In this document: positions 1 to 49,389 of the stretch, piece by piece | How positions within the stretch are numbered: position 1 is the first letter of the stretch | Layout of the letters: the number at the start of each line of letters is the position of its first letter | From: a virus | Lineage: Duplodnaviria; Heunggongvirae; Uroviricota; Caudoviricetes | Direction: 5' to 3' (one strand) | Length of the DNA: 49,389 nt | Virus record (IMG/VR): IMGVR_UViG_2851966386_000003 | Span: 1 to 49,389 of that record | Made by a program: the position numbers and the translations under genes | Notes under the pieces: model-generated | Seen by the model: only the letters and a program-made list of their open reading frames with translations | Told to the model about the DNA's origin: nothing | Database searches by the model: none

Positions 1-1188
1 TTGCTTACCGACACAAAATTAAGAAAAGCTCTTGGCAAAAAGAGAGACCAGATCGAGGTCATATCGGACGCTCATGGTCTGAATGTCCGGTTGTCTACTT
101 CCGGCAGTATAACATTCTTTTACCGCTACAGATGGAACGGGAAAGCCGCTCAGCTAACGATTGGCGATTATCCCACCACCTCCTTATCTCAAGCTCGCGA
201 ACGTAGACAGCAGTTCAGGGCGTGGTTGACAGAAGGACTCGATCCGAGACGGCAAACAGTTCTGGAGAAACAGAAAAAAGTCGAAGCGCTCACCGTTAAA
301 GAGGCTTTCGATTACTGGGAAAAGTATTACTGCATCCCTGAAGGTCTTGTGAAAATCAAGGTTAACCGACGGGACTTCAATAACCATATAGCGCCTGTGC
401 TGGGGAACATGATTGTTGATCAGACCACTAAAGCGCACTGGCTTAACCTTTTTGATGGCATGGGGCGAAGAGTTGTCACTGGTCAGATGCTTGGGCTGAT
501 GCAGCGTACGTTCCGTTTTTGCTCCAATCGAGGGGTAATTAATGTGAACCCAATTGAGAGCCTTAGGCGCTCTGACGTAGGTCTCACAGCATCCGTAAAA
601 GATCGCAGATTGAGTGATGAGGAAATCAAAACAGTTTGGAATATCCTTCCTGAATTGAAGTACAGACAACAGCTGATAATGAAGTTTCTCATCATGACTG
701 GCTGCCGGAGTACAGAGATCAGGACAGCAAGATGGGAGTGGTTCGATTTCCATGAGCAAACGTGGACCATTCCGGCAAGCGATTATAAAACCGGGAAATC
801 GGTCAGAAGGGCACTTCCCGAGGCAGTAGTAAGAATGATGTTAGCAGAGAAGGAAACGTCAGTTTCAAAACACGTTGTGACGCTGTCACGCTACAGAGGG
901 CCAGAAGATGACAGACCGCCACTACAACCAAACGTCGCTCTGTTTTCTGCTCAGATTATAGCTAAAACAGGCATGAAACCTTGGTCTCTCCATGACCTCA
1001 GGCGAACAGTGGCGACACGCCTTTCTGAATTAGGTGCGCCGCCACATGTTGTGGAAAAACTGCTTGGCCATCATATGGCAGGTGTCATGGCACGTTATAA
1101 CCTGCATGATTATCTGGATGATCAGCGTCACTGGCTTGCTGTTTGGCAGGATCACCTTGAGAAGCTGGTTGGTCAGCCTCTGGTTTGA
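1..1188 (+). CDS. int: Tyrosine integrase, P4-like family (start at or just beyond window edge)
   Basis: ORF 1..1188; C-terminal tyrosine-recombinase motifs (HDLRRT...LLGHH...ARYNLHDY) and N-terminal P4-int-like region; ORF opens with TTG at position 1 so true start uncertain. Confidence 0.85.
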   Translation: MLTDTKLRKALGKKRDQIEVISDAHGLNVRLSTSGSITFFYRYRWNGKAAQLTIGDYPTTSLSQARERRQQFRAWLTEGLDPRRQTVLEKQKKVEALTVKEAFDYWEKYYCIPEGLVKIKVNRRDFNNHIAPVLGNMIVDQTTKAHWLNLFDGMGRRVVTGQMLGLMQRTFRFCSNRGVINVNPIESLRRSDVGLTASVKDRRLSDEEIKTVWNILPELKYRQQLIMKFLIMTGCRSTEIRTARWEWFDFHEQTWTIPASDYKTGKSVRRALPEAVVRMMLAEKETSVSKHVVTLSRYRGPEDDRPPLQPNVALFSAQIIAKTGMKPWSLHDLRRTVATRLSELGAPPHVVEKLLGHHMAGVMARYNLHDYLDDQRHWLAVWQDHLEKLVGQPLV

Positions 1189-1399
1189 TCCCCACGTTAT
1201 CTTCCCAGGCCAACAAGTCTGAAAGTCTCCACCTTTTAGGGCTGCCATTTATTTTAGGCTGCGGGAATGGCTGAGCAAAGTACGAGGGCATCCGGGATGG
1301 GGTGCTCCAGAAATAAAGTGTGCTGCGCGATATTTTGTATCTGGACAGAACGTCATCGGTTATCAAAATTTCATCTGATTTATGAGATGTATTAGTCAT
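1085..1399 (-). CDS. AlpA/Xis-like DNA-binding protein (putative excisionase/regulator)
   Basis: 104-aa ORF with AlpA-type signature (ISRSTLYFW...KRWRLSDLLAWE); convergent 3' overlap with int. Confidence 0.6.
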   Translation of the reverse strand: MTNTSHKSDEILITDDVLSRYKISRSTLYFWSTPSRMPSYFAQPFPQPKINGSPKRWRLSDLLAWEDNVGIKPEADQPASQGDPAKQQASDADHPDNHAGYNVP

Positions 1400-1408
1400 A
1401 AAAACCCC

Positions 1409-1648
1409 TTAGTTACATTGTCCAGGCAGATGGTGTAGCCGGCGCGCGCAGCTCATGGCTGTGGCCACATAGCTACTTTTTCTGTTAACAACTTCTACAG
1501 TGATCTTTGAGCCTTGAACCACCACCGTATAAGTTCTCTTCGTTTTCTGTCGCCCGTAAGCTCCATAAAGCTCAATGTGTTTTGCCAGCGCGGCATCGCA
1601 CGCCTGGCGGCCCAGAGGGGAGTGTCTGCTTCGGTTAATCAATCGCAT
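1409..1648 (-). CDS. Hypothetical small protein (79 aa)
   Basis: ORF 1409..1654; second Met at 1648 is preceded by AAGGA at ~6 nt spacing; sits between alpA-like and recT. Confidence 0.35.
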   Translation of the reverse strand: MRLINRSRHSPLGRQACDAALAKHIELYGAYGRQKTKRTYTVVVQGSKITVEVVNRKSSYVATAMSCARRLHHLPGQCN

Positions 1649-1688
1649 ATACATTCCTTTATCGGGAGAGTTTCCTCTCCCGATCTGG

Positions 1689-2804
1689 TTAGCCCACGTA
1701 TTCCGGTTTCATGTCGTCCAGGGTGATGCGGAACTGGTCATAAAGTTCATCACCGAGGTGGCGTTTCGCGCCGTTGAGAATGCCTTCAGCTTTAGCAAAC
1801 AGTTCGACGGCTTCCCGTTCTCCGGGATTAGGTAGAGAGTTGATCGCGGCCTCAACTTTGTTTCTGGCGTCAACCATGAAATAACGCTGCACGGCTTTAC
1901 CTTTCAGCTCGGTGAAGAGAACAGTGCCCAGCACAGCTTTCTCTTTATCCAGATCCGCCCTGATGGCTTTTGCTGCATCGACCGATTCGGCGCGCTCAAT
2001 GCGGTCACGGAAATCATCTGCCAGGGAATCAATATTGAGAGCTGAATCCTGCGCGCTTGTGGTGATGTCTGTTCCGCTGGTGATCTCTGCCACAGACATT
2101 CTTTGCGCCGGCGTCGGGTTTATTTCTCGCTCGGTCCTTTGTTCAACCTCATCCGGGCTGTAAACACCCAGGATGACTTCCGGGCAATACAGCCGCGCCC
2201 AGTATTTGACGCCCAGATAAGCGATTTGCTGTTTCGGGTTAGAAACCCACAAAGGAGAATTACGTGTGACGACTCCAGAGAGATAAAGTGGCTCCCCCCA
2301 GGTGATTTCCGATTCACCGCGCAGAATCGCGCCGACCTGGACGAATAACCCGATTTCGTCCTCATCTGTCCAGCCTCGTACACGCTCGGTGACATTGTAT
2401 TTCCCGTTTTTGCCGTGCTTTTCCCGGGTGACCTCTTGAGTCCTGGTGCAGCGCTCCCAGTCGCCTCCGTAACGATAGTGAAAGCGGCCATGAATGGCGC
2501 TTGAGCTGGCGATTACCGCATTGACCAATTGGGCTTCATACCCAAGCACACCGTTTACCAGATGCGTTTTTTGCGCTACTGCGTAGGGATTCATGCCCCA
2601 TTGCATTGCCTGCATAACGATCGCCATGCAATCGGCTGGTTTACCCGCGAGGTGTGCAGGTACCGTCACCTGAGAATCTGCCATCAGGTTTGCAAATGCC
2701 GTTAGCTGGCCGAGCGCCTGCACGTTGAAGATGGCGTTACTGGCAGAAATGGTATTTGGAGCCTGTTGCTCAGTGGTAACAATATTGGTGTTTTCCATCG
2801 TCAT
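1689..2804 (-). CDS. recT: RecT/Bet-family single-strand annealing protein
   Basis: 371-aa ORF; central region resembles RecT/Bet SSAPs; immediately downstream of recE-like gene; AAGGGG SD upstream, alternative start at 2798. Confidence 0.8.
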   Translation of the reverse strand: MTMENTNIVTTEQQAPNTISASNAIFNVQALGQLTAFANLMADSQVTVPAHLAGKPADCMAIVMQAMQWGMNPYAVAQKTHLVNGVLGYEAQLVNAVIASSSAIHGRFHYRYGGDWERCTRTQEVTREKHGKNGKYNVTERVRGWTDEDEIGLFVQVGAILRGESEITWGEPLYLSGVVTRNSPLWVSNPKQQIAYLGVKYWARLYCPEVILGVYSPDEVEQRTEREINPTPAQRMSVAEITSGTDITTSAQDSALNIDSLADDFRDRIERAESVDAAKAIRADLDKEKAVLGTVLFTELKGKAVQRYFMVDARNKVEAAINSLPNPGEREAVELFAKAEGILNGAKRHLGDELYDQFRITLDDMKPEYVG

Positions 2805-2810
2805 ATCCCC

Positions 2811-5800
2811 TTATGCCTGTACGCGCAGCGCTTCGAGACGGCGCATATCAAAATCGTTAAGTTCTTCGGTGTAGTCTTCGGTAATCGGCGCCGGCCATTC
2901 GCCAGTGTCAAAACCGTTCGCGATGGCACGCATTGCTTTGCGATATTCCAGCATGCCGAGTTCCAGCAGTTCTTCGGATGCCTCGATGATGGCGATCCAG
3001 TGGTAGTTCTCGTCTTTGTTGACGAATATCCAGAAGAACTGGTCAAGGGCTGCGGTTTCGCAGTACATAGCCGCGCTCAGGTGGTAATCGCGCTCGATGA
3101 TTTCCCGGTGCAATTTGGCGCGCAGGCCTTCCTGCTTGATGTTCCACATGCTGATGGTTTTAAGGTCCGCACCGATGCGCAGGCCGCCCATGTCAATCTC
3201 AAGGTCAGGACGCACACGAACTTCCAGCCCGGTTTCCTCATCAATGCCGAAATAGCTCACCTCGACGGCACGGCTCGGGTGCGTCAACAACTTGCCGGCG
3301 GTCGGGTGGTTCAACAGTGCTTTCTGAATGGCAAGTGCCGTAGCCAGCTGCTGGCGGGTTACCAGCACTTTTCCTTCAGGGTTTTCGCGCCATGCATCCA
3401 GCAACTCATCGGCAAACACGGCATCCGGTTTAACCGATTTCACGGCCTGAATCAGATCCGCCTTAGTACCTGATACTTTCAGCGGCTGCGCCTTCTGTGC
3501 ATCCTGCGCAACCATGTCAGGATTAATAAGTGCCAGCTGTTCCAGTAAGGCATCGCGGCTACCGCTGGTTTTCACCTGGGCGGGCATGGTCGCGTTGTAT
3601 TCCTTGATGCATGCCTTCATAGCGGTGGCAGTTTGCTTCTGTCCGTCTTCAATGCGCTGGAACTCAGCAGGTAAAGACATATAACCTTGGCCGGTTTCTT
3701 CAACTGATGTACCCAAAGGAACCTGGGCGGGCAGGGTCGCGTTGTATTCCTCCAGGAATCTCTTGATGTCATCTGCGCTGAGCAAAACCGGAAGCCCGTT
3801 GTTGTACTCGTCGATAAACGCACGGATCGTCGCAGTCGTGGTGAATGCGCCTTCCGGGATTTCGGGCTCGATGCTGAATTCTTTTTCCAGTTGATCAGGT
3901 TGCAGCGCCAGTGCATGCACTAGATTTCCCATATCCAGAACAGGGGAGCGTACCTTCTGGATGGTCTTGGATACGTGGCGCGCCTCGAAATACATCAGCG
4001 ATACCCGGGCATCTTTAACCATCGTGGAGCTGATGCCGTTAGCGGCGTGGTAGACCTCATTTGGCACGCCTTCATATCGACCAGGCTCGAAATACTCCGG
4101 CCATGCTGGCGCTGCATGTTCAGCCTCTTCCTCTACATCGCTATGAGCACTCTCGGAAACCTGGCTTTTCAGCACTTCGGCGGTAAGATCCGGGCAGCGT
4201 TCAGCCAGTATTTTGCTCATGTTCACGGCAGTTGTTTGCGCAGGAGGCTCATCAGCGCCTTTGCCTGCTGATACCGCATTATCATTTTCGTCTTCGACCG
4301 GCTGAGCCGTTTCCATCTGCACATCGCTGGTGGTTTCCCCGGAATTAGCTGGATGTAATTTTTCTTCTGCAGCGCGCTGGCGCGCCTGGTCCACGATAGA
4401 AAGTGCTGGTGCTGGTGCTGGTGCTGGTGCTGGTGCTGGCTGGCTATCCATCAGACCATCAATCGAAAAAACACCATTGCCCATGTTTGAAACTTCAGGC
4501 TGTTTGGGCTTGGTCAGGTCTTCGGTTATCCACTTCGGATCCGTGGGGTCACTGATACCTTCGACATATTCACCACGTTCGGCGGCCAGAACCTGATTAG
4601 CGTCAGGACGTTTCTTTTGAGCTTCTTTCACCAGTTCGGTGCCAATTACCTGAAAGTCAGTTGGGATAGTTTCCAGGTCAGGTACACCTTCATCTCCATC
4701 GATAGCCTTTTTCACAGCGTCCAGAGTGACGGCGGCAGATGAAACATGACCAGCTTTCTCAAGCGTCTCAGCAGAAGGGGCGTCATGCTTATGCTCGGTC
4801 AGGTTCGCATTGATATAGGTCTGCAGACTTACCGGGAAATGATGAATATCGCTGGTGGCGCCACGAATAAGGGCAAAAATGGCGGCGCGGGAATAATCCA
4901 GGATGCCTGCAACCTTGCGCAGCGCTGCAGACCATTCCTTGAACGGACTTTCTTTCTTCTGGACGATCTCTTTGGCCCGGCGGTGAATTGATGCCGGGAA
5001 ATTGTAGATATCGAAATCCATTGGCATTGTGGCCAGGGCTATTTCTACATCGAGCGTATCAAGGGTATGGGTGTAGTCAGGGTTGCGATCGGTTTTATTA
5101 CTGCCGCCAGCATTCGTAACTGCATCGGTTTTCATAACTGAAGAAATGTAGTTACCGGCAGCCCATTCCCTGGTGAGAATGCCGCGGTCGATCGCGTTCG
5201 TGGCGAACCACAACTTTGCAAACTGAATACGTTTGCCGAGCTCATGCCGTTTCCCTTCCGGGAAGACTTTTTTATTGGCGCTGGTGAATTTCCAGAGCGC
5301 CGGCATATCGTATTTTTTGATTTCATGGACATTCTCGGCGGCCAGAATCAGGTCCTGAACGGCTGCGTTATCAGTGTCCATTTCAAGAACTGACAGCTCC
5401 TGCCGGTGAGGCATGCTGATATGATAAACGTGGCGTTCTTCGGCCATATACTGCGCCAGCAGCTGGGTGCGAAAGGGGAGTTCTGCCACGTTAAAAAGCG
5501 CGCTTGAATCGTTCTGGTATTCATCGCTACCGAAAGTTTCCACGGTCTCACCTTGTGCCGCGTCGACAGTGGTATAGGCATCAACCGGCTCGCCAGTAAC
5601 GGCCCCAGAGGTTACTCCGGCATCATCGTGATGAACATCAGCAGGCGCCTGTCCTGGCTTCAAAGTCCAGGTGCGGCCATCGTCGCCGAGCTGGTAGCGT
5701 TCGCACCATGAGTAATCGAGAACACCCTCCGCCGGCAGGTCGTTGAATACCGGGAAATCGGTGCGAATAGGTTTTTGATAGTCTTTGCCGCGGCCTGTTT

Positions 5801-5930
5801 CGATCCCAGCGTCTTCCAGATCGACGTCGAGCTGCAGTAGGGCGCGAGCTTCTGATTTATTAGTGCGCCAGATTACGGCATCAGCTTTACCCGATTTTTG
5901 AGTCGCTTTTATCAGATAAAAATATTCCAT
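2811..5930 (-). CDS. recE: RecE-like exodeoxyribonuclease VIII
   Basis: ORF 2811..5996; N-terminal region aligns by eye with E. coli RecE (FPVFNDLPAEGVLDYSWCERYQL...WTLKPGQAP); start moved to ATG 5930 preceded by AGAGG SD. Confidence 0.8.
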   Translation of the reverse strand: MEYFYLIKATQKSGKADAVIWRTNKSEARALLQLDVDLEDAGIETGRGKDYQKPIRTDFPVFNDLPAEGVLDYSWCERYQLGDDGRTWTLKPGQAPADVHHDDAGVTSGAVTGEPVDAYTTVDAAQGETVETFGSDEYQNDSSALFNVAELPFRTQLLAQYMAEERHVYHISMPHRQELSVLEMDTDNAAVQDLILAAENVHEIKKYDMPALWKFTSANKKVFPEGKRHELGKRIQFAKLWFATNAIDRGILTREWAAGNYISSVMKTDAVTNAGGSNKTDRNPDYTHTLDTLDVEIALATMPMDFDIYNFPASIHRRAKEIVQKKESPFKEWSAALRKVAGILDYSRAAIFALIRGATSDIHHFPVSLQTYINANLTEHKHDAPSAETLEKAGHVSSAAVTLDAVKKAIDGDEGVPDLETIPTDFQVIGTELVKEAQKKRPDANQVLAAERGEYVEGISDPTDPKWITEDLTKPKQPEVSNMGNGVFSIDGLMDSQPAPAPAPAPAPALSIVDQARQRAAEEKLHPANSGETTSDVQMETAQPVEDENDNAVSAGKGADEPPAQTTAVNMSKILAERCPDLTAEVLKSQVSESAHSDVEEEAEHAAPAWPEYFEPGRYEGVPNEVYHAANGISSTMVKDARVSLMYFEARHVSKTIQKVRSPVLDMGNLVHALALQPDQLEKEFSIEPEIPEGAFTTTATIRAFIDEYNNGLPVLLSADDIKRFLEEYNATLPAQVPLGTSVEETGQGYMSLPAEFQRIEDGQKQTATAMKACIKEYNATMPAQVKTSGSRDALLEQLALINPDMVAQDAQKAQPLKVSGTKADLIQAVKSVKPDAVFADELLDAWRENPEGKVLVTRQQLATALAIQKALLNHPTAGKLLTHPSRAVEVSYFGIDEETGLEVRVRPDLEIDMGGLRIGADLKTISMWNIKQEGLRAKLHREIIERDYHLSAAMYCETAALDQFFWIFVNKDENYHWIAIIEASEELLELGMLEYRKAMRAIANGFDTGEWPAPITEDYTEELNDFDMRRLEALRVQA
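4405..4440. repeat. (GCTGGT)x6 tandem hexanucleotide repeat inside recE, encoding (PA)n linker on minus strand
   Basis: gctggtgctggtgctggtgctggtgctggtgctggc read directly; minus-strand translation PAPAPAPAPAPA. Confidence 0.9.
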
Positions 5931-6067
5931 GTGATAGCCTCTATTTTGGATGTAAAATCCCCAGGGCCATTGGTAGCGCCCATTCAGGGTGGTCATTGGT
6001 TTTGGTAATTTCCGGTGTAACTTTGGTCGGTGGCACCGGACGTACAGCCCGCTTCGGCGGGTTTACG

Positions 6068-6223
6068 TTAGCCCTCGTGAGCCATCTGGTCGTGAGAAGC
6101 GCAACGTTCAGAGCAATACTCTTTTTCTTTCCGTGCGAGCTGGTTCCCCTGGAGGTACAACAGGGTGCTTACCACTGGTTTTCCCTCAATTGCTTTGCGG
6201 CAATAACCGCATTTCTTCTGCAT
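6068..6223 (-). CDS. Small Cys4 zinc-ribbon-like protein (51 aa), below ORF-track cutoff
   Basis: Manual minus-strand translation MQKKCGYCRKAIEGKPVVSTLLYLQGNQLARKEKEYCSERCASHDQMAHEG; CxxC...CxxxC pattern; weak SD. Confidence 0.35.
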   Translation of the reverse strand: MQKKCGYCRKAIEGKPVVSTLLYLQGNQLARKEKEYCSERCASHDQMAHEG

Positions 6224-6231
6224 TCTTCCGC

Positions 6232-6444
6232 CTACATTTGCACCGTGAACCCGGCCGGATGCTCGTCAAGTACACCTTTCAGCGGATAACATTCAGCTTT
6301 CACGTGTTGCTCTTCTGCAGCTGCCTTGCAGTCATTCTCAGTGTCGTAAACGCCGAGCAGGACATCCTGATTACCGCCCGTCAGCATGCTGACGGTGAGA
6401 ACCAGGGCGAATAGGCTTCCAGTCATAAAGTACCTGTTAACCAT
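6232..6444 (-). CDS. Small secreted/exported protein (signal-peptide-like N-terminus)
   Basis: 70-aa ORF; hydrophobic N-terminus MTGSLFALVLTVSMLTGG followed by polar region with two Cys; start ambiguous (6444 or 6426). Confidence 0.35.
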   Translation of the reverse strand: MVNRYFMTGSLFALVLTVSMLTGGNQDVLLGVYDTENDCKAAAEEQHVKAECYPLKGVLDEHPAGFTVQM

Positions 6445-6565
6445 TCGTAGGTTGCTGATTCAATGACTACTTCCTGATTGTCAGCGTCACATGGAGTTTC
6501 TTCTCCCTGAACCTCATAAATACAAAGCAGGTCTATGACCTGCACATCCCTATATTTTTTAACCA

Positions 6566-6661
6566 TTAGAGAATCTCCCACAGTGCGCTGAAGAGCGCGA
6601 TCCAGATGAAGAGCCCAATAACTGCCGAAATGACCATGGCTCTGATGCCTTGTTTGCTCAT
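6566..6661 (-). CDS. Small hydrophobic membrane peptide (31 aa)
   Basis: Internal Met of ORF 6566..6748 preceded by AGAGG SD at 6 nt; product MSKQGIRAMVISAVIGLFIWIALFSALWEIL is a single TM helix. Confidence 0.3.
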   Translation of the reverse strand: MSKQGIRAMVISAVIGLFIWIALFSALWEIL

Positions 6662-6849
6662 TTCAACCTCTGCCTTGTCGCCGGCCAGCGGAACGTTTAC
6701 CACCTGACAACAATGCGTTTGTTGTCGATGTGATAAATGATGCAACATAAAGTTTCGGTTGTAAAGGTGAGTATGAAAGTATTTATTTCGCTAACGGGCA
6801 AAAAAAATGGCACCGCAAAGGTGCCATTGGTTGGAGGGGGTTACGTTTT

Positions 6850-7263
6850 CTATTTTTTTTGATTGTTTATGAGGTCGTAGACGTCGTTCTTAAGCAACTC
6901 GATATCGTGCAGGACACCTTTGGTGTGAAGGATAAGACGCAACTTTTCGGACTCAGGAAGTTGGTTAAAGAGCGAGAGTATCATTAGCTCCTTTTCGTCC
7001 AGGTCACGATTTGATGATAACGTCTGATCAGGCTTATCATCAGTTTCATCTGAGGGAAGAAAGAACCAGTGCTCTGGTTTTCCTGTTGCTGCAGCAAGTC
7101 GCTTTAACCTCTCACCACTCGCAACACTTTTCCCTTTAGCCCAATTTTGCACAGCAGTGTGCGAGAGCATGACCTTCTTGGCTAGATCGGATTTATTCCA
7201 GCCATTTTCAGTCATGACTTGTTGAATTCTTTTGGCAAAAACTGGGTAAGTGATCTCATTCAT
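6850..7263 (-). CDS. XRE-family HTH repressor (CI-like, no peptidase domain)
   Basis: 137-aa ORF with HTH (SDLAKKVMLSHTAVQNWAKGK); divergent from Cro-like gene. Confidence 0.7.
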   Translation of the reverse strand: MNEITYPVFAKRIQQVMTENGWNKSDLAKKVMLSHTAVQNWAKGKSVASGERLKRLAAATGKPEHWFFLPSDETDDKPDQTLSSNRDLDEKELMILSLFNQLPESEKLRLILHTKGVLHDIELLKNDVYDLINNQKK

Positions 7264-7374
7264 AAGTGCATTTTACAACCTAAGGTTTCACTCAGCACTA
7301 AAACAATTTCTTTCATTTGTTGAAACATAAACTTTCGTCGTATATGCTTCTCTCCATCAAACCAAGGAGAGCAC
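7264..7374. promoter_or_regulatory. Divergent promoter/operator region of the immunity switch
   Basis: 111-bp intergenic region between divergent repressor and cro-like genes; palindrome TTTCAtttgtTGAAA at 7311-7325; candidate -35 TTGAAA / -10 TATATG; AAGGAGA SD before ATG 7375. Confidence 0.5.
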
Positions 7375-7605
7375 ATGAACAAAGAGACGCAACAAAAAAT
7401 CAGTAAGGCAGCATCTCGTGCCTGTATCGGAAAGCACTTTGGCATCAGCGGTCAGGCTGTTGGTAAGTGGATTTACGAGAATGGAGTGCCTCAAAAACGC
7501 ATCGTCCCACTATGCCGTTTTCTTAACTGGGAAGTAACGCCTCATGAAATTGATCCTGAGGCGTACCCAAACCCAACTGACGGCCTGCCGAAACGGGAAG
7601 GCTGA
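7375..7605 (+). CDS. Cro/YdaS-like HTH regulator
   Basis: 76-aa ORF with HTH (GISGQAVGKWIYENGVPQKR); divergent from repressor. Confidence 0.6.
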   Translation: MNKETQQKISKAASRACIGKHFGISGQAVGKWIYENGVPQKRIVPLCRFLNWEVTPHEIDPEAYPNPTDGLPKREG

Positions 7606-7607
7606 CT

Positions 7608-8144
7608 ATGCAAACACTTTCCTTTCAACAAAATACCGGAATCACCACCGGCGCACTGATAAAGCGAAATCAGCTGAGAGAGTCAGATCACGACGCTATT
7701 CGCTCTGCTGTTCGCGCCTGGGCAGCAGCTGAAGGGCAGGATGTTGTCTCGGCATACATCATCGATGAGTGGCGACAGCAGGGCGGCGAGGAGATCGCGT
7801 TTCCTGATGATATCAGCCGTGCCCGCCAGAAGCTTTTTCGCTACCTGGACAACCCTGCCGACTCTGAGCGCTATCGCGAGTACGTTCGCCTTCTTACCCC
7901 GGCAATCATGGCCGTTCTTCCACTGGAGTTCCGACATCGTCTTATGCCTCAGGACGATATTTTGTCGCGCCTGTCTTCGGCCATGAAGGAATGCGCAGAA
8001 GCAAAGCAAGCGGTGATGCTGAACGCGCCAGAGCACCAGAAACTGAAGGAGGTGAGCGAGGGAATAGCGTCGCTTTTCAGGCTAATGCCTGAGCAGACAG
8101 GAGCGCTGATGACGATCGTGAGCTCAATGCTCGGCGTGATGTAA
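7608..8144 (+). CDS. CII-like/YdaT-like regulatory protein (putative)
   Basis: 178-aa ORF tightly coupled downstream of cro-like gene; assignment by position and loose resemblance only. Confidence 0.4.
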   Translation: MQTLSFQQNTGITTGALIKRNQLRESDHDAIRSAVRAWAAAEGQDVVSAYIIDEWRQQGGEEIAFPDDISRARQKLFRYLDNPADSERYREYVRLLTPAIMAVLPLEFRHRLMPQDDILSRLSSAMKECAEAKQAVMLNAPEHQKLKEVSEGIASLFRLMPEQTGALMTIVSSMLGVM

Positions 8145-8155
8145 GCGGGGTATCC

Positions 8156-8416
8156 ATGAATCACATCGAATTTATTGAGAAGAACGTCCGCGAGGAACTT
8201 CTTCGCCAGGGCTTCACGCAAGCAGTGGCTCAGGGGGGGGCATACCAGGCGGTCGGTATGTACAAGCGGATGTCACAGGCAAGCCGAAAAGGGGGAATGT
8301 TTGACGATGTTATGCGACACGCAAAGTTATGGGCAGAGAAGCAGACCAGCGCAGCTGAACGCCGGGAAGCAAAGCGTAAAGTGCGAAAGGGCGGCGACCA
8401 GGCTGGGTTGTTCTGA
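8156..8416 (+). CDS. Hypothetical phage protein
   Basis: 86-aa ORF between regulatory genes and replication protein O. Confidence 0.4.
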   Translation: MNHIEFIEKNVREELLRQGFTQAVAQGGAYQAVGMYKRMSQASRKGGMFDDVMRHAKLWAEKQTSAAERREAKRKVRKGGDQAGLF

Positions 8417-8490
8417 AAGGGTGAAGACTGTTGTGCGCCAACACAGCCAGTCTTCGGGTGAATTAATTGGGTCAATTCACGGGATGAAGT

Positions 8491-9408
8491 ATGTCAAATA
8501 CCGCTGAAGTTATCAATTTTCCAATCAAAACCGAACTAACGGGAGGTCGCATGGCCGACCTGTCCAACGGCTATACCAGAATCGCCAATGAGATACAGAA
8601 ACTCAAACCGAGGCTGCGCATGTCCGGGCGCGAGTGGCAGTGTCTTGAGGCTGTTATCTGGCTTACCTACGGATGGAACAAAAAACAGGATCGGGTGACG
8701 AATACCGTGATTTCTGAGTTAACCGGCTTGAGTGATTCTCATGTTTCAGATGCGATAAAGCTACTCGCGGCACGGGGAATTATTTTTAGTCACAAGCATG
8801 GTGTGATGAAAACTGTCGGTATAAATACTGAGCTATCCGCCTGGATTTTGGACAAACCGAAAACGGGAAAACTCTTCCCGAAAACGGGAATTTCCTTCCC
8901 GGAATCGGGAAAAACCTTCCCGGAAACGGTAGACACCCAAGACTATAACAAAAACAATATTAAAAGATCTTCGTCTCGGAATTCTGAAGAATCCCGAAAC
9001 AAGGAAACATTGAAGTTTCTCTCTCGTCATCCAGAAGCGGTCGATGGGATTTATACCCCTGCAGGAAAATCCTGGGGAACAGCTGACGACCTCAAAGCCG
9101 CGCGATGGATTTTCGATAAAACCCTCACCGTGAATGCCTCCCTCTCAGAGCCGAACTGGGTTGAATGGGCAAATACCATCCGTCTGATGCGCATGCAGGA
9201 CAAACGCAGCCATTACGAAATTTGCGAATTGTTCAAGTGGGCCAACGAAGACAGCTTCTGGCAGAACAACATTCTGAGCCCCACCAGCCTGCGGAAACAG
9301 TGGGATCAGCTCACGACTAAACGCCTGCGCAACCATGGTCCATCCAGAAGCGCATCAGGCGCCAGTGCGCTGGACAACACAGACTGGATCAACGGGGTAC
9401 TCGAATGA
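8491..9408 (+). CDS. O: Replication initiator protein O (lambda O-like)
   Basis: N-terminus parallels lambda O (NTAEVINF...LTYGWNK...DRVT); iteron array embedded mid-gene. Confidence 0.85.
   Translation: MSNTAEVINFPIKTELTGGRMADLSNGYTRIANEIQKLKPRLRMSGREWQCLEAVIWLTYGWNKKQDRVTNTVISELTGLSDSHVSDAIKLLAARGIIFSHKHGVMKTVGINTELSAWILDKPKTGKLFPKTGISFPESGKTFPETVDTQDYNKNNIKRSSSRNSEESRNKETLKFLSRHPEAVDGIYTPAGKSWGTADDLKAARWIFDKTLTVNASLSEPNWVEWANTIRLMRMQDKRSHYEICELFKWANEDSFWQNNILSPTSLRKQWDQLTTKRLRNHGPSRSASGASALDNTDWINGVLE
8857..8975. repeat. Iteron array plus AT-rich tract inside O gene (putative phage origin)
   Basis: Repeated cccgaaaacgggaa-like units at 8857-8929 followed by AT-rich stretch caagactataacaaaaacaatattaaaag; same layout as lambda ori inside O. 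Confidence 0.6.
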
Positions 9409-10148
9409 AATCTATCGCAGAAAGCATGCACAACTTCGACCGTGAAAACTTCCAGCGAGTGGCTGCCGGGCTTCCGGAAATGCAGGACGAGCAGGCATTA
9501 AAGCGCCAGGCGGCCAAGACTGCGGAGATCTTCAACGAGCTGTTCCGCCAGCTGCTTGCCGTATTCCCGGTGCTGGCCAACAAATCTGTGGAAGACCTCA
9601 ACGAGATGCGTCGCCAGTGGTTGTTGGCGTTCAAAGAGAACGGGATCACCACAGTTGAGCAGGTTAACGCAGGGATGCGGGTTGCGCGCAAACAGGAAAA
9701 ACCATTCATGCCATCACCGGGACAGTTCGTCGCCTGGTGTCGTTCTGAGGAGGCGGTAACTGTAGGCCTGCCAGATGCGAGTGAGCTGGTTGAAATGGTT
9801 TACCAGTATTGCCGGACTCGCGGCCAGTATCCAGACGCTGAGTCGTACCCATGGCCTGAGCACAAAATCGAACCGTTAACGCTGAAACACAAAGCCTGCT
9901 ACTGGATGGTTACTGGCTTGTACGCAGACATGCGCGCAAACGGCCTCAGCGACACTGAGTTGCGACGTAAGGCGCAGGATGAGCTGCTGCGTATGGTTCG
10001 TCGCTTGAATGCCGGGGAAGTGATTCCCGAGCCGGTTAAGCAGATCCCAAAGCTTGGCGGACGTCCGCTTAGTAACGAGCAGGGCTTAAACAGAATCGCT
10101 GAAATCCGCGCGAAATTCGGTTTAGGCAGAGGGCGGAAACATGGCTAG
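9405..10148 (+). CDS. P: Replication protein P (helicase loader, lambda P-like)
   Basis: Long stretches match lambda P by eye (ITTVEQVNAGMRVAR...PSPGQFVAWCR...YPDAESYPW...GEVIPEPVKQ). Confidence 0.85.
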   Translation: MKSIAESMHNFDRENFQRVAAGLPEMQDEQALKRQAAKTAEIFNELFRQLLAVFPVLANKSVEDLNEMRRQWLLAFKENGITTVEQVNAGMRVARKQEKPFMPSPGQFVAWCRSEEAVTVGLPDASELVEMVYQYCRTRGQYPDAESYPWPEHKIEPLTLKHKACYWMVTGLYADMRANGLSDTELRRKAQDELLRMVRRLNAGEVIPEPVKQIPKLGGRPLSNEQGLNRIAEIRAKFGLGRGRKHG

Positions 10149-10476
10149 AGCATTATCAGCAGTTGAGCGCAGAGAGTACGTCCGCGCAGTGATTCGGATC
10201 ACCAGGCATCAGGGGCGCCTTACGACCACCGAGGCAATGAAAAAACTGGGGCTGAGCCGCGCTACTGTCCAGCGGTATTTTTCCGAAGCAGAAGCGACTG
10301 GCGAGGTTGTCCGGCATGGTCGTCTGGGGCTGTTCTGCGATCAGAGGGCCGTCATCGACTTTGACATGAAGCGTTTTGGCCTGGTGCCGAAAGTTGCTGT
10401 TGGGATGAATTACAGCCTGCTTGGCAGTCCTGTTTTTCAGCGAGTTTTAGATGTTCAGGAGGCTATTCATGGCTAA
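10141..10476 (+). CDS. Hypothetical protein (Ren-like position)
   Basis: 111-aa ORF overlapping end of P; position equivalent to lambda ren. Confidence 0.4.
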   Translation: MARALSAVERREYVRAVIRITRHQGRLTTTEAMKKLGLSRATVQRYFSEAEATGEVVRHGRLGLFCDQRAVIDFDMKRFGLVPKVAVGMNYSLLGSPVFQRVLDVQEAIHG

Positions 10477-11254
10477 GAATTCAATCGATGTATACGGTGC
10501 CAGCGGCAAAACAAATGTGCTCAATTTCGAGCCTGAAAACCTGCACCTTGTCACCGATAAGACCCACCCACTTTACGATGAGCGTGTACACCTGCCGATC
10601 GAGGAAGGAATGGTACTGAACATTGCGGAGCTGGGGGTACTGGAGCCAATCATCGTCTGGAAAGACCCTGAAACGGGGCTCACCTGCGTAGTTGTTGGCC
10701 GTCAGCGCGTTAAGCATACCCTGGAGGCAAATAAACTCCGTCTGAAAGAAGGCAAAGACCGACTGCTTGTTCCCGGAGTCGTTAAGCGCGGATCAGCAAA
10801 TCAGATGGCTAAATACATGGTCAGCGAAAACGAAATTCGCAGACCCGATACGCCGCTTGGCCGGGCTAAAAAAATGTCAGATGCCCTCGACCGCGGGCTC
10901 GATGAGGACGACATTGCGGTGTTGTTTGGCTGCAGCGTTCAGACAGTTCGAGCAACGCTCTCCCTCCTCGATGCTACTCAGGCCGTCAGGGAAGCGGTGG
11001 AGGCTGGCACAGTCACCGTTACCCAGGCGCGTCAGCTGGCATCGCTTAAACCCGAAGAGCAGCGGGCAAAAGTGGCAGAAATCAAGCTGGCGACAGCTGG
11101 CGCAACCGGCCATGAAAAAGCCCGGCGTCAGCGTCAGATCCTCGGTGATGCAAAGCCTCGCCTGAAAACCCGCAAAGAAATCACAAAAGCTCTGGAATCT
11201 GCCGAGGGTGAGTATGCGAGCGCACTCCGTTGGGTGCTCGGGGAGGCTGTATGA
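10469..11254 (+). CDS. ParB-like nuclease domain protein
   Basis: ParB N-terminal-domain-like region (IVWKDPETGLTCVVVGRQR) and HTH-like segment; AGGAGG SD 6 nt before ATG 10469. Confidence 0.55.
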   Translation: MAKNSIDVYGASGKTNVLNFEPENLHLVTDKTHPLYDERVHLPIEEGMVLNIAELGVLEPIIVWKDPETGLTCVVVGRQRVKHTLEANKLRLKEGKDRLLVPGVVKRGSANQMAKYMVSENEIRRPDTPLGRAKKMSDALDRGLDEDDIAVLFGCSVQTVRATLSLLDATQAVREAVEAGTVTVTQARQLASLKPEEQRAKVAEIKLATAGATGHEKARRQRQILGDAKPRLKTRKEITKALESAEGEYASALRWVLGEAV

Positions 11255-11454
11255 CAATCGTAAAAACCCATATCGGCACCGTGATCACCAAAGACGGTCC
11301 GAAGGTAAAAAAACTGCACCAGACAGAGCGGATGTGGGTCGTCGGCAAAAACGAGTTTTACAACAAAGAAACCGGGCGCCGTCACTTTGCAGAAAATACG
11401 CGCCGCCGGCTGCTGCTCGACACCATCAAGCCTATTGAGGTGAAGCATGTTTAA
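11251..11454 (+). CDS. Hypothetical phage protein
   Basis: ATGA overlap with upstream stop (translational coupling). Confidence 0.45.
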   Translation: MTIVKTHIGTVITKDGPKVKKLHQTERMWVVGKNEFYNKETGRRHFAENTRRRLLLDTIKPIEVKHV

Positions 11455-11683
11455 ACAGAACGAAAAGGCTATTTCACAGATTGCGGAATATATCCCGCGC
11501 GCCTGCCGGGGTATGCAGCTGCAGGAAGCGAAAGCGCGTCTGGAGAAAAAAATCGCGCTCTATACCGATGACGGCTGTGATGTTGCCGTTCTTAACGCGG
11601 CGTTTGCATCAGCTCTTAACAGTCATACGCGGGAGTCTTTTTTTTCGTGCATTTATGCGCAGCTGCGCGAGGGGGCCAGATGA
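11447..11683 (+). CDS. Hypothetical phage protein
   Basis: 78-aa ORF, start overlaps previous stop. Confidence 0.45.
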   Translation: MFKQNEKAISQIAEYIPRACRGMQLQEAKARLEKKIALYTDDGCDVAVLNAAFASALNSHTRESFFSCIYAQLREGAR

Positions 11684-12347
11684 CAATCACATAACATGCA
11701 CTAAACGAGCTCATTCAGTCGCTTGAGTCGGCTGGTTAGCTGTCGCAATGGGCTGATATGCAGTTCTTGCTGTGGGACGCCCAGCGCCGGGCTGGTATCA
11801 CTGATGATCAAGATTACCCAAGCGATGATCGATGAGCTCGCGGTAAACAAGCAGCACTCATTGCCGGAGCCGAAAGATGGAGAGCCAATACTGCATTTGA
11901 AATAATAGCTACCTTTACTTTTAAAATTACACATTTAATGGTTGTATCTTTTTGCAGCAAGTAGTTAAATCAGTTTATCCCCGCGAGAGATTCGAAAAGG
12001 AGGGCCCAATTTTGTCCGAGTTTTTGTATTCCCCCGCATGCCGCTGCAGAGCACTACATCTGAGCGTCTGACCAGGGGATGAACCAAGATTGGATAGTGA
12101 GAAGAAAGTGGCGCGTAAGGCTGAGCTGAGCGTGCCGGCTGACCCGGATGGGGAGCAGCTTTCGCCGATGTCGTAGTGGACGTCGGTCAATGCATGAAAA
12201 GCTGAGAGGTCAGACAACCAACTTGCCAGAGGAGCATCTCCTGCGTGATGCTTGAGAGCTAACCGAAAGCAATGCGAAAAAGCATAAACTCGGCCTGCCA
12301 ATCGTCCTTATTATCCGCCTGATAGCAGTTTGTGACTGGGAGTGGAT

Positions 12348-12629
12348 ATGTTAGTAGATTATCTTTTGATTGGACTTAAGCGTCATGGAGAGATAAAACA
12401 AGTCAAGCATAAGGCTGGAGATATGCTTGAGTCGTCACTGGCTTTTTATCCTGCAAATAATTACAACCTTGAGCAGCCAAATTGCGTTTATGATGTTAAG
12501 GTAATTCACCACCGAGGGCATCGTTATGCTATTGCTATTGCATGCGATGTAAATGCTTCAGAAATTAATTCCTTGGTTGAATCCACAAAAATGAACCCCA
12601 TCCCCGATGGTGTAATCGGGGAAATCTGA
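12348..12629 (+). CDS. Hypothetical protein, AT-rich cargo gene
   Basis: ORF 12342..12629; ATG 12348 preceded by GGGAGTGG; composition visibly more AT-rich than flanking phage genes. Confidence 0.45.
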   Translation: MLVDYLLIGLKRHGEIKQVKHKAGDMLESSLAFYPANNYNLEQPNCVYDVKVIHHRGHRYAIAIACDVNASEINSLVESTKMNPIPDGVIGEI

Positions 12630-12806
12630 TGTTGGAATCAAAGGAGTTTGTCATAGATTGATGGAATGAATGTGGACGTACTTACATCATCTAGACCTGA
12701 TATAAGAGATGGTTTAGGCTGTGATAAACTCTAATGCGAACAAACGATCTAGTTACCCTGCGTTACATCACTATGGCCTGCCTGATCGAAAAAATAAGGA
12801 GGGGGT

Positions 12807-13295
12807 GTGTCAAATTTTCTTTCTTTTATTGGGGTGCTTGTATCAATAGCTAGCTGTTATTATGCATACAAAGCATTCACATCTGCTAAAGAAATATCCT
12901 TTCCGGAAAAAAAGCCTCGTGAAAATATGTGTGTTATTAGATTTTTCTCGAAAGAAGCTAAGGAATTTGAAGGTTTTATAAACAAAAATAAACATAAAAA
13001 AGTGTATTTGAATATTGAGTTTGAAGGAAGTGAATTTGAAATCAATGAGGATGGTGATTCCCGCTGGTTGGTTGTCTGGACTGATACCTTTCAGGAAGTC
13101 CCTAAAGGTGAAAAGCTTGACACTTCAAACTGTAACGGGTATCAATTGACTATCATTCCTCATGAGGATGGGTTTGGTAATTTTCACTGGTTTCGTGGAG
13201 CTTATCAACTATCGGGGCATTTCTATATTGATGGATATAGTGGGCCTTATCAGGGTCTAATGAGTGCTGTTATCTCTGCTGCCAAAACCATATAA
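12807..13295 (+). CDS. Membrane-anchored hypothetical protein, AT-rich cargo gene
   Basis: 162-aa ORF, GTG start 5 nt after AGGAGG; N-terminal TM helix (FLSFIGVLVSIASCYYAY). Confidence 0.5.
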   Translation: MSNFLSFIGVLVSIASCYYAYKAFTSAKEISFPEKKPRENMCVIRFFSKEAKEFEGFINKNKHKKVYLNIEFEGSEFEINEDGDSRWLVVWTDTFQEVPKGEKLDTSNCNGYQLTIIPHEDGFGNFHWFRGAYQLSGHFYIDGYSGPYQGLMSAVISAAKTI

Positions 13296-13380
13296 GCAGT
13301 TTTGATTTTTTTTCATCATTCATAATCAGTACGTCAGCCTGAACAACTAACATTTTTTATCCAGCGCCAAGTGAGGACAC

Positions 13381-13608
13381 ATGGCGCACAAAGTAAAAAA
13401 ACACTCGGATTATAGATTTGTATGCAATAACCCTTCTGATCGTGATGATTGTTCAGGTTGTTGTAGTGAATGCAGTATTTTCTGCGTGGGGCTTGGGCTT
13501 CTACGGCTATCTGATGAAGTCCTGACGATTTTCGCGGGATGCTCAATGCCTCATATCTGTGGTCTTGTTTACTGCGTTATCCAATCTGTTTTCCTGGCAA
13601 AAAAATAA
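13381..13608 (+). CDS. Small Cys-rich hydrophobic protein
   Basis: 75-aa ORF with GAGGA SD; followed by hairpin terminator. Confidence 0.3.
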   Translation: MAHKVKKHSDYRFVCNNPSDRDDCSGCCSECSIFCVGLGLLRLSDEVLTIFAGCSMPHICGLVYCVIQSVFLAKK

Positions 13609-13637
13609 AAGCCTTCTCTGCGGAGAGGGCTTTTTTA
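13607..13637 (+). terminator. Rho-independent terminator
   Basis: gccttctc tgcg gagagggc stem-loop followed by tttttt. Confidence 0.6.
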
Positions 13638-13696
13638 TAGTTGATTAAAATGAAAATCTACGCGGATCGGGGTTCTCACGGCGGTACATAATTGAC

Positions 13697-13834
13697 ATGT
13701 ATTTCTGCAGTGTGAAGTGCGCTAAAGACAAGCAGGTTGCGCGTTGTGGTAATGCGGTTCCTCCGCCTTTTGCTGAGGCGCTGGTGAGTGCTAATTTTCC
13801 GGAGATGTGCCTGAAAAAAGACATTGCAGCATGA
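13697..13834 (+). CDS. Small Cys-containing ORF (45 aa) between two terminators
   Basis: Manual translation MYFCSVKCAKDKQVARCGNAVPPPFAEALVSANFPEMCLKKDIAA; stop abuts terminator; no clear SD. Confidence 0.25.
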   Translation: MYFCSVKCAKDKQVARCGNAVPPPFAEALVSANFPEMCLKKDIAA

Positions 13835-13835
13835 T

Positions 13836-13862
13836 AAAACCCGCTTCGGCGGGTTTTTTATT
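13836..13862 (+). terminator. Rho-independent terminator
   Basis: aaacccgc ttcg gcgggttt followed by T-run. Confidence 0.65.
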
Positions 13863-13943
13863 ATGGAAAAACATCAATCTAAACATAAGCATGGTGTTGG
13901 CAAAAAGTGCTGCAGAGGGGTTGAACATTTCATGCAACCGGTA

Positions 13944-13963
13944 TACTGTTTATTTATACAGTA
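13944..13963. promoter_or_regulatory. LexA box (SOS operator) upstream of dinI homologue
   Basis: TACTGTTTATTTATACAGTA = CTGT-N8-ACAG palindrome, 20 bp upstream of dinI-like ATG. Confidence 0.65.
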
Positions 13964-13982
13964 TCTGTGTGAGGTGCTAACC

Positions 13983-14216
13983 ATGAAAGTTGAAGTCACA
14001 ATTGATAAACATAAAAAACTCCCTGATGGTGCCATACCTGCGCTTGAGCAAGAATTGTTGCGCCGCTTGTCCCAGTCTTATGATGACTGCAAATTAACCA
14101 TTCGATGCACAAGCAACGATGGCCTTAGCGTTTTGGGCGGCGCTGATGGCGATAAAAAGCGCGTTGAGCAAATTCTGCAAGAGACATGGGAAAGCGCAGA
14201 CGACTGGTTTTATTAG
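13983..14216 (+). CDS. dinI: DinI-family protein
   Basis: 77-aa product matches E. coli DinI along its length (MKVEVTIDK...LPDGAIPALEQELLRR...EQILQETWESADDWF); GAGGTG SD; real start is internal Met of ORF 13824..14216. Confidence 0.8.
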   Translation: MKVEVTIDKHKKLPDGAIPALEQELLRRLSQSYDDCKLTIRCTSNDGLSVLGGADGDKKRVEQILQETWESADDWFY

Positions 14217-14291
14217 TTTAATTGTGATGGTGGCGGCTCTTATCCCAGAGCATCGCATTCGCGTTTCCCTTGATGCTGCTACCCGTTTTTT

Positions 14292-14546
14292 ATGAGTGCG
14301 TCTGTATGTCGCTCAGGGGGTAATGTGACAGATGGTATTGACCCAAATCAGCAGGGGAATGTGTGGGCCACCATTACGGACGGATCCGGACATGTGTTGT
14401 GCTCATTCCGATTAGCTTTGAATGACCGAATCCTTTTATCGAATATTAATAGTGAAGTATCGGTTAGGAAAATTGCTAAAGATGAACACCTCTGGACAAG
14501 AAAATCATTAGTGGAGGTTATTAAGGAAATGAGCTCTAAAAATTGA
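14292..14546 (+). CDS. Hypothetical protein (weak call)
   Basis: 84-aa ORF without convincing SD. Confidence 0.2.
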   Translation: MSASVCRSGGNVTDGIDPNQQGNVWATITDGSGHVLCSFRLALNDRILLSNINSEVSVRKIAKDEHLWTRKSLVEVIKEMSSKN

Positions 14547-14629
14547 CTCATAACAGCTAGCTACATCATACTTGTAGTGCTGGTCTGAACAACCAGCCAC
14601 CTGACAGTAATGCGCCACCGGAGAACGTG

Positions 14630-15226
14630 ATGGCGCAGCTTCACTTAATAAAACAATCTCAAGGTATCCTGATCCCCGCGACGCCGGAGACCAGTGATTT
14701 TCTGCAATCAAAATGCAAGCTCGGATCCGTTCTGGAAGCCGATTATAAGCTTGTCCGCAATCCGGCGTTTCACCGCCGTTACTTTGCTTTACTCAATCTC
14801 GGCTTTGAATATTGGGAACCTACCGGCGGGGCGATTTCGTCTAACGAGCGCAGGCTTATCACAGGTTACGCCAAATACCTTGCTGCATATGGCGGGAGTG
14901 AATCGGCGTTGCTTGATGCCGCCGGGCAATATCTCGACCGGATAGCTGAGAAGCGATCCGGCTATATCAGTATTTGCAAATCCTTCGATGCTTACCGGGC
15001 GTGGGTCATCGTTGAAGCCGGCCACTATGACGCCATACAGCTACCGGACGGCACGCTGAAAAAACACCCTCGCAGCATTTCTTTTGCAAGCATGGACGAA
15101 TGCGAGTTCCAAGAACTGTACAAAGCATCGCTGGATGTTCTCTGGCGGTGGATCCTCTCTCGTTCATTCAACAGCCTGCAGGAAGCTGAGAACGCCGCCA
15201 ACCAGCTTTTAAGCTTCGCGGGGTGA
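14630..15226 (+). CDS. Nin-region phage protein of unknown function
   Basis: ORF 14627..15226; ATG 14630 after GGAGAA SD; nin-region position. Confidence 0.5.
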   Translation: MAQLHLIKQSQGILIPATPETSDFLQSKCKLGSVLEADYKLVRNPAFHRRYFALLNLGFEYWEPTGGAISSNERRLITGYAKYLAAYGGSESALLDAAGQYLDRIAEKRSGYISICKSFDAYRAWVIVEAGHYDAIQLPDGTLKKHPRSISFASMDECEFQELYKASLDVLWRWILSRSFNSLQEAENAANQLLSFAG

Positions 15227-15432
15227 TGCCGATGAAACACTCATGGTTTCACCATCTCGAATGCACAACGCAGCAGGCCGACGAATTGGTAGCGAGATAT
15301 CGTCAGCGGGGCGTAAAGGTCGAACGAAGCTTAAACCCTGACTTTATGACATGGACCGTCAGCGTGCAGCTGGTGGAGGACACAAATCCGCCTCGGCCAG
15401 ATTCTCGCTGGCGTAACAGGATGTGGGAGTGA
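15223..15432 (+). CDS. Hypothetical phage protein
   Basis: 69-aa ORF overlapping previous stop; start ambiguous (15223/15226/15232). Confidence 0.4.
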   Translation: MMPMKHSWFHHLECTTQQADELVARYRQRGVKVERSLNPDFMTWTVSVQLVEDTNPPRPDSRWRNRMWE

Positions 15433-15434
15433 GT

Positions 15435-15731
15435 ATGGCGAATCTTCGCAAAGCGGCCCGAGGCCGCGAATGCACAGTACGTATTCCTGGGTACTGCAAT
15501 GGCAATCCCGAAACCAGTGTGCTGGCGCATTACCGTCTGGCGGGAACGTGCGGCACAGGATGCAAGCCTGACGATACTCAGGGCGCTATTGCCTGCAGTG
15601 CTTGCCACGATCTCATTGATGGCAGAAAGAGAACCACCGATTACACCCGCGACGAACTGCGCCTGATGCATGCCGAAGGCGTGCTCAGAACTTTGGCTAT
15701 ATGGAAACAAGAGGGGTTACTGAAAGCATGA
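15435..15731 (+). CDS. YbcO-like Cys-rich putative nuclease
   Basis: Product resembles, from memory, DLP12 YbcO family (ANLRKAARGRECTVRIPGYCNGNPETSVLAH...ACSACHDLIDG); directly upstream of Q-like gene. Confidence 0.55.
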   Translation: MANLRKAARGRECTVRIPGYCNGNPETSVLAHYRLAGTCGTGCKPDDTQGAIACSACHDLIDGRKRTTDYTRDELRLMHAEGVLRTLAIWKQEGLLKA

Positions 15732-16543
15732 AACTCGAAGCATCCTTAAAACATTTCAGCCCTCAGGGTATGCACATCAGCGACGATGTGAGAAGCACAT
15801 CACCTGATCGCCTCAACGGTACGGATGTTATGGCTGGTATTGGGGTGACAAGCAGCAGGGCAAGGTTCGGACTGGCAGCGTTCTTTGGAAAGACTGGCAT
15901 CAGCAAGACTGATGAGCAGTTGGCCGTCCAGGCGCTAGCACGGTATGCGATTGAAACCGCACCGAAGAACGTACGCAAAACCGCGGGTAAAGAGCTGGGG
16001 CACTGCTGCCTGATTTTGGCGAAGTTTGCTTTTGCGGAGTATTCCCGTTCAGCTGAAACAACGGGAGCCTGCAGGGTATGTAATGGCACCGGACAGATTG
16101 AAACCACTACCACAGAACGCAAAGTTTCTAATCCGTGGGGCAAAGCACCATATTGGGCTAAAAAATCTCGTGCTGTCTGTCCTTCCGACTGGGATAAGTG
16201 GACTGAAGTCACAGCCGCCTTCAGCGCTAAGTGTGAAGCCTGTGACGGTAAGGGGAAAATAAATGCTCGCTGTCGCTGTGGTGGTTCTGGCCGGGTTCTG
16301 GACCGCAAAGCGACAAAAGAGCAGGGAGCACCAGTATATAAAATCTGTGAACGCTGTTCGGGGAATGGCTTTTCAACGATGCCGTCTACTGCTGCTTATA
16401 AAGCGATTCTGACGCTTATCCCAGACCTGCACATCAGAACATGGACACGCAACTGGAAACCTTTCTGCGATGCGCTGGTGGACCTGTGCTGGAAGGAAGA
16501 GGAGAGGGCAGATAAAGAGTTTCAACGAGCAACAGCTGATTGA
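15728..16543 (+). CDS. Putative late antiterminator Q, with four CxxCxGxG zinc-finger repeats
   Basis: Position upstream of pR'/tR'-like elements and lysis genes; repeats CRVCNGTGQ, CEACDGKGK, CRCGGSGR, CERCSGNGF; ATGA-coupled start. Confidence 0.55.
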   Translation: MKLEASLKHFSPQGMHISDDVRSTSPDRLNGTDVMAGIGVTSSRARFGLAAFFGKTGISKTDEQLAVQALARYAIETAPKNVRKTAGKELGHCCLILAKFAFAEYSRSAETTGACRVCNGTGQIETTTTERKVSNPWGKAPYWAKKSRAVCPSDWDKWTEVTAAFSAKCEACDGKGKINARCRCGGSGRVLDRKATKEQGAPVYKICERCSGNGFSTMPSTAAYKAILTLIPDLHIRTWTRNWKPFCDALVDLCWKEEERADKEFQRATAD

Positions 16544-16583
16544 GTAAATGGGCACATTATTTTGCATTTTAAGCGCACAATGC

Positions 16584-16613
16584 TTGATTTTGTCCGAAGT
16601 TGTCGTGTATATT
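16584..16613 (+). promoter_or_regulatory. Candidate late promoter (pR'-like)
   Basis: TTGATT -N18- TATATT just downstream of Q-like gene and ~45 nt upstream of a terminator. Confidence 0.45.
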
Positions 16614-16654
16614 TTAAATCGTGGAATAAAACGCCTGAACGAAAACATTCATAT

Positions 16655-16688
16655 AAACCCTGCTACTGCAGGGTTTTGTGTTTTTGAA
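16655..16688 (+). terminator. Rho-independent terminator (tR'-like)
   Basis: aaaccctgc tact gcagggttt followed by tgtgttttt. Confidence 0.65.
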
Positions 16689-16795
16689 AACAAATGCCTG
16701 AAATCGGTTATAAAGTGTGATCTGAATCAAAATGCCATGCGTCAAACTTAAGGAATATTAAGGAACTGTAAATATTCTTTATAAGTGATGGTCTT

Positions 16796-17422
16796 ATGGC
16801 GTTAAAAGATATTTTTGTGCGAACCGAACCTCACAGACGGCATTATGGTGTTGCATTGTTTATCGGGCTTATTTCTGGGGTGGTTTCAGCATTTGTTAAA
16901 TGGGGTGCAGAAGTACCATTACCACCGCGTAGTCCTGTCGATATGTTTACCAGTGCCTGTGGACCAGAGTCATTAATTCGAGCTGCCGGGCAGATTGATT
17001 GTTCCAGAAACTTCCTTAACCCTCCTTATATTTTTCTGCGTGATTGGTTAGGGCTGGCCGATCCAAATGCGGCTGTCTATACCTTTGCCGGACATGTGTT
17101 TAACTGGGTAGGTGTAACGCATATCATATTCTCCATCGTGTTTGCGGTTGGGTATTGTGTAGTTGCCGAGGTGTTTCCAAAAATCAAGCTGTGGCAGGGT
17201 TTACTTGCAGGTGCACTCGCACAACTGTTTGTCCATATGATTTCGTTTCCGCTTATGGGCCTAACCCCACCGTTGATTGAGCTTCCATGGTATGAAAACG
17301 TTTCTGAAATATTTGGTCACCTGGTGTGGTTCTGGTCAATTGAGATAATTCGCCGGGATCTGAGAAACAGAATTACGCACGAACCGGATGCTGAAGTTTC
17401 TCTGAATTCAGCATTCAGATAA
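16796..17422 (+). CDS. yagU: YagU-family inner membrane protein (DUF1440)
   Basis: 208-aa product near-identical over long stretches to E. coli YagU (from memory). Confidence 0.85.
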
Positions 17423-17440
17423 TCTAAGCTGCGAAGTCTG

Positions 17441-17468
17441 AAACCCGCATAAAATGCGGGTTTTTTAT
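17441..17468 (+). terminator. Rho-independent terminator after yagU
   Basis: aaacccgcat aaa atgcggg followed by ttttttat. Confidence 0.7.
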
Positions 17469-17548
17469 GCCTGTGATTAGTCGCTCTTCGATAGCAATGT
17501 ATGCAGAGTGTATTGACGCTAGCTATGTTTACAGCATAACGTATTGAT

Positions 17549-17657
17549 GTGGTGAATCCCCCTATGCGGAGGGGCGACCAGTCAGTTACAGAAACCTGTA
17601 AATGCAGCGCGGCCATGCCGACTGGGGCATGCTCACCGGGAGGCACCCGGCACCACA
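17549..17657 (+). repeat. Copy 1 of ~108-nt structured repeat element (candidate ncRNA or recombination site)
   Basis: gtggtgaatccccctatgcggaggggcgaccagtc...gactggggca...ccgggaggcacccggcaccaca; shares conserved 5' and 3' arms with copy at 20245..20351. Confidence 0.6.
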
Positions 17658-17816
17658 CTGCCACATAACATATTTAAGATTTATGGAAGGTTTACTTCTG
17701 CGGTTGCCCTTCTATGTTTATAGAACGTAACGGCAAAAGTGAATGCTTCCTGGTAAATCGGTAGCTCGGACTATTAGGAGTGGCTTCGTTTCGTTACTAC
17801 CTAGAATGCCTACTTT

Positions 17817-17844
17817 CTGCCCGCCTTCAGGCGGGCTTTTTTAC
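17817..17844 (+). terminator. Rho-independent terminator
   Basis: gcccgcc ttca ggcgggc followed by tttttt. Confidence 0.7.
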
Positions 17845-18020
17845 GCCATCAATAGGGCGCTTCAAGAGAAAAGGTAAATATCAGTTGAAGGCTGCGCTTT
17901 GCGTGGCCTTTCTTATTTCAGGCTCACAGAAATCATCATCGATACAGCGCGTTGTTAAATCAGCCCGATGGGCCTGACCCCTTTATTCACACAGCACCCC
18001 GTTAACCCGGAGGTGAACCT

Positions 18021-18332
18021 ATGGCAAAGCATATGCAAGACAAAGAGAGCATGGCCGGAATCACCTGGCTGGCTCTGCTGATCATTGCTGGTTGGGGCGG
18101 CCTTGTCCGATTCCTGATGGATGTGAAGCAGGGCAAAGCAAAATGGAGCTGGATAAATGCCTTTGCGCAGATAGTGGTCTCTGCTTTCACTGGCGTCATT
18201 GGTGGGCTAATCAGCATTGAAAGTGGGCTGAGTATTTACATGATACTGGCCACTGCCGGTGTCAGTGGTGCTATGGGATCCGTAGCGCTTACGTATTTCT
18301 GGGAACGAATTACCGGAGTGAAAGCACAATGA
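18021..18332 (+). CDS. Holin
   Basis: 103-aa product with TM segments and charged C-terminus, possible dual start (MAKHM); GGAGGTG SD; directly upstream of endolysin with ATGA overlap. Confidence 0.7.
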   Translation: MAKHMQDKESMAGITWLALLIIAGWGGLVRFLMDVKQGKAKWSWINAFAQIVVSAFTGVIGGLISIESGLSIYMILATAGVSGAMGSVALTYFWERITGVKAQ

Positions 18333-18868
18333 CAGCAGACCAGATTATTGAAGGCATCCTGGGAAAAGAAGGTGGGTATGTCGATCACCCTTCTGACAAA
18401 GGCGGACCAACCCGCTGGGGCATCACGCAGACCACAGCTCGAGCACATGGTTACACCGGTGATATGAGAAACCTGCCCAGGGAAACAGCAAAGCAAATTC
18501 TGCTCAGCGATTACTGGACCGGCCCCCGATTCGATCAGGTGGCAAGTTTATCTACGTTACTGGCAGATGAGCTTTGCGACACTGGTGTGAACATGGGGCC
18601 AAATATTGCCAGTAAGTTTTTCCAGCGCTGGCTCACTGCCCTTAACATGCGCGGGAAGTTGTATCCCGATCTGATCCCGGATGGAGCCATTGGCCCCCGA
18701 ACCATCACCGCGCTTAAGGGATATCTTTCTGCCCGCGGGAAAGAGGGGGAACAGGTTCTGTTGCGTGCGCTGAACTGCAGCCAGGGTGCCAGATACCTCG
18801 AACTGGCGGAGGGCCGCGAAGCCAACGAGGATTTTCTCTACGGCTGGGTTAAGGAGCGTGTCCTGTGA
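18329..18868 (+). CDS. Endolysin, GH108 N-acetylmuramidase with peptidoglycan-binding domain
   Basis: N-terminal GH108 signature (EGGYVDHPSDKGGPTRWGIT). Confidence 0.85.
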   Translation: MTADQIIEGILGKEGGYVDHPSDKGGPTRWGITQTTARAHGYTGDMRNLPRETAKQILLSDYWTGPRFDQVASLSTLLADELCDTGVNMGPNIASKFFQRWLTALNMRGKLYPDLIPDGAIGPRTITALKGYLSARGKEGEQVLLRALNCSQGARYLELAEGREANEDFLYGWVKERVL

Positions 18869-19212
18869 AGATGATCATTTTCGCTTTGCTCGTGCTGGTG
18901 GCTGTGCTCGTTCTGTTACTGCTGCGCAAATATACCCGGCTGGAGTTCGTTGCCCATGCCAGCCTGCTGCTGAAAACGTGGTCTGTAAAGCTGGGGGCTA
19001 TCGGTGCGCTGGTTGGCATGTGGGTGCAGTCGTTCCCGGATGCTGCGCTGCACGCCTGGGCGATGCTGCCGCCGGACATTAAAAACATTTTGCCTTCAAA
19101 CATCGTGGCACTGATTAGCCCTGCGCTGGTGGTGCTGGCGGTGCTTTCGCAATACGTACGCCAGCCAGCATTGAAAGCTAAGGCCGACAAACTGAAGGAG
19201 CCGCAGCAATGA
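18865..19212 (+). CDS. Lysis-associated membrane protein (possible antiholin/LysA-like)
   Basis: 115-aa product with two hydrophobic helices; lies between endolysin and spanins. Confidence 0.45.
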   Translation: MKMIIFALLVLVAVLVLLLLRKYTRLEFVAHASLLLKTWSVKLGAIGALVGMWVQSFPDAALHAWAMLPPDIKNILPSNIVALISPALVVLAVLSQYVRQPALKAKADKLKEPQQ

Positions 19213-19484
19213 GCTTAGAAATTATTGCTGGTCTGGTGGTCGTCATCCTGGGCGCTATCGCTGGCGCGTTCGGCATAGGTCATGCTCGCGGGACCAGTAA
19301 GGCGGAAGCCAAAGCCGAGCAGCAGCGTACCGAAGAGAACGCCACCGCTACCATCGCTGCGGCAGAACGTAAGGCGGAAGTTGTGAAAGGGGCCAGTGAT
19401 GTACAGGAAGACGTTAAGCGTATGGGCGATGACGATGTTGATCGCGAGCTGCGCGAAAAGTTTACCCGCCCCGGTAGTCGTTGA
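19209..19484 (+). CDS. i-spanin (Rz-like)
   Basis: N-terminal TM helix then charged, coiled-coil-like region; contains overlapping out-of-frame lipoprotein ORF. Confidence 0.55.
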   Translation: MSLEIIAGLVVVILGAIAGAFGIGHARGTSKAEAKAEQQRTEENATATIAAAERKAEVVKGASDVQEDVKRMGDDDVDRELREKFTRPGSR

Positions 19485-19620
19485 TATGGCCTGCGGCTGG
19501 GTGAGGGTCATCTACCTGACCGACCACGATATAGACGCGCTGGATATGCAGACCAAGCGTGACATCCTGGCGCACAACAAAGCAGTGCAGGCCAACTGTC
19601 CGAGCATTACCCTTAAATAA
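19396..19620 (+). CDS. o-spanin (Rz1-like lipoprotein)
   Basis: Out-of-frame ORF overlapping 3' end of i-spanin; lipobox LIASC after short signal peptide. Confidence 0.55.
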   Translation: MMYRKTLSVWAMTMLIASCAKSLPAPVVVDMACGWVRVIYLTDHDIDALDMQTKRDILAHNKAVQANCPSITLK

Positions 19621-19824
19621 GGGGAAATGCTCCAGTAAAACAGCGCGAATGCCAAACGTGCAGCGGTTATTAGCGGCGATGATGTGACAGGAACTCAAGG
19701 GCACGGGCGCAGAGCACTGCGAGAGTGTGGTTGTGTAATCAGGTCATGGATCTTGTGTATAGACGTTCTCTGCGACACCAGGGTGACTTAGGCCTTCTTA
19801 CTGGAAGGCGGTAGTTAGAAAGCA

Positions 19825-19853
19825 GGGGTAGTGCCGGTTGACTACCCCTTTTG
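19825..19853 (+). terminator. Rho-independent terminator after lysis cassette
   Basis: ggggtag tgccggttga ctacccc followed by ttttgtg. Confidence 0.65.
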
Positions 19854-19871
19854 TGCAGAATTGGGTAAAAG

Positions 19872-19991
19872 TTAATACCTTTTTTTAAAAGTATTTTTAT
19901 ATTTCTTCGTTTCTCGCAAGTATGAAACCAGTGAACCCACTGCAACTAAAAGAAGAACTACAGCTAACGCTATCATCAGTATGGTTGTCAT
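19872..19991 (-). CDS. Small hydrophobic protein (39 aa), below ORF-track cutoff; type I toxin-like architecture
   Basis: Manual minus-strand translation MTTILMIALAVVLLLVAVGSLVSYLRETKKYKNTFKKRY; AGGAGGG SD 9 nt upstream; one TM helix plus basic tail. Confidence 0.4.
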   Translation of the reverse strand: MTTILMIALAVVLLLVAVGSLVSYLRETKKYKNTFKKRY

Positions 19992-20244
19992 GTGAGTTAA
20001 CCCTCCTAGGGACCATGGATATTATGGTTCGCATGAGGGGTAGTGTGGGATTTAAGTGAGAAAATTCCTAACTGGAATTTTTTCTTAATTTGAAACCTGA
20101 TATGAAACTTTATTGTTGGTTTTGTAATGATTCAATATGAAATGATTAATTATTGTCTGCCAGGATATACAGTTTTCCGAAAGAGGTGTTTTTACTGGTT
20201 ACATCGGATTGACTATGCACTTATCGCATAGCTAATGTAGATGC

Positions 20245-20351
20245 GTGGTGAATCCCCCTGTGCGGTGGGGCGACCAGCCAGGTTTTCTCTTTGAGCACAC
20301 ACGCAGGTCTGTTGGCTGGGGCAGACTTACCGGGAGGCACCCGGCACCACA
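20245..20351 (+). repeat. Copy 2 of ~108-nt structured repeat element
   Basis: gtggtgaatccccctgtgcggtggggcgaccagcc...ggctggggca...ccgggaggcacccggcaccaca; possible hairpin terminator at 20371-20397. Confidence 0.6.
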
Positions 20352-20544
20352 ACATACTGCATAACCCCATAAAGGCCTTCCATTACGGTAGGCCTTTTCT
20401 CTTCTGGTTGTATCTAATACTGTGGGCAGGTCAGCTGGCTTATGCAGGACAGATTATTTTTTCTTATTGAATGCCGCTTCTGGTGTGCTTATATTCTACC
20501 TAAAAATGGGTAGGTGTGTTGTGATTAGAAAATGCTATGCAAGA

Positions 20545-20904
20545 ATGTCTGACCCAGCATCAAATGACAAGCTGACACTGGAAATGCTTGTAACTGACGG
20601 TGGGCGTAAGATTTTTATCTGGGATTTTGATAAAGGGGTGGCAATTTTCTCTGAGGGTATAACAGGTAAGCAGTCTAAATACATAGTGCAAGGTGAAAAG
20701 CATGCAGGGCATATCAATCTTATCAGAGATAATACGATTGAGCGCACTATTTATGGGGTTAAGGAGCTCACCTGTGGAAATGGTGATTCCGGTAAATCCT
20801 CTCCTGTGTTTTGCTCATTGTGCGAGGGGCAGATACTCATAATCGAATGCCAAAAGGCTTTTATAAGAAAACCATTAAGGCTTGATGAACTCACCTTTGA
20901 ATAG
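20545..20904 (+). CDS. Hypothetical protein, AT-rich moron (start uncertain)
   Basis: ORF 20422..20904; weak SD; AT-rich. Confidence 0.3.
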   Translation: MSDPASNDKLTLEMLVTDGGRKIFIWDFDKGVAIFSEGITGKQSKYIVQGEKHAGHINLIRDNTIERTIYGVKELTCGNGDSGKSSPVFCSLCEGQILIIECQKAFIRKPLRLDELTFE

Positions 20905-21500
20905 AACTACTTACGATACATTCCTCATATGTTCGAAGGATATAACATCTCTCAGGTATCCTGCTTCTGGATGCCGGGAATGTGTACCGCTGGTGGGCTG
21001 GATTCTTGGAGCCTTTGCCCAGCAGTTTCAGGTGATAAAAAACCCCGTGGAGTAAATCCGACAAATTGACGGGGCGCTGCAGAGGCAGCCAATGTCGGAG
21101 TTTAGTCAGATTTCGAGGTGTTTTTCTACTGGTTTGAGAAAAAATGGATGGTCTGACACTACAGGAATTGGCTCATCCCTGAGCTCACGGGTAGAACAGT
21201 AGACTTTGTCATGGCAGAGCAAAGTCATAAGTAAGTGTAGAATGTGTTTCTGATTTAACAAGCGTAGCGAGTGTATGCTTCATGGATTGTACGTCTGTAA
21301 CTTTCATAATATTTCTGCCATTTCAAAATTAAGATACTAGGTAAAACCTTAGGGAATTTAGAGGGTAAGAGAAGCTGTGAACAAAAAAATCTCCTCGCGA
21401 AGCAATGTTTTTCACTTTAACGAAATATATTGTTTGCAATGTGGGTTTTTTAGTTCATCATGTATGCTACATTGAGTTCTTATAAAATGAGCTGCTAATT

Positions 21501-21707
21501 ATGACTGAGTGCAAACTTCCACAACTTCCAGAGTATTATCGATATGGTACTGAACAAATTAACAAGTTGCCTGGGAGTGGGGATGTTTTTCCTCCTGCGG
21601 GTAGTATAATAAAGTCAGTAAGTTTAAATGAAGGTGTATTTGTTTGTGTTCCGGTGCAGCGTTATATACACGGGTTGAATATTTGGGTTGTAGTTGAATC
21701 TTCTTGA
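21501..21707 (+). CDS. Hypothetical small protein (weak)
   Basis: 68-aa ORF in AT-rich region; weak SD. Confidence 0.25.
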   Translation: MTECKLPQLPEYYRYGTEQINKLPGSGDVFPPAGSIIKSVSLNEGVFVCVPVQRYIHGLNIWVVVESS

Positions 21708-21829
21708 TAATGATTTTTGTTTGGTAAAAGTGATTTTTCGTTGGTTTGGTGGTTTCTATTTATTATAAATTCGCTGTTGGAATTTAAAATTAGCATCATT
21801 GCAATGCTTTCAAACACCGTAGAAGGATT

Positions 21830-22024
21830 ATGATGCTAGTGCAAAATAATATTTATAATAATTCAGAGTCATATGCTATTCTTTTGTTTAGTATGTGGCC
21901 TGTCCTTATTGTACTTCTTGTCGTGATATCTTGCGCCTTTTACGGTGTATTGATGCATAAAACTGCAATTTGTTGTTTTCTGTCAGCTATGTTCCTTGGT
22001 GTCGCAGGCTGGTTTTATGGATGA
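21830..22024 (+). CDS. Small membrane protein
   Basis: 64-aa ORF with two hydrophobic helices; AAGGA SD. Confidence 0.3.
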   Translation: MMLVQNNIYNNSESYAILLFSMWPVLIVLLVVISCAFYGVLMHKTAICCFLSAMFLGVAGWFYG

Positions 22025-22178
22025 TCACCATTAGCTCTAATATGAGTCACTTTTTAGTATAAAGTCAGGGTGTCATTACTTTACCTGGCTTGTAGCGTTG
22101 GTTCCCTAAAGTTTGACGATAAAAGGCCCTGTTAATACAGGGCCTTTCTGTATGTATTATTTATCAAAGAGGTAAGAC

Positions 22179-22424
22179 ATGTCAGAGATCACCGCATCTG
22201 AGCAAATCCGCCTGGATATTATCAAGAAAGTGAATTACGACACTGCAGCGGCGAAGTTAGCCATTGACTGGGTAGGCGACAGCTATCTGAAGTCTGAGCT
22301 ATTCGCTGACTCTTTCGATCGTGTTTTCACGGAAAGTGAGATTGTCTCGAAGACCCGTAAGGCAATCCAGGAAGCGACCGAAGCGCTGGCGCTGTTTGAT
22401 ACTGCCGCTGAGCAGGTCAGCTAA
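22179..22424 (+). CDS. Hypothetical protein
   Basis: 81-aa ORF with AAGAGG SD ~6 nt upstream. Confidence 0.45.
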   Translation: MSEITASEQIRLDIIKKVNYDTAAAKLAIDWVGDSYLKSELFADSFDRVFTESEIVSKTRKAIQEATEALALFDTAAEQVS

Positions 22425-22749
22425 GGCATTACAGCAGGCGTTCATAGAGTGCCTGTGATAATGACCATCAGACAAATCGTCTGAGCTGACAGTTCAATCA
22501 ATCACCAATTACCAGTTACACGGGGTAACTGACATCATTGTCTGTTTATCCCGGTGAATTTTGAAATACTTACTACTCTCATAACGTCTCTGCCTGCCAA
22601 CACCAGAACGGCAGAGGTCAGTTAGCCGTATAGATGAACCTCTCCCGGGTGGCTCCTGAGAGATTCTTTATACGCTAGCTGGTAGTAACTAAAGGCCGCA
22701 TATTTTTGCGGCCTTTTTCATCATTTGTAAAATGAAAGCCCTCAGGCGA

Positions 22750-22878
22750 TTAACGATGCTCAGGACCATGGAAGTGATCTCCACCATGTCCGCCTCCATG
22801 GGGACCAGGGGGAAGGATACATCCTGAAAGTGACAGCGCACCACAGATCACAAAAACAGCAAGCATAATTCTTTTCAT
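22750..22878 (-). CDS. Small lipoprotein with His/Gly-rich mature region (42 aa), below ORF-track cutoff
   Basis: Manual translation MKRIMLAVFVICGALSLSGCILPPGPHGGGHGGDHFHGPEHR; lipobox LSGC; weak SD. Confidence 0.4.
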   Translation of the reverse strand: MKRIMLAVFVICGALSLSGCILPPGPHGGGHGGDHFHGPEHR

Positions 22879-22982
22879 AATAACTACTGAACTAAAGAGC
22901 CTTAATTCCAAAACATAAAAGTGAATATTTTATGGAGAATCAGTAATTCCTTTTTCTCCCTCACGTTAAAGAGGAATAATCC

Positions 22983-23978
22983 ATGGCAAAACCGGACTGG
23001 GGCGAGCTTCAGCAACGGTTCCTGTCCAATCATGCCGCAACCGGCGTATCACCGAAGGATTGGTGTGAAGCGCAGGGACTGAATTACGCTACTGCCCGCC
23101 GATACATCAAGAAACCCACTGCGCAAAAACCTGCGCAGAAGAAATTGCGCACTGCGCAAAAGGAAAAGTGCGCAGAAGAGCTGGTGGATGATGATGGCCT
23201 CACCGATCAACAACGTTTATTTGTCGCGGAATACCTGAAGGACAACAACGCCACGCAGGCCGCCATTCGAGCCGGGTATAGCAAGAAGACTGCTGAACAA
23301 ATTGGCTATCAGCTGCTTCAGAAAACTTCAGTTGCGCAGGCTATTGCGCAGCAGCAGAAAGCATCCATTGTGCGCACGCTCGGCAGCGCTGATGAAGTGC
23401 TTGAGCAGATGTGGCGCCTGGCCACCTTCGATGCCAACCAGCTATCACAGTATCGCCGCGGGAGTTGTCGTTACTGCTGGGGCTTTGGTCATCAGTATCA
23501 ATGGCGTGACGCTGTTGAGTATGAAGAGAAGCGGCTCGAAGCGCTTGAGCGAAAACGTCGCGAGCCCGTCGATGTTGGCGGCTACGGTTACGACCACACC
23601 AGCGCACCTAACCCGGAATGCCCCCGCTGCAATGGCGATGGCATAGGACAGCCTTTCTTCGCCGATACGCGCAAGCTGGCGCCTGATGCTGCGCTTGCCT
23701 ATTCCGGCGTGAAGCTCGGAAAGAACGGTGTGGAGATAACCGCCATCAGCCGTGAGCGCATGTACGAGGCGGTGATGAAACGTCTCGGCCTGGCTGATAG
23801 TGAGTTCGCCCAGCGACTGCAGCAGATAGAAATTGAGCGCCGGCAGCTGGAGATCGACAAACTTCGCAAAGAACTGGCCACTGACCCGGAGGATGACGAA
23901 CCAACGCCAGTTGCAATCAATATCAACGTAGTCGATGCGCGAGTGAGGGAAGAGGATGGCGATAGCTCCGACGCTTAA
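22983..23978 (+). CDS. Terminase small subunit with Cys-rich C-terminal extension
   Basis: Terminase-small signature (LTDQQRLFVAEYLKDNNATQAAIRAGYS) followed by CxxC motifs; upstream of terminase large subunit. Confidence 0.75.
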   Translation: MAKPDWGELQQRFLSNHAATGVSPKDWCEAQGLNYATARRYIKKPTAQKPAQKKLRTAQKEKCAEELVDDDGLTDQQRLFVAEYLKDNNATQAAIRAGYSKKTAEQIGYQLLQKTSVAQAIAQQQKASIVRTLGSADEVLEQMWRLATFDANQLSQYRRGSCRYCWGFGHQYQWRDAVEYEEKRLEALERKRREPVDVGGYGYDHTSAPNPECPRCNGDGIGQPFFADTRKLAPDAALAYSGVKLGKNGVEITAISRERMYEAVMKRLGLADSEFAQRLQQIEIERRQLEIDKLRKELATDPEDDEPTPVAININVVDARVREEDGDSSDA

Positions 23979-25263
23979 CGTTCCCCAGGCTCGTTTTCTG
24001 GCTATGCAGCAGAAGTTCAAAGCCTATGTAGCTGGTTTTGGATCCGGTAAGACATGGGTTGGCTGCGGTGGAATATGCAAAGGGTTCTGGGAGTTCCCCA
24101 AAATAAACCAGGGCTACTTTGCCCCGACCTATCCTCAGATCCGCGATATTTTCTACCCCACGGTGGACGAAGTTGCTCACGACTGGGGACTGAAAGTCAA
24201 AATCGTCGAGAGCAACAAAGAGGTCCATTTCTATAGCGGCCGCCAGTACCGCGGCACGACAATTTGTCGGTCGATGGAAAAGCCAGACACGATAGTCGGC
24301 TTTAAAATCGGCAATGCGCTGGTGGATGAACTCGACGTTCTGAAAGCGGATAAGGCGCGTCAGGCGTGGCGAAAAATAATCGCGCGTATGCGTTATAAGG
24401 TTGATGGTCTGCGTAATGGCATTGACGTGACTACCACACCTGAAGGATTTAAGTTCGTCTATAACCAGTTTGTTAAGGCTGTGAGGGAAAAGCCTGAACT
24501 GAGGTCGATGTATGGTCTGGTTCAGGCTTCGACATTCGACAACGAAAAGAACCTACCGGATGACTATATTCCTTCGCTCCTGGCGAGTTACCCGCCGGAA
24601 TTGATCAAGGCATATCTGAACGGCCAGTTTACTAACCTGACCAGCGGCACCATTTATCATCAGTTCGACAGAGTGCTGAATAATTCCAGTGAGGAAGAGC
24701 AGCCAGGTGAAGCGCTGTATATCGGGATGGATTTCAACGTCGGGAAGATGGCCGGGATCGTCCATGTATTGCGGCTCGGCTTACCACACGCGGTAACAGA
24801 GATTATCAACGCTTACGATACGCCCGACATGATACGCATCATCAAGGAACGTTTCTGGCTGTATGCCGACGGTGACTACCGCAAGGTCCGCGAGATTTAT
24901 ATTTACCCGGATGCCTCTGGTGATTCCAGGAAGTCAAACAACGCCAGCAAAACAGATATTGAGCAGCTCCGGCAGGCCGGATTTAACGTCATCGTTGATG
25001 ATGCTAACCCGCCGGTAAAGGACCGCATTAACTCCATGAACGCCATGTTCTGCAATGGTAATGGCGATCGCCGGTACAAGGTGAATGTGGCCCGTTGCCC
25101 GGTCTATGCCGACTGCCTGGAACAACAGGTGTGGGATAAAAACGGCGAGCCGGATAAAAAGAGCGATAACGATCACCCCAACGATGGCGCCGGTTACTTC
25201 ATTGTGAAGCAATTCCCAATCGTTCGACCTGCATTCTCTATTTCACTGGACACGACATTCTGA
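23956..25263 (+). CDS. Terminase large subunit
   Basis: Walker A-like GFGSGKTW near N-terminus; position. Confidence 0.85.
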   Translation: MAIAPTLNVPQARFLAMQQKFKAYVAGFGSGKTWVGCGGICKGFWEFPKINQGYFAPTYPQIRDIFYPTVDEVAHDWGLKVKIVESNKEVHFYSGRQYRGTTICRSMEKPDTIVGFKIGNALVDELDVLKADKARQAWRKIIARMRYKVDGLRNGIDVTTTPEGFKFVYNQFVKAVREKPELRSMYGLVQASTFDNEKNLPDDYIPSLLASYPPELIKAYLNGQFTNLTSGTIYHQFDRVLNNSSEEEQPGEALYIGMDFNVGKMAGIVHVLRLGLPHAVTEIINAYDTPDMIRIIKERFWLYADGDYRKVREIYIYPDASGDSRKSNNASKTDIEQLRQAGFNVIVDDANPPVKDRINSMNAMFCNGNGDRRYKVNVARCPVYADCLEQQVWDKNGEPDKKSDNDHPNDGAGYFIVKQFPIVRPAFSISLDTTF

Positions 25264-26663
25264 TGGCCAATAACGATATTACTTACGTTCGCCCTGAGGT
25301 CAGGGCGGCAATGCCCGTGTGGAAAAAAATTCGTGACGTGTGCAAAGGGGCTGATGCTGTAAAGGCCGCCGGGAATGAATACCTCCCTTTTCTGGATCCG
25401 TCCGATAAGTCTGCACGCAATAAAAAGCGCAATGCTGATTACATTCAGCGCGCCGTTTTCTACGCGATAACGGGCAATACAAAGGTGGGTTTATTGGGGC
25501 TGGCATTCAGAAAAGACCCGACCATGACCGCGCCGGATAAACTGAATTATCTTCGTGATAACGCCGATGGTGCTGGTGCCAGCATTTATCAGCAGTCCCA
25601 GCAGGTGACAGAAAATATTCTGGAGGCCGCGCGCGAGGGGCTTTATACGGATTATGCAGCTGAGACCGACGAGGCGATCATCCTTCGTTATCAGGCGGAA
25701 AGCATCATTAACTGGCGCACCAAACGCATCAATGGACGTGATCAACTGGTGCTGGTGGTTTTACGCGAATGGATGGAAAAGGAAGATGGTTTTGCGTACG
25801 AGGATGAAATCCAGTATCGCGAACTGGCCCTGGAGGGCGGCAAGTTTATCTGCAGGGTGTGGCGAAAGTCGGCCGAAGCAGGGTCTTTTTCCGTCGATTC
25901 TGAGTATCATCCTAAGCCAAAAGGTGAGGATTTCTGGGATGAGATCCCCTTTACCTTCGTTGGCGCACAAAATAACGATCCCAGCATCGACGAGTCGCCT
26001 TTAGCCGCCCTTGTTGAAATTAACCTTGGCCATTATCGTAATTCGGCAGATTACGAAGACAGCGTATTTTTCTGCGGTCAGGTGCAGCCGGTGATTTCCG
26101 GACTTGATACTGCATGGCGTGACTGGCTGCAGGATAAGGGAATTCGTGTCGGTTCTCGTTCTCCTTTCCTGCTGCCGAAGGAGGGGAGTTTTACGTATGC
26201 TCAGGCGCAACCAAACACCCTGGCTAAAGAGGCGATGGACAGTAAGCGTGATTATTCTGTTCAGCTTGGCGCCCGGCTTATCGAGCAGAACGGCGCGGTT
26301 AAAACCGCCACGCAATCCAGCGGCGAGCAAACCGCATCAACATCGGTGCTCGGCATTTGCGTTTCCAATGTCTCGGAGGCCTATACGCTGGCGCTCGGCT
26401 GGTGCGCCAGATATCTCGGCATAAAAGGCGAGGAATACCGTTACAGCATCAATCAGGAGTTTATCGCCAAAGTCGCTGAATCCGGCATGGTAACGGCAAT
26501 CGTCAATGCCTGGCAGTCCGGTGCGATCCGCGACACGGATATGGTCAGAGCTCTGCAGAGGCTTGACCTGATAGATCCCGCTGATGACCCTGAAACTGTC
26601 ATTGACGCTATTCGTAACGGCGCGCCTAACCTGATTGGTGGCAATAATGGCAACAGCGAATGA
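25263..26663 (+). CDS. Portal protein (putative)
   Basis: 466-aa ORF directly after terminase large subunit; assigned by position and size. Confidence 0.6.
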   Translation: MANNDITYVRPEVRAAMPVWKKIRDVCKGADAVKAAGNEYLPFLDPSDKSARNKKRNADYIQRAVFYAITGNTKVGLLGLAFRKDPTMTAPDKLNYLRDNADGAGASIYQQSQQVTENILEAAREGLYTDYAAETDEAIILRYQAESIINWRTKRINGRDQLVLVVLREWMEKEDGFAYEDEIQYRELALEGGKFICRVWRKSAEAGSFSVDSEYHPKPKGEDFWDEIPFTFVGAQNNDPSIDESPLAALVEINLGHYRNSADYEDSVFFCGQVQPVISGLDTAWRDWLQDKGIRVGSRSPFLLPKEGSFTYAQAQPNTLAKEAMDSKRDYSVQLGARLIEQNGAVKTATQSSGEQTASTSVLGICVSNVSEAYTLALGWCARYLGIKGEEYRYSINQEFIAKVAESGMVTAIVNAWQSGAIRDTDMVRALQRLDLIDPADDPETVIDAIRNGAPNLIGGNNGNSE

Positions 26664-27759
26664 CAAACTGCAGGATGAATCCGTAGCCCACGCTATATGG
26701 GTGAGTCGCTACAGTACCGGCGTTGCCAACAGGATGATAAAAGTCCTGAATGACAGCGACGCCGAACTTACCGCCAGGCTGCTGGTGGCTATTGATACGC
26801 TGGACGCTGAGAGTTTTACCGTTTCTCGGCTGGAAGCGTTACTGGTAAGCGTCAGGGCGATAAACAAGGATGCGATTCAGTCGATGTATGCAGCTCTTAC
26901 TGCCGAGTTGCAGGAACTGGCGAAGCACGAAGCCACTTTTCAGATGAGCCTCTTCCAGTTTGCTATTCCCGACGATGTTCTTGCTCTTCATCCGCTGGTG
27001 GGCATCTCCCCGGATGCGGTTTATGCCGCGGCGATGGGGCGTCCATTCCAGGGACGTTTGCTGAGTGAATGGGCCAGCAACCTCGAAGCTGATCGGATGG
27101 CGCGGATATCCAATACGGTGCGGCAGGGATTCCTGCTGGGCGATACGCAGGAGCAAATCGCAAAAAAGGTCCGTGGCCATGCTAATCGTGGTTACCAGGA
27201 TGGTGCGCTGCAGATGAGCCGGGCCAATGCGGCCAGCATAGCGAAAACGGCAGTAGGGCATCTTGCATCAACAGCAAGACAAAGCTTTGCGTCGGCGAAC
27301 GACGACATTCTGAAGGGTAAGCAGTGGTTATCCACTTTGGATAACCGGACATCAAAGGATTGTCGGATCCGCGACCGTCTCAAGTACACGCTGGATAATA
27401 AACCGATAGGGCACAAGGTGCCTTATTTGCAGGGGCCTGGGAAAATCCACTTTTGCTGTCGGAGCACTGAAACTTACATCCTGAAATCGTCCGAGGAGTT
27501 GGGTATCAAAGTCGGCGAAATCAAGGATAGCTCGCGCGCCAGCATGGATGGACAGGTTCCGGCTGATACGAATTACCAGGACTGGTTCTCCCGGCAGTCG
27601 TTCACGCGACAAGCTGAGATTGTCGGAGAAACGCGCGCCAGGCTGATTCGTGATGGCGGCATGTCTCCCGATGAGTTCTACAACGACAGGGGCGAGTGGC
27701 TGACGCTGGACCAGTTGCGCTCAAAGGATGAGCAGGCATTCAGAAACGCCAGGCTTTAA
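26647..27759 (+). CDS. Head morphogenesis protein (Mu F / SPP1 gp7-like)
   Basis: Position after portal; ATG 26647 chosen within ORF 26635..27759. Confidence 0.65.
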   Translation: MATANDKLQDESVAHAIWVSRYSTGVANRMIKVLNDSDAELTARLLVAIDTLDAESFTVSRLEALLVSVRAINKDAIQSMYAALTAELQELAKHEATFQMSLFQFAIPDDVLALHPLVGISPDAVYAAAMGRPFQGRLLSEWASNLEADRMARISNTVRQGFLLGDTQEQIAKKVRGHANRGYQDGALQMSRANAASIAKTAVGHLASTARQSFASANDDILKGKQWLSTLDNRTSKDCRIRDRLKYTLDNKPIGHKVPYLQGPGKIHFCCRSTETYILKSSEELGIKVGEIKDSSRASMDGQVPADTNYQDWFSRQSFTRQAEIVGETRARLIRDGGMSPDEFYNDRGEWLTLDQLRSKDEQAFRNARL

Positions 27760-27778
27760 CTAACATATCTTATTCAAT

Positions 27779-27806
27779 CAGGCTGCCTTCGGGCGGCCTT
27801 TTTTAT
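27779..27806 (+). terminator. Rho-independent terminator
   Basis: ggctgcc ttcg ggcggcc followed by ttttttatt. Confidence 0.65.
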
Positions 27807-27843
27807 TGGGCCAGGCCCACAGTAACTATCCCAAGGGGACAAC

Positions 27844-28629
27844 ATGCTTATTCGTAACATGCTCATTAAATATTATTCGGCAGCTGGTGGTGAAGGTGGT
27901 GATGGCGGTGGCTCCGGTAGTGGTGCGCCCGAGATTACGCCGGAAATCCAAAAGCTGATCGATGAGCAGGTCAGTGCTCAGGTTTCAGGCCTGAAAAATA
28001 AAAATAGTGAGTTACTCGGTAAGCTCAAAGAGTCCACTGAGTCGCTTAAGCGTTTTGAAGGTATCGATCCTGACGCGGTGAAAACTATTCTCCAGCGTTT
28101 CTCTGATGATGAAGAGGCGCAACTGATCGCCGCCGGGAAAATTGACGAGGTACTGGATAAACGCACTGAGCGGCTACGTGCTGATGTTGATAAGCAAATC
28201 AAAGCCGCTAATGAACGCGCTGAAAAGGCGGAAGCGTTCTCCAACAAATTCCGTGATCGTGTCCTGGGTGATGCTATCCGCAGCGCAGCGCTTAAGGCTG
28301 GCGCGCTGCCAGAAGCATCCGACGATCTGATTCTTCGTGCTAAAGGCACATTCCAGCTCAACGACGAAGGCGAGGCCGTAGCAGTTGATGCAAATGGCGA
28401 TGTTCTGTTCGGTAAAGACGGCAAAACTCCGCTCACCCCGGTTGAGTGGGCTGAATCCCTGAAAGAGACGGCCCCGCACCTGTTCCCGCGCGCCGAAGGC
28501 TCCGGGGCTGGTGGTCATAAACCCGGTGGTGGTGGCGGTAGTCTGAAACGTTCAGAAATGAGCTCAAGCGACAAAGCGGACTACATCCGCAAACATGGCC
28601 AGCAGGCCTATCTCAAATTGCCTAAGTAA
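27844..28629 (+). CDS. Scaffolding protein (putative)
   Basis: Gly-rich ends, charged coiled-coil-like middle; immediately upstream of major capsid gene. Confidence 0.55.
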   Translation: MLIRNMLIKYYSAAGGEGGDGGGSGSGAPEITPEIQKLIDEQVSAQVSGLKNKNSELLGKLKESTESLKRFEGIDPDAVKTILQRFSDDEEAQLIAAGKIDEVLDKRTERLRADVDKQIKAANERAEKAEAFSNKFRDRVLGDAIRSAALKAGALPEASDDLILRAKGTFQLNDEGEAVAVDANGDVLFGKDGKTPLTPVEWAESLKETAPHLFPRAEGSGAGGHKPGGGGGSLKRSEMSSSDKADYIRKHGQQAYLKLPK

Positions 28630-28639
28630 GGACTAATCA

Positions 28640-29593
28640 ATGTCTACGACCGTAAACAACGACCTGATTATCTATGATGACCTCGCGCAGACTGCGTTTC
28701 TTGAGCGTCGCCAGGATAATCTGGAAGTCTTCAACGCCGCTTCAAACGGCGCAATCATTCTCGACAACGAACTGATCGAGGGTGATTTTCGCAAGCGCAC
28801 CTTTTATAAAGTTGGTGGCTCTATCGAATCGCGCGACGTTAACTCCACCGACACGGTAACGAGTAAAAAAATCGGTGCCGGCGAATCTGTCAGCGTCAAG
28901 GCACCATGGAAATACGGCCCGTATGAAACCACTGAGGAGGCGTTTAAACGTCGGGGTCGCGACGTTAGCGAATTCTCCGAGGTGATCGGCGTCGACGTCG
29001 CTGATGCGACGCTTGAAGGTTATATCAAGTATGCCCTTCAGGGACTGGTTGCAGCCATTGGCGCAAATGCTGACATGACGGTATCCGCGGATATTGCCAC
29101 TGATGGTAAGAAAACGCTGACCCGTGGCCTGCGTAAATACGGCGATAAATTTAACCGTGTTGCGCTGTTCGTTATGCATTCCACGACCTATTTCGACATT
29201 GTTGATCAGGCTATCGACAACAAAATTTACGAAGAAGCTGGCGTGGTGGTTTATGGCGGACAGCCAGGCACGCTGGGTAAACCGGTGCTGGTAACTGACA
29301 CCATGCCGGTTGACGCGATTCTTGGTCTGGTGGCTGGTGCGGTATCCGTAACAGAATCACAGGCTCCGGGCTTCCGTTCCTACGATATCAACAACCAGGA
29401 AAACCTTGCCATTGGTTATCGCGCAGAGGGTACGGTTAACGTTGAACTGCTGGGTTACAGCTGGGATGAAACGAAGGGCGCTAACCCTGACCTGACCAAA
29501 ATCGGCACTGGCGCGAACTGGAAGAAACATTTCACTAGTAACAAATCCACTGCAGGCGTACTGATTAAGCTGGAAGCCCCTGCGGGGGAGTAA
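28640..29593 (+). CDS. Major capsid protein (putative)
   Basis: 317-aa ORF after scaffold-like gene. Confidence 0.65.
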   Translation: MSTTVNNDLIIYDDLAQTAFLERRQDNLEVFNAASNGAIILDNELIEGDFRKRTFYKVGGSIESRDVNSTDTVTSKKIGAGESVSVKAPWKYGPYETTEEAFKRRGRDVSEFSEVIGVDVADATLEGYIKYALQGLVAAIGANADMTVSADIATDGKKTLTRGLRKYGDKFNRVALFVMHSTTYFDIVDQAIDNKIYEEAGVVVYGGQPGTLGKPVLVTDTMPVDAILGLVAGAVSVTESQAPGFRSYDINNQENLAIGYRAEGTVNVELLGYSWDETKGANPDLTKIGTGANWKKHFTSNKSTAGVLIKLEAPAGE

Positions 29594-29601
29594 CCCTGTC
29601 A

Positions 29602-29874
29602 GTGGATAAAACTTCCGCAACTGCTGACAGTACCGACGCGGTGACCGTTTCGCTCAAGTACACCAGAAATGGTGCCGGAGTCTCCGGGGCAGCTGTGGCG
29701 TGGACGTCTACTGGCGGCACGCTAAGTGCTTCGACGTCACAGACAGGGTCTGCTGGTGGCTCGACCGTGAAACTCACCTCTGATACGGCCGGCTCCTTCA
29801 CGGTGACGGCTACCGTTGACGGCGTGGTGAAAACAACTGAAGCGATCGCGTTCACTGCTCCAGCGGATGGTTAA
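29602..29874 (+). CDS. Ig-like domain protein (head decoration, or capsid extension via -1 frame)
   Basis: Thr/Ser-rich beta-strand pattern typical of Ig-like domains; GTG start 11 nt after GGGGGAG; open frame extends upstream to 29569 in -1 frame relative to capsid. Confidence 0.45.
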   Translation: MDKTSATADSTDAVTVSLKYTRNGAGVSGAAVAWTSTGGTLSASTSQTGSAGGSTVKLTSDTAGSFTVTATVDGVVKTTEAIAFTAPADG

Positions 29875-29914
29875 CTGACGGGGCGAAAGCCCCGTTTCTT
29901 TTGGTGAGGATCCG

Positions 29915-30310
29915 ATGACCGTTTATATAACAATCCAGGACGTTGACGGGTTGCTGGGGGATACCTGGGCTGCTGCTGACAAAAAGGGTAAAGCCGTGCT
30001 ACAGGCAAATACCTGGATGACGGCGCTGAACCTTCAGGATATCGAGCAGGAGGATATCCCCGAAGAAGTTAAGCAGGCCGGAGCGTTTATCGCTTCCGTA
30101 GCCGCTGCAGGCAATCTGTATCAGCAAAAAACAGATTCCGGCGTGGTGACGAGCAAAAGCGTTGAGGCCGATGATGTGAAGGTTTCCCGCACTTTTGCCG
30201 AGCTCTCAACCACCAGCACTGAATTACTCGATCCTGATTTGCAGCTGGCGCTGGATATGCTCAAACCGTGGATGATTAACCCTTTCCAGACGTTCTTTGT
30301 GAGGGCGTGA
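29915..30310 (+). CDS. Head-tail connector/adaptor protein (putative)
   Basis: Position between capsid and tail genes. Confidence 0.4.
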   Translation: MTVYITIQDVDGLLGDTWAAADKKGKAVLQANTWMTALNLQDIEQEDIPEEVKQAGAFIASVAAAGNLYQQKTDSGVVTSKSVEADDVKVSRTFAELSTTSTELLDPDLQLALDMLKPWMINPFQTFFVRA

Positions 30311-30311
30311 T

Positions 30312-30695
30312 ATGGGAATTCGTGACGAGCTACAAACCGAAGTTGCCGCGGCGTTCGATACCGACCTGCAGGATGCCGTTAAGGATTTCACTGGGTCATA
30401 CACCGTTCGGGGTGCCTGGGATCCGGTGACGGAAACCGGCACTGAAACGCAGGTGACTTACTCGGGGCGTGGAGTGCTGGCGCGCTATAAACTGCGCCGT
30501 ATCGATGGCGTTAACATTCTGCATGGTGATGTGAAGCTAACCGCCCTGGTTAACGAGGTGACTGATAAGCCGGCCGTCGGGCATATCATCACCGCACCGG
30601 ATCCGATTACGGGTGAGCTTCAGCGCTACGAGGTCATCACTGCCGCTGCTGATTCTGCCGGTGCTGCGTACTCCATCCAGTTACGGAGGGCATGA
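30312..30695 (+). CDS. Head closure / neck protein (putative)
   Basis: Position; coupled to flanking genes. Confidence 0.4.
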   Translation: MGIRDELQTEVAAAFDTDLQDAVKDFTGSYTVRGAWDPVTETGTETQVTYSGRGVLARYKLRRIDGVNILHGDVKLTALVNEVTDKPAVGHIITAPDPITGELQRYEVITAAADSAGAAYSIQLRRA

Positions 30696-30696
30696 T

Positions 30697-31248
30697 ATGG
30701 CAAAGGGTTGGAATATTGATCCGTCAGCATTCGCCGGGCTGGTGGCCGACGATGTGAGGTTAAGTCAACGAACGATCGCCACAGAGCTGCTGAATGAAAT
30801 TGTTCAACGGTCGCCGGTAGGAAACCCGGAGCTGTGGGCCATCAACGCGACCGCGGTTCAATACAACAAAGCTGTTGGGGAATGGAACGAATCTCTTTAT
30901 GCCGATCCTGCTAACCTGACCAAAACCGGAAGGCTCAGGAAGAAAGTCCGTGTTAATGACAGCATGGATATCAGGCAGCCGGCTGAGTATCGCGCAGGAA
31001 CCTTCAGGGCATCGCATTTTGTTAGCATCGGCGAACCCGATCACTCCGTCCCGACCGAACCGGATCCCCGCGGGACAATGACGTTTCTTAATGGCAAAAA
31101 TATCATTGACCAGGCGCCAGCCTACTCGGTGATTTACATCCAGTCGAATCTGCCTTACTCCGTGCCCCTGGAGAATGGTCACTCAACGCAGGCGCCGACA
31201 GGCGTCTATGCCGTCTCGTTTAATGGTGTGATTCAGGCCTACAAATGA
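30697..31248 (+). CDS. Neck / tail completion protein (putative)
   Basis: Internal ATG 30697 six nt after GGAGGG, coupled to previous stop. Confidence 0.45.
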   Translation: MAKGWNIDPSAFAGLVADDVRLSQRTIATELLNEIVQRSPVGNPELWAINATAVQYNKAVGEWNESLYADPANLTKTGRLRKKVRVNDSMDIRQPAEYRAGTFRASHFVSIGEPDHSVPTEPDPRGTMTFLNGKNIIDQAPAYSVIYIQSNLPYSVPLENGHSTQAPTGVYAVSFNGVIQAYK

Positions 31249-31637
31249 CCTTCACAGAAATCAGAAACGCTGTCATTTCCCGAATGGCGGCACAGACCGC
31301 TATTGCCTCTGATGCGGTGGATTATCCCAATGGTCCGGTATTTGATCCCAGTAACCGCGATATCTGGGCCCGCCTCACCAACATTGCAGGACAGGCTGGC
31401 GCAACCGAGATCGGGGACGGGCCGGTCGTCCACAGGACGGGCTTACTCATCATTCAGCTGTTTGTACCGGTCGGTTCCGGGACGTTGCTTATCTCCCGAA
31501 CGGCCGATCAGCTAACGGAGCTATTCGAGTTTAAGGACGACGGGAAGCTGAGTTATTTCGCCGTTTCTGCTGTGCCGGCAGGTGAGACCGATGGCTGGTT
31601 ACAGCTCAATCTTCAAATTCCTTATCGCGCTCTGTAG
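31245..31637 (+). CDS. Tail terminator / tail completion protein (putative)
   Basis: Position directly upstream of major tail gene; ATGA overlap. Confidence 0.45.
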   Translation: MTFTEIRNAVISRMAAQTAIASDAVDYPNGPVFDPSNRDIWARLTNIAGQAGATEIGDGPVVHRTGLLIIQLFVPVGSGTLLISRTADQLTELFEFKDDGKLSYFAVSAVPAGETDGWLQLNLQIPYRAL

Positions 31638-31660
31638 CGCACAAAAAACAGGAGGCTCCT

Positions 31661-32833
31661 GTGAGCTCAGGTGCAAAAGTAGTAGCCGCGTTTATTCGTG
31701 AGACAACGCCAGGTATCACGCCAACAGCAGGGGCGTGGAACCTGCTGCGGCGTTCTTCATTTGGTCTGAAACCAACGCAGAACACCAACGACAATGACGA
31801 AATCGCGGGTGACCGCATGGCGCAGGGTGTTTCACGCGGCACAGTGGATGTCGGGGGTGATGTCGGCACGCGGTTTCGCTGGAATCAGCATGACGATTTT
31901 CTTGCCAGCTGTTTCGGCGCCGAATGGGTAAATAACGTGCTGACGATGGGTAATGGTCGTATTACGTTCTCCGTGGCGACCTTTGCCAGTGATGTGGGGA
32001 TCGCCCAGATTGCCCGCGGTTGCCAGGTTGGTACCTTCCAGATGGAAATCCCGGCCGATGGTGATATCACTGCAACCATTACGTTTGCAGGGCTGGACTG
32101 GGAGACGAAGGGGGACGATACCAGCTATTTCACCACGCCGGTTGATTTGGCGGGGGAGCTGCGTTACTCCTTCAAGGAGGTCACGAATATCCGGCTGAAT
32201 GGTGTTGATGGCGGGACAGGTTTCTGCGTCGACACTTTTAACATCCAGTTCAACAACAATATGCAGACTCAGCGCTGCATCGGTACCGGTTCGGCGTTCG
32301 CCGGCGCAAACATTCCGACAACCTTTACCCCGTCAGGTCAAATCACGCTGTCATGGTCAAAGGCTGCATGGGAGGTTTACAAAAAAACGTTCACCGGCGA
32401 AACGGTGCCGTTTAGCTTCACCCTGGAGAATGCTGAAGGCGCCTATACCTTCGATTTCCCGGAAGTGCAGATCTCCGGCGACTGGCCGGATGCGGGGAGC
32501 ACTGACATTGTTCAGGTTCAGCTGGATATCACCGCGGCCAATACTCCGCCAACTATCACCCGCGTCCCCAAAGTGCCGGCGACGGCAATCAGTGTTGCGC
32601 CAGCCACTTCAACTGGAGCAGTGGGATCTACTGTGACGTTAACCGCCACGCTTACGCCAGCTGATTCAACTGATACCGTCCAGTGGACGTCATCGGATCC
32701 GACTATCGCCAGCGTGGTTTCTACCGGGCAGAAAACAGCGAAAGCCACACGTAACGCAGCCGGCACTGCAACAATCACCGGTAAGGCCCGCACCTTTACG
32801 GCAACGTCTGAAATCACCGTTACCGCGCCTTAA
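31661..32833 (+). CDS. Major tail (tube) protein with C-terminal Ig-like domain
   Basis: 390-aa product; C-terminal ~90 aa Thr/Ala/Ser-rich Ig-like region; followed by chaperone G/GT. Confidence 0.7.
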   Translation: MSSGAKVVAAFIRETTPGITPTAGAWNLLRRSSFGLKPTQNTNDNDEIAGDRMAQGVSRGTVDVGGDVGTRFRWNQHDDFLASCFGAEWVNNVLTMGNGRITFSVATFASDVGIAQIARGCQVGTFQMEIPADGDITATITFAGLDWETKGDDTSYFTTPVDLAGELRYSFKEVTNIRLNGVDGGTGFCVDTFNIQFNNNMQTQRCIGTGSAFAGANIPTTFTPSGQITLSWSKAAWEVYKKTFTGETVPFSFTLENAEGAYTFDFPEVQISGDWPDAGSTDIVQVQLDITAANTPPTITRVPKVPATAISVAPATSTGAVGSTVTLTATLTPADSTDTVQWTSSDPTIASVVSTGQKTAKATRNAAGTATITGKARTFTATSEITVTAP

Positions 32834-32886
32834 TTTACCTGGCCCGTTCTGCAGTCATCGCGGATCGGGCTTTTTTGGGAGTCTTT

Positions 32887-33369
32887 ATGCTGATTATTTC
32901 TTCTCAAATTGATTTGAACGGAGAACGCTGGTTTTTCCCTTACAAAAAGCCGGCAGGCAGTAAAAAGAAATTCACGCCGGAAGACGAGGCGCTATTTAAA
33001 CTCCGTCTGCTGGTGGCCAGTAGCGAGAATCCGCAATACCGCTCACGCAATGCGCTGGTGCGGCGCCATATCGACAAAATGGACGCGAGCTACCAGGTCG
33101 GTACGGATGCTTTCGATCTCGCCAGTGTGGGAGAGATTGACTCGGTTGATGATCTTCTCATCGACAATTGCGCGCGCTTTCTTCTGAGAGACTGGGAAGG
33201 CGTGGGGGAGCTGGTGGATGGTACGGAGACGGCGGTAACTTACACGCCGGAGCGTGGTGTTGCGTTACTGAAGCAAAACCCCTCTCTGTACTGGCTTATT
33301 CTGGCTGAGGCGGCGGACATTGCTCAGGGTAAGGAGCAGCAGACTCAGGAAACCGTAAAAAAGCCATAG
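32887..33369 (+). CDS. Tail assembly chaperone (gpG-like)
   Basis: Position between major tail and tape measure; ends at slippery AAAAAAG; GGGAG SD. Confidence 0.65.
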   Translation: MLIISSQIDLNGERWFFPYKKPAGSKKKFTPEDEALFKLRLLVASSENPQYRSRNALVRRHIDKMDASYQVGTDAFDLASVGEIDSVDDLLIDNCARFLLRDWEGVGELVDGTETAVTYTPERGVALLKQNPSLYWLILAEAADIAQGKEQQTQETVKKP

Positions 33370-33704
33370 AGGCCCAAAAGTGGCTAAAGGAATTCGCCGG
33401 CGAGCAGGGCGAGAAAGCAAAGTGGCGCAGGGAGAAACTAAATCTCTCGCCCATTCCGGAGCCTGAAATCGATGCAGTCACTGGGGAGATCCTCAACGCT
33501 TACGCCATGATATCGCGCGGCAGGAAATATGCTGGCATGGCCGGAGTGCCGCTCCCTCTATCCCTGAACGATATCGAGCTTTACCTGGCATCGCGCACCA
33601 TCCTGATCGACCGCATTGAGTTTGACGCAGCGATACTGGCCCTCGATGATGCCTGGAGGGATGAGTGGGCCGAAGAGCAGAAAAGACAGGCGAAAGTGAA
33701 GTAG
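33363..33704 (+). CDS. -1 frame extension of tail assembly chaperone (T portion of G-T fusion)
   Basis: Slippery heptamer A-AAA-AAG at 33357-33363; -1 frame open without stop from 33363 to 33704. Confidence 0.6.
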   Translation, partial: AIEAQKWLKEFAGEQGEKAKWRREKLNLSPIPEPEIDAVTGEILNAYAMISRGRKYAGMAGVPLPLSLNDIELYLASRTILIDRIEFDAAILALDDAWRDEWAEEQKRQAKVK

Positions 33705-33771
33705 TCATATCATTGTCTCCATCTATTCCTGTGCTAACCTGTGTGCAAATGTTAATGATGGGGATGGGGAT

Positions 33772-34134
33772 GTGGAACCGCTTTTAGGTTTTATGCTTTT
33801 TGGGCTAGCAGTTATTGTTGTAGCAGTTATTGCTGCAAAACGAAATGGGATAGGTATTGCGTTCCTTTACCTTATTGGTATGTGCGCTATAGGCTTCGGC
33901 TTGGTCGTTTTAGCATCAAATATCACAAATGGAAACGGCGTTATCGCTGGTTTTACTGCATTTATTGCGCCGATTCTTGGTCTTCTTATTGTCTTATCAT
34001 CGTCTACATCTGAACGCCGAGCAGTGCTTAATGGTGAGTCTGGTGAGTATAAAAAATGTCCTTTCTGCGCCGAGCCTATCCGCAAAGAGGCCATTAAATG
34101 TAAACACTGTGGAAGTGATATTGAACAGACCTGA
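33772..34134 (+). CDS. Membrane protein with C-terminal zinc-ribbon (moron)
   Basis: Three hydrophobic helices then CPFCAEPI...CKHCGSD; own terminator; start uncertain (GTG 33772 or ATG 33793). Confidence 0.5.
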   Translation: MEPLLGFMLFGLAVIVVAVIAAKRNGIGIAFLYLIGMCAIGFGLVVLASNITNGNGVIAGFTAFIAPILGLLIVLSSSTSERRAVLNGESGEYKKCPFCAEPIRKEAIKCKHCGSDIEQT

Positions 34135-34189
34135 GTATTACCAGTGAACCCGTTTCGATAATATAACTTTCAAGATATTGTATTCGTAA

Positions 34190-34217
34190 AAAAACCTCGC
34201 TACGGCGGGGTTTTTTA
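34190..34217 (+). terminator. Rho-independent terminator
   Basis: cctcgc tacg gcgggg followed by ttttttatt. Confidence 0.6.
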
Positions 34218-34235
34218 TTGCCCGGAGATAGCTAA

Positions 34236-37115
34236 ATGACAGAACAAACCTCCCGCCTGGCCATTGTGATTGATAGCTCCGGGGCAGAAAAGCAGGCTGA
34301 CAATCTCGCAACTGCACTGGTAAAAATGACGCAGGCAGGCGAACGTGCTGTTACCAGTGCAGGGAAAGTGACAAAAGCTACTGATGAAGAAAAACAGTCT
34401 CTTTCTGAACTCTTAGATCGAATTGACCCGGTAAACGCAGCTCTGAATAAACTGGATAAACAACAGCAAGATCTTGCGAAATTCAAATCAAAGGGGATGG
34501 TAGATATCGATACATTCGATCTTTATTCAAAGAAAATCGAGGAAACACGAAACAGGCTAACTGGATTTCGCGACGACCTTGGCAAAACCGGACAATCTGC
34601 CGCACAGACTGCCTTTGCCATGCGCATGATCCCAGCGCAGATGACTGACATTATTGTCGGCTTATCTACGGGGCAGTCGCCGTTTATGGTGCTTATGCAG
34701 CAGGGCGGGCAGTTGAAAGATATGTTCGGCGGTATTGGCCCCGCGATTAAAGGTGTTGGCGGGTATGTGCTGGGGTTGATTAATCCTGTCACTCTGGCTG
34801 CCGCGGCTGTCGGTGTTCTTGGGCTGGCCTATTACAAAGGCTCTCAGGAGCAAGGCGAGTTCTATAAGTCATTGACCCTTAACGGTAATCTGGTTGGTAA
34901 AACCACCGGGCAACTAGCAGATATGGCCGCTCGGGTTTCAGTAGTTGCCAACTCAACTACTGGCGTGACCGCAGCCACACTTAACCAGATAGTTTCATCC
35001 GGGAAAGTGGCTGCAGAGTCATTGGAACGAGTAACAACTGCCGTGGTTGAAATCAGTGAAGCCACAGGCATCGCCACTGAAAAGCTGGTGGGTGATTTCA
35101 ACGACATTGCTGCTGACCCGGTTGCGGCCATTACAAAACTTAACGACCAGTACCACTTTCTGACACTGGCAACCTACAACCAGATTAAAGCACTGCAGGA
35201 TGAAGGTAATCAGCAGGATGCTGCACGGGTGGCTACTGATGCTTACGCCAATGCCATGCAGCAGCGTGCGAACGATATTCATCAGAATTTGGGGATTCTT
35301 GAACGTGCTTGGGACTCGCTTGCTAAAACGGCTAAAGGAGCATGGGATGCCATGCTTGATATAGGTCGCGAGCAAACCGGCACCGAGCGGATCTCTCAAA
35401 TTCGTAAGGAATTAGATTGGATAGATAAGGCTGCAGGCGGGAAGCTATTTTTTGGTGGAAGAAAGGCTGAGCTCGAAGATGAGCTAAATAATCTGCAATC
35501 TCAAATCACAACAGAAGGCGTTTTAACTGAAATAATCAGTAGTCATGACAAAGCTGAACAGCAAAGAATTAAAACGCAGCAGGAAGCAGATCGCGTTAAC
35601 CAGCAATATCTGAGCAATGCGGATAAGCGCAATAAAGCCATTAAGCAGCAAAGCGAGTTCCTGAAGGCAGGCGCAATTACTGCAGAGCAATATTCAAAAA
35701 ATGTTTCTCGTATTAACGAGATGTACAAAGATCCGAAACCACCCAAGACGCCAAAGAGTAAAGCATATACCGAGGACGCAGCAACCCGGCTGCTTGATCA
35801 GATAAACCAGCAGACTGCTGCTATGCAGTCCCAGCTGGATGCCAGTGACAAGCTTAACAGCTCGACACAGGCGCGGATTAAGTTCGAACAGCAAATTGCT
35901 GACCTCAAGTCTAAAACGCAGCTCACCGCTGACCAGAAGTCGATCCTTTCCCGTTCAGATGAAATCCTCCAGGCATATAAGCAGCAGGAGGCACTGCAAA
36001 ATTCCGTAAAAACCCTGGACGATTACCGCAAGATGCAGGAACAGGTAAAGACGAAAGATAAGCGGACCAACGATCTGCTTAAAACCCGTCTTGAACTGCT
36101 GGAGAAGGCCAAAGCAACCGGGCAACTTAAACCCGGTGAATATGCAAAAACGCGGGCAGATATTTATCAAAACACCGATATGCAACTGCCCTCGACGGTT
36201 CGTAATGTTGTAGGAAACCTGACACCCACAGGAGGGCGACTCTCTGGAACTTTTGAGGGGATGCAGGGGCAAATCAACGAATATGATCAGGCTCAGCAAG
36301 AGCTCCAGCGCTGGCTGGCAGCTCAGGAGGAAGCTTATGCGAAGGCCGGTGAAATAACTGCCGAGGGTGAGGCCAGAATGACCTCTATTCGTCAACGTGC
36401 GGCGGATGCAAATCAGGTCATAGAGGCTCAGAAAAACACCATCATATCTGCGGCCACGCAGTCCTTGTTTGATAGCACCGCCGAAATCATGCGAACGGGG
36501 TTTGGTGAGCAATCGGCAATCTACAAGGTCGCTTTTGCTGCGAGCAAGGCATTCGCTATCGCGGACTCGATGGTGAAAATCCAGCAGGCTATAGCAAGCG
36601 GTGCAGTAAGCGCGCCTTATCCGGCCAACATCATCGCTATGGCCTCAATCGCTGCGCAGACTGCCAGTATCGTCTCAAATATCCAGGCTGTTTCAGGAGT
36701 TGGCTTCGCCTCCGGCGGTTACACCGGCCCCGGTGGTAAGTATCAGCCCGCGGGTATTGTTCACAAAGGTGAGTACGTCTTCGACCAGGCTTCAACGAAC
36801 CGGATCGGCGTGTCTCAGCTTGAGGCACTTCGAAATGGCCAACCGCTTGATGCAACTCTGGGGCGTACAGGGTTTGGTACTGGTGTTCAGAACGTTAACA
36901 GCGATAACCGTAGGCAAACAACTGTACACGCGCCGATTAATCAGGAGTTTCATCTCCAGGGTATTACTCCGGAGCAGTTGAGCGCTACACTCAATCAGAA
37001 TAATCGACTGCTTTCCAGGCAGTTAAAAGGTGAACTCACAAAGGAGGTTACCATGCCACAAGGGGCTTTTGGTAACGCTCTAAAAGGAAACTATACACGA
37101 CACGGTCCTAGGTAA
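34236..37115 (+). CDS. Tail tape measure protein
   Basis: 959-aa coiled-coil-rich product in canonical position after G/GT. Confidence 0.85.
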   Translation: MTEQTSRLAIVIDSSGAEKQADNLATALVKMTQAGERAVTSAGKVTKATDEEKQSLSELLDRIDPVNAALNKLDKQQQDLAKFKSKGMVDIDTFDLYSKKIEETRNRLTGFRDDLGKTGQSAAQTAFAMRMIPAQMTDIIVGLSTGQSPFMVLMQQGGQLKDMFGGIGPAIKGVGGYVLGLINPVTLAAAAVGVLGLAYYKGSQEQGEFYKSLTLNGNLVGKTTGQLADMAARVSVVANSTTGVTAATLNQIVSSGKVAAESLERVTTAVVEISEATGIATEKLVGDFNDIAADPVAAITKLNDQYHFLTLATYNQIKALQDEGNQQDAARVATDAYANAMQQRANDIHQNLGILERAWDSLAKTAKGAWDAMLDIGREQTGTERISQIRKELDWIDKAAGGKLFFGGRKAELEDELNNLQSQITTEGVLTEIISSHDKAEQQRIKTQQEADRVNQQYLSNADKRNKAIKQQSEFLKAGAITAEQYSKNVSRINEMYKDPKPPKTPKSKAYTEDAATRLLDQINQQTAAMQSQLDASDKLNSSTQARIKFEQQIADLKSKTQLTADQKSILSRSDEILQAYKQQEALQNSVKTLDDYRKMQEQVKTKDKRTNDLLKTRLELLEKAKATGQLKPGEYAKTRADIYQNTDMQLPSTVRNVVGNLTPTGGRLSGTFEGMQGQINEYDQAQQELQRWLAAQEEAYAKAGEITAEGEARMTSIRQRAADANQVIEAQKNTIISAATQSLFDSTAEIMRTGFGEQSAIYKVAFAASKAFAIADSMVKIQQAIASGAVSAPYPANIIAMASIAAQTASIVSNIQAVSGVGFASGGYTGPGGKYQPAGIVHKGEYVFDQASTNRIGVSQLEALRNGQPLDATLGRTGFGTGVQNVNSDNRRQTTVHAPINQEFHLQGITPEQLSATLNQNNRLLSRQLKGELTKEVTMPQGAFGNALKGNYTRHGPR

Positions 37116-37198
37116 GCTAAACTGCATTAGCTGAGACTTGATTAGGTAGGTAAGTCTAACAATCTGAGTAGGTGCAAGAAAACACAAGGATCTTATTA

Positions 37199-37534
37199 AT
37201 GGAAGCGTTGTTAACATTTACATTTAAAGACTTTATAGCTTTTATGATTCCTCTTTTTATTGGCGGACTTATCTTCAATAGGAGACGTAAACGTAAGGAG
37301 GTCCGAGTGAAGTTTTCATTTCTTTGGCTTGTTTTGATAGTCGGTGGAATTCTTGAAATATGCGATGATATCTACACAACTTATTCCTATAGGCATAATC
37401 ACTTATATAATAATGATACGCTTACAACCGTGTTTAACTATGATTTTGCAAAAATTGTTTTTTGTGGGGTTTTGATTTTTGTTTCTATTGCGCTTCTTCT
37501 TCAGGAGTTGCTTTTAAATAAGCAGTCACATTGA
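37199..37534 (+). CDS. AT-rich small membrane protein (moron)
   Basis: ATG 37199 eight nt after AAGGA; three hydrophobic helices; followed by ~310-bp AT-rich non-coding tract. Confidence 0.45.
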   Translation: MEALLTFTFKDFIAFMIPLFIGGLIFNRRRKRKEVRVKFSFLWLVLIVGGILEICDDIYTTYSYRHNHLYNNDTLTTVFNYDFAKIVFCGVLIFVSIALLLQELLLNKQSH

Positions 37535-37848
37535 CGAATATTGCCTGTCGGCACATTGCCCTTTTTTATTTTGATATGGGGCTGTGCCGAAACAATGTAA
37601 GCTCAAATTAAAGTCAATAAAATTAGTGTATTGATAATGCTGTGTTTTTGATTTCTTTTAGCTCTTGAGATGAGTTGATAAATATATCGCCTTGTGTGTT
37701 TGTGTCGGTTTAAAAAGATTTTTATCTTCGTTAATCTGAACCAAAAAAATCAGAGTTTTCTTCGATTCCATAGTGCTTTATTCTGAAATGAATACCCTCC
37801 TGAGGTTAATGGTGAAATTTTATTCGAGATACTTTACCGGGAGACTGC

Positions 37849-38322
37849 ATGACTGATATCTACTACCCACATGACAGCCTCCCTATGCCATTACAGGAAG
37901 GATACGGATTTCAGCCTGTAAGCCCGTTAAAACGAACCCAGTTAACCACCGGTCGCGCGAGGCAAAGGCGAGCTTTTACGTCCACGCCGACGCAGGCCAG
38001 CATCACCTGGTTTATGGAAACCGATGCGCAGGGCCTGGCGTTTGAGTCCTGGTTCCGTGATGCGTTATCTGACGGGGCTGCATGGTTCATGATGAAGTTG
38101 CAGACGCCGTCAGGCATTAAGTTTTACAAATGCCGCTTCACAGATATTTATCAGGGACCGGTGCTAGTGCCCCCGATTTACTGGAAGTACACGGCGACGC
38201 TTGAATTATGGGAACGCCCCCTTGCTCCTGCCCCATGGGGTAATTACCCGGAATGGATCGTCGGCAGCTCACTGCTGGATATTGCGCTGAATAAGGAGTG
38301 GCCAAAGCATGACGCAGATTAA
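37849..38322 (+). CDS. Minor tail protein (gpM-like)
   Basis: Position after tape measure; loose motif resemblance to lambda M. Confidence 0.5.
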   Translation: MTDIYYPHDSLPMPLQEGYGFQPVSPLKRTQLTTGRARQRRAFTSTPTQASITWFMETDAQGLAFESWFRDALSDGAAWFMMKLQTPSGIKFYKCRFTDIYQGPVLVPPIYWKYTATLELWERPLAPAPWGNYPEWIVGSSLLDIALNKEWPKHDAD

Positions 38323-38791
38323 ACGCCTCTACGCCAGCAGCGGGCCGGAGGTGATCATTGAGACGCTGCAGATCACCATTGGCTCTGATGTTCACTACCT
38401 TTGCCAGGGTTACGACAACATCACGGCGACGACGGAGAACGGCGATACCGTAACGTTTTCAGCCTGTGCGATAGACATTGCGCTGCCGGCACGCAATGCG
38501 GACGGCACGCAGGACCTCAAATTTGCCTTGTGCAATATCGATGGTGTTGTGTCCACGGCGATCCGCAATGCGCTGGCTAACCGTCTGTCTGCATTTCTGA
38601 CGTACCGGCGTTATATCTCCACGGATTTAGCGGCCCCTGCGGAAGTGCCGTATACGCTGAAAATCAAGTCGGGCTCCTGGACGGCGACAGAGGTGCAGAT
38701 CACTGCGGGCTACATGCATATCCTCGATACCGCCTGGCCGCGATACCGCTACACGCTCCCTGTATTCCCCGGACTGCGTTATATCAGCTAA
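38309..38791 (+). CDS. Minor tail protein (gpL-like)
   Basis: Position. Confidence 0.5.
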   Translation: MTQIKRLYASSGPEVIIETLQITIGSDVHYLCQGYDNITATTENGDTVTFSACAIDIALPARNADGTQDLKFALCNIDGVVSTAIRNALANRLSAFLTYRRYISTDLAAPAEVPYTLKIKSGSWTATEVQITAGYMHILDTAWPRYRYTLPVFPGLRYIS

Positions 38792-38800
38792 GGAATCCCA

Positions 38801-39181
38801 ATGTTTAACCCTGATAAATACCGTTCAGTCACCTGGCTGAAGGGCGGGCGCGTATACCCGCAACTCGACTGTTTCGGCATTGTGAACGAGATACGCCGCG
38901 ATCTGAATTTACCCGTCTGGCCCGATTTTGCAGGGGTAACCAAAGACGACGGCGGCCTCGACCGGGAAGCACGCCGGATGATGCTTACCCTTGAGCGCTG
39001 CGAACCCTGCGAAGGGGCCGGGGTGGCCTGTTATTCCGGGTCGACTGTCACCCACGTAGGGATCGTGGTCAGTATCGATGGTCTGTTGCATGTGGCGGAA
39101 TGCAACCCAGGCACGAACGTCACCTTTCTGCCGTTGCCGCGATTTAAGCGGCGCTTTGTTCGCGTGGAGTTCTGGCAATGA
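38801..39181 (+). CDS. NlpC/P60-like tail-associated peptidase (gpK-like)
   Basis: Conserved Cys (LDCFGIV) and His (VTHVGIV) spaced as in NlpC/P60 peptidases; position before tip gene. Confidence 0.5.
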   Translation: MFNPDKYRSVTWLKGGRVYPQLDCFGIVNEIRRDLNLPVWPDFAGVTKDDGGLDREARRMMLTLERCEPCEGAGVACYSGSTVTHVGIVVSIDGLLHVAECNPGTNVTFLPLPRFKRRFVRVEFWQ

Positions 39182-42100
39182 CCATTCGTTTTTATCCTTC
39201 CCGGCTTCCCGGAGAACCACTTGAAACGCATGAGCATGGTGTTACGAGCATTCGCAGCTGGCTGGTTACCAATGTCGAAAACTATACCGACCGGGATGTC
39301 CCACCGCTGACCGTTGAGGTTGAGGGTAAGTCAATTCCGCCAGGTGAGTGGGCCACCTGCGTGATTCGCCCTGATAGTGATGTCAGGCTTTATCCGGTTC
39401 CATTCGGGCTGGAGGCCGCCACAATCGCGTGGATCGGTATCGGTATCTCCGTTGCCGCTGCAGCCTATTCGCTTGTTTTGATGAGCACCATTGATACGGG
39501 CGGCTATACCTCATCCACAGGGCGGAGTCTCGACCTGAACCCGGCGCGGGCCAACACCGCAAAACTCGGTGATGCCATTCGTGAGGTGTTTGGCCGGGTG
39601 CGTATCTACCCAGATTATGTGGTGCAGCCGGTTACCCGGTTTGATGCCGCCGATCCTACGAAAATGCGCGTCCAGATGCTGCTATGCCTAGGTGTCGGTG
39701 ATCTGATTTATACCAATGGCGATATCCGGGTAGGCAGCACTCCTGCATCGACGCTGCCGGGTTTCAGCAGCATCCATTACCCGCCAGGAGCGGACGTTTC
39801 CGGTGATGAGCGCAGTGAAAACTGGGTCAACAGTACGGAGGTCGGAGGGACATCATCCGGTACCGGACTGGATATGGCCCAGACGTCGCCGGACGCAGAC
39901 GACATTATCGCAGACAGCATGACCGTCTCCGGATCGAGCGTGACGTTTACCGGGCTGGATACGGATGATGATGACGATAATGACGAGAACGATAACGCGC
40001 TGCCGCCCAGCTGGGTCGCTGGCGCCGTGGTCGAACTGAAAGCCCCGGCGAACTACCAGATCACCACGGCGGCCGGATACAGTGTTATCGCCAGCCCGCT
40101 GCTGACGGAGATCGCGCCGGTAGTAGGTATGCCGGTAACGCTGGGGTTTAACTCAGTCGATTACGATCTGTTTATCGCGTCATATACTCCTGGTCAGGCT
40201 GCAGTGCCCGGCGCCGGGGGGAGTGCGGCAAAACTCCAGGCCAGTGCGGCCCCGACCACCTACGATTTTTCGACCAACTCCAGCTCGTTCACGATCACCT
40301 GGCAGGGGATTACCTACCCGGTGTCGCTGGTGGCTAACTATGTCTCGATGTCGGGACTGCTGGCGGCCATCACCGAGGGACTCACCGGCTCCGGCCTGGT
40401 TGCGCAGGACAACGGCGGCACCGTACTGATAACCGAGGCGGCCAGTCCGTTCGTTGGTGGGGCGATCACGTCCTCTTCACTGCCTGCAGCTGTTTTCGGT
40501 GATGCCCCGGTTTACACCTCCGGCACGGCATCAACCGGCGGCAGCCCGGCGGTAACGGCGAATGTGACACTCGCCTATAACTCTGCCACGGGAACGGCCT
40601 TTTCCGGCATGCCGGAGGGGGTGCAACGGCTTTCACTTGCTCACCGCGGGAATGAGTACCGGATTGTGTCAGCTGACGGTACAACGGCGACGGTGGCGCG
40701 CCTGGTTTCCGGTGCCGTTGATGAGACATGGCCGGGATTCACAGCCAGGACGATGATCGACTATGAGGCTACTGGTCTTAACGACACGCTGAGCTGGCTG
40801 GGGCCGTTCCTGGTTTGCCCTGAAAATGAGACCGTGGATATGTTCGAGGTGAATTTCTCCTTCCCGAACGGCATCTGTGGCTTTGACAGCAAGGGGAAAA
40901 AGCGGCTTCGGCATGTTGAGTGGGAGATTCAGTATCGCGTCTACGGTTCCGGATCGGGGTGGGTGAGTCACCAGGGAGAGTATGCGCTTAAAAACGTCAA
41001 CGGGCTGGGATTCACTGAGCGGATCACCCTCAGCTCTCCGGGACTGGTAGAGGTTCGCTGTCGCCGGCGCAATGAGCAGGGCTCAAACAACGCCAGGGAT
41101 TCGATGTACTGGCAGGCACTGCGCGGGCGACTGCTGACACGACCTTCATCCTATCCCGGCGTGTCGCTGATGGCGGTGACCGTCGAGACGGGCGGGAAGC
41201 TGGCGGCGCAGTCGGACCGTCGCGTTAACGTTGTGGCCACGCGCGCCTATGACTCAGGAGCGGCCAGAACCATTTCGGGGGCGCTGCTGCATGTCGGGAA
41301 CTCGCTGGGGCTGGAGATGGATGTCGACACCATCAACGCGCTGGAGTCTGCGTACTGGACGCCACGGGGAGAGTATTTCGACTTTGCTACCGGCGACAGT
41401 ATCTCAGCGCTGGAAATGCTGCAGAAGATAGCCAATGCCGGCAAGTCCCGCTTCCTGTTAAGTGATGGCCTGGCGACGGTCAACCGTGAGGGGATTAAGC
41501 CCTGGACTGGCGTGATTACTCCGCATGAGATGGTGGAGGAGCTGCAGAGCGGATTTACCGTACCGTCCGACGATGATTTTGATGGTGTCGACGTGACGTA
41601 CATCAACGGCGTCACCTGGGCAGAGGAGACCGTCAAATGCCGGACGCCTGATAATCCCACGCCGGTGAAAAGCGAGAACTACAGACTCGATGGGGTACTG
41701 AATCAGGATCACGCCTACCAGATCGGCATGCGTCGCCTGATGAAATACCTGCAGCAGCGGGTGACGTTCCAGACCACTACCGAGCTGGACGCGCTGTGCT
41801 ACAACACGGGCGATCGCATCGTGCTCACGGATGATATCCCGGGCAACAACACGATTTCCTGTCTGGTGGAGGCGATGACAACGGCTGGTGGCGTGACAAC
41901 GTTCACCGTTACGGAGCCGCTGGACTGGTCTTTCGAAAATCCCCGAGCGCTGATCCGCTATCAGGATGGCTCGGCATCCGGGCTGATGGTGGCGAGCAGG
42001 GTGGGTGATTTTCAGCTGTCAGTCCCGCACCTGAGCGAGTTTGATGACCCGATGAAGGTTGACCTGTCGTCGGCAACCATCGAGCCGATCCGCCTGGTGT

Positions 42101-42246
42101 TCTGCGGCTCAACGCGCCACGTCTACGACGCCATTGTAGAGGAGATCGCTCCGCAGTCAGACGGAACCTGTCAGGTCACCGCTAAAGAATACCTCGAATC
42201 GTTCTACCAGTACGACGACGCCACATACCCCGGCGACGTCGCGTAA
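39178..42246 (+). CDS. Tail tip / host-specificity protein (gpJ-like) with gpI-like N-terminal region
   Basis: 1022-aa product; N-terminal ~150 aa has a TM-like segment (AATIAWIGIGISVAAAAYSLVLM); last gene before fibre segment. Confidence 0.65.
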   Translation: MTIRFYPSRLPGEPLETHEHGVTSIRSWLVTNVENYTDRDVPPLTVEVEGKSIPPGEWATCVIRPDSDVRLYPVPFGLEAATIAWIGIGISVAAAAYSLVLMSTIDTGGYTSSTGRSLDLNPARANTAKLGDAIREVFGRVRIYPDYVVQPVTRFDAADPTKMRVQMLLCLGVGDLIYTNGDIRVGSTPASTLPGFSSIHYPPGADVSGDERSENWVNSTEVGGTSSGTGLDMAQTSPDADDIIADSMTVSGSSVTFTGLDTDDDDDNDENDNALPPSWVAGAVVELKAPANYQITTAAGYSVIASPLLTEIAPVVGMPVTLGFNSVDYDLFIASYTPGQAAVPGAGGSAAKLQASAAPTTYDFSTNSSSFTITWQGITYPVSLVANYVSMSGLLAAITEGLTGSGLVAQDNGGTVLITEAASPFVGGAITSSSLPAAVFGDAPVYTSGTASTGGSPAVTANVTLAYNSATGTAFSGMPEGVQRLSLAHRGNEYRIVSADGTTATVARLVSGAVDETWPGFTARTMIDYEATGLNDTLSWLGPFLVCPENETVDMFEVNFSFPNGICGFDSKGKKRLRHVEWEIQYRVYGSGSGWVSHQGEYALKNVNGLGFTERITLSSPGLVEVRCRRRNEQGSNNARDSMYWQALRGRLLTRPSSYPGVSLMAVTVETGGKLAAQSDRRVNVVATRAYDSGAARTISGALLHVGNSLGLEMDVDTINALESAYWTPRGEYFDFATGDSISALEMLQKIANAGKSRFLLSDGLATVNREGIKPWTGVITPHEMVEELQSGFTVPSDDDFDGVDVTYINGVTWAEETVKCRTPDNPTPVKSENYRLDGVLNQDHAYQIGMRRLMKYLQQRVTFQTTTELDALCYNTGDRIVLTDDIPGNNTISCLVEAMTTAGGVTTFTVTEPLDWSFENPRALIRYQDGSASGLMVASRVGDFQLSVPHLSEFDDPMKVDLSSATIEPIRLVFCGSTRHVYDAIVEEIAPQSDGTCQVTAKEYLESFYQYDDATYPGDVA

Positions 42247-42275
42247 TACCCCATAACAACCCCTAATTAACTCTT

Positions 42276-42301
42276 TTCGCTCAAACCCTCGTTTGGGCGA
42301 A
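42276..42301. promoter_or_regulatory. Candidate invertase recombination site (left), 26-bp imperfect palindrome
   Basis: TTCGCTCAAACC-CT-CGTTTGGGCGAA; inverted copy at 47771-47796; within ~58-bp inverted repeat 42271-42329. Confidence 0.6.
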
Positions 42302-42323
42302 GCCTCTTTTTGGAGCAAAAAAC

Positions 42324-44075
42324 ATGGCCTTTAACCCGGAGCTGGGGAGCACGTCTCCCGCTGTGTTGCTCGATAACGCCGAGCGTCTGGATAAGCTGGT
42401 CAATGGGCCCGAGCTGACTGAGCCGGATCGCGCTGGCGTTGAGCTGGATACCTGGCGCGGAATGATGGCGAAAAATGATCAGGTTACTGAAGACGCCCGC
42501 AAAAGTATTACTGCGCTGGGATTACCCTATTCGACATTATCGGAAGCACAGGCAGCCGTGAACAACGGTCAGATACCGGTGGACTCAGTTTGCTATGTCC
42601 GCAGCACTGACGACGCAGTAGCAATTGAGTATTTAAACGAAGCCGGAACACTGGTACCCACCGGGAATGTGTTGCCCTCAGAAGAAACCATCGACAAAAA
42701 ACTCAATCAGCGACTCGTCCCGGGTCAATACCTGTCGACATGGTTTCCTGTTTTTTTCGATCGAAACAGAAATGTTTACGCGTGGTTTGATGGTGGACGT
42801 TGGGACGTTGCTGATTTTGGCGCTAATGCACGAACAATCATTGAATCAGTACCTAACGCCTGGGCACAAAAATTTCTCCCCCAGGGAGACTACTCTCCAA
42901 ATTACTTTCCGTTTGTTCACGACAGAAATGGAAATGTTTATGCATGGTTCCATAACGGTATGTATGACGGTTATGGATTTGGGCCAAATATTGAAAAATA
43001 TATCTTAAATCTTGTCGGTGGGGCTTCTGCACAATCAGACAGTTCATTTATTGAAGGAGACCAGTATAAGTTCAACTTTAAAAAAGGTCGTGTTTTCAGT
43101 GGGCAGGCAGCGAGTGTTAACACTGCATTTTTTGGTGACTCATGGAACGAAAAAAACACGATCCCACAATCATTAATTAATGTTCTGGGAGGAATGTTTA
43201 AAGACCCGGCCTGGATAAGTTGCTCTAACCGCGCTGATGGTGTCATGGCTGGCATATCGCCTGTCGTTGCAACAAACTTTACGAAATATGATGGAGGGAG
43301 TAATAACACGAACCCGCCACCGTATGGATGCGGACCTGATGGGAATGGGTATTACAATAACAATACTGTTGGGTCTCTGGCCTGGACCGGTATTACAGCA
43401 ACCGACCTTTCAGTTTTCTATTATGATGGTTCCGGTTCGTTTACCATCACAATTGATGGCGGCACACCTGTAACAGTCAATGGTGCGAACACCGGAGCAG
43501 CTAAAAAGCACGATATCAGTGGGCTATCCGCAACAGCCCATAGCGTAACGATTCAGAGCCTGGGAAGTGGGGTTGTATCCATTTTGGGGATGTATGGAAA
43601 GAACAGCGCTGTGCGTTCCGGCGTAACGGTTTCAAGGATGGGGAATGGCGGGGCTATAGGAAGTGATTTCTTTAATTTTTCTGAGTGGATCAAACCTGTT
43701 GCACAGTATCTCGATATTGATTTGTTGTTCGTCATCCTTGGTACAAACGATTTCAGGTTAAGCAAGGGGACGACGCAATATAGAAATGGACTGGTGGAAA
43801 TAATTACAAAGTTTCGGGAAGCTACGCCCGGCATCTGTATTTGCCTGGTGTCACCGGGTCACTGTAATGCAACTGGTACTCCAGCTCTGTCAGAGTACGA
43901 TGCTGTCATGCGTGAACTGGCTGTTGAGTATAACGTCAACTTCATTAGTGGATATCAGCTATTCCCGAAAACGTACGATAACAGCAATGGGGCCTGGGAG
44001 GATGGTTTGCACCTGAGCTCTCTTGGCGCATATATATTGACAAATAAAATCAAAAAAGAATTTTTTCAGGAGTAA
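42324..44075 (+). CDS. Tail fibre/spike protein 1 with C-terminal SGNH/GDSL hydrolase domain
   Basis: N-terminal ~110 aa paralogous to fibre 2; SGNH blocks FFGDSW, ILGTNDF, DGLHLS. Confidence 0.7.
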   Translation: MAFNPELGSTSPAVLLDNAERLDKLVNGPELTEPDRAGVELDTWRGMMAKNDQVTEDARKSITALGLPYSTLSEAQAAVNNGQIPVDSVCYVRSTDDAVAIEYLNEAGTLVPTGNVLPSEETIDKKLNQRLVPGQYLSTWFPVFFDRNRNVYAWFDGGRWDVADFGANARTIIESVPNAWAQKFLPQGDYSPNYFPFVHDRNGNVYAWFHNGMYDGYGFGPNIEKYILNLVGGASAQSDSSFIEGDQYKFNFKKGRVFSGQAASVNTAFFGDSWNEKNTIPQSLINVLGGMFKDPAWISCSNRADGVMAGISPVVATNFTKYDGGSNNTNPPPYGCGPDGNGYYNNNTVGSLAWTGITATDLSVFYYDGSGSFTITIDGGTPVTVNGANTGAAKKHDISGLSATAHSVTIQSLGSGVVSILGMYGKNSAVRSGVTVSRMGNGGAIGSDFFNFSEWIKPVAQYLDIDLLFVILGTNDFRLSKGTTQYRNGLVEIITKFREATPGICICLVSPGHCNATGTPALSEYDAVMRELAVEYNVNFISGYQLFPKTYDNSNGAWEDGLHLSSLGAYILTNKIKKEFFQE

Positions 44076-44077
44076 TT

Positions 44078-44836
44078 ATGCCTATTACAGCCATTTTACT
44101 TGATATGAACGGTCCCGTCATACCGGGGATGAAAACCCTTGATGACTTTACTATTTCAAACTGGTTCATCGGGCTCCCGGATGTCAGTGCAACACCGTTC
44201 GCTGGTTATTATTTTGGAGAGCCAGCGCCTGATATCACTTATAACTCCTATAACAAAAACGCTCCGGCCGTCATCAATGGTTCTCTGAATAATGCTGACG
44301 GTTATATCTCTGTTAACAATACTGACTTTCTGGATACAAGTCAGAAAGCACCTCTGACGCTGACAATCTGTGGTGTGGCTAAACGGAATGCCGGCGGGGC
44401 CTCGCTGAATGCCCATATGATCGCAGATTTTTCAGGAAGCGGTTCAGCAGCGAGTGGCTTCTCAATTGGCTTCACGAACGGGACCGGGAATCTCTTTTGT
44501 GTAGGCCAGAATAACGGTCAGTCCTCCGCAGGGTATGCCTATGCAGCATTCCCGGCATCAATTGCCGTAGGTGATCTGTTCGCGTTTGCTGCCTCGATAA
44601 CCCAGGGGACAGTAACCATTGATATTTACAACCCGCAGACCGGGGCACTGATATCATCATCAGCCGCTTTCCCTGGTACCCGAGTGGCCGGGACAAATAA
44701 CGTCCTGCTGGGGAGGAAAACTGATAATAACAACGAAACAACGACCAAGTATATCAAGTCGGTTTTGTTGATGGAGGGCGTGCTTACTTCAGCAGAGAAG
44801 GTTTCTGTTTCGCAGTTCTTATTGTCGATGGAATAA
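44078..44836 (+). CDS. Fibre-associated protein co-transcribed with fibre 1
   Basis: 252-aa ORF 2 nt after fibre 1 stop; AGGAG SD. Confidence 0.45.
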   Translation: MPITAILLDMNGPVIPGMKTLDDFTISNWFIGLPDVSATPFAGYYFGEPAPDITYNSYNKNAPAVINGSLNNADGYISVNNTDFLDTSQKAPLTLTICGVAKRNAGGASLNAHMIADFSGSGSAASGFSIGFTNGTGNLFCVGQNNGQSSAGYAYAAFPASIAVGDLFAFAASITQGTVTIDIYNPQTGALISSSAAFPGTRVAGTNNVLLGRKTDNNNETTTKYIKSVLLMEGVLTSAEKVSVSQFLLSME

Positions 44837-44875
44837 AAAATCCCCTGAGATAAAACACTCAGGGGATTTATTTCA
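44837..44875. terminator. Bidirectional terminator between convergent fibre operons
   Basis: tcccctgag ataaaaca ctcagggga flanked by A-run upstream and T-run downstream. Confidence 0.65.
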
Positions 44876-44880
44876 TGACA

Positions 44881-45201
44881 TCATTGAAGTATACATTTTT
44901 CTCGTACAGAGCTCTTTATGGTGATTTGTTGAGAAAATTCTGGCATTTCCATAATCTGTATTTCAGCCTGCTCTGCCCATGATTTTGATGATGAGGTATC
45001 CAGCGAAATAGGGTAATCACCTACGATGACCTTTGCATTGTCATCATAACGCACTGACAATGTTGCTTTTACCTGACCAGTGTCATCCTGACGGACGCTT
45101 TCAACTGCATAAATTAAATCTATTTCAACATCCTTGTCGCAGAGATATCCACCGAGATAATGAATCTGGACTGTTTTTAATACTGACAATTTAAATGACA
45201 T
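44881..45201 (-). CDS. Fibre-associated protein co-transcribed with fibre 2
   Basis: 106-aa ORF starting 10 nt after fibre 2 stop; AAGGAA SD. Confidence 0.45.
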   Translation of the reverse strand: MSFKLSVLKTVQIHYLGGYLCDKDVEIDLIYAVESVRQDDTGQVKATLSVRYDDNAKVIVGDYPISLDTSSSKSWAEQAEIQIMEMPEFSQQITIKSSVREKCILQ

Positions 45202-45210
45202 AATGATTCC

Positions 45211-47748
45211 TTACGCAGGTAAGTAGTATTTTTCGCCGTAAATAAGCTTGCACAGACTGAATGCCGCTGCATCTGCGCCAGCCTTGTAACTGACGGTATA
45301 GCCGAGGTCATTCGGGTGGTTGAAATTAGGTGAGTTGAAAAGGGCTGACCATCCGTGTACCTCCACTCCCTGTTTGAACCAGGGGATTTCAGCTTCCAGT
45401 ACAAATGCGGATTTCTTCCGTGCTGTGGCTCGCGCCATGCTGTTATAGAGGCCAAACCGCACATCACCAACAACTTCAATACCACTCCCTGACCAGTCGG
45501 ACTCCACAAATGACCGTGACGGCGGCGGATCGAGTACTTCCTCAATAATGCTGTCCAGATTAATTTGCTGAATAGTGGTATTGATCAGGTCAGAGACCGG
45601 AATATTTTCTGCCACAGTAATAGTGTTACGATCAGCAGAAATGCCGGTAATTGTGTAGTCGCCTGCATTGCTGCCACCGACCCGAAGGATATGGCCTGGA
45701 CGGAGAATCTGGCCGCCCCAGCTGGTCGCTGCATTTCCTGTATCATATGAGAAAGCAGTACTAGAGATAGTATTACTGGCTGAATCAAACGTGAAGTTGC
45801 CCGTAACATTGAAAGTCCTCACAGGCCAGACAACGTTAAGGTTTCCCAGGGTAATGTTTTTGACGGTATTATGTTCAACATTGTTATGCGGCGTGGTACA
45901 AACAATCACGATCGCACCTTTTGCCGTGCACATATCAATAATGTTCTCAAGCTCTGCCTGCTGACGAGGGAAGGTCCTTCCACGATTAAAGTTCCCCACC
46001 GGAGCATCATTCATCCCCCCTACAATCAGAACGAAATCAGGCCAGTCGTCAGGGTTTTCACTGGTGAAATACGGTGAGTTTTGTAGCTGTGCTGGAAACT
46101 GCTGTAATGCCTGGCCAATTACGCACTGATTGTCGTCGATAAACTCAAATTCCCCATACGGTGATAAATATTTTTTCATCGCCTCAATAAATAGCGTATT
46201 CGGCGCAAAAGGCGCCCCCGGAACCCCGCCACCTGTTGAGCCTGCAGCTAATCCTACCGACGAACCCGTTGAAGTAAAAATAAGCCGTTTTTTTGTGACT
46301 GTTCTTACGCCATTACTAAACGAAATTTTACCAAATGGCGAAGTGTCGGCCGCTGTACCATCACCAATGAGTTTTTTGCGCAATTTAATATAGGGGTCAG
46401 TGACAGCACCCTGCAGAGTGGTGACATCGCTTTTGAGGTTCAGAATGTCTGTGGTCGGATCGCCTGAGAGCAAAAGTTTGAAATTGTTAACGGGAGAACC
46501 ACGATACTGAACCGTAACAGGTTTCGCTGCCTGCAGTTCGCCGCCCGTAAGCGCTGTGTTCGCCCCCTTCAGCAGATTGCGCGTTACCGAATTTCCGTAC
46601 AGGTCAGTTATAACAAGCGTCGTTGCGCCGGTATTAGCCACCACGGGTTCAAATGTTATCTGAGTACCGTCACCAAGCAGCCCGGGTATGGTTACGGACA
46701 CAGCGTTAGGGCTTGAGGAGTCACTTGTTACCGTCCCTTTGGTATACGCATTGAGAACCCGTGCCCTGTCACCTGGGTAGGTCAGCAAACGAAAATCACT
46801 GGCGGCCGCATTATACATGAGCAGATACGGGTATCCTGAGACAAGGTCTCCGACAGCCAGAGCAGTACCGCCAGCCTGTTTAATCGTACGTGCCGTCCAA
46901 CCGTTCAGCGACAGCGTCGGTGTTCTCGTGGTATTGGTTGCGCTGGGTGTAAAAACAAACGCGCGACCAGTGACCAGAACCTGTGATGATGTGGTGTTGG
47001 CAGTGTTTCCTGTATACGCGTCCGATGTCATTGTTACTGCCGAAACAATCGCAACGGAGTTCAACTCAACATTCAGCAGGCGTGCATTCAGCTCTGCCGC
47101 CACTGGGCCGGATGCGACAAGGACGAAATTGTTGGCGGTTCCTGTGCGGAACTCCATCAGTACCGGTTGATTCAGCAAAAGCTCATTACCAGCGAGCGCT
47201 GCGAAATTTTGTTTCTGGATTGCGCGAGTAACGGTATTCCCCTTCGCGTCTGTCACGGTCACACTGACCGCGCCGGTATTCAGGATGGGGGAAAGGAAAT
47301 AAATAAGACTGCTATCAACCAGCAGACCGGGAATAGTGATAGCGATAGTATTTGCCGCATTGCTGCTGACTGCCGTTGCAGCCTGATAGCCAGTTGGTAA
47401 CGCAGACAGCATTTTTCTCCCAGTGGCAACCAGCATACCGCCAACATTCATATACTCAATAGCCAGATATGCGTCATCAGGGCTACGCACATAGGTGCTG
47501 CTGCCTTCTGGAATATTCGCGATATCCGCCTGCGCCGCCGCCAGCGTCTGATACTGCTTACTGAGCGGGATCAGGTTCTGCCTGACCTCATCGTTTTTCG
47601 CCATCATCTGGCGCCAGGTATCGAGCGGTTCACCGCCGCGGTCGTTAACCGTACCTGCCGGACCGTTAACCAGCTCGTCAGCGCGCTTGACGTTATCCAG
47701 GAAAATTTCAGGCGTCGTCGTTCCCAAAGGCGGGTTAAGTTCGGCCAT
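45211..47748 (-). CDS. Tail fibre/spike protein 2 (alternative fibre)
   Basis: N-terminal ~110 aa paralogous to fibre 1 (MAELNPPLGTTTPEIFLDNVKRADELVNGP... vs MAFNPELGSTSPAVLLDNAERLDKLVNGP...); unrelated C-terminus; 5' UTR is inverted copy of fibre 1 5' UTR. Confidence 0.65.
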   Translation of the reverse strand: MAELNPPLGTTTPEIFLDNVKRADELVNGPAGTVNDRGGEPLDTWRQMMAKNDEVRQNLIPLSKQYQTLAAAQADIANIPEGSSTYVRSPDDAYLAIEYMNVGGMLVATGRKMLSALPTGYQAATAVSSNAANTIAITIPGLLVDSSLIYFLSPILNTGAVSVTVTDAKGNTVTRAIQKQNFAALAGNELLLNQPVLMEFRTGTANNFVLVASGPVAAELNARLLNVELNSVAIVSAVTMTSDAYTGNTANTTSSQVLVTGRAFVFTPSATNTTRTPTLSLNGWTARTIKQAGGTALAVGDLVSGYPYLLMYNAAASDFRLLTYPGDRARVLNAYTKGTVTSDSSSPNAVSVTIPGLLGDGTQITFEPVVANTGATTLVITDLYGNSVTRNLLKGANTALTGGELQAAKPVTVQYRGSPVNNFKLLLSGDPTTDILNLKSDVTTLQGAVTDPYIKLRKKLIGDGTAADTSPFGKISFSNGVRTVTKKRLIFTSTGSSVGLAAGSTGGGVPGAPFAPNTLFIEAMKKYLSPYGEFEFIDDNQCVIGQALQQFPAQLQNSPYFTSENPDDWPDFVLIVGGMNDAPVGNFNRGRTFPRQQAELENIIDMCTAKGAIVIVCTTPHNNVEHNTVKNITLGNLNVVWPVRTFNVTGNFTFDSASNTISSTAFSYDTGNAATSWGGQILRPGHILRVGGSNAGDYTITGISADRNTITVAENIPVSDLINTTIQQINLDSIIEEVLDPPPSRSFVESDWSGSGIEVVGDVRFGLYNSMARATARKKSAFVLEAEIPWFKQGVEVHGWSALFNSPNFNHPNDLGYTVSYKAGADAAAFSLCKLIYGEKYYLPA

Positions 47749-47770
47749 GTTTTTTGCTCCAAAAAGAGGC

Positions 47771-47796
47771 TTCGCGCAAACGAGGGTTTGAGCGAA
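47771..47796. promoter_or_regulatory. Candidate invertase recombination site (right), inverted copy
   Basis: ttcgcgcaaacg-ag-ggtttgagcgaa, reverse complement of left site with one substitution. Confidence 0.6.
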
Positions 47797-47839
47797 AGAG
47801 CGGAGCTTTTTACAATCAGTTATTTCAAGGAGTTAGATA

Positions 47840-48409
47840 GTGCTGATTGGCTATGCGAGGGTATCAACCGGGGATCAAAACCTCGACTTACAGAAAAATG
47901 CGCTGATCCGCGCAGAATGTGAGCTGGTTTTTGAGGATATGGCCAGCGGGAAAAATGCCCAGCGGCCAGGGTTAAAGCGCGCCTTACGCAGGCTTAAGCC
48001 CGGCGATGTGCTGGTGGTCTGGAAACTTGACCGACTGGGCCGAAGCGTGCGTGACCTGATTACACTCGTGTCGGAGCTGCAGGCGCGCGGGGTGAATTTC
48101 CGCAGCCTGACTGACAGCATCGACACCTCGACGCCTGCGGGACGTTTCTTCTTCCACGTCATGAGCGCCCTGGCGGAAATGGAAAGAGAGCTGATTGTCG
48201 AGCGTACACGAGCGGGTTTAGCCGCAGCGAGGGAGCAGGGGAGAGTCGGCGGCCGCCGCCGGGTAATGACTGAAGTAGTGGTGGAGCGGTGCCGCAGAAT
48301 GCTGGAGAACGGCGCTACCCGGCACCAGATCGCAGATGTGATAGGGGTGGGAGTGAAGACGATTTACAAATATTTGCCAGTACAATACAGCGATAAAAAA
48401 TCCCCTTGA
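47840..48409 (+). CDS. Serine DNA invertase (Gin/Hin/Pin/Cin family)
   Basis: Product aligns with Gin from memory (MLIGYARVSTGDQN...LVVWKLDRLGRS...FRSLTDSIDTSTPAGRFFFHVMSALAEMERELIVERT); C-terminal HTH. Confidence 0.85.
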   Translation: MLIGYARVSTGDQNLDLQKNALIRAECELVFEDMASGKNAQRPGLKRALRRLKPGDVLVVWKLDRLGRSVRDLITLVSELQARGVNFRSLTDSIDTSTPAGRFFFHVMSALAEMERELIVERTRAGLAAAREQGRVGGRRRVMTEVVVERCRRMLENGATRHQIADVIGVGVKTIYKYLPVQYSDKKSP

Positions 48410-48427
48410 GCAGGCACACTCAAGGGG
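48402..48427. terminator. Hairpin terminator-like element; T-run is on minus-strand side
   Basis: ccccttgag caggcaca ctcaagggg with aaaaaa upstream on plus strand. Confidence 0.45.
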
Positions 48428-48633
48428 AAAATACTACATAACATCATTGCTGTGTGCGTCTTCGCACACGCCTATCTTCTAAGAAGGCGCCCAAAGCTTC
48501 CAGATATTTCTGGTCTGAGTTGTTACATCATGGAGGAGGTGCCGATGTGATAGGTTAAGAGCGAAGACGGTCTGTAAGTACCTTCCGAAGTAGAGGAACA
48601 AGGATCATGAATTTGAGTCTATACCATCCCAAT

Positions 48634-48843
48634 TCATACATTCTTTGTAATTCTATGAAATATTGAGCAGAGTATTCTGTTCGAAATGAACCATATGGAA
48701 TAGCCAAAGGCTAAAATGCCCAGCGTAAAAACAACAATCAGCAAGTCCGTCTGTGACATCTTATATCCATTTGCAGTAGCAGGTTTTGAGAAAAGATAGT
48801 TCAAAGCTGGCACATAGACAACATAATCACTAAGTGAAACCAA
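48634..48843 (-). CDS. Small membrane protein (weak call)
   Basis: 69-aa ORF in AT-rich region between prophage end and umuD; hydrophobic core. Confidence 0.25.
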   Translation of the reverse strand: MVSLSDYVVYVPALNYLFSKPATANGYKMSQTDLLIVVFTLGILAFGYSIWFISNRILCSIFHRITKNV

Positions 48844-48930
48844 TATAAGGGGCTCAAAGGTGACTGGTTCCCCCCTCTGTGTTCCTGATTGATAGTTAAA
48901 ACCTCTATTGATCAGATTAGCGAATAAAAC

Positions 48931-48950
48931 TACTGTATATAAAAACAGTA
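48931..48950. promoter_or_regulatory. LexA box of umuD
   Basis: TACTGTATATAAAAACAGTA (CTGT-N8-ACAG), identical as I recall to the E. coli umuDC operator, 20 bp before umuD ATG. Confidence 0.8.
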
Positions 48951-48969
48951 TTTTGTGAGCGAGTTTATT

Positions 48970-49389
48970 ATGCAGTTCTACACGCCCGTTGAGTTACGCC
49001 AGATCATGCTGCTCCCGTTGTACAGTGACCTTGTGCAGTGCGGCTTTCCTAGTCCAGCGCAGGATTATGTTGAGCAACGTATTGATCTGAACGAGTTGCT
49101 CGTTAACCACCCAAGTGCGACGTATTTTGTCAAAGCCGCCGGCGACAGCATGAAAGACGCAGGCATAGGGGAAGGTGATCTTCTGGTCGTGGATAGCTCA
49201 AGAACAGCAGTTCATGGCGATATCGTTATTGCTGCTGTGGATGGGGAATTCACCGTTAAGAAGCTGCAGCTGCATCCGCGGGTTCAGCTTAACCCAATGA
49301 ACCCTGCATATTCGCCAATAGTCGTCGGTAGTGAGGACACTCTCGACGTGTTCGGGGTGGTTACGTACATCATTAAATCAGCTGGCTAA
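48970..49389 (+). CDS. umuD: UmuD (error-prone polymerase V subunit, LexA-like S24 peptidase)
   Basis: Product matches E. coli UmuD ([27 protein letters not shown]...[13 protein letters not shown]...[19 protein letters not shown]); start is internal ATG of ORF 48955..49389. Confidence 0.85.

Follow-up and report, generated by a model that had tools for sequence, protein, structure and literature searches.

The yagU gene in the variable slot between a lambda-type Q/pR'/tR' module and the lysis genes of a Klebsiella prophage

Closest described systems and the setting of the prophage

A slot for accessory genes between the late antiterminator gene Q and the lysis genes is a textbook principle. 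In phage lambda the Q-binding element sits in the spacer of the late promoter pR', and the leader transcribed from this promoter has a length of 194 nt. The accessory genes called morons include bor and lom of lambda, gp15 of HK97, and, from DLP12 and PA-2, the porin genes nmpC/lc that occupy the Q-S slot. The moron concept has been laid out previously (PMC3594210), and lambdoid morons share several features with the gene described here. They are accessory units between genes that are adjacent in relatives, they have a distinct base composition and a terminator of their own, and the yagU product, an envelope protein, is likewise likely to alter the phenotype of the host. In contrast to these morons, the promoter of yagU is only presumed, and its product is not specific to phages, as a chromosomal gene that is nearly identical to yagU is widespread.

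The Shiga toxin phages 933W and Sp5 carry stx1/stx2 in the same slot, i.e., behind a late promoter that is constitutive and the terminator belonging to it, and upstream of the holin and endolysin genes. In Stx-phage lysogens pR' is always on but terminated, and a short RNA results (PMC7547250); a short terminated RNA is also predicted here. A further likeness is that the slot is shared, by an sRNA gene in the present case and by tRNAs in a related E. coli prophage. However, expression and release of the stx2 product depend on Q read-through and on lysis, whereas YagU is a membrane protein and can help only a living cell. In addition, yagU comes with a conserved upstream region and a terminator of its own, and copies outside of the slot or in antisense orientation exist as well.

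The chromosomal yagU gene of E. coli is strongly induced by acid, and survival at pH 2 is reduced about 3-fold in a yagU::kan mutant (PMC1626474), which is a modest effect. The link between YagU and acid resistance that an earlier note on this DNA had named is, therefore, found in the literature for E. coli. Moreover, OmpR binds upstream of the E. coli gene (PMC5217608). The literature search yielded no paper on a phage-borne yagU and neither transcript nor phenotype data on the copy from Klebsiella.

The stretch analyzed here, called the window, has a length of 49,389 nucleotides, and this 49-kb sequence represents a Klebsiella prophage of the lambdoid type that is almost complete. The left end of the prophage encodes an integrase, RecT, RecE, and a CI-like repressor. 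The nin region contains DinI (13980-14216, PF06183, E 4e-26) upstream of DUF1367, YbcO, and Q, and it is followed by the lysis genes, large open reading frames, and the tail-fiber genes, in that order. The closest deposited phages are the Klebsiella phages ST13-OXA48phi12.4, with 95% identity across the region, and ST405-OXA48phi1.3; in both of them the counterpart of yagU is labelled only as a hypothetical DUF1440 protein. Close to the right end, two inverted repeats of 55 nt (42275-42329 and 47743-47797, 98% complementary) overlap the starts of two opposed tail-fiber genes with GDSL/SGNH-like domains (42324-44075 on the plus strand and 45211-47748 on the minus strand). A resolvase/invertase gene (47840-48409) is located just outside of the repeat-bounded segment, and to judge from this arrangement positions 42275-48409 probably hold an invertible host-range segment.

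The lambda-type Q module and the slot behind it

The gene upstream of the slot, which the earlier note had described as Q-like, encodes a late antiterminator of the lambda Q family with 271 amino acids (15728-16543, plus strand; Pfam PF03589, E 2.6e-49), and its start can be extended to position 15701. The protein can be aligned with the structures of lambda Q (PDB 7UBM/7UBN, E 4e-43) at residues 1-124 and 180-265. It differs from lambda Q by an insertion of about 55 amino acids, which contains a second CxxC pair and has a weak match to the DnaJ zinc finger. The arrangement corresponds to that of lambda in having a homologous Q, a promoter with a conserved spacer directly after Q, and a terminator about 35 nt into the transcript.

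The candidate for pR' is the element TTGATT-N18-TATATT (16584-16613, plus strand). As matches to the consensus its hexamers are not above chance level, because six such sites were found in 5 kb and 5.6 are expected. Nevertheless, the candidate is supported by comparison, because the element tracks Q across its relatives. It is present downstream of the Q stop codon in 80 IMG/VR loci and in one E. coli prophage, with Q proteins that are 73-100% identical to that of the window, and among these it was found in 34 of the 34 loci with a Q of 73-88% identity. In an E. coli locus with a Q gene that is 72% identical at the DNA level (L003), the first 27 bases of the promoter are exactly the same, that is the -35 hexamer, the 18-nt spacer, and the first part of the -10 hexamer, and only the last bases of the -10 hexamer deviate (TATGCT for TATATT). 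A subclade of Q proteins with 77-80% identity has the spacer TTGCATAAAGTTGTCC instead of TTGTCCGAAGTTGTCG. Such a co-occurrence of a spacer variant with a Q subclade is expected of a spacer that contains the Q-binding element, and in lambda this element is indeed located there. The spacer contains the direct repeat TTGTCC-N4-TTGTCG (16590-16605), the two halves of which are one helical turn apart and which changes together with the Q subclade. From its sequence, this repeat may be a two-site Q-binding element.

A terminator, seen by the earlier note about 45 nt downstream of the promoter, is indeed present. The putative tR' (16655-16685, plus strand) starts about 42 nt after the -10 hexamer and consists of a stem (16655-16676) and a T-tract that extends to about position 16685; it has a predicted folding energy of -22.4 kcal/mol (z -4.3). 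The hairpin of nine base pairs is retained in all of 20 diverse relatives (20/20), with changes to G-U pairs and one compensatory change. Together, promoter and terminator would yield a short leader transcript of about 65 nt (16620-16685, plus strand), the start of which is a prediction, and it would thus be considerably shorter than the leader of lambda. In the initially transcribed region, where lambda-type modules have a -10-like element that induces pausing, the motif TGG(A/G)ATA is found about 9-15 nt after the -10 hexamer in most variants and represents a semi-conserved 5' part of the leader among the Q relatives. By its position, the terminated RNA is the counterpart of the 6S RNA of lambda and of the sRNA StxS of Stx phages. 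An open reading frame of 67 codons (16548-16751) spans the promoter and tR', and a shorter reading frame at this place has been annotated as a hypothetical protein in MK422450. Most likely it is not a gene, and it looks conserved because the regulatory DNA beneath it is conserved.

The alignability of the Q relatives ends right after the T-tract of tR', where the identity to the window is 0.59, compared to 0.83 in the promoter. Therefore, the cargo slot begins at about position 16686. In other Q relatives it contains a gene for a DUF4747 protein, tRNAs, or unknown open reading frames on either strand. One locus (L005) has no cargo gene at all, and behind its tR' come about 180 nt of non-coding sequence, the STnc100 region described below, and the holin gene. 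The yagU gene of the window is thus inserted between elements that are adjacent in related phages, which is a defining trait of morons. This places yagU in a variable slot behind a lambda-type Q/pR'/tR' module, as had been proposed.

The same proposal listed the lysis cassette next after yagU and its terminator. The cassette does follow, starting at position 18021, but an sRNA gene and two hairpins that had been overlooked lie in between. The distance from the yagU terminator to the holin gene is about 550 bp (17468-18020). It contains a gene for an sRNA of the STnc100 family (17518-17721, plus strand; Rfam RF02076, 71.9 bits compared to a gathering score of 47) and, further downstream, two terminator-like hairpins (17819-17836 and 17887-17911, plus strand). 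The lysis cassette (18021-19484) is composed of the genes for a LydA-type holin (18021-18332), a GH108 endolysin (18329-18868), a DUF7940 protein termed "holin" in PHROGs (18865-19212), and an Rz-like spanin (19209-19484), all on the plus strand.

A second STnc100 copy (20217-20405, 81.5 bits with RF02076) is located downstream of the cassette, so that the two copies bracket the lysis genes. Both are preceded by a promoter-like sequence, TTGAC-N17/18-TAA(C/T)GT, which in the case of the first copy is TTGACG-N18-TAACGT. STnc100 has been linked to PasD sRNAs and to Q genes of the PF03589 type (bioRxiv 10.64898/2026.05.13.724894). In two further loci (L222 and L235) an STnc100 copy is found upstream of yagU instead of downstream. 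STnc100 was the sole accepted family in a permissive Rfam search of positions 16500-18100; matches to rnk, the Leu/Trp leaders, isrK, and RsmY were rejected, as they stayed far below the gathering scores and overlie terminators. The possibility that the late promoter resides in the STnc100 region, with yagU upstream of it, was considered and rejected, because the promoter at 16584-16613 and its terminator track Q. It is further disfavored by the occurrence of the STnc100 region behind unrelated types of Q and by its duplication after the lysis genes. Directly downstream of the second copy, between the lysis and the packaging genes, an open reading frame of low GC content was found (20422-20904, 160 amino acids, 41% GC; phrog_27982, a PHROG without assigned function), which has no match in Pfam or PADLOC and is probably a second moron.

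The yagU unit and its linkage to Q

The term "YagU-like" that had been used for the gene at positions 16796-17422 (plus strand) turned out to be an understatement. The encoded DUF1440 inner-membrane protein of 208 amino acids matches PF07274 end to end (profile positions 1-135 of 135, E 9.4e-48, 162.1 bits with a cut-off of 34.7 bits), and 183 of 201 residues are identical to E. coli YagU (91%), without a gap. The two proteins are of the same length class and share the conserved residues; the genomic context and the upstream region of the E. coli K-12 gene are different. Both proteins fall into one 90%-identity cluster, and because the cluster includes E. coli YagU its 2243 members do not tell how prevalent the phage gene is. 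In PHROGs the protein belongs to phrog_25162 (E 1e-128), listed there as function unknown, and no NCBIfam model matches it. The N terminus (MALKD...) is typical for a clade comprising Klebsiella, Raoultella, Phytobacter, and Pluralibacter. The GC content of yagU is 45.5% (39.7% at third codon positions), compared to 51-56% (50-70%) for the neighboring genes; for Q, holin, and lysin alone the third-position values are 50-59%.

An AlphaFold2 model based on an alignment of 41 sequences (mean pLDDT 85, pTM 0.82) contains long helices at residues 17-38, 104-126, 128-153, and 165-194, and hydropathy peaks are found at about residues 24-31, 106-123, and 144-147. YagU is thus predicted to be a polytopic inner-membrane protein with four helices. 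Both termini are probably cytoplasmic, and the less ordered long loop of residues 40-95, which holds two cysteines, is presumably periplasmic. Among the residues that are invariant or almost so are K35, E39, R45, H109, H147, and E171. The DUF1440 family is small, as 1.8 billion representatives contain 248 clusters of it at 50% identity, and neither the sequence nor the fold search retrieved a solved relative.

The gene is tightly linked to one allele of Q. The representative of the cluster, which is 99% identical to the YagU of the window, is indexed in thousands of assemblies, and at all of 10 places inspected yagU starts 253 nt after a Q gene of 271 codons and precedes at least four different lysis cassettes. 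Among the best 80 Q relatives in IMG/VR, a Q with at least 91% identity is followed by yagU at a constant offset, 256 nt from where the Q match ends, with three exceptions (L055, L058, and L061), and no Q with less than 90% identity is accompanied by yagU. When all compared loci are taken together, at least five combinations of holin and endolysin are found downstream of the gene.

The phage copies are also well preserved. A set of 59 distinct phage-borne alleles, which took in intact open reading frames only and did not count truncated copies, has at most 41 synonymous and at most five non-synonymous differences from the copy of the window. The dN/dS ratios are 0.02-0.09, with a dS of up to 0.35 within the Q-linked clade. 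These low values indicate that yagU is under strong purifying selection while it resides on prophages, and the substitution pattern marks the phage gene as a functional one. The dS is higher than 1.2 between copies from different phage lineages, and these lineages appear to have acquired yagU independently.

Among the homologue matches listed, none was a yagU from a chromosome of the K. pneumoniae complex, and the complex may, therefore, be devoid of a chromosomal copy.

The flanks of yagU are portable. The region between tR' and the start codon (16686-16795, plus strand), with a core at about 16716-16795 (GTGATCTnAATCAAAATG ... AACTTAAGGAAnATTAAGGAACTGTAAAT), is presumed to be the promoter, operator, or 5' leader of yagU itself. 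About 85-125 nt upstream of the gene are conserved in chromosomal loci without Q and in other prophage loci. The former include the chromosomes of Raoultella lignicola and Klebsiella sp. R390, in which an aldehyde dehydrogenase gene is the neighbor and no Q is nearby. The region is also retained in prophage remnants of K. spallanzanii and Pluralibacter, in a Phytobacter prophage with a Q of only 69% identity, and in phages with a Q82-type Q (PF06323) or with a lambda-type Q that is only 32% identical. In one locus (L222) yagU lies behind a Q82-type Q; in another (L236) it is found together with a gene for a universal stress protein (Usp) between Q and holin, antisense to late transcription; and in a third (L234), in which the gene and its flanks resemble a Photobacterium locus, it is part of the nin region and is flanked by DUF1367 and YbcO. 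The yagU/Usp pair in L236 (2998-4556) represents a two-gene stress cargo.

In addition, yagU has an intrinsic terminator of its own, as had been noted before (17441-17467, plus strand; 11-pair stem and U6, z -3.8). In other contexts the alignment also reveals a hairpin-forming sequence with a T-rich tail downstream of yagU, with differing stems. The portable upstream region, the terminator, and the variety of contexts fit the pattern of an autonomous unit, i.e., of a moron.

The homology between the window (16671-16700) and the two chromosomal loci of Raoultella lignicola and Klebsiella sp. R390 (about 3876-3900 in L098/L099) begins inside the T-tract of the terminator (GGGTTTTTTGCTTATGAAAC versus GGGTTTTGTGTTTTTGAAAAC). 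With this start point, these chromosomal yagU copies may have been derived from a phage, or the phage copy from a chromosome.

A consensus scan of positions 16686-16795 found no sigma-70 site, and inspection of the same region by eye revealed no convincing promoter for sigma-70 or sigma-S and no convincing site for CRP, OmpR, or RcsAB. The conserved region may contain an activator-dependent promoter, an operator, a leader, or the site of a regulator. A leader hairpin is possible (z -2.3), in a stretch with little sequence diversity. The regions upstream of yagU in E. coli, Citrobacter, and Enterobacter are unrelated to that of the phage, and, therefore, the regulation by OmpR and acid described for E. 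coli cannot simply be carried over.

Expression of yagU and its meaning for the lysogen

We regard it as fairly probable that yagU is a moron with its own control region, that it is expressed independently of Q in lysogens, and that Q read-through is a by-product of its position. In a lysogen, pR' would be constitutively on and transcription would stop at tR', yielding the RNA of about 65 nt. Transcription of yagU would start from its own conserved upstream region, and the protein would be inserted into the inner membrane and, by homology, contribute to acid survival. After induction, Q would bind to the spacer of pR' and render the RNA polymerase terminator-resistant, as in the lambda paradigm. 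The polymerase would then pass tR', yagU with its terminator, and the STnc100 region and reach the lysis genes, so that the yagU transcript level would also rise late, as a consequence of the position of the gene. It speaks against this reading that no consensus promoter was called and that nearly all yagU copies are co-oriented and directly behind tR', which also fits pure Q-dependence; the modest size of the effect in E. coli, about 3-fold, is a further point against it.

The earlier note had seen yagU as Q-dependent cargo like stx. In its strict form, this would mean that the gene has no promoter of its own, that it is transcribed only via read-through of tR', and that the protein has a role in the lytic cycle, e.g., that it stabilizes the inner membrane or the proton-motive force and thereby keeps holin timing and burst in an acidic environment. 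The distance of 110 nt between tR' and yagU, the orientation that yagU shares with the late genes throughout the Q-linked clade, the gap without a called consensus promoter, and the location near the lysis genes, where yagU stays with one Q allele while lysis cassettes are swapped, are all in agreement with this view. However, the upstream region has been retained also at chromosomal sites without Q nearby, a terminator of its own would be needless for a gene in the middle of an operon, the gene is antisense to late transcription in one phage (L236) and in the nin region of another (L234), and the protein is 91% identical to the product of a host gene that works without any phage. Q-dependence in the sense of stx is, therefore, not well supported, and we consider it unlikely. 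An acid-tolerance benefit to the lysogen, moreover, needs yagU expression without Q. A combined version, which we judge to be quite improbable, is that phage YagU serves both the phage and the host and that the protein made late via Q stabilizes the inner membrane or the proton-motive force, e.g., in acidic niches of the gut, so that holin action and burst stay on schedule. It would explain why yagU remains attached to a single Q/pR' allele, immediately ahead of the lysis region, although the lysis cassettes are exchanged.

Two further explanations were considered. YagU might have been recruited from the host for superinfection exclusion or defense and protect the lysogen against other phages. 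In favor of this, the protein is small and belongs to the inner membrane, its gene occupies a slot in which accessory genes are frequent, and the neighboring cargos of related phages are mostly of unknown function. PADLOC, however, gave only a chance-level match to a restriction-enzyme model (E 0.0025, 14.6 bits), and the sequence is almost unchanged compared to chromosomal YagU across Enterobacterales, Vibrio, and Pasteurellaceae. Together with the strong purifying selection this argues for the ancestral function rather than for a new anti-phage one, and makes a defense role very unlikely. We give the least credence to a neutral passenger, i.e., a host gene that was gained by illegitimate recombination and is carried along by a successful Q module without a selected role. 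The protein identity of 98-100% across the Q-linked clade could, taken alone, mean a recent spread. It is opposed by the up to 41 synonymous versus at most five non-synonymous differences in the 59 alleles, by the finding that none of these alleles is disrupted (0/59, in a collection of intact reading frames only), and by the apparently independent acquisitions by phage lineages with a dS above 1.2. The independently expressed moron is, therefore, the reading that we prefer.

The gene itself can already be found in PHROGs and in phage records of GenBank, although without a name. The novelty is, therefore, limited to three points, namely which gene the cargo is, that it is tightly linked to one Q allele, and that different lambdoid lineages appear to have captured it repeatedly. 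The comparison also defines a lambda-Q-type module with promoter, candidate Q-binding repeats, terminator, and start of the slot, which applies to a large set of prophages from Klebsiella and E. coli. Phage yagU offers a natural presence/absence system for the highly conserved DUF1440 family of membrane proteins. If the K. pneumoniae complex is truly without a chromosomal yagU, a common prophage module would be a route to the YagU function, and in that case the prophage content would matter for acid tolerance and perhaps also for the passage through the gut.

Follow-up and report, generated by a model that had tools for sequence, protein, structure and literature searches.

The two diverged repeats in the window (the whole 49,389-nucleotide stretch of phage DNA analysed here), judged from their sequences, are paralogous copies of the known prophage small-RNA gene STnc100, here denoted units A and B. 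STnc100 is already catalogued in Rfam, and the window accordingly contains two small-RNA (sRNA) genes and no new class of element. The Rfam model RF02076 (STnc100), with the curated gathering score of 47 bits, matches unit A with 71.9 bits (E = 1.7e-13) and unit B with 81.5 bits (E = 5.9e-16), values that exclude a chance similarity; the matches span positions 17518-17721 and 20217-20405, respectively, each covering model positions 1-206. R1, a covariance model built on this family, yields exactly two matches in the window, at 17546-17659 (105.2 bits) and 20242-20353 (99.8 bits), so that both models return the same two places. The two copies share a 5' arm (GTGGTGAATCCCCCT.TGCGG.GGGGCGACCAG) and a 3' arm (CTGGGGCA...CCGGGAGGCACCCGGCACCAC). 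An earlier, sequence-only reading of this DNA had described both the repeats and the arms correctly, and its proposal of a phage non-coding RNA family is borne out by the covariance-model search that it suggested, in which both copies pass the RF02076 threshold; its statement that the element matches no known family does not hold.

Two further properties of STnc100 are found here as well: the structure is maintained by compensatory changes in the family that includes the window copies, and the surrounding DNA is that of an enterobacterial lambdoid prophage or phage, the window containing genes for Q, holin, endolysin and spanin. Thus, besides the full-model scores, the same prophage late-region setting links the units to STnc100. 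Compared to the Salmonella and E. coli members, the window copies come from a Klebsiella phage, carry different variable inserts and linkers and, in the case of unit A, lack a good proximal terminator. The element is found in 186 phage records and, by BLAST, in 1466 of the 5426 E. coli genomes (27% of complete genomes), with up to 8 copies in each; the taxa that carry it are Enterobacteriaceae and Pantoea.

The structured core and its pseudoknot

Each unit contains a structured core that consists of a closing helix (P1), two hairpins (P2 and P6), the helix P3 and the hairpin P5 whose loop provides the 3' strand of P3:

17548-17657, + strand: structured core of unit A (Rfam and R1 scores, covariation, pseudoknot partner test)
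17548-17554 with 17651-17657, + strand: unit A, P1
17558-17574, + strand: unit A, P2
17578-17583, + strand: unit A, 5' strand of P3, CCAGUC
17584-17606, + strand: unit A, variable insert
17607-17611, + strand: unit A, CGCGG
17611-17619 with 17626-17634, + strand: unit A, P5
17620-17625, + strand: unit A, P5 loop, identical with the 3' strand of P3, GACUGG
17636-17650, + strand: unit A, P6, with the loop AGGCA
20245-20350, + strand: structured core of unit B (Rfam and R1 scores, covariation)
20245-20250 with 20345-20350, + strand: unit B, P1
20254-20270, + strand: unit B, P2
20274-20279, + strand: unit B, 5' strand of P3, CCAGCC
20280-20300, + strand: unit B, insert
20305-20313 with 20320-20328, + strand: unit B, P5
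20314-20319, + strand: unit B, P5 loop, identical with the 3' strand of P3, GGCUGG
20330-20344, + strand: unit B, P6

Selection on secondary structure, as suspected from the two copies alone, is evident in the family. Among 40 class representatives from Enterobacteriaceae and Pantoea, compensatory (both-side) changes are found in 25 of the 33 base pairs, and none of 500 shuffles reaches the observed values; 84.8% of the cells are paired, compared to 77.4% in the shuffles and 42-49% in slid controls. The pairing of the terminal GTGGTG and CACCAC that had been predicted is real and corresponds to P1, in which six of the seven pairs covary. The compensating stem substitution (ccagTc/gActgg in one copy, ccagCc/ggCtgg in the other) is real as well: the T:A versus C:G difference falls on alignment pair 37-124 in P3, the helix in which all six pairs covary in the family alignment. 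P3 is a pseudoknot and not a simple nested stem because the 6-nt loop of P5 supplies its 3' strand; in 41 class representatives, the cognate P3 partners outperform shuffled partners (permutation p <= 4e-4). The Rfam consensus of STnc100 lacks this pseudoknot. Minimum free energy folding of the single copies produces weak z-scores (-2.0 and -0.4) that are evidence neither way because single-sequence folding misses the pseudoknot.

The center of about 35 nt that had appeared unrelated between the two copies is actually a composite of a hypervariable insert (21-23 nt in the window copies, 13-45 nt across the family), the conserved CGCR motif and the structurally equivalent hairpin P5. Across Enterobacteriaceae and Pantoea, the helices covary and the loops and junctions are invariant (GAAU, the P2 loop NNGCGG, CGCR and AGGCA). 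The core helices hold many G-U pairs which on the other strand would read as C-A mismatches.

Promoters, terminators and position in the late operon

The cores are embedded in the following features of the window, all on the same strand:

17513-17542, + strand: promoter of unit A, with the -35 element TTGACG (17513-17518), an 18-nt spacer and the -10 element TAACGT (17537-17542)
20209-20238, + strand: promoter of unit B, with the -35 element TTGACT (20209-20214), an 18-nt spacer and the -10 element TAATGT (20233-20238)
17658-17720, + strand: linker, weak hairpin (GGAAGG 17685-17690 with CCCTTC 17707-17712) and U-rich tail of unit A
17819-17842, + strand: strong intrinsic terminator 3' of unit A, co-inherited with A-type units
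17887-17911, + strand: further terminator, ahead of the holin gene
20351-20405, + strand: single-stranded linker AACAUACUGCAUAACCCCAU and intrinsic terminator AAAGGCCUUCC-AUUA-CGGUAGGCCUUUUCUCUUCU of unit B
15701-16543, + strand: lambda-type antiterminator Q (Pfam PF03589, two matched stretches, E = 2.6e-49)
16584-16686, + strand: pR'-tR', probably the true late promoter and terminator (TTGATT-18-TATATT at 16584-16613, terminator at 16655-16686)
18021-19484, + strand: lysis cassette between the units, encoding a holin, a GH108 endolysin, a holin-like protein and an Rz-like spanin

In 68 distinct upstream contexts of the family, the -10 element TAnnnT is located at -17 to -12 and the TT of the -35 element at -41/-40 from the G of GAAU. 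This conserved sigma-70 promoter is predicted to initiate transcription at the first P1 base; the predicted +1 positions are G17549 for unit A and G20245 for unit B, the latter with a geometry that matches the family profile. The RNA-seq-estimated 5' end of PasD1, a relative discussed below (NC_011601 1060260, GCAUGGUGAAUCC), occupies the equivalent position, with TTGACT...TAAAAA upstream. The Rfam consensus of STnc100 counts about 30 nt of the promoter as RNA.

A terminator is present within 120 nt downstream in 51 of the 86 distinct downstream contexts of the family. The claim that each copy is followed by a hairpin strongly holds for unit B, where the intrinsic terminator lies at about 20371-20405 and the predicted RNA is about 159 nt long, but in unit A there is just a weak hairpin (17685-17720), with the strong terminator located later (17819-17842), probably at the 3' end of a predicted transcript of about 293 nt. 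The segment 17658-17720 is equivalent in position to the seed-plus-terminator part of PasD, and the Rfam alignment of unit A runs to 17721, with several non-standard pairs. The weakness of this hairpin, at a place that is occupied by a terminator in other members, counts against the main explanation proposed below. Downstream of the unit A core, there is also a weak isrK-like match (18 bits, 17745-17841).

The Q protein of the window is 33.8% identical to lambda Q over 96% of its length, and pR'-tR' directly follows its gene. The same motif is found after Q in locus L029, and a lambda-like TTTACT/TTAATT/AACGATGGG followed by a terminator is found after Q in loci L061, L022, L106, L030 and L037. 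A pR' leader or 6S-like RNA was the first identity considered because copy A follows Q; it was rejected given that a separate pR'-tR' is located right after Q, here and in the relatives. The units possess their own promoters and terminators, and pR'-tR' is separate; therefore, each can be regarded as a small-RNA gene in its own right (an 'sRNA moron') within the late operon.

Every copy runs in the direction of the late genes. The typical position of the unit in the late operon is between Q or morons and the holin: the Q homologs matched within 4 kb of a unit are all upstream and co-oriented with it, and the holin matches near promoter-proximal (A-type) units are all downstream and co-oriented. 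A holin gene is the nearest downstream ORF in about 16 of 44 contexts, the holins representing five unrelated Pfam families, and the upstream neighbors are Q genes, of three Pfam families, or morons; other downstream neighbors are an unknown 160-aa ORF, tRNAs and further copies of the unit. In some loci, 2-3 complete units are arrayed in tandem, with a repeat period of about 250-260 nt and with a promoter and a terminator in each unit, and in Stx2 phages a unit is located about 75 nt downstream of stx2B. The bracketing of the lysis cassette that was noticed in the window, where the cassette is upstream of copy B, is correct for this phage but is not a property of the family: the closest relative, MK422450, lacks copy B, and other phages carry both types upstream of the holin.

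Known relatives and the probable mode of action

Expression of this family is documented in the literature. The genome of EDL933 contains 11 Rfam-annotated copies of STnc100, most of them with appreciable read counts and one northern-positive, and an RpoD ChIP-exo signal has been reported at STnc100 copies in LT2. STnc100 was originally found with Hfq, and a discrete small RNA has been reported for E. coli and Salmonella members only. PasD, whose connection with STnc100 was drawn by Zhu, Shabalina and Storz 2026, is abundant, validated by northern blotting and forms Hfq RIL-seq chimeras; its seed, UGUGAG, sits in the linker before the terminator. In delta-hfq RNA-seq, PasD1 (log2FC -0.18) and PasD2 (+0.55) are unchanged, unlike PasA, PasB, PasC, MgrR and McaS; the Hfq dependence of PasD therefore is weaker than that of canonical sRNAs. 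In the literature searched, neither a regulatory effect of PasD on its targets nor a validated target of any STnc100 member was found.

PasD1 and PasD2 of EPEC E2348/69 are homologs of EcOnc13 in EHEC. They share with the window units the promoter geometry, the 5' end, P1, P2, the P3 pseudoknot and P5, as well as the position after Q and before the holin. They differ in a shortened P2 (CCUCC/GGAGG) and a degenerate P6; PasD1 scores just 18.5 bits against R1, and PasD falls below the Rfam threshold. The seed UGUGAG is absent from linkers A and B of the window, which are not similar to the PasD seed. By these comparisons, PasD appears as a sister lineage and is not the same RNA as the window copies.

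Several other phage RNAs resemble the units to some extent. Similarly to lambda 6S and StxS, the units would produce small RNAs from the late region of the lysogen, upstream of the lysis genes, that are read through by Q-modified polymerase; lambda 6S and StxS, however, are short pR'-tR' transcripts, whereas the window units have their own promoters and a separate pR'-tR'. The putL and putR elements of HK022 also are structured, promoter-proximal phage RNAs upstream of terminators, but consist of two stem-loops in early operons and show no sequence or structure similarity to the units: R1 finds no match in the whole HK022 genome at E <= 10, and direct reading of putL and putR reveals as the sole shared feature the 10-mer CGGGUUCAGG, common with the E. 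coli class. A closing helix between the 5' and 3' ends, reminiscent of helix P1, also characterizes the small phage RNAs C4 and P4 CI. There is no Rfam match of the unit core at E <= 10 to C4, IsrK, known ribozymes or riboswitches, and self-targeting antisense of the P1 C4 or P4 CI type was rejected as well: the complementarity of unit A to the window does not exceed the shuffled level (maximum 11 nt), and the single 15-mer complementary to unit B, at 4823-4837, involves a structured part of the RNA and is probably due to chance. The unit has a tRNA-like look, with a closing helix, a hairpin abutting the 3' strand and a CACCA end; ARAGORN predicts 0 genes in the window, and neither tRNA nor tmRNA is matched by Rfam. 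A role as a GcvB sponge via the motif CACAACAU in linker B was dismissed given that this motif is not conserved in other B-type copies, and riboswitch-type alternative pairing through the CAUGGUG repeat after P1 is not general because the repeat is confined to some E. coli copies.

Taken together with the published data, these observations suggest that each copy is probably an independent sRNA moron of the STnc100/PasD family in a lambdoid Klebsiella prophage, with a core and a linker that pairs on Hfq. Under this scenario, the sigma-70 promoter (-35 TTGAC, 18-nt spacer, -10 TAAnnT) would start the RNA at the first G of P1, and the first ~108 nt would fold into a compact core comprising P1, the invariant hairpin P2, the pseudoknot P3, P5 and P6 with its invariant AGGCA loop, followed by the single-stranded linker and the intrinsic terminator. 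The promoter probably works already in the lysogen, where termination would yield a discrete RNA with a predicted length of ~159 nt (B) or at most ~293 nt (A); once the prophage is induced, Q-modified polymerase that starts at the separate pR' would continue across both units. The most likely action of the RNA in trans is base-pairing with mRNAs on Hfq via the linker just 5' of the terminator, as mapped for PasD; the core might serve as a structural domain on the 5' side that hides the 5' end and stabilizes the RNA.

Besides the weak hairpin of unit A, several observations weigh against this scenario: the unchanged levels of PasD1 and PasD2 in delta-hfq RNA-seq, the dissimilarity of the window linkers to the PasD seed, and the fact that no validated STnc100 target turned up in the literature searched. 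Invariant loops and junctions combined with covarying helices, moreover, are unusual for a mere stabilizing domain and suggest a specific partner. Hence the alternative that the pseudoknotted core itself is the functional module, a decoy, sponge or scaffold for a conserved protein of the host or the phage, or for another ligand, the Hfq chimeras being secondary. The abundance of PasD independent of Hfq is compatible with this possibility, and the copy numbers, up to 8 per E. coli genome and 11 in EDL933, including tandem arrays, would suit titration of a partner. We nevertheless consider it unlikely: no such partner is known, PasD with its degenerate P6 and shortened P2 is still abundant and found on Hfq in RIL-seq chimeras, and no protein-binding or catalytic RNA family in Rfam matches the core at E <= 10. 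A related scheme, to be entertained with comparable reserve, is that STnc100 is a modular RNA in which the core binds a conserved cellular or phage factor without Hfq, and the insert or the linker confers specificity on each copy; in this case, lambdoid prophages would carry the RNA gene, in multiple copies or arrayed in tandem, immediately ahead of their lysis genes. The strikingly constant position, with the holin often next downstream and Q or morons upstream, along with the succession of promoter, structured RNA and terminator that is the layout of a transcriptional riboswitch, also could indicate action in cis on the late operon, be it as an element for mRNA processing or stabilization, a riboswitch-like leader, or a put-like antiterminator for the holin or other downstream genes. 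This appears quite improbable because the downstream genes vary, promoters and terminators recur in every unit of the tandem arrays, inspection by eye shows no conserved alternative fold in which P1 pairs with the terminators, and the R1 search of HK022 comes up empty, putL and putR included; moreover, an antiterminator expressed from a constitutive promoter ahead of the lysis genes would kill the lysogen.

The earlier suggestion of an attC- or MITE-like recombination site is not supported by the present analysis, and a DNA-level module boundary of this kind, or a homology linker, that marks exchange of the lysis cassette seems very improbable. Otherwise mosaic phages do become homologous abruptly at the promoter of the unit, close relatives differ in whether they carry copy B, and arms of 28-30 nt are identical in unrelated phages, so homologous recombination might occur as a by-product. 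Clustering of breakpoints at the element edges, however, is a biased observation that says nothing on recombination, given that the presence of the element was the criterion by which the loci were chosen. All copies point in the direction of late transcription, the structure is specific to one strand and contains many G-U pairs, the promoter is conserved and terminators mostly lie within 120 nt, discrete RNAs of family members have been detected, and no integron integrase, terminal inverted repeats or target-site duplications are seen.

The STnc100 family is widespread: besides E. coli, it is present in prophages of Klebsiella, Salmonella, Enterobacter, Citrobacter and Pantoea, and Shiga-toxin phages carry it directly after stx1 and stx2. 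Although abundant in lysogens, it is mostly unannotated. With respect to the literature searched, the pseudoknot, the exact geometry of the promoter and the transcription start, and the separation of the units from pR' are new, and these features should help in the design of mutants and in the search for partners and targets. For the phage analysed here, the main consequence is the correct annotation of the two repeats as sRNA genes.

STnc100 identity and genomic setting of the two units

The window belongs to a lambdoid Klebsiella phage or prophage whose best relative is Klebsiella phage ST13-OXA48phi12.4 (94.7% identity). The two related elements described in the sequence-only reading at 17549-17657 (unit A) and 20245-20351 (unit B) are present and their sequence was described correctly. 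The accompanying statement that they match no known family is wrong because both the Rfam curated models and our own covariance model, built from 40 family representatives, match the two copies. RF02076 (STnc100) is the sole Rfam family matched in the 49-kb window, with exactly two matches, both above the gathering score of 47. Our model likewise gives exactly two matches in the window, at 17546-17659 (105.2 bits) and 20242-20353 (99.8 bits); ARAGORN detects no tRNA or tmRNA in the window. The best-supported interpretation is that each element is an sRNA gene in its own right and belongs to a known family.

Features of the window around the two units

15701-16543, Q antiterminator (PF03589; 33.8% identical to lambda Q over 96% of the length)
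16584-16613, putative late promoter pR', promoter-like TTGATT-18-TATATT directly after Q
16655-16686, putative tR' terminator, hairpin with T-run
16796-17422, DUF1440 membrane-protein moron (phrog_25162), between tR' and unit A
17440-17466, the moron's own terminator
17513-17518 and 17537-17542, predicted unit A promoter (-35 TTGACG, -10 TAACGT; +1 at 17549)
17518-17721, RF02076 match of copy A (71.9 bits, E 1.7e-13)
17819-17842 and 17887-17911, terminators between unit A and the holin
18021-19484, holin, GH108 endolysin, holin-like protein and Rz-like spanin
20209-20214 and 20233-20238, predicted unit B promoter (-35 TTGACT, -10 TAATGT; +1 at 20245)
20217-20405, RF02076 match of copy B (81.5 bits, E 5.9e-16)
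20422-20904, ORF of unassigned function (phrog_27982), downstream of unit B

The DUF1440 moron is missing in some relatives, in which Q is located 200-460 nt from the unit. The gap of about 760 nt between the spanin and unit B contains no convincing gene. Its ~720 nt up to the -35 element of unit B (19485-20208), also devoid of a convincing ORF, include a terminator-like hairpin (20058-20084) and show mosaic breakpoints relative to other phages; MK422450 carries other small ORFs in their place, one of the TonB family.

Core structure, promoter and terminator

The 121 unique elements collected fall into 41 classes. Representatives of 40 classes were aligned with MAFFT, and base pairs were counted under a model of five nested helices and one pseudoknot. 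Paired cells amount to 84.8%, compared with 77.4% in column shuffles (0/500 reach the observed value) and 42-49% with slid partners, and changes on both sides occur in 25 of the 33 pairs against a shuffle mean of 15.7 (0/500). G-U pairs are frequent, so the structure is read on the late-sense strand.

Helices of the structured core

P1, closing helix, GUGGUG/CACCAC with variants CGGUG/CACCG, CAGUG/CACUG and CUAUG/CAUAG; 6/7 pairs covary
P2, CCCCCU..GG.GGGG; invariant and hence uninformative on covariation
P3, pseudoknot; 6/6 pairs covary
P5, local hairpin; 9/9 pairs covary
P6, CCGGG-AGGCA-CCCGG with variants CGGAG/CUCCG and CCAGG/CCUGG; 4/5 pairs covary

The compensatory substitution noticed in the sequence-only reading corresponds to alignment pair 37-124 and lies in P3, where it is one of the six covarying pairs. 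P3 pairs the segment after P2 (5' strand) with the P5 loop (3' strand) (e.g., CCAGUC/GACUGG, CUAGAC/GUCUAG, CUGGUG/CACCAG and UUUGAUCG/CGAUCAAA), and across the 41 classes cognate partners complement each other better than shuffled ones (permutation p <= 4e-4), which makes P3 a pseudoknot or else an alternative pairing. It is not part of the Rfam consensus and is not mentioned in an RNAalifold-based preprint (Zhu, Shabalina and Storz, bioRxiv 10.64898/2026.05.13.724894). A hypervariable insert of 13-45 nt, AT-richer than the remainder of the element, separates P3 from a conserved CGCR motif. A 15-nt identity, GCAGACTTACCGGGA, links 20321-20335 in the structured part of the unit B core to 4823-4837, within a minus-strand ORF of 1061 aa (2811-5996) whose mRNA would be complementary to the unit B RNA; the chance expectation is about 0.015 matches of this kind.

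A promoter profile derived from 68 clearly different upstream contexts, with positions counted from the G of GAAU, has two information peaks, namely the -10 hexamer TAnnnT at -17..-12 (A 59/68, T 45/68, T 47/68) and the TT of TTGAC at -41/-40 (T 53/68 at -40). These positions imply that the spacer is 18 nt long and that transcription begins with the first G of P1. Hairpins resembling intrinsic terminators are found within 120 nt beyond the core in 51 of 86 distinct downstream contexts. The predicted RNAs form one length cluster of 150-175 nt, into which B falls with about 159 nt, and another of 275-300 nt, to which A belongs if its end is 17842. The segment 17745-17842, which is co-inherited with A-type (promoter-proximal) units, combines a 5' hairpin, GCUUCCUGGUAAAUCGGUAGC, with a strong terminator and resembles isrK weakly, with a match below threshold (18 bits, E 0.07). 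It may encode a small RNA of its own or form the 3' portion of an extended A transcript.

Spread of the family and separation from the late promoter

An exact-pattern scan of viral contigs yielded at least 120 loci. A looser pattern, applied to one genome per species, recovered 46 true loci in Klebsiella, Enterobacter, Citrobacter, Leclercia, Kluyvera, Salmonella, Superficieibacter, Trabulsiella, Kosakonia, Raoultella, Mangrovibacter, Buttiauxella and Pantoea, along with 4 chance matches lacking the 3' block. The element, unannotated in complete E. coli genomes, is present in 1466 of 5426 of these (median 2 copies, maximum 8); 186 phage records also contain it, with Stx1a and Stx2 phages and H-19B among them. 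In an Stx2a phage, the unit (153.8 bits with Rfam) is located about 75 nt after stx2B, in agreement with PMC12370729. In several genomes two or three complete units are arranged in tandem, repeating about every 250-260 nt (L134 4072-4605, L148 425-954, L124 1372-1651, L150 2495-2774, and L029/L030); every unit there has a -10 element and a terminator to itself, and the insert and P3 sequence differ between units.

In relatives, the Q stop codon is directly followed by a lambda-like late promoter (TTTACT...TTAATT), the sigma-dependent pause motif AACGATGGG and a terminator, and the STnc100 unit, with a promoter of its own, lies 100-450 nt beyond. The window carries the equivalent right behind Q, TTGATT-18-TATATT with a terminator, and L029 has the same motif after its Q; 16584-16686 is probably the true pR'-tR' of the window. 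Given the distinct promoter and terminator right after Q in both the window and its relatives, identification of the unit as the late-promoter leader was rejected. Because a pR'-tR'-like site adjoins Q and the units have their own promoters, the units are separate modules within the late operon.

Among the 120 viral loci listed, all Q homologues detectable within 4 kb are upstream of the unit, A-type units have holin homologues downstream, and all Q and holin matches are on the strand of the unit; copy B of the window, unlike A-type units, has the lysis cassette upstream. In the one-genome-per-species set, the closest ORF downstream is a holin in about 16 of 44 contexts, and these holins represent five unrelated Pfam families; on the upstream side, the closest ORFs include Q proteins belonging to three Pfam families as well as the morons Ail/Lom, OspG kinase and DUF1440. 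Two loci of this set have units among tRNA genes (L170, about 3640-3900; L172, about 4180-4400); in L172, a tRNA 3' end (..GGCACCA) is 11 nt upstream of the unit and tRNA-like sequence follows downstream. Co-processing with the tRNAs is a possibility.

Relationship to PasD and possible function

Expression of the family is documented. The STnc100 copies of S. Typhimurium LT2 show RpoD ChIP-exo signal (PMC10794520), and most of the 11 copies in E. coli EDL933 have appreciable reads (about 330-6,400 transcriptome reads; RPKM <= about 1900), with STnc100_4 northern-positive (PMC5331693). The EPEC sRNAs PasD1 and PasD2 are related to STnc100, their function not elucidated (Zhu, Shabalina and Storz, bioRxiv 10.64898/2026.05.13.724894). 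PasD1 (NC_011601 1060260-1060432) is a homologue of EcOnc13, with the target motif CUCACA (Pearl Mizrahi et al., PMC8550237). It starts, with GCAUGGUGAAUCC, exactly at the predicted P1 start downstream of TTGACT...TAAAAA, and retains P1, P5 and the P3 pseudoknot (AAUGAUCGA with UUGAUCAUU in the GUUCUG/CAGAAC loop), whereas P2 is shortened and P6 degenerate; it scores 18.5 bits (E 5.6e-4) with our covariance model and is below the Rfam threshold. The PasD1 seed UGUGAG is outside the core, in the linker between P1 and the terminator. Antisense to PasD1 (L174 1961-2133), RefSeq annotates a hypothetical protein. Both PasD RNAs are among the most abundant sRNAs of EPEC and are not reduced in delta-hfq RNA-seq (log2FC -0.18 and +0.55), whereas the Hfq-dependent sRNAs PasA, PasB, PasC, MgrR and McaS, listed in the same table, drop by 2-7 log2 units.

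In a lysogen, each unit is probably transcribed from its own sigma-70 promoter, the transcript ending at its own terminator or at the following one; once the prophage is induced, polymerase modified by Q would transcribe through the two units. If PasD is a guide, pairing would most likely involve the linker that precedes the terminator, with the core serving as a 5' domain in which the 5' end is sequestered. Room should be left for a core that binds a partner of its own, as the extreme conservation of the core loops and the Hfq-independent abundance of PasD would suggest.

A cis role, with the unit acting as a leader-type element on the late operon, appears less likely than independent sRNA genes: the recurrence just upstream of the holin, across unrelated holin and Q families, is consistent with such a role but is explained equally well if the stretch from tR' to the lysis genes is where morons usually sit, and the tandem units are self-contained and their downstream genes vary. 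Of the sequence-only reading, the observation itself stands and the interpretation is partly supported; the suggested recombination site is not supported. Close relatives simply either have copy B or lack it, and in other phages both unit types are upstream of the holin.

Altogether, the element is an addition to a family that is already known and experimentally detected, with its function uncharacterised; what this analysis adds is the pseudoknot, the geometry of the promoter and +1, the distinction of the units from pR', and a connection to PasD at the level of structure.

Follow-up and report, generated by a model that had tools for sequence, protein, structure and literature searches.

What is the function of a short hydrophobic reading frame that lies behind the lysis genes of a tailed phage (Caudoviricetes) and is read in the opposite direction? 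The question is raised by positions 19872..19991, on the minus strand, of IMG/VR record IMGVR_UViG_2851966386_000003, the 49,389 nucleotides of which are referred to here as the window. A first-pass annotation, made from the sequence alone, presented this frame as an unlisted small ORF running antisense to the end of the lysis operon and its terminator, and considered its product to be a possible type I toxin or else a small membrane protein.

The gene, its product and its family

The coding sequence, stop codon included, spans 19872..19991 (minus strand), from an ATG at 19991-19989 to a TAA at 19874-19872, and is preceded by the Shine-Dalgarno (SD) sequence AGGAGGG at 20001..20007 (minus strand), which leaves a gap of 9 nt to the start codon. 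The encoded peptide, MTTILMIALAVVLLLVAVGSLVSYLRETKKYKNTFKKRY, counts 39 residues and is composed of a 3-residue N-terminus, a stretch of about 22 hydrophobic residues (positions 4-25) and a 14-residue tail containing seven K/R residues and one E. Coordinates, SD sequence and peptide are thereby exactly as first described. The nearest in-frame stop codon upstream is located at 20024-20022, and the ATG at 19991 is therefore the first possible start. A G-rich SD sequence (CAGAGG, GGGG or AAGGGG) is present at the equivalent position in every aligned homologue. Following the positive-inside rule, the peptide would be a single-pass inner-membrane protein with its N-terminus outside and its C-terminus in the cytoplasm.

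A homology search, as had been proposed in the first-pass annotation, was run and assigned the peptide to a curated family. It scores 40.8 bits against NCBIfam NF033853 ('KPN_two_small'; cutoff 33), with residues 3-38 aligning to positions 2-37 of the 37 profile positions, and Pfam PF28118 ('KPN01023') is a precomputed assignment on every relative as well as on the identical protein in loci L001-L006. In length and architecture the peptide equals this family, from which no difference at the protein level was seen. The identical protein is named 'MULTISPECIES: small membrane protein [Enterobacteriaceae]' by NCBI, where it is recorded on 176 contigs, and an assembly collection lists this exact protein in 379 of its blocks. 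The gene had thus been annotated before and assigned to a curated family, and its discovery as such adds nothing; that it is unlisted holds for the ORF track, which starts at 60 aa, and not for NCBI.

An exhaustive search with a profile, over 1.84 billion representative proteins, retrieved only 32 at E<=1e-3, and a word-indexed profile search returned 82 proteins, of which the named ones all belong to Klebsiella or Raoultella except for one 'uncultured Erwinia'. Within the set of species-representative genomes, hits were limited to a single Raoultella and a single K. pneumoniae locus, and nothing matched when the entire region was searched against E. coli genomes. Members measure approximately 37-41 aa and share a signature in which the transmembrane (TM) helix is followed by S-Y-[ILV]-[KR]-[DE]-R-[KR]-K and by a basic tail with F-K-K-R-[YR] at its end; in the alignments, the window peptide carries the version SYLRETKK...FKKRY.

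Conservation of the reading frame in homologues, on which the first-pass annotation had made its proposal depend, was observed at 59 of 63 homologous loci, where the frame is intact at 39-41 aa. Moreover, dN/dS lies between 0.05 and 0.52 for every pair among eight diverse copies, in which the variable columns are distributed as 20/13/29 over the first, second and third codon positions. Because the frames are kept and all pairwise dN/dS values are this low, the conservation goes beyond chance and the ORF is, as judged from sequence comparison, a genuine conserved gene.

A transcription unit of its own in changing surroundings

In the window, the gene is found behind a lysis cassette that consists of a holin (18021-18332), a GH108 endolysin (18329-18868), a DUF7940 gene (18865-19212) and an overlapping spanin-like pair (19209-19484 and 19396-19620), the second ORF of which carries a LIASC lipobox. 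This last lysis gene ends at 19620, at 251 nt from the stop codon of the small ORF. The two are convergent, as the earlier description of an antisense arrangement implied, but the ORF does not overlap with the lysis genes. Between them lies a GC-rich hairpin (19815..19849) with 9-bp arms at 19824-19832 and 19841-19849 and an 8-nt loop, which is flanked by the T-rich tail GCTTTCT on the minus strand and by TTTTGTG on the plus strand. Throughout the clade, a GGGG...CCCC hairpin with a T-rich tail is present 3' of the stop codon, even where no lysis cassette adjoins, and in locus L061 its place is taken by an unrelated hairpin. Since it is kept with the ORF across loci and substituted in L061, we regard this hairpin as the cassette's own terminator. 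The first-pass annotation had ascribed it to the lysis operon; the hairpin does exist, but as it moves along with the ORF in other phages it belongs at least equally to the small gene. In view of the TTTTGTG that follows it on the plus strand, termination of rightward transcripts is also possible, in which case the terminator would be bidirectional. No covariation was found in the hairpin, the stem being simply conserved.

On its other side the gene is accompanied by a divergent STnc100-family sRNA gene (20217..20405, plus strand), which scores 81.5 bits against Rfam RF02076 (gathering threshold 47) and is one of two STnc100 copies in the window, the other scoring 71.9 bits. In nearly all prophage copies the near end of STnc100 lies at about -226 from the ATG, so that it accompanies the ORF constantly in this clade; it is absent beside the core-genome, remnant and divergent prophage copies of the ORF.

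The remaining surroundings vary widely. The identical protein is encoded next to different lysis cassettes (GH108 with holin_3_3, or GH19 with holin_3_7/holin_8) and different terminases (Terminase_2/6N or Terminase_4/TerL), and over the whole family the neighbours comprise lysis genes of the GH108, GH19 or phage lysozyme type and terminases of the Terminase_2, Terminase_4, GpA or Terminase_3 type. The cassette occupies either the gap between lysis genes and terminase or the gap between Q and holin (L007, L009, L014). In phages having another lysis cassette, the DNA shared with the window begins at 19615-19645, and in L007 it is restricted to 19805-20353, at 70% identity. More divergent copies, to which those of the Q-holin gap belong, reside within P22-like late regions (L015-17), in decayed K. 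variicola prophage remnants (L010-13), in a plasmid-borne prophage remnant (L024/25) and in an E. coli prophage with the product annotated as 'small membrane protein' (WP_350502026.1). They are also present at two chromosomal sites without phage genes, one beside mppA/mpaA/tpx (L018-20) and one in K. aerogenes beside puuP/puuA (L021-23). In 41 of the 46 non-redundant loci the ORF is antiparallel to most of the neighbouring coding sequence.

Together, these elements constitute an autonomous 'moron' cassette of approximately 260 bp, in which a putative regulator site and a weak candidate promoter precede the SD sequence and the ORF, and a hairpin terminator belonging to the cassette closes it. 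This designation is based on the possession of its own promoter region and terminator, on the unrelated neighbours and on an orientation that is independent of the phage operon. A well-known counterpart is bor of phage lambda, an independent unit that is located right after the lysis genes, is oriented against late transcription and is expressed in the prophage. The two have in common this slot, the opposite orientation and the status of independent transcription unit. Conversely, Bor is an outer-membrane lipoprotein with a sequence unrelated to that of the small membrane protein, and the present cassette also occurs in the Q-holin gap of other phages and in copies outside phages.

The location among phage genes raises the alternative that the peptide is a phage factor made in the lysogen, acting at the inner membrane in superinfection exclusion, in blocking DNA injection or as an antiholin-like modulator of the holin. 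The gene is indeed nearly always situated inside the prophage Q-lysis-terminase region, and exclusion factors are often small proteins that cross the membrane once. An Acb2/Tad1-type anti-defence gene, moreover, is found within about 0.5-0.8 kb of the ORF in L003-L006, indicating that the slot gathers accessory genes. Matches to PHROG holins were weak, at the level of the TM helix, and non-significant (E 0.12-0.18), and none of the PADLOC models matched the peptide. The lack of significant similarity to a holin family and the location on the strand opposite to the lysis genes do not fit a holin or other lysis protein. Being antiparallel to the late operon, it would not be co-expressed with those genes, and its position relative to the holin changes between upstream and downstream. 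The cassette is also missing from 50,697 sequenced phage records, as searched by megablast, blastn and tblastn. Copies in decayed remnants and at non-phage chromosomal sites are intact and under purifying selection, which points to a benefit at the level of the host instead of a role in lysis. We therefore consider a function in the phage life cycle unlikely.

The conserved RcsB-type box and the candidate promoter

Upstream of the gene, at 20057..20070 on the minus strand (-79 to -66 from the ATG), we found a perfect RcsB box, TAGGAATTTTCTCA, a pseudo-palindrome that reads TGAGAAAATTCCTA on the plus strand. The consensus for binding of the RcsB homodimer is TN(G/A)GAN4TC(T/C)NA (PMC7913699). 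The box is the single match to TNRGANNNNTCYNA in the window, where 2.4 matches per 49 kb are expected by chance; a lone match of this kind hence proves nothing, and the argument for RcsB rests entirely on the conservation of the site.

This conservation is strict. In multiple alignments, an invariant block, GTTAGGAnTTTTCTnA, stands out about 80 nt before the ATG amid surroundings that diverge: compared to the window, the box is 79-100% identical in the other loci and the 40-nt flanks 40-62%. A perfect box is present at -79 to -81 from the ATG in 43 of the 46 non-redundant loci, and the offset amounts to -71 in the plasmid remnant L024 and to -83 in E. coli. Positions T1, R3, G4, A5, T10, C11 and A14 show no change and Y12 is either T or C, so that variation is confined to the N or Y positions, with N positions 2, 6, 9 and 13 being variable. 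Two T's of the N4 spacer are likewise invariant, at positions that the consensus leaves free. The box is imperfect in the L015-17 subfamily, which has one mismatch, and in the K. aerogenes core copy none is found at that position. In the core copy that does carry it, the box (TTAGGATTTTTCTTA) differs from the RcsB site of flhDC that was crystallised, TTAGGAAAAATCTTA (PMC7913699), in only three of the four spacer bases. The box is kept in loci that lack STnc100 (L018-20) and in L024, which has STnc100 on the downstream side of the ORF, and it is absent at the window's other STnc100 copy, from which we conclude that it is linked to the ORF and not to the sRNA.

Closer to the gene, a tentative -10 element, CATAAT, is located at 20021..20026 (minus strand). 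It fits a family pattern, AAnAAT followed by nTCCAT, that is semi-conserved in 17 of 19 diverse sequences, and a promoter scan reported it as CCCACA-17-CATAAT, with a weak -35. Transcription may accordingly start near 20013-20016, with a leader of about 25 nt, an assignment we regard as tentative. The poor -35 (CCCACA) is consistent with an activator-dependent promoter. RcsB homodimer sites are usually situated immediately upstream of the -35 (PMC5651002). Here, the box lies upstream with 30 nt between its end and the candidate -10, and is centred near -49 from the predicted start, compared to a centre near -43 in a fragment from about -53 to -33 for rprA; such a geometry appears compatible with activation by RcsB, though it is not a textbook arrangement. 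The conserved block was also considered as a sigma-70 -10/-35 element and this was rejected, the last base of the would-be -10 being variable and a better -10 being present 30 nt away.

From the conserved RcsB-type box we infer that the gene is under control of Rcs in the lysogen. A similar site could, however, be recognised by other regulators of the FixJ/LuxR type, and the block might also be a promoter UP-like or structural element, leaving the gene constitutive or otherwise controlled. Such an explanation draws on the degeneracy of the RcsB consensus, with its chance expectation given above, on a spacing to the putative -10 that is unlike that of rprA, and on the spacer TT, which is invariant without any need from the consensus. 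In addition, the left half of the GAD box, to which GadE binds together with RcsB, is shared with an RcsB half-site (PMC2887963). Against this stand the conservation of all eight specified consensus positions, with variation at the unspecified ones, the agreement of the core-copy box with the flhDC site save for spacer bases, and the persistence of the block inside upstream regions that are otherwise unalignable. On balance, a site for another regulator, or an element of another nature, seems to us somewhat unlikely.

The type I toxin reading and a proposed role at the inner membrane

A type I toxin would depolarise the inner membrane while being restrained by an RNA, and could in this way stabilise the prophage or promote persistence. 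Several features of the locus resemble such a system: the product is smaller than 60 aa, has one TM helix and is carried by a prophage, and prophages are known to harbour type I systems (PMC12648545). Moreover, candidate antitoxins are at hand, namely the divergent STnc100 gene that constantly adjoins the ORF in this clade, a cis-antisense RNA from a promoter-like site on the antisense strand (TTAACC-17-TATTAT, 19997-20025, plus strand), and read-through from the convergent late operon. The SD sequence is also predicted to be mostly paired, with an unpaired probability of 0.10 for a short and 0.25 for a long leader in an in silico calculation. This might be compatible with translational control of a toxin as well, but the predicted pairing partner is the U-rich tail of the terminator, a generic match.

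STnc100 was rejected as RNA antitoxin, lacking complementarity and not being found beside all family members: in four divergent loci, its duplex with the mRNA showed no excess over shuffled controls (z of -0.2, +1.1, +1.4 and -0.3), the longest complementary word was 6 nt compared to 7.5 nt expected by chance, and no direct repeat joining the STnc100 and ORF regions was found. The cis-antisense RNA, which would run from TTAACC-17-TATTAT to a terminator-like hairpin on the plus strand (20058-20084), was rejected as a conserved feature. Its promoter-like site was recovered in no more than 18 of the 46 loci, promoter-like sites are no commoner in this AT-rich spacer than in shuffled sequences, and the hairpin is in fact the palindrome of the RcsB box with a second arm that is not conserved. 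Finally, a hok-like fold-back between the leader sequence CACTACCCCT (20045-20036) and the terminator stem was rejected because this 10-nt repeat is specific to the window's clade and absent in L007, L014, L008 and L009.

The protein itself provides further arguments. A search of Pfam and NCBIfam at E<=1 revealed no similarity to Hok/Gef, Ldr, TisB, Ibs, ShoB, ZorO, DinQ or other toxin families, NF033853 being the sole hit. Type I toxins have extensions of merely a few residues (PMC12648545), compared to which the basic tail of this family, with its 14-15 residues and conserved motif, is of atypical length. The conserved transcription-factor site upstream, in turn, points to control at the level of transcription. 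Known type I systems, whether their antitoxin is a divergent sRNA (tisB/istR-1, zorO/orzO, shoB/ohsC) or a cis-antisense RNA (hok/sok, ldr/rdl, ibs/sib), resemble this locus in having a small single-TM peptide beside an sRNA gene on a mobile element, and differ from it in the complementarity of the sRNA to the mRNA, the antisense promoter, the toxin homology, the short tail and the upstream site. Of the two options offered by the first-pass annotation, the membrane protein has held up, being conserved, single-pass and mostly borne by prophages, and the toxin has not: without a match to a toxin family, complementarity to STnc100 or a conserved antisense promoter, this reading is unsupported and has been weakened by the available tests. 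We judge it highly unlikely.

The best explanation, to which we give about even chances, is that this NF033853/PF28118 single-pass inner-membrane protein, carried as a moron cassette by mosaic, lambdoid Klebsiella prophages, is a modulator activated by Rcs. In the lysogen, envelope stress or conditions regulating the capsule would lead to phosphorylation of RcsB which, alone or together with RcsA, would bind the RcsB box and fire the activator-dependent promoter of the cassette. The peptide would then enter the inner membrane with its short N-terminus outward and its basic C-terminal tail in the cytoplasm, and would modulate a larger host membrane protein or complex, in a manner similar to MgrB, SafA or RmpD, without killing the cell. 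During lytic growth, late transcription antiterminated by Q would cross the cassette in antisense and silence it.

That the role is modulatory and non-toxic is argued from the failed toxin tests in combination with analogy to such small proteins. In RmpD, which binds Wzc, an N-terminal TM helix is joined to a basic tail in the cytosol (PMC12648545). This 58-aa protein of K. pneumoniae, whose partner is the capsule tyrosine kinase, has in common with the present peptide both the genus and the architecture of a TM helix with a basic tail. RmpD is regulated by RmpA and the ORF carries a putative RcsB site, which would place both under regulators of the capsule/envelope circuit. Unlike RmpD, the peptide is shorter, carried by prophages and encoded outside the rmp locus. 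No similarity to RmpD was detected, and a permissive tblastn retrieved no rmp plasmid, although this search had little power because the low-complexity filter of BLAST was on. MgrB and SafA are likewise small single-pass proteins with a response-regulator site at their gene, and bind a larger membrane protein (PMC12648545); the ORF is comparable in size, single membrane pass and candidate response-regulator site, with no homology to either.

In the literature searched, we encountered no account of the cassette anatomy, the STnc100 pairing or the RcsB box for this family, and nothing was found on KPN_01023 or on the combination of RcsB, prophage and small membrane protein. What is new here is consequently the strict conservation of an RcsB-type box, the anatomy of the cassette and the constant association of the cassette with STnc100. 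With these, an anonymous 'small membrane protein' becomes a testable, portable cassette that a large proportion of Klebsiella prophages carry and that also resides at chromosomal sites.

A more far-reaching possibility, which we consider distinctly unlikely, is that prophages spread an Rcs-induced inner-membrane peptide that binds an envelope machine of the host, either the system for capsule export and chain length (compare RmpD-Wzc) or the Rcs sensor chain itself, thereby rewiring the capsule and envelope-stress response, and that this peptide has repeatedly been domesticated on the chromosome. If so, the display of phage receptors and virulence traits would be altered along with the capsule. 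Should Rcs control and a host target be confirmed, the cassette would be a clear example of how a prophage connects a small effector to the regulon for envelope stress and capsule in an important pathogen, and would call for caution in designating each small hydrophobic prophage ORF as a type I toxin.

Start site and length variants of the small membrane protein

The homologue of the 39-aa small membrane protein in Escherichia coli strain MLI106K4 (WP_350502026.1; L064, 2141-2293, minus strand) is listed in RefSeq as a protein of 50 aa, begun at an upstream ATG. The family alignment, together with an AAGGGG Shine-Dalgarno (SD) sequence, indicates that the second ATG is the true start, resulting in a protein of 39 aa, and the RefSeq-annotated start falls inside the conserved promoter-proximal GTCCA motif. 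At the other end of the gene, codons 35-37 of the ORF in the window contain a run of seven A residues (19880-19886). Extended C-termini, giving proteins of 45-64 aa, were found in the database variants P0004, P0005, P0012, P0016, P0018 and P0019, and C-termini are likewise extended in the homologous loci L009, L062 and L063. These variants are produced where A-rich runs close to the 3' end of the ORF differ in length by a single base, a difference that could be due to sequencing errors or to genuine slippage. One arm of the terminator stem (19824-19833) and a site upstream of the SD sequence (20036-20045) share an exact 10-nt direct repeat, AGGGGTAGTG. This repeat is probably fortuitous, because no conservation of it was found outside the clade of the window.

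Occurrence of the cassette and neighboring passenger genes

The cassette, i.e. the small ORF with its own promoter region and hairpin terminator, was found in 38 viral contigs of IMG/VR, of which many are apparently prophages predicted in genome assemblies, and in none of 50,697 sequenced phage records. Directly upstream of the late antiterminator gene Q, the near-identical prophage L001 carries a pyocin-S/cytotoxic-domain gene and a cloacin-type immunity gene (11011-12120), which form a bacteriocin module within the prophage. In some prophages (L003-L006, about 6430-6830) an Acb2/Tad1-type anti-defence gene is located within approximately 0.5-0.8 kb of the cassette. In the window itself, a DUF1440 (YagU-like) inner-membrane protein gene (16796-17422, plus strand) is inserted between Q (15701-16543) and the holin gene, where it is a passenger of the late leader. 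A 53-aa ORF (22750-22911, minus strand), whose product has a lipoprotein signal (MKRIMLAVFVICGALSLSGC) and a tail rich in His and Gly and no match in NCBIfam, is antiparallel to the late genes and directly upstream of the small terminase gene, and so may be another moron (autonomous prophage passenger gene).

STnc100 copies bracketing the lysis cassette

In the window, the lysis cassette and the small ORF are bracketed by two copies of the STnc100 sRNA family (17518-17721 and 20217-20405), both on the plus strand and in direct orientation. Between STnc100 and DUF2560, two plus-strand ORFs were found: one of 160 aa (20422-20904), which had no family match in Pfam or NCBIfam and whose region co-travels with the cassette in L003-L006, and a hydrophobic one of 64 aa (21830-22024), for which NCBIfam gave no family match. 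In other phages, namely L007, L009, L014 and the E. coli prophage L064, the gap between Q and the holin gene is the site of STnc100. Since STnc100 in addition possesses a good plus-strand promoter (TTGACT at 20209-20214 and TAATGT at 20233-20238, separated by an 18-nt spacer) and a terminator-like hairpin (20371-20397), it may be the short pR'-type late-leader RNA. Recombination between the duplicated STnc100 copies could result in the shuffling of lysis modules.

Follow-up and report, generated by a model that had tools for sequence, protein, structure and literature searches.

What occupies the DNA between the lysis genes and the terminase genes of a lambdoid prophage, and should it be regarded as acquired cargo, as conserved phage core or as empty sequence? 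The window analysed here, a stretch of 49,389 nucleotides, is a lambdoid Klebsiella prophage that carries a lambda-type Q, a holin/GH108 endolysin/spanin cassette and TerS/TerL. The o-spanin gene stops at 19620 and terS starts from 22983, and the variable interval corresponds to positions 19621-22982. A sequence-only reading of the same DNA had flagged 20422-22424 as an AT-rich, cargo-acquiring moron cluster with long non-coding gaps and short ORFs of uncertain start. We conclude, with a probability of roughly 0.7, that the interval is a mosaic accessory region (moron hotspot) in the late operon, composed of small, independently exchangeable cassettes which would be transcribed in the lysogen and read through under Q. 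This is a known kind of feature, and only a candidate sRNA, named RNAX here, and a duplicated STnc100 gene are non-routine.

Composition and variability of the interval

The features of the interval are listed in Table 1. The GC content of 19621-22982 is 42.0%, that of the whole window is 50.5%, and among 921 sliding windows of equal length (mean 50.6%, s.d. 3.4%) the interval shows the lowest value. Both flanks are GC-richer (lysis cassette, 55.0%; terS/terL, 53.1%). The AT-richness is thus established for the interval, with the exception of the DUF2560 gene, which had been included in the AT-rich block and is not AT-rich, as its GC content is 50.4%. The accepted protein genes cover 1314 of the 3362 bp (39%). 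The impression of long non-coding gaps is correct to this extent, but the gaps hold RNA genes and terminators, and the largest of them, 20905-21500, is not empty DNA because a conserved RNA-like element lies inside it. The flagged span was also drawn too narrowly. It starts 17 bp past the 189-nt STnc100 gene (20217-20405), which had escaped notice, and it omits the minus-strand genes at 19872-19991 and 22750-22878, both of which belong to the same variable interval.

Table 1. Features assigned in the interval between the o-spanin gene and terS (window coordinates).
Feature	Position	Strand	Basis or remark
Intrinsic terminator after spanin genes	19826..19853	+	GGGGTAGTGCCGGTTGACTACCCC then TTTTGTG; -16.4 kcal/mol, z = -2.7
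sm39, 39-aa small membrane peptide (MTTILMIALAVVLLLVAVGSLVSYLRETKKYKNTFKKRY)	19872..19991	-	NCBIfam NF033853
sm39 promoter-like site	TTGAAT 20135-20130, 17, TAAAGT 20112-20107	-	Motif
STnc100-B promoter-like site	20209..20238	+	TTGACT, 18 nt, TAATGT
STnc100-B sRNA gene, 189 nt	20217..20405	+	Rfam RF02076; includes terminator 20371-20397
p119 upstream promoter-like site	20467..20495	+	TTGAAT, 17 nt, TATATT; 9/12 consensus matches, consensus-level only
p119, 119 aa, Klebsiella-only	20545..20904	+	phrog_27982; start possibly GTG 20521
RNAX, candidate sRNA of ~190 nt, antisense to late operon	21036..21228	-	Conservation, fold and terminator; no Rfam family
RNAX promoter-like site	21234..21261	-	TTGTTA 21261-21256, 16 nt, TACACT 21239-21234
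p68, 68 aa, function unassigned	21501..21707	+	phrog_7679, E = 1.7e-35
p64, 64 aa, two predicted transmembrane segments	21830..22024	+	phrog_36556, E = 8.3e-21
Intrinsic terminator after p64	22122..22146	+	AAAAGGCCCTG TTAA TACAGGGCCTTT; -20.1 kcal/mol, z = -5.4
Promoter-like site, could serve DUF2560	22132-22160	+	Promoter scan; overlaps terminator 22122..22146
DUF2560 family protein, 81 aa	22179..22424	+	PF10834; phrog_571
Bidirectional terminator, DUF2560 (+)/lipoprotein gene (-)	22691..22716	both	AAAGGCCGCA TATTTT TGCGGCCTTT then TTCAT; -17.6 kcal/mol, z = -6.7
lipo53, small lipoprotein precursor (MKRIMLAVFVICGALSLSGC/ILPPGPHGGGHGGDHFHGPEHR)	22750..22878	-	LSGC lipobox; listed ORF extends to TTG 22911

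For the comparison, 53 IMG/VR records with a TerS at least 94% identical and a recognisable o-spanin were used as relatives. The distance between this same pair of genes varies from 885 to 3896 bp, and at least 17 arrangements are found, which supports the hotspot reading. Single phage records show spacings of 0.95-4.2 kb. The order of the genes is shuffled among relatives, and their occupancy differs: DUF2560 is present in 47 of the 53, lipo53 in 36, p64 in 35, p68 in 26, RNAX in 17 and p119 in eight, and sm39 and STnc100-B occur together in two. Klebsiella phage ST13-OXA48phi12.4 carries the block 20434-22463 with 98% identity; the packaging module of this phage is of the HNH/HK97 type and unrelated to that of the window. 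Mosaic break points are located at about 19615/19645 and at 20424-20433. The sm39/STnc100-B cassette is absent from about half of the p119 loci, and where such loci have the window-type lysis cassette, about 1 kb of other sequence is present in the same place; in one of them (L001) this stretch carries a TonB-like ORF.

The opposite possibility, that the region is conserved core sequence, describes a part of it. The interval is variable overall, yet DUF2560, with its normal GC content, behaves like a near-core resident and not like cargo. Since DUF2560, p64, lipo53 and p68 are found in one half to nine tenths of the relatives, they resemble a semi-conserved accessory set more than recent cargo.

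It is also conceivable, but quite unlikely in our judgement, that the interval contains ordinary late-operon accessory genes for lysis or packaging, which would be expressed from the late promoter only and would be AT-rich since they are small and weakly expressed. The genes for p68, p64 and DUF2560 share the orientation of the late operon, no convincing promoter was found for either p68 or p64, and DUF2560, besides its occurrence in 47 of the 53 relatives, is located just 5' of packaging genes with two unrelated terminase types. The opposite-strand units sm39, lipo53 and RNAX, however, have their own signals, and the interval is broken by four plus-strand terminators. The shuffled gene order also argues against such an operon. 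In some relatives the gap measures only 885-958 bp, and one of the short loci (L005, 0.95 kb) lacks DUF2560, p119 and p64; most of the interval content is therefore dispensable.

The moron concept was introduced by Hendrix and Juhala; in lambda, bor encodes a lipoprotein on the minus strand and is located between Rz and cos. Like lambda-type morons such as bor, the units described here are located in the slot between the lysis cassette and the terminase and have an atypical composition. They are likewise small and may have promoters and terminators of their own, and their presence varies among otherwise collinear relatives. The minus-strand lipoprotein gene lipo53 is found at the place that matches bor. 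Unlike in lambda-type morons, two of the units look like RNA genes. Among the proteins of the interval, no homologue of Bor or of another characterised moron product was detected using Pfam, PHROG, NCBIfam and PADLOC.

Protein genes of the interval

The p119 gene was first listed as a 160-aa ORF starting at GTG 20422. The phrog_27982 profile matches this ORF with E = 2e-80 and spans residues 42-160; the 38 homologue clusters also begin at residue 42, which corresponds to ATG 20545. As the profile and the homologues align only from this residue, the GTG 20422 start is over-extended, and the caution that had been voiced about the starts of the short ORFs is justified here. An alternative start, GTG 20521, is located behind an AGGTG Shine-Dalgarno sequence. 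All 38 clusters are from Klebsiella, and the ORF remains intact down to 55% identity, with truncated forms in five loci. No match to Pfam, NCBIfam or PADLOC was obtained for p119. The AlphaFold2 model was too poor for a structure search (pLDDT 41.8). A profile search of 1.84 billion representatives for remote homologues yielded only small Klebsiella-type proteins and weak repeat matches, the latter between residues 7-59 and repeats inside giant Ig-like/Calx-beta proteins. These matches hint at a beta-rich N-terminal half and do not indicate a function.

Homologues of p68 with 47-49% identity are located directly 3' of the spanin genes in four loci (L002, L003, L005 and L006). The p64 gene is preceded by the Shine-Dalgarno sequence GAAGGA, and its homologues (52-58% identical) are found elsewhere in the interval in relatives. 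DUF2560 is matched by PF10834 over residues 3-73 (70.9 bits; cutoff, 25) and occurs also in E. coli prophages; a literature search on this family found nothing. The structural approach that had been suggested gave a confident model for DUF2560, with a four-helix fold and a pLDDT of 90.7, and the Foldseek search of this model against the PDB returned no neighbour at E <= 0.001. In lipo53, the LSGC lipobox is located behind a signal-like N-terminus. The protein is 94-98% conserved in the 36 relatives that have it, and shows no family match above cutoff in Pfam, PHROG or NCBIfam.

The PADLOC defence models gave no match at E <= 1 for p119, p68, p64, DUF2560, lipo53 or sm39. The statement that no product of the region is recognisable has to be divided. 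Rfam STnc100, Pfam DUF2560, NCBIfam NF033853 and three PHROG families do match, but none of them is of known function, and no functional assignment was obtained for any protein of the interval. A tRNA scan found zero genes; the tRNA-like look of 17500-17700 and 20220-20370 comes from STnc100.

The STnc100 copies and the sm39 gene

STnc100-B matches the full RF02076 model (positions 1-206) with 81.5 bits (gathering score, 47; E = 5.9e-16). The window has another copy, STnc100-A, at 17518-17721, 5' of the holin gene, which also matches model positions 1-206 (71.9 bits). According to the cmscan alignment, STnc100-B carries the closing helix UGGUG/CACCA, the hairpins CCCCC/GGGGG and CCGGG/CCCGG, and the terminator, for which a folding energy of -13.9 kcal/mol (z = -3.1) was calculated. 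In the alignment of eight STnc100 copies, the helix and terminator segments are invariant. The -35 TTGAC/TTGAA and -10 TAAnnT elements are also invariant in position, with a variable spacer between them. Copies A and B share 76% identity in the core; their central hairpins and promoter spacers are different. STnc100-B is 99-100% identical in about 17 of the 34 p119-carrying loci.

RpoD is reported to bind STnc100 copies of Salmonella LT2 (PMC10794520), and uninduced EHEC transcribes its STnc100 copies, one of which was verified by Northern analysis (PMC5331693). Like copy B, the STnc100/PasD genes of E. coli and Salmonella prophages are located in the late lambdoid region near Q and the holin gene. 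Several copies per genome have been published; here, two are present in one prophage and flank the lysis cassette. Copy B differs from the published STnc100 genes in that it is 3' of the lysis genes and is paired with a divergent gene for a 39-aa membrane peptide.

This peptide, sm39, is matched by NF033853 over residues 3-38 of 39 (40.8 bits; curated cutoff, 33). A GGAGGG Shine-Dalgarno sequence is located 9 nt 5' of the ATG. The peptide is 95-100% conserved over about 17 loci, and STnc100-B adjoins it each time. It consists of one hydrophobic helix with a Lys-rich tail, and the 5' UTR of its mRNA would be about 100 nt long and include a hairpin. With this size, helix, tail, 5' UTR and strong Shine-Dalgarno sequence, sm39 might be a type I toxin. 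STnc100-B might then be a sRNA that represses the hydrophobic toxin, and the pair would serve prophage stabilisation or abortive infection. The two promoters are back to back, about 75 bp apart, as in tisB/istR, shoB/ohsC and zor/orz. Moreover, a STnc100 copy follows sm39 in all sm39 loci, including L034, where a 74%-identical sm39 precedes the first STnc100. Most STnc100 copies, however, have no sm39 beside them, the complementarity between the sm39 mRNA and STnc100-B is not in excess (z = +1.5 in a crude duplex test), and the NF033853 annotation says just 'small membrane protein'. We consider such a toxin-antitoxin-like pair very unlikely.

Another interpretation concerns both copies. STnc100 may be the constitutive late leader (PR'-qut-tR') of lambda-Q prophages, like lambda 6S and StxS, and copy B may be a second Q-loading site or late promoter. 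Late transcription would then fall into two units, one for lysis that begins at copy A and one for cargo and morphogenesis that begins at copy B. Or else copy B would be a relic PR', left stranded after its arrival from another phage. StxS is the terminated PR' transcript of Stx phages and acts as an Hfq-dependent sRNA, and is thus a precedent for a PR' by-product turned sRNA (PMC7547250). Like STnc100, it is a short, terminated RNA made constitutively from the DNA that separates Q from the late genes in a lambdoid prophage, so that it is a possible paradigm. One STnc100 is present between Q and the holin gene in all relatives examined, 265-331 nt past Q in phages without the DUF1440 insert. 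The layout is also lambda-PR'-like: TATTGAC, 17-18 nt and TAAnnT are followed by a terminated RNA of about 190 nt. The Q of the window is a lambda-Q homologue (PDB 7UBM, E = 3e-43; PF03589). The binding element of lambda Q sits in the promoter spacer. Among the unique combinations with the window-type Q, 28 of 28 have a spacer of one and the same family, and PasD, which is related to STnc100, occurs linked to PF03589 Q in >98% of cases (bioRxiv 10.64898/2026.05.13.724894).

Several observations do not agree with this interpretation. No STnc100 match was found in the lambda 6S region (lambda 43800-45700, E <= 10). Within each of the Q clusters 1, 2 and 3, two or three types of spacer occur; the association between Q and spacer may therefore be mere physical linkage. 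In the invariant start GTGGTGAATCCCCC, no conserved -10-like pause element that has an A as its second base can be seen, and another promoter-plus-terminator is present right after Q, at 16584-16676. In Stx2 phages, STnc100 is located downstream of stx2, whereas the known PR' is upstream (PMC12370729). As for the position after Q and before the lysis genes, copy B is 3' of the whole lysis cassette, and copy A occupies this position only if the DUF1440 insert is discounted. The copy-B spacer ATGCACTTATCGCATAGC does not resemble the copy-A spacer and is never found in the first copy after any Q; judging from these spacers, the Q of the window probably does not use the copy-B promoter. A late leader with a second or relic copy is therefore regarded as unlikely.

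RNAX and the proposed expression of the interval

The conserved element in the gap between p119 and p68 was assigned to RNAX. The block is 75-99% conserved, and indels disrupt all of its long ORFs. The folding energy is -56.8 kcal/mol with z = -4.0 on the minus strand; the plus strand shows z = -2.5. The terminator consists of CCCCGT...ACGGGG plus UUUUUUAU and ends at 21035-21042. Among the variants, one hairpin is exchanged wholesale, and one base pair alternates between GU and CG (9:8). The stems mostly never vary, and for this reason the covariation support is thin. In 24 representatives, the -35 GCTTGT and the -10 CTA(A/C)ACT are invariant, the full TTGTTA is found in 21, and the spacer exists in two unrelated versions. 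This promoter-like site has 8 of 12 consensus positions and was therefore missed by the consensus scan.

The exact 24-nt 5' hairpin of RNAX is present in 115 IMG/VR contigs, of which 80 were examined; in these, its orientation is constant, and it is located between o-spanin and DUF2560/TerS wherever the flanking markers are present. When species-representative genomes were scanned for exact matches, a single contig was found; it carries the label of a Bacteroidota MAG and is probably mis-binned. No more-diverged copies were found by nhmmer over 2.6 Mb of sequence. The Rfam scan gave no match to RNAX, and the terminator alone gives a 17.9-bit chance match to sar.

A minus-strand ORF of 112-123 aa (20891-21261; a CDS in MK422450) was considered as a gene and rejected, because its frame is not kept in diverged loci and a 1-nt deletion interrupts it in the window. 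The annotation of the block as a 112-aa protein in some GenBank records is a mis-annotation. Two other origins of the conserved block 21036-21275 were weighed, a decayed minus-strand gene and a DNA-level site such as an operator or a recombination site. For the former, the ORF is found in many loci, but indels disrupt it in the window and in five others (L009, L015, L018, L034 and L035), and its composition is odd. For the latter, the block contains the perfect inverted repeat GACTTTG-N10-CAAAGTC, its placement relative to the late operon is fixed, and with near-invariant stems, covariation cannot prove an RNA structure. Evidence against these origins comes from -35 and -10 elements kept with alternative spacers, a terminator stem kept with an alternative loop, the U-run that follows, the swapped hairpin and the minus-strand fold (z = -4.0). 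Conserved signals around exchanged segments fit a transcription unit, and we regard a DNA site or decayed gene as rather unlikely.

We tentatively propose that RNAX represents a new family of prophage regulatory RNAs, the orientation of which, opposite to the late operon, is fixed in >100 contigs of Klebsiella prophages. Two ideas are put forward jointly with it and are equally tentative: the STnc100 copies may be late-promoter leaders of the lambda-Q type, of which this phage has two, and RNAX and the extra STnc100 may form an RNA checkpoint between the lysis and packaging modules. Like lambda oop and P22 sar, RNAX would be a short terminated transcript opposite a long phage operon. Unlike them, it overlaps an intergenic stretch of the late transcript and not a coding one, and there is no sequence or Rfam relationship. 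Late mRNA that arises by read-through could form a perfect duplex with RNAX. Leaky transcripts of this kind would, in the lysogen, base-pair or collide with RNAX, and host mRNAs might be further targets in trans, through the variable single-stranded segment of RNAX. Duplexes of STnc100-A, STnc100-B and RNAX with the neighbouring initiation regions were also calculated. The whole-sequence RNAduplex results were uninformative, and we place no trust in the one outlier, which pairs STnc100-B with the initiation region of p119 (z = -3.5).

Within the interval there are four intrinsic terminators on the plus strand. The folding energies calculated for terminator hairpins are -12 to -20 kcal/mol. The terminator after the spanin genes is also located just 3' of the minus-strand sm39 gene. 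The promoter scan found nine promoter-like sites, no more than the 10.5 expected from shuffled sequence. Unit by unit, the terminators are convincing, the promoters are consensus-level or inferred from conservation, and none was recognised for p68 and p64, which may therefore be simply late genes. In the cases of both STnc100 and RNAX, the promoter motifs are kept while the spacers vary.

Expression in the lysogen, read-through under Q and any phenotype are inferred as follows. The cassettes would be the divergent pair sm39(-)/STnc100-B(+), p119, the convergent RNAX(-), p68 with p64, DUF2560 and the lipoprotein gene(-). In the lysogen, sm39, STnc100-B, p119, RNAX and probably DUF2560 and lipo53 would be transcribed from their own sigma-70-type promoters, and the four plus-strand terminators, together with the bidirectional hairpins, would insulate each transcribed cassette from the others. 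Once the prophage is induced, RNA polymerase that carries the modification by the lambda-type Q would pass all the terminators and reach terS and terL. As likely candidates for phenotypes, sm39, p64 and lipo53 may have membrane-level exclusion or fitness effects, and STnc100-B and RNAX may act in post-transcriptional regulation.

Clinical lineages of K. pneumoniae are rich in prophages, and it is in the accessory regions of these prophages that lysogenic-conversion, exclusion and regulatory functions tend to be found. The gap between lysis and terminase genes is a highly recombinogenic slot with a small repertoire of recurring cassettes, and apparently empty DNA within it encodes RNA elements, a duplicated STnc100 and a widely conserved, unannotated candidate sRNA. 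If these RNAs are not expressed, the region is a routine moron cluster. If they are expressed, the short-list of phage-borne riboregulators becomes longer, and both would be targets for RNA-seq and RIL-seq in Klebsiella lysogens.

Gene content and base composition

The prophage is a lambdoid Klebsiella prophage, and the database records nearest to it are Klebsiella pneumoniae prophages. The GC content of the interval 19621-22982, between the o-spanin stop and the terS start, is 42.0% against 50.5% for the window, and it is the minimum among 921 sliding windows of the same length (mean 50.6%, sd 3.4%). On either side, GC content is 55.0% in the lysis genes and 53.1% in the terminase genes. Accepted protein genes occupy 39% of the interval. 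Therefore, the sequence-only reading described the region correctly: it is AT-rich and has long gaps and short ORFs. Further low-GC islands (35-44% GC) are located at 12500-14000, containing a DinI-like gene (13824-14216), at 37000-38000 and at 48500-49000; these are probably additional accessory insertions.

Features of the lysis-to-terminase region (sm39, p119, p68, p64 and lipo53 are working names; copies A and B of STnc100 lie upstream of the holin gene and downstream of the spanin genes)
Feature	Position	Strand	Evidence or remark
Lambda-type antiterminator Q	15701-16543	+	PF03589; lambda Q in PDB 7UBM, E = 3e-43
DUF1440 membrane-protein gene	16796-17422	+	
STnc100 copy A	17518-17721	+	71.9 bits; promoter-like site from 17513
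LydA-type holin	18021-18332	+	
GH108 endolysin	18329-18868	+	
DUF7940/holin-like gene	18865-19212	+	
i-spanin	19209-19484	+	
o-spanin	19396-19620	+	
Terminator	19826-19853	+	-16.4 kcal/mol
sm39	19872-19991	-	NCBIfam NF033853, above cutoff
STnc100-B promoter-like site	20209-20238	+	TTGACT-18-TAATGT
STnc100-B	20217-20405	+	Rfam RF02076, full-length, 81.5 bits (gathering score 47)
STnc100-B terminator	20371-20397	+	
p119	20545-20904	+	phrog_27982; promoter-like site 20467-20495 upstream
p68	21501-21707	+	phrog_7679
p64	21830-22024	+	phrog_36556; two predicted transmembrane segments
Strong terminator	22122-22146	+	-20.1 kcal/mol
DUF2560	22179-22424	+	PF10834; 50.4% GC
Bidirectional terminator	22691-22716		-17.6 kcal/mol
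lipo53 lipoprotein precursor	22750-22878	-	LSGC lipobox
TerS	22983-23978	+	beyond interval
TerL	23956-25263	+	beyond interval

The protein sm39 (39 aa) consists of a single hydrophobic helix and a Lys-rich tail, and its gene is preceded by a Shine-Dalgarno sequence (GGAGGG) and a promoter-like site (TTGAAT-17-TAAAGT). The mature lipo53 peptide has 23 residues and is His/Gly/Pro-rich. For DUF2560, AlphaFold2 gives a four-helix model of high confidence (pLDDT 90.7), for which no structural neighbour was found in the PDB.

Uncertain starts had also been suspected, rightly in the case of p119. The 160-aa ORF from GTG 20422, on which the flagged start was based, is over-called, as the alignment with the PHROG profile and with every homologue begins only at residue 42 (ATG 20545). 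In some homologues a conserved 8-residue N-terminal extension is present, corresponding to GTG 20521 in the window. The homologues form 38 clusters, every one from Klebsiella, and the ORF is intact down to 55% identity. No match to p119 was found in Pfam, NCBIfam or PADLOC, and the AlphaFold2 prediction for it is too poor to use (pLDDT 41.8). Searching 1.84 billion representatives with a profile added nothing beyond a weak resemblance of residues 7-59 to repeats of giant Ig-like/Calx-beta proteins. None of the proteins of the interval yielded a functional assignment. The Shine-Dalgarno sequence for GTG 20521 (AGGTG) overlaps with a hairpin (TCTACC...GGTAGG, 20495-20514). The 5' arm of this hairpin is located upstream of the transcription start predicted from p119's own promoter; therefore, we speculate that the Shine-Dalgarno sequence might be sequestered in read-through (late) transcripts only.

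Variation of the interval among relatives

Relatives were sampled blind to the interval content: the 80 IMG/VR loci with the highest TerS similarity were taken, and in 53 of them an o-spanin can also be recognised. Among these 53, the length of the interval ranges from 885 to 3896 bp (median 1934; 3362 in the window), with at least 17 arrangements. DUF2560 is present in 47, lipo53 in 36, p64 in 35, p68 in 26, RNAX (the candidate minus-strand sRNA described below) in 17, p119 in eight and sm39 with STnc100-B in two. The gene order also differs, for example p68', DUF2560, p64', lipo53 in locus L002. ST13-OXA48phi12.4 shares the block 20434-22463 at 98% identity, and its packaging module is unrelated (HNH, TerS, TerL, HK97-type). 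The sm39/STnc100-B cassette is present in about half of 34 p119-carrying loci; most of the others have about 1 kb of different sequence at its place (a TonB-like ORF in L001, MK422450), and p119 is truncated in five of the 34. The break points are at about 19615/19645 and at 20424-20433, the second directly 3' of the STnc100-B terminator. According to the occupancy, the shuffled order and the break points, there is a gradient from DUF2560, which is near-core, to the sm39/STnc100-B cassette, which is rare. Judged from these comparisons, the interval is a hotspot. The proposed reading of the region as acquired cargo is thus supported in part: length and arrangement vary as expected of a cargo hotspot, whereas DUF2560 is near-core. 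The interval resembles the classical slot for morons that separates lysis from packaging genes and in lambda holds bor on the opposite strand.

The two STnc100 copies

The lysis cassette is flanked by copies A and B as direct repeats; they are 76% identical over a core of about 110 nt and share exact stretches of 15 and 23 nt. When eight STnc100 copies are aligned, the -35 and -10 hexamers are constant in place and identity and the spacer varies, which is the expected pattern of a real promoter. Among known prophage sRNAs, STnc100 and PasD are located near Q and holin genes (PMC12370729; bioRxiv 10.64898/2026.05.13.724894). Uninduced EHEC transcribes its STnc100 copies (11 copies, one confirmed by Northern blot; PMC5331693), and the Salmonella LT2 copies carry RpoD (PMC10794520). 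Copy A sits between the DUF1440 gene and the holin gene, and two strong terminators are located 3' of it (17819-17836 and 17887-17911).

STnc100 might instead be the late-promoter leader (PR'-qut-tR'), and a terminated late leader can turn into a regulator, as in StxS (PMC7547250). We consider this unlikely. One copy is found between Q and holin in all relatives examined, only 265-331 nt 3' of Q where the DUF1440 insert is absent; however, a separate promoter and terminator are present immediately 3' of Q (16584-16676). The promoter architecture is lambda-like, but STnc100 shows no similarity to lambda 6S, and no clear sigma-dependent pause element was seen. The window-type Q and the STnc100 spacer match in 28/28 combinations, whereas other Q clusters have two or three spacer types each, so that linkage could account for the association; the spacer of copy B is also dissimilar to that of copy A. 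Whichever reading holds, copy B is a genuine STnc100 gene and came in as part of a discrete cassette. [quoted passage not shown] L034 additionally has the sm39/STnc100-B cassette 3' of its lysis genes.

The 16584-16676 segment comprises a promoter-like TTGATT-18-TATATT and, 40 nt on, a terminator (AAACCCTGCTACTGCAGGGTTT plus a T-run); it is a candidate alternative PR'/tR' or, failing that, may act as the DUF1440 leader. That gene (40-45% GC, own terminator at 17444-17470) is inserted between Q and copy A, is confined to relatives with the window-type Q and looks like another moron. Q has 280 aa compared with 207 aa in lambda Q, and the alignment between the two is split into two parts (10-133 and 189-274). 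The protein carries a DnaJ-like CXXCXGXG zinc-finger segment twice and, relative to lambda Q, looks to have an internal insertion or duplication.

RNAX and transcription of the interval

The gap 3' of p119 is 596 bp (20905-21500), within which about 240 bp (21036-21275) is conserved at 75-99% among loci with differing flanking DNA. On the minus strand, the -35 GCTTGT is invariant (TTGTTA in 21 of 24 sequences), as is the -10 CTA(A/C)ACT, at a spacing of 16 nt; the spacer occurs in two unrelated versions. A 5' hairpin (GACUUUG...CAAAGUC), an internal hairpin swapped wholesale for three different hairpins between variants, a GCUGC/GCAGC hairpin with one GU/CG alternation (9:8 split) and a terminator stem (CCCCGU...ACGGGG, variable loop) followed by UUUUUUAU are recognised. 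The 193-nt RNA has a folding energy of -56.8 kcal/mol (z = -4.0; -2.5 for the opposite strand). From these features we regard RNAX as a candidate sRNA gene. The weakest point of the candidate is its structure, which covariation cannot establish because most stems show no variation. No Rfam family matched.

The exact 24-nt 5' hairpin is present in 115 IMG/VR contigs. In all 80 of these loci that were read it is antisense to the late operon, and it lies between o-spanin and DUF2560/TerS wherever these markers are present; p119 accompanies it in only about a third. RNAX is single-copy in the window, and no more-diverged relatives were found in the collected sequence searched.

A 112-123-aa minus-strand ORF over RNAX was rejected as a gene, as indels break it in the window (1-nt deletion) and in five diverged loci. 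In L001 (6456-6794; MK422450 21482-21820) GenBank has a minus-strand hypothetical protein spanning RNAX. Since the reading frame is not kept in diverged loci, this CDS is probably a mis-annotated RNA element. The first 97 nt of Drulisvirus KP-Rio/2015 (KX856662/NC_047779; L042), a lytic T7-like Klebsiella phage, show an 85.6% match to the 5' portion of RNAX; either the phage truly acquired this segment at its genome end, or a host prophage contributed it through an assembly artefact. The sole species-representative genome contig with the exact hairpin (JAJUGM010000135.1, L239; 8.4 kb), from a MAG labelled Bacteroidota, is probably a mis-binned enterobacterial prophage fragment.

The interval has four plus-strand intrinsic terminators, and others surround copy A. 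By analogy with lambda, late transcription would have to be Q-antiterminated to reach terS, and in the lysogen the promoter-bearing cassettes would be transcribed, mutually insulated. Signals, family memberships and mosaicism were established directly, this course of transcription by inference. The two STnc100 copies flanking the lysis cassette, the divergent sm39/STnc100 cassette and RNAX appear to be undescribed. Overall, the interval is an ordinary mosaic cargo region, to which two RNA elements add modest interest.

Follow-up and report, generated by a model that had tools for sequence, protein, structure and literature searches.

A very short predicted lipoprotein gene antisense to the late operon beside terS in a lambdoid Klebsiella prophage

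The gene and its signals

The DNA analysed here, hereafter the window, is the complete stretch IMGVR_UViG_2851966386_000003:1-49389 of 49,389 nucleotides, a lambdoid Klebsiella prophage. Its closest phage records are those of the Klebsiella phages ST974-OXA48phi18.2, ST11-VIM1phi8.2 and ST16-OXA48phi5.1, with 91-93% identity over the region of the lipoprotein gene described below. The plus strand carries a holin (18021..18332), an endolysin (18329..18868), a second holin-like protein (18865..19212) and an i-spanin (phrog_1026, 19209..19484) overlapped by an o-spanin (phrog_1275, 19396..19620). An AT-rich cargo stretch separates the spanins from a DUF2560 gene (22179..22424), and terS (phrog_51, 22983..23978) is followed by terL, all on the same strand.

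A coding sequence of 42 codons and a TAA stop is found at 22750..22878 on the minus strand, with the translation MKRIMLAVFVICGALSLSGCILPPGPHGGGHGGDHFHGPEHR (MKRIML...PEHR). An earlier note, made from the sequence alone, had pointed to this open reading frame, and its location, translation and length of 42 residues are as given there. The start codon lies 104 nt from the start of terS (22983) on the opposite strand. Relative to the late operon the gene is antisense, and it faces the DUF2560 gene in a convergent and terS in a divergent arrangement. The earlier description of the gene as upstream of the terminase is thus right in that it adjoins terS, but the two are divergent rather than co-directional. 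It had also been called unlisted; this is true of the ORF track used at that time, whereas GenBank MK416013 and NCBI protein records list it as a hypothetical protein. Its length is below many gene-calling cut-offs.

The precursor has the layout of a bacterial lipoprotein. Residues 1-19 (22822..22878, minus strand), read from the sequence as a signal peptide, consist of the n-region Met-Lys-Arg and the hydrophobic core IMLAVFVICGALSLSG; the 16 residues after Met-Lys-Arg are all uncharged, giving a basic n-region and an unbroken h-region. The lipobox Leu17-Ser18-Gly19-Cys20 lies at 22819..22830 on the minus strand and deserves the word textbook that had been used for it. Cys20 is the predicted acylation site and would be the first residue of the mature peptide CILPPGPHGGGHGGDHFHGPEHR (22753..22821, minus strand). 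In these 23 residues, of which 7 are Gly, 5 His and 4 Pro, a C-ILPP motif proximal to the anchor is followed by a P/H-GGG core (PHGGGHGG) and the C-terminal DHFHGPEHR. Mature position +2 is Ile in the window copy, without the Asp retention signal. Among the other copies this position is also Ile, except for Phe in some copies of the same allele and Leu in two relatives from Rouxiella, and position +3 is Leu or Phe in all of them. AlphaFold2 predicts a helix over residues 2-21 (pLDDT 84-89) and no secondary structure for residues 22-42 (pLDDT about 50).

Two lipobox patterns were scanned over the window. The loose, PROSITE-like pattern was dropped as evidence, since its 14 matches compare with 11.2 per Markov shuffle and are not above chance. 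The strict pattern, which demands a basic n-region, an unbroken hydrophobic core and L-[ASTV]-[GAS]-C, has the ORF at 22750..22878 as its only match in the window, against 0.015 per shuffled window.

Comparison with related copies is more decisive than pattern matching. DNA pattern scans recovered 97 IMG/VR stretches and one GTDB genome, Klebsiella sp. WOUb02, and a second scan enlarged this set. The reading frame is open in all 100 complete copies from the first scan and in all 116 of the wider set; loss of the frame in related genomes, by which the earlier note proposed to judge the gene, is seen in none. The related copies contain 34 distinct coding sequences, and that of the window is identical to the commonest sequence of its allele (allele A, below), present in 24 loci. 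Variable columns at codon positions 1, 2 and 3 number 4, 3 and 15 in allele A (binomial p = 9e-4) and 4, 1 and 20 in allele B (p = 2e-6). Pairwise Nei-Gojobori estimates of pN/pS are 0.06-0.23 overall, with 0.07-0.11 for the leader, 0.23 for the tail of allele A and 0.056 for the tail of allele B. The coding sequences are 129, 138, 141 or 144 nt long, i.e., the indels between alleles are multiples of three. By these patterns of substitution the ORF is translated and under purifying selection, and it is almost certainly a real protein-coding gene.

A chance ORF, conserved in non-coding DNA through the start of terS, a packaging site or a regulatory element, has next to no probability and is already refuted as far as comparative sequence analysis reaches: the ORF is short, chance alone gives some 11 loose lipoboxes per window, conservation of the upstream block goes together with that of the terS start and one GenBank record annotates another frame, but the third-position bias and the low pN/pS hold in the ORF frame, none of the 116 frames is disrupted, a correctly spaced Shine-Dalgarno sequence precedes 115 of the 116 copies, the indels keep the frame, and the ORF remains where terS has been lost.

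The gene is sometimes annotated in the wrong frame in public records. MK448237 gives an overlapping different frame, which we rejected on the codon-position statistics. Codons 22-24 (Leu-Pro-Pro) contain a C5 homopolymer (22808..22812, minus strand), where the loss of one base gives frameshifted products of 52 residues; such products (P0020-P0023) occur in some public assemblies, and the frameshift is present in none of the 116 examined loci.

The Shine-Dalgarno position, 22884..22888 on the minus strand with a 5-nt spacer to the ATG, has AGTAG in the window and AGGAG in 115 of the 116 related copies, the window being the sole exception through a G to T change at 22886. The weak Shine-Dalgarno sequence remarked on earlier is therefore real, as a private mutation of the window copy, which by this loss may be poorly translated.

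The leader and the presumed promoter are located in the divergent intergenic region of 104 nt shared with terS (22879..22982), which is AT-rich with 31% GC. The best candidate for a -10 element, TAAAAT at 22927..22932 on the minus strand, matches at five of six positions and is invariant in every copy, allele C included; it is putative, and no recognisable -35 hexamer goes with it. A consensus scan reports no sigma-70 site in the intergenic region, and the best sigma-70 candidates, matching at just 7 of 12 positions, are unconvincing. A sigma-E-like promoter seen by eye was dropped because of its wrong spacing. A leader hairpin sequestering the Shine-Dalgarno sequence, also seen by eye, was discarded: the leader RNA is unstructured and folds no better than shuffled sequences (z-scores of +0.7 to +1.5). 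A string resembling an RcsAB box (ATGGATTATTCCTA, 10 of 14 positions) overlaps the start of terS; with an estimated chance probability of about 0.07 it is only a lead.

A GC-rich hairpin, AAAAAGGCCGC-AAAAATAT-GCGGCCTTT, is found at 22691..22718, 31 nt past the stop codon. It is terminator-like on both strands, with a T-tract of T3 on the minus and T5 on the plus strand, so that the tract is short on the gene's own strand in allele A. The 78-nt 3' region of this allele folds with -24.4 kcal/mol (z -4.05). Stable hairpins also follow alleles B and C (z -2.2 and -3.28); they differ from each other and are unrelated to that of allele A, so each of the three alleles has a stable hairpin of its own past the stop. 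The hairpin at 22691..22718 is absent from the list of the consensus scan, and an Rfam search of 19000..23500 with E up to 1 gives no match on the lipoprotein gene.

Alleles, relatives and distribution

The copies fall into three alleles. Allele A (78 loci), that of the window, has the mature sequence CILPPGPH[G/S]GGHGGDHFHGPEHR with 23 residues and 5 His. Allele B (31 loci) has CILPPGGPGGGHGGGPGGGFSHGPGLR with 27 residues and 2 His. Allele C (6 loci) has a diverged leader, MKKIILVIFVLCG.MSLSGC, followed by ILPPGG[H/P]GGGPGGGPGGGHFHGPDLR with 2-3 His. The mature parts of alleles B and C are 27 residues of (P/H)GGG repeats. Alleles A and B are identical at 110 of 110 upstream positions and at 57 of nucleotides 1-60, but at only 53 of 81 positions in the mature part, and their downstream sequences are unrelated (32/60). 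This pattern places a mosaic joint at the Cys codon. Between alleles A and C the upstream region is identical at 86 of 110 positions.

Some features are common to all alleles and to the distant relatives described below: the invariant Ser16-Leu17-Ser18-Gly19-Cys20 followed by [IL]-[LF]-P-P, a Gly-rich middle of (P/H)GGG units, and a basic C-terminus preceded by an aromatic residue, His and Gly. The C-terminal hexamers among the alleles are HGPEHR, HGPGLR and HGPDLR. C2 lacks HGGG, which the Rouxiella relatives have in common with alleles A, B and C1. The only His that is nearly invariant across alleles and Rouxiella relatives is His37, and His31 is replaced by Pro in allele C. The richness in His is therefore a property of allele A and not a family signature. 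The description of the mature peptide as rich in His and Gly is correct for the window copy, with its 7 Gly and 5 His, but its His part does not extend to the family, and the His-rich tail, for whose conservation the earlier note proposed a homologue search, is no more than a candidate for the functional core, as alleles B and C have just 2-3 His.

Family searches assign the gene to no described family. Pfam, searched with E up to 10, contains no family for the ORF, and none of Lambda_Bor, Rz1, Lysis_col or the entericidins matches. The best match in NCBIfam is LptM (NF047847), with 14 bits and E 0.041 over residues 1-20 only, against a cut-off of 27.7. No PHROG match has an E value better than 0.26 or reaches beyond the signal peptide, and none is to a spanin; PADLOC (E up to 0.1) gives no family, and neither PHROGs nor PADLOC shows homology to Cor or Llp. 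Complete E. coli genomes contain no match at near or distant sensitivity. No paper was found with the protein sequences or motifs, and keyword searches for prophage lipoproteins gave nothing specific.

Within Klebsiella the gene is abundant. A word-indexed protein search returns 23 clusters, all from Klebsiella, and an exhaustive HMM search of 1.84 billion representatives yields no more than 10 proteins at E up to 0.001. At least 1000 public contigs encode exactly the window protein, and the same holds for allele B. The records that name a species are from K. pneumoniae, K. variicola, K. aerogenes and K. oxytoca, and almost all of them read "hypothetical protein".

Outside Klebsiella, the credible distant matches are mini-lipoproteins of Rouxiella (P0027, P0031 and P0032; MRRIL...SLSGCLFPPFWGPGGGGGHGGGGGGGGYHGGGPGR), aligned with 98% hhalign probability, and P0027 reaches E = 1.4e-4 in the exhaustive HMM search. 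Like the phage gene they combine SLSGC-[IL]-[LF]-P-P with a poly-Gly stretch that contains His or aromatic residues, and with Arg or His at the C-terminus; unlike it, they are chromosomal. In the one locus that was fetched, P0027 lies between ihfA and a DUF2502 gene, outside any prophage. Common descent of the phage gene and the Rouxiella mini-lipoproteins is no more than likely, because the likeness is partly due to the signal peptide and low complexity. The E. coli genes ypeC and yaaX of the DUF2502 family are induced on Lol inhibition, and yaaX is reported to be regulated by RcsB (PMC5105897, PMC8470065); the DUF2502 neighbour of P0027 thus gives a thin lead to envelope stress. Other tiny lipoproteins rich in His, Gly and Tyr (LLSGCIIVPHRHGGYRG...PVYVQPGPRR) occur in unrelated chromosomes, so the style is not confined to phages. 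On these comparisons we class the gene as an uncharacterised new family within the prophage moron lipoproteins and tiny enterobacterial lipopeptides.

Possible product and role

The context is that of a moron, an independently transcribed cargo gene. Klebsiella phage ST846-OXA48phi9.2 has an unrelated gene of 111 residues, also antisense, in the slot beside a homologous terS, and such replacement is moron-like behaviour. The GC content is 49% in the coding sequence, compared with 56% in terS and 50.5% in the window, and is lowest in the intergenic region. In allele B loci terS, the small gene and the DUF2560 gene form a trio beside unrelated lysis cassettes. Copies of allele C adjoin a prophage integrase and keep the upstream block with only about 25 nt of terS; the gene thus outlives the packaging genes, which suggests that it is retained without them. 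Slot, orientation, hairpins, GC contrast and the terS-less allele C all fit a moron, and expression in the lysogen as such a gene is rather likely. Neither a metal-responsive regulator or transporter near the gene, nor an antisense sRNA, receptor or regulator gene linked to it, was found.

Following the rules of lipoprotein biogenesis, the 42-residue precursor would be exported by Sec, diacylated at Cys20 by Lgt, cut by signal peptidase II (LspA) and N-acylated by Lnt. Such processing is very probable given the signal peptide and the lipobox. Because position +2 carries Ile rather than Asp, Lol would then transport the product to the outer membrane, where it would end up as a triacylated lipopeptide of 23 residues without a fold, located at the periplasmic face of the outer membrane, with a C-I-L-P-P stub, a flexible Gly/Pro/His stretch of (P/H)GGG and an aromatic-His-Gly-Pro-x-x-Arg C-terminus. 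Produced in the lysogen, it may work in the periplasm as a tethered ligand. On balance we lean towards this picture of a disordered lipopeptide, anchored in the outer membrane and expressed by the lysogen from a moron, leaving the ligand out of the claim.

Our guess for the ligand of allele A is a divalent transition metal. His imidazoles and the amides of the following Gly residues would coordinate Cu(II), Ni(II) or Zn(II), in the manner of the PHGGG unit of the prion octarepeat. The 23 residues contain 5 His together with Asp and Glu, and PHGGG, HGG and H-x-H are all present. A His followed by at least two Gly, ideally after Pro, is thus found in allele A, although a motif match is not binding. 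Chemically, metal binding is plausible in this allele alone. Few His occur in alleles B and C, HGGG is absent from C2, and a single His is near-invariant, all of which speaks against metal as the function of the family. Selection on allele B is very strong, even at its individual Gly and Pro residues (pN/pS 0.056), and would be explained no less well by a specific partner than by a metal sponge. By analogy, a transition metal as the ligand of the allele A peptide ILPPGPHGGGHGGDHFHGPEHR is possible but doubtful.

The main rival is superinfection exclusion, in which the lipopeptide, anchored likewise, would protect the lysogen by binding a host outer-membrane or periplasmic protein (for instance a phage receptor or porin, or the Lpt, Bam or Lol machinery) and the alleles would be specificity variants. 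Exclusion is a common task of phage-encoded outer-membrane lipoproteins. The alleles, with a constant leader and upstream block, a swapped mature part and different terminators, look as such variants might, and the strong purifying selection inside each allele, Gly and Pro positions included, fits a specific partner. However, the mature part has just 23-27 residues and is predicted to be disordered, while Llp and Cor are folded and have at least 60 residues; PHROG and PADLOC give no match, tail or receptor-binding genes are not adjacent (the tail genes are 16-21 kb distant, outside the roughly 10-14 kb spanned by the compared loci), and the similar tiny peptides of Rouxiella lie in chromosomes outside prophages. 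We regard exclusion as rather unlikely, if worth keeping in mind.

More speculative still, and a long shot by our estimate, is a reading of the alleles as cassettes that set the specificity in a new class of ultra-short phage lipopeptides, whose Gly/Pro chain of minimal cross-section would engage an outer-membrane machine or thread a porin lumen as the RcsF linker does, with OmpK36/OmpK35, LptDE or Bam as possible targets. If this were true, phage entry, envelope-stress signalling or the permeability of Klebsiella lysogens would be altered, and the Rouxiella genes and the similar tiny His/Gly/Tyr lipoproteins would be host versions of the device.

A lysis-related or membrane-damaging lipopeptide, whether a surplus o-spanin or a counterpart of entericidin B or of the colicin release proteins, is very improbable. 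Size and lipobox are comparable, the gene is located between lysis and packaging genes, and BLASTP finds a weak match over 29 residues to the Pro-rich segment of lambda Rz1 (E 0.002); but this alignment is compositional and pairs the lipobox Cys with a Cys outside a lipobox. A lysis role is unlikely because the late operon, which drives lysis, is read from the other strand, the cassette already contains its overlapping i-spanin/o-spanin pair, and the gene moves with terS and the DUF2560 gene beside variable lysis cassettes. The Pfam result for Rz1, Lysis_col and the entericidins also speaks against it. Identity as an o-spanin was rejected on account of the opposite strand, the distance of 3.1 kb from the complete spanin pair (19209..19620) and the lack of a Pfam or PHROG spanin match.

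Just as improbable is a peptide that escapes lipid modification, either a single-pass inner-membrane peptide (type I toxin-like or small regulatory) or a precursor that releases its signal peptide or its tail as a messenger, like arbitrium or the enterococcal pheromones. In size and in having one hydrophobic helix it is like small membrane peptides, conservation is highest in the leader, whose pS is below that of the tail, and the C-terminal hexamers vary by allele. The low pS of the leader is, however, explained by the mosaic joint, as the leader belongs to the conserved terS-proximal block. The invariance of S-L-S-G-C in all alleles and distant relatives points to a lipobox in use; this invariance, together with the lack of a linked receptor, makes an unprocessed membrane peptide or a signalling precursor unlikely, and no antisense sRNA or regulator gene is linked either.

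The lysogen-expressed lipopeptide that we favour would come from a well-supported gene, which is widespread in a genus of clinical importance, falls outside all described families and is no surprise in kind. In the priority pathogen Klebsiella pneumoniae, prophages account for much of the accessory gene content. Binding of copper, nickel or zinc, or blockage of a phage receptor or a porin, would make the lipopeptide a lysogenic-conversion factor, with a bearing on how the host copes with metal stress, how phage therapy turns out or how permeable the envelope is. It is also a suitable test case for tiny disordered lipoproteins, with three natural alleles, a length that can be synthesised and, in the window, a natural copy with a knocked-down Shine-Dalgarno sequence.

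Comparison with known systems

Among small lipoproteins, LptM (YifL), which serves in maturation of the LPS translocon, has its functional part in a short, Pro-containing, disordered N-terminal mature segment. The ORF is nevertheless not a member of this family, its sub-threshold match being confined to the signal peptide.

In the prion octarepeat PHGGGWGQ the Cu(II) site is formed by the His and the next two Gly amides, and HGGG(W) is the minimal unit (PMC6721516). Allele A has PHGGG followed by HGG, and in both cases a disordered chain is fixed to a membrane through a lipid, which is a prediction for the Klebsiella peptide. The two are not homologous: the Klebsiella peptide has no Trp and one or two units instead of four, and alleles B and C are poor in His.

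The o-spanins of the Rz1 type are likewise very small phage lipoproteins with a Pro-rich mature part, to which the weak compositional match belongs. Unlike them, the Klebsiella gene is opposite to the lysis genes, neither embedded in nor adjoining an i-spanin gene; the phage has its own o-spanin at 19396..19620, and the gene is linked to different lysis cassettes.

T5 Llp acts in superinfection exclusion at FhuA, according to a preprint (bioRxiv 10.64898/2026.03.26.714494). In contrast to the Klebsiella peptide, Llp of T5 and Cor of phi80, N15 and HK022 are folded and two to three times longer, and their genes lie beside receptor-binding or tail genes instead of terS. For Cor of phi80 and N15, protection against superinfection also acts on FhuA.

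Entericidins A and B and the colicin release proteins are among the shortest enterobacterial lipoproteins, with mature parts of about 21-28 residues, and they indicate that tiny lipopeptides can be functional. They differ from the Klebsiella peptide in being amphipathic or polar, not Gly/Pro/His repeats, and in being encoded by stress genes of the chromosome or lysis genes of plasmids instead of by prophage morons; Pfam gives no match to them.

Bor of lambda and BorD of DLP12 are prophage-expressed outer-membrane lipoproteins that confer serum resistance. In sequence Bor is distinct, since BLASTP gives no alignment with E up to 100 and Pfam no Lambda_Bor match, and its mature part is folded and has about 80 residues, as opposed to the predicted disordered peptide of 23 residues. 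The setting, however, is alike. Placed between Rz/Rz1 and the end of the lambda genome, bor has the slot and the orientation of the Klebsiella gene, i.e., after the spanins, before terS/nu1 and on the strand opposite to the late operon, and both have a lipoprotein signal peptide and expression from the prophage, which is presumed for the Klebsiella gene.

Translation signals and upstream region of the lipoprotein gene

The Shine-Dalgarno site of the lipoprotein gene is AGGAG in the related copies, and a comparison of 116 copies shows that it is altered to AGTAG in the window copy only (1 of 116; position 22886, a T on the minus strand). The coding sequence behind this altered site is identical to the commonest allele. 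Either the sequencing is in error here, or the copy would be a natural knock-down of translation. Within the gene itself, codons 22-24 contain a run of five C (C5, window 22808..22812), and public protein sets hold frameshifted 52-residue versions of the lipoprotein (P0020-P0023, ...SGCILPLGLIAADMVEITSMV...), which the loss of one C from this run would explain. Some of these versions are carried by contigs of 5.4-5.5 Mb. Pseudogenes, phase variation or errors in the homopolymer could account for them.

Upstream, a string resembling an RcsAB box is observed on the minus strand at window 22971..22984, 93-106 nt before the ATG of the lipoprotein gene and overlapping the start codon of terS. It reads ATGGATTATTCCTC in the window, ATGGATTATTCCTA in its relatives and GGAATATTCC in allele C, one of the three versions of the gene. 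The consensus of the RcsAB box is TAAGAATATTCCTA, of which the relatives' version matches 10 of 14 positions. By our estimate, a match of this kind would arise by chance in the intergenic region with a probability of about 0.07, and the string is therefore no more than a lead towards a possible activator-dependent promoter.

The structured non-coding stretch and the neighbouring cargo

Between the stop codons of the DUF2560 gene and the lipoprotein gene lies a non-coding stretch of 325 nt (window 22425..22749). Its predicted folds are far more stable than those of shuffled sequences: -117.7 kcal/mol with a z of -8.5 for the plus strand, and a z of -4.25 for the minus strand. Part of it (22600..22721) is 75-78% identical to segments of the Klebsiella phages ST846-OXA48phi9.2 and KPP5665-2 and of Salmonella phage SEN34, all three of which are without the lipoprotein gene. 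The structured stretch is absent from the loci with allele B, and in ST16-OXA48phi5.1 one long arm of the fold is not conserved. It could be related to the packaging site, encode an sRNA or consist of stacked terminators.

In ST846-OXA48phi9.2, the slot divergent from terS is occupied by an unrelated gene of 111 residues (1250..1585 of the fetched locus L126), which is followed by a DUF2513 gene. The position adjoining terS is thus a hot spot for cargo. In the allele B prophages (loci L101/L102, 7431..7712 and 8266..8550), a gene of the anti-defence Acb2/Tad1-hairpin family sits in the cargo region that separates the lysis cassette from the DUF2560 gene, and one of these prophages also has a gene with a TonB_C domain. 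In the window, the AT-rich cargo region that runs from the spanins to the DUF2560 gene contains a full-length Rfam match to the STnc100 sRNA family on the plus strand (20217..20405; 81.5 bits against a gathering score of 47; E 5e-17). A 39-codon ORF, MTTILMIALAVVLLLVAVGSLVSYLRETKKYKNTFKKRY, lies on the minus strand at 19872..19991 in a stretch of 33% GC, antisense to the late operon. It has no match in PHROG or PADLOC searches. It has one hydrophobic helix and a basic tail and resembles a small membrane peptide or the product of a type I toxin-like gene.

Mini-lipoproteins outside phages

Tiny lipoproteins rich in His, Gly and Tyr with a terminal Arg may form a wider, undescribed class. Lipoproteins of 50-60 residues from an unrelated family (LLSGCIIVPHRHGGYRG...HGHYQGGPVYVQPGPRR; L129 5001..5500 and relatives P0072-P0082) are encoded on metagenome contigs where no phage genes are visible, and in both loci fetched (n=2) the lipoprotein gene overlaps the next gene, of 114 residues, by 4 nt. 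The chromosome of Rouxiella sp. Mn2063 encodes a 41-residue Gly/His/Tyr-rich mini-lipoprotein together with a divergent DUF2502 gene (L105 5379..6126), and the DUF2502 product, too, has a high content of His, Trp, Gly and Pro. In E. coli, inhibition of Lol induces the genes of the DUF2502 family ypeC and yaaX, and regulation by RcsB is reported for yaaX (PMC5105897, PMC8470065).

Follow-up and report, generated by a model that had tools for sequence, protein, structure and literature searches.

The capsid locus

The window, that is, the whole stretch of 49,389 nucleotides that was analyzed, belongs to a temperate Klebsiella siphophage. Its capsid region is 96-99% identical to that of Klebsiella phages ST16-OXA48phi5.1, ST974-OXA48phi18.2, Kpn_R1, and others. 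The features of the locus are collected in Table 1. The major capsid protein matches the Pfam family PF20036 (Gp13-like) over its full length (E 2.8e-107, 359 bits, profile positions 1-313 of 313). It also matches PHROG 247, major head protein (E 6e-77), and the major capsid protein of PDB entry 8xb6 (E 2e-24). The position of the gene, flanked by a scaffold-like gene and an adaptor gene, fits membership in the Gp13-like (SPP1 gp13 type) capsids.

Table 1. Positions of the genes, signals, and predicted structures at the capsid locus (numbering of the window).
Feature	Positions	Strand	Description
Scaffold-like gene	27844-28629		Upstream of the capsid gene; Phage_scaffold match of 25.7 bits, below the Pfam cut-off of 35
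Major capsid protein gene	28640-29593	+	Zero frame; 317 aa, 34.3 kDa; HK97-fold, Gp13-like family
-1 frame ORF, stop to stop	29569-29874	+	One complete Big_1 Ig-like domain (95 aa)
Proposed -1 shift site, G_GGG_GAG	29584-29590	+	Last base of GCG and the two final capsid sense codons; non-canonical; no variation in close relatives
Capsid stop, TAA	29591-29593	+	Abuts the proposed shift site; lies inside the -1 codons GTA ACC (Val-Thr) that open the Ig domain
Predicted stimulatory hairpin	29596-29630	+	10-bp stem (29596-29605 with 29621-29630), 15-nt loop; 5 nt (TAACC) after the heptamer
GTG used by annotators as a start	29602-29604	+	Start of a free 90-aa (8.6 kDa) protein; within the 5' arm of the hairpin and within beta-strand A
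Intrinsic-terminator-like hairpin and T tract	29877-29906 (hairpin 29877-29896)	+	GACGGGGCGAAAGCCCCGTT; ends the scaffold-capsid-Ig unit
Head-tail adaptor gene	29915-30310		Adaptor Ad1; downstream of the capsid gene

In six relatives that do not carry the Ig module, a hairpin equivalent to the terminator-like one stands right after the capsid stop. No frameshift-element family in Rfam matched at the locus. The sole Rfam match was STnc400, which lies over the terminator and is sub-threshold (E 0.14, 20.8 bits against a gathering score of 80). Nothing close to the capsid-Ig locus was found in complete genomes of E. coli. Elsewhere in the window there is a frameshift site of the classic type for tail assembly chaperones, A_AAA_AAG, at 33357-33363.

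The Ig-like domain in the -1 frame

The end of the capsid gene is shared with a second open reading frame. This -1 frame is closed upstream by the TAA at 29566-29568, so that it overlaps the last seven capsid codons and the stop, and its downstream stop is at 29872-29874. The preliminary description of this DNA had reported the overlap and, within the ORF, a Thr/Ser-rich reading frame of 90 aa that begins at GTG 29602, 11 nt after GGGGGAG. These coordinates hold. Threonine and serine make up 34% of the 90 residues, and T, A, S, G, and V together make up 73%. The same description had called the ORF Ig-like, and the profile searches bear this out. The ORF matches Pfam Big_1 (PF02369), the bacterial Ig-like domain of the intimin/invasin type, over profile positions 2-92 of 93 (E 8.6e-17); its score of 61.5 bits is well above the cut-off, which is 34.9. 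It also matches the Ig domains of intimin in the PDB (6tpl) with an E of 7.6e-15. The corresponding ORFs of relatives score 58-67 bits against Big_1.

The domain begins upstream of the GTG. In all lineages tested, the Big_1 match begins at the Val of the GTA that overlaps the capsid TAA, four residues before the GTG, and the intimin alignments begin at this same Val. An AlphaFold2 model of the capsid-Ig fusion gives an all-beta Ig part with a pLDDT of 77-88, in which strand A lies on VTLSVDK with a lower pLDDT of about 49-62. The capsid part of this model has a pLDDT below 50, with only 14 aligned sequences behind it, and cannot be used; the Ig part alone is informative. GTG 29602 codes for the second V of VTLSVDK, and a start there would cost four residues of beta-strand A.

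More than 140 distinct sequences, spread over many enterobacterial genera, have the -1 arrangement with a Big_1 domain, which is, given this recurrence, not due to chance. Between the window and its diverged relatives, the dN/dS of the ORF is 0.08-0.19 at a pS of 0.54-0.76. These values show clear purifying selection on the ORF, which is therefore translated.

Start codons among relatives

Two sets of relatives were compared, 162 close relatives from IMG/VR and a diverse set of 80 loci, one genome per species, that was gathered through alignment of the capsid protein. The sequence GGGGGAGTAA is identical throughout the 162 close relatives, but at the position of the GTG several of them already show GCG. 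In the diverse set, a -1 Big_1 ORF lies against the capsid stop in Citrobacter, Enterobacter, Pantoea, Pseudocitrobacter, Escherichia, Lelliottia, Providencia, Proteus, and Moellerella. Of 20 diverse lineages (18 lineages together with locus L174 and phage PHB10), 14 have GCG as the equivalent of the GTG.

Some relatives have few start codons of any kind. In Enterobacter quasiroggenkampii (L173) there is no ATG, GTG, or TTG across all 101 codons of the -1 ORF. In three relatives from Proteus and Providencia (L185, L188, and L193), the only candidate is a GTG at codon 63 or later. An ORF that is under purifying selection and has no start of its own in most lineages cannot be translated from its own start in those lineages.

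The databases treat the ORF as a gene in its own right, and for the 90-aa form alone there are records on at least 1000 contigs. NCBI records hold a 90-aa 'Ig-like domain-containing protein' or, in GCG variants, one of 77 aa, and PHROG 9781 (phrog_9781), of 'unknown function', holds the 90-aa protein as a separate one. In GenBank, the -1 ORF goes by names such as 'hypothetical protein' or even 'cobalamin biosynthesis protein'. The GCG form is that of E. coli phage PHB10, whose annotators were thereby forced to an internal ATG and thus to a gene of 70 aa. Among 15 billion collected proteins there was no joined capsid-Ig product of 411 aa.

Relatives with in-frame fusions or without the Ig module

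The hypothetical capsid-Ig fusion was searched against 5.8 billion proteins. The capsid and a Big_1 domain are joined in a single ORF in Arsenophonus (P0002), where the protein has 405 aa and is 75% identical over 99% of the fusion. Single-ORF proteins in which the capsid is followed by a Big_2 domain were found in Ewingella, Sodalis, Yersinia enterocolitica, and Y. intermedia (401-402 aa; P0014, P0027, P0033, and P0038). The Ig module is missing in several relatives from Enterobacter, Serratia, Pantoea, and Pseudomonas. These in-frame fusions and Ig-less relatives show that the C-terminus of the Gp13-like capsid tolerates the attachment of Ig domains; it is a repeatedly used attachment point, with the domain in frame, out of frame, or absent. 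Because several relatives do without it, the Ig module is probably accessory in the capsid family of the window.

Two groups of candidates were set aside in these searches. Long ORFs in the +1, -1, or 0 frame of the Pseudomonas relatives were considered as Ig extensions reached by a +1 shift, but they are the next gene (MELIYTNQ...), which has its own ATG. Three pattern matches outside capsid genes are due to chance or are unrelated Big_1 proteins.

Proposed slip site and predicted downstream hairpin

In the window, the -1 frame is open for just eight codons up to the end of the capsid stop, so any shift into it is confined to 29569-29590. Within this interval, the last heptamer is the sole element that is conserved across lineages. 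A second candidate in the interval, C_CCT at 29578-29581, was rejected since relatives have GCT CCG or TCC GCA at this place.

About 130 distinct sequences provided the junction types. The majority, including the window, have N-G_GGG_GAG-TAA. A second type, G_GGA_AAG-TAA, is found in Proteus, Providencia, and Moellerella; here the heptamer is canonical and is phased in the zero frame of the capsid gene. The third type, GTA_AAG-TAA, is that of Lelliottia (CGTAAAG) and contains the tetramer A_AAG. The preliminary description had seen no canonical slippery heptamer. This is literally true for the window, as G_GGG_GAG does not follow X_XXY_YYZ, but relatives have the canonical G_GGA_AAG at this very place. 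All of 146 distinct junctions have G as the X base of the heptamer, even though this G belongs to a codon for A, V, E, S, P, or T and all four bases are found in the third position of the preceding codon. A constant G across six amino acids points to selection on the nucleotide for -1 re-pairing of glycyl-tRNA rather than on the protein.

The capacity of these sites for slippage can be judged from reporter work in E. coli. G_GGA_AAG is among the three most efficient -1 heptamers (PMC4066793, PMC5009743), and A_AAG is the most efficient tetramer (PMC4066793). The apparent activity of the tetramer G_GGG was put down to initiation in the -1 frame driven by its likeness to a Shine-Dalgarno (SD) sequence, and not to slippage (PMC4066793). 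At G_GGG_GAG, re-pairing would be perfect in the P site and only near-cognate in the A site (GAG to GGA), where tRNA-Glu would have to form a central G.U pair. The heptamer of the window is therefore the weak point of a frameshifting explanation: it departs from X_XXY_YYZ, it needs G.U re-pairing, and the reporter activity of G_GGG has been ascribed to initiation.

A hairpin is predicted downstream of the heptamer, and its 5-nt spacer lies within the 5-9 nt expected for a structure that stimulates frameshifting. In the window it has a dG of -11.5 kcal/mol and a z-score of -3.65, which is just -1.66 in a 70-nt context. In relatives, the dG is -12.7 to -16.3 and the z-score is as low as -6.2. 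RNAalifold finds the hairpin independently. It is present in 19 of 19 diverse sequences, and not one of its 10 stem pairs is broken; the changes are one-sided and compatible with wobble pairing, and compensatory double changes were not found in the stem among these 19 sequences. The AGTAA at the capsid stop does not vary in the 19-sequence alignment. The entropy of third codon positions is 0.46 bits in the 14 codons of the junction and hairpin versus 1.41 in the rest of the ORF (Mann-Whitney p = 4e-6), and the few third positions that do vary are in the spacer, the loop, and wobble-tolerant pairs. The Arsenophonus in-frame fusions have the same residues (LSVDKTTATAN) and are missing the outer stem. 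Inspection of the alignment by eye showed no conserved complement with which the hairpin loop could form a pseudoknot downstream.

Proposed mechanism

Taken together, these observations make it likely that programmed -1 frameshifting at the 3' end of the capsid gene produces a capsid-Ig fusion beside the plain capsid protein. A fraction of the ribosomes on the capsid mRNA would slip one base back on G_GGG_GAG, before the TAA, while the hairpin would pause the ribosome at the slip site. Both slippage at this heptamer and its efficiency are inferred. The slipped ribosomes would read on in the -1 frame from GTA ACC CTG onward. Only the part of the -1 ORF from 29587 or 29590 to 29871 would then be translated, and the product would be a capsid protein of 411 aa and 43.2 kDa with a C-terminal Big_1 Ig-like domain. 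The domain would be linked to the C-terminus of the capsid by the short linker EAPAG(G/E).

The junction would depend on the kind of slip. If the P-site tRNA-Gly slips alone, the junction would be ...KLEAPAG-G-VTLSVDK..., and the tryptic junction peptide would be LEAPAGGVTLSVDK. If both tRNAs slip in tandem, the junction would be ...APAGE-VTLSVDK..., and the tryptic junction peptide would be LEAPAGEVTLSVDK. Most ribosomes would not slip and would stop at the TAA to yield the 34.3-kDa capsid protein. The two forms would then co-assemble, and the head would thus display Ig domains in sub-stoichiometric numbers. If these act like the Ig domains of other phages, they would probably adhere weakly to carbohydrates on cell surfaces or in mucus.

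A further possibility can be put forward tentatively. The combination of G_GGG_GAG, UAA, and a hairpin at a 5-nt spacing might be an efficient, uncharacterized class of -1 signal in which the SD-like G run and the adjacent stop act as stimulators. It might also be a dual-mode signal, which would yield the fusion through slippage and free Ig protein through SD-guided reinitiation. In either form it would have taken the place of G_GGA_AAG in a large clade of prophages from Klebsiella, Enterobacter, and Citrobacter. This reading is unlikely.

Alternative explanations

An independent gene is the best of the alternatives, and it is unlikely. Ribosomes would initiate or reinitiate at GTG 29602 with GGGGGAG as the Shine-Dalgarno sequence, and a free 8.6-kDa decoration protein would be held non-covalently on the capsid. 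The GTG and the SD-like run are indeed present in the window and in most close Klebsiella relatives, a Pantoea relative has an ATG that overlaps the capsid stop as TAATG, and NCBI and PHROGs list the protein separately. SD-like G runs also give weak initiation in the -1 frame in reporters (PMC4066793). However, most lineages have GCG at this position with no substitute start, and the ORF is under purifying selection nonetheless. In addition to the residues of strand A that it would drop, the GTG is buried in the 10-bp stem, and the spacing of 11 nt between SD and start is long. An independent gene would not explain why the ORF always abuts the capsid stop in the -1 frame, why a G is selected at the X position, or why relatives have a canonical heptamer. 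A free Ig domain would also be without an evident capsid anchor, and relatives have the fusion in covalent form.

The preliminary description had named both options, a frameshifted extension of the capsid and an independent gene, and had preferred the latter. The unconserved GTG, the selection on the ORF, the domain boundary upstream of the GTG, the heptamer and hairpin of relatives, and the in-frame fusions reverse this order, and the frameshifted extension is the better supported of the two. The description had also pointed to comparison with homologous capsid genes as a check. That comparison, with GCG in 14 of the 20 lineages and with fusions in frame, speaks against the independent gene. 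The GTG is present in the Klebsiella clade with SD-like GGGGGAG 11 nt upstream, so some termination-reinitiation that releases the free 8.6-kDa protein is possible. Reinitiation at GTG 29602 may thus contribute in this particular phage, but it cannot be the general mechanism of the family.

Initiation at a non-canonical start in the -1 frame, such as CTG 29596, is a very unlikely explanation. It would be driven by the SD-like GGGGGAG and would serve as the general route in all lineages, with no frameshift. Enterobacteria very rarely start translation at CUG, and such starts are weak. This CTG (29596-29598) is invariant and lies 5 nt after GGAG, and SD-driven initiation at AUA after G_GGG was seen by Sharma et al. 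(PMC4066793). On the other hand, the Proteus-type (GGGAAAG) and Lelliottia-type (CGTAAAG) junctions have no good SD sequence and the arrangement is kept there. Neither the zero-frame phasing of G_GGA_AAG nor the conserved G at the X position would be explained.

Transcriptional slippage is highly improbable. The RNA polymerase would gain or lose a base in the run of five G residues at 29584-29588, and a sub-population of the mRNA would join the capsid and Ig frames into the same trans-frame fusion. Productive transcriptional slippage normally needs about 7-9 or more A or T in a run. Such a run is missing from the junctions of the Proteus type (GGGAAAG) and the Lelliottia type (GTAAAG), and the conserved 3' hairpin at a spacing of 5 nt suits ribosomal slippage instead. 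The run-length needs of transcriptional slippage have been reviewed (PMC5009743).

The least probable explanation is that the ORF is the silent remnant of an in-frame fusion, like those of the Arsenophonus and Yersinia relatives, that was broken by a 1-nt indel, since more than 140 distinct sequences have kept the ORF intact and its dN/dS is low among genera with near-saturated synonymous sites, and the nucleotide conservation of the heptamer and hairpin would not be expected for a pseudogene.

Comparison with known systems

Frameshifting that adds a domain to a phage capsid protein is known from several systems. The major head gene of Lactobacillus phage A2 (gp5A/gp5B) has a -1 frameshift at its very end that yields a longer second capsid protein with an Ig-like extension (Garcia et al. 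2004, cited in PMC5221750; PMC5009743). A -1 shift at the end of the head gene and an Ig-like extension are also what is proposed for the window. A2 is, in contrast, a phage of a Gram-positive host with an unrelated capsid sequence, and the window has the non-canonical G_GGG_GAG directly at the stop. The slip site of A2 is a canonical heptamer of the C_CCA_AAG type. The long form of A2 is reported to be essential, whereas an Ig module of the window's type is missing in several relatives.

In T3 and T7, gene 10 gives the capsid proteins 10A and 10B through a -1 frameshift near its 3' end, both proteins are in the virion, and the extension of T3 is Ig-like (PMC5009743). These phages differ from the window in that they are podoviruses with another capsid family, another type of Ig domain, and canonical heptamers, and the T7 extension is not Ig-like. 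Coat protein genes of Listeria phages also shift frame, by -1 in A118 and A500 and by +1 in PSA, and such recoding lengthens structural proteins at the C-terminus (PMC5009743). Some phages have the same domain in frame where others have it out of frame, and this has been read as promiscuous domain shuffling (PMC5009743).

In the capsid family of the window, there is likewise no Ig domain, an in-frame Big_1, an in-frame Big_2, or a -1 Big_1. This is the pattern of a class of Ig-like domains added by frameshifting to structural proteins of phages, which Fraser et al. reportedly described in 2006 (reviewed in PMC5009743). No described example of an enterobacterial Gp13-like capsid with Big_1 was found in the literature that was searched, and the public records hold two separate genes.

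Two other systems share single elements with the locus. The tail assembly chaperone G/GT of lambda uses the heptamer G_GGA_AAG, the same as that of the Proteus-type relatives. Its products remain outside the virion, whereas the product in the window would be a variant of a structural protein. T4 Hoc and other decoration proteins carry Ig-like domains on the outside of the head, which are presumed to be used for weak adhesion. A weak adhesive role for Ig domains displayed on heads is said to have been proposed by Fraser in 2006 and in the BAM model of Barr in 2013. Hoc, however, is made separately and binds the capsid through a domain of its own, whereas the single Ig domain of the window has no separate anchor and is covalently joined in relatives.

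The case of the window fits the established class of T3, A2, and A118 feature by feature. New are the widespread enterobacterial Gp13-like family, the Big_1 type of the domain, the slip site that abuts the stop and varies between canonical and non-canonical forms, and the fact that public annotation misses it throughout.

Significance

If the proposed frameshift is true, a very common prophage family of Klebsiella, Enterobacter, Citrobacter, and Proteus has an Ig adhesion domain on a fraction of its capsid subunits. This would be of relevance to phage display and engineering on such capsids, as well as to the adherence of phages to gut mucus or cell surfaces. At present, the locus is annotated as a capsid gene and a short 'Ig-like domain-containing' or 'hypothetical' gene, the start of which shifts (90, 77, or 70 aa) with the internal codon that is available. 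Recognition of the frameshift would mend thousands of records.

The family also provides a natural allelic series at one site, which contains G_GGA_AAG, A_AAG, G_GGG_GAG, the in-frame fusion, and the form with no Ig module. This series can be used to study the evolution of frameshift signals and the working of a non-canonical heptamer.

Capsid-Ig junctions in related phages

Among the related loci that were compared, two, Pantoea sp. 1.19 (L165) and L290, have the junction GGGGGAG TAATG. Here, an ATG in the frame of the Ig-like domain overlaps the capsid stop codon. From this arrangement, the Ig copies of these two relatives could be translated by classical stop-start coupling, either in addition to frameshifting or instead of it. 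The Pseudomonas prophages (L197-L240) have a conserved gene (MELIYTNQ...DPxKRYRNP...) just 3' of the capsid stop. Taken from stop to stop, the frame of this gene runs over the end of the capsid gene, and strains differ in whether the overlap is in the +1, -1, or 0 frame; the gene possesses its own ATG. It is taken to be a putative ordinary downstream gene.

The predicted stimulatory hairpin that follows the proposed capsid frameshift site has the loop GGAUAAAAC (window 29604-29620), in which the synonymous positions are also nearly invariant between genera. Inner GGA/UCC pairing could also form, but two sequences break this helix.

Product names in public records

The GenBank product names of structural genes in the head-tail block are clearly wrong in two near-identical phages, MK416013.1 (L001) and MK448234.1 (L002). 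The Ig-like ORF is named "cobalamin biosynthesis protein CobN" and the capsid is named "Ig domain-containing protein". Other head-tail genes were given the names "glutamate 5-kinase", "electron transfer flavoprotein subunit beta", and "protein singed". The 317-aa capsid is likewise named "Ig domain-containing protein" in many NCBI records, yet it has no Ig domain. This name was probably inherited from homologues in which the capsid and the Ig domain form a single ORF.

Tail module

Features of the tail module in the window
Feature	Position	Assignment or location
Tail tube protein	31661..32833	Pfam Phage_tube_2
Tail assembly chaperone gene	32875..33369	PHROG 313
Canonical heptamer A_AAA_AAG	33357-33363	two codons ahead of the chaperone stop
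120-aa ORF	33772..34134	3' of the tail chaperone region

The 120-aa ORF is strongly hydrophobic over its N-terminal two thirds and has a zinc-ribbon-like motif, CPFC...CKHC, in its tail. It may be a moron or a membrane protein that sits as an insertion among the tail genes.

The tail assembly chaperone gene ends with GTA AAA AAG CCA TAG and thus contains the canonical heptamer. Past the heptamer, the -1 frame runs on to 33704, into an ORF listed as 33507..33704. Judged by its sequence, this is a classic G/GT-type tail chaperone frameshift. With it, -1 frameshifting would occur at two sites in this phage, one at the capsid junction and one in the tail chaperone.

The tail tube protein carries a C-terminal Big_2 Ig-like domain in frame (Pfam, residues 307-376), so that both parts of the virion would bear Ig-like domains, of the Big_1 type on the head and of the Big_2 type on the tail.
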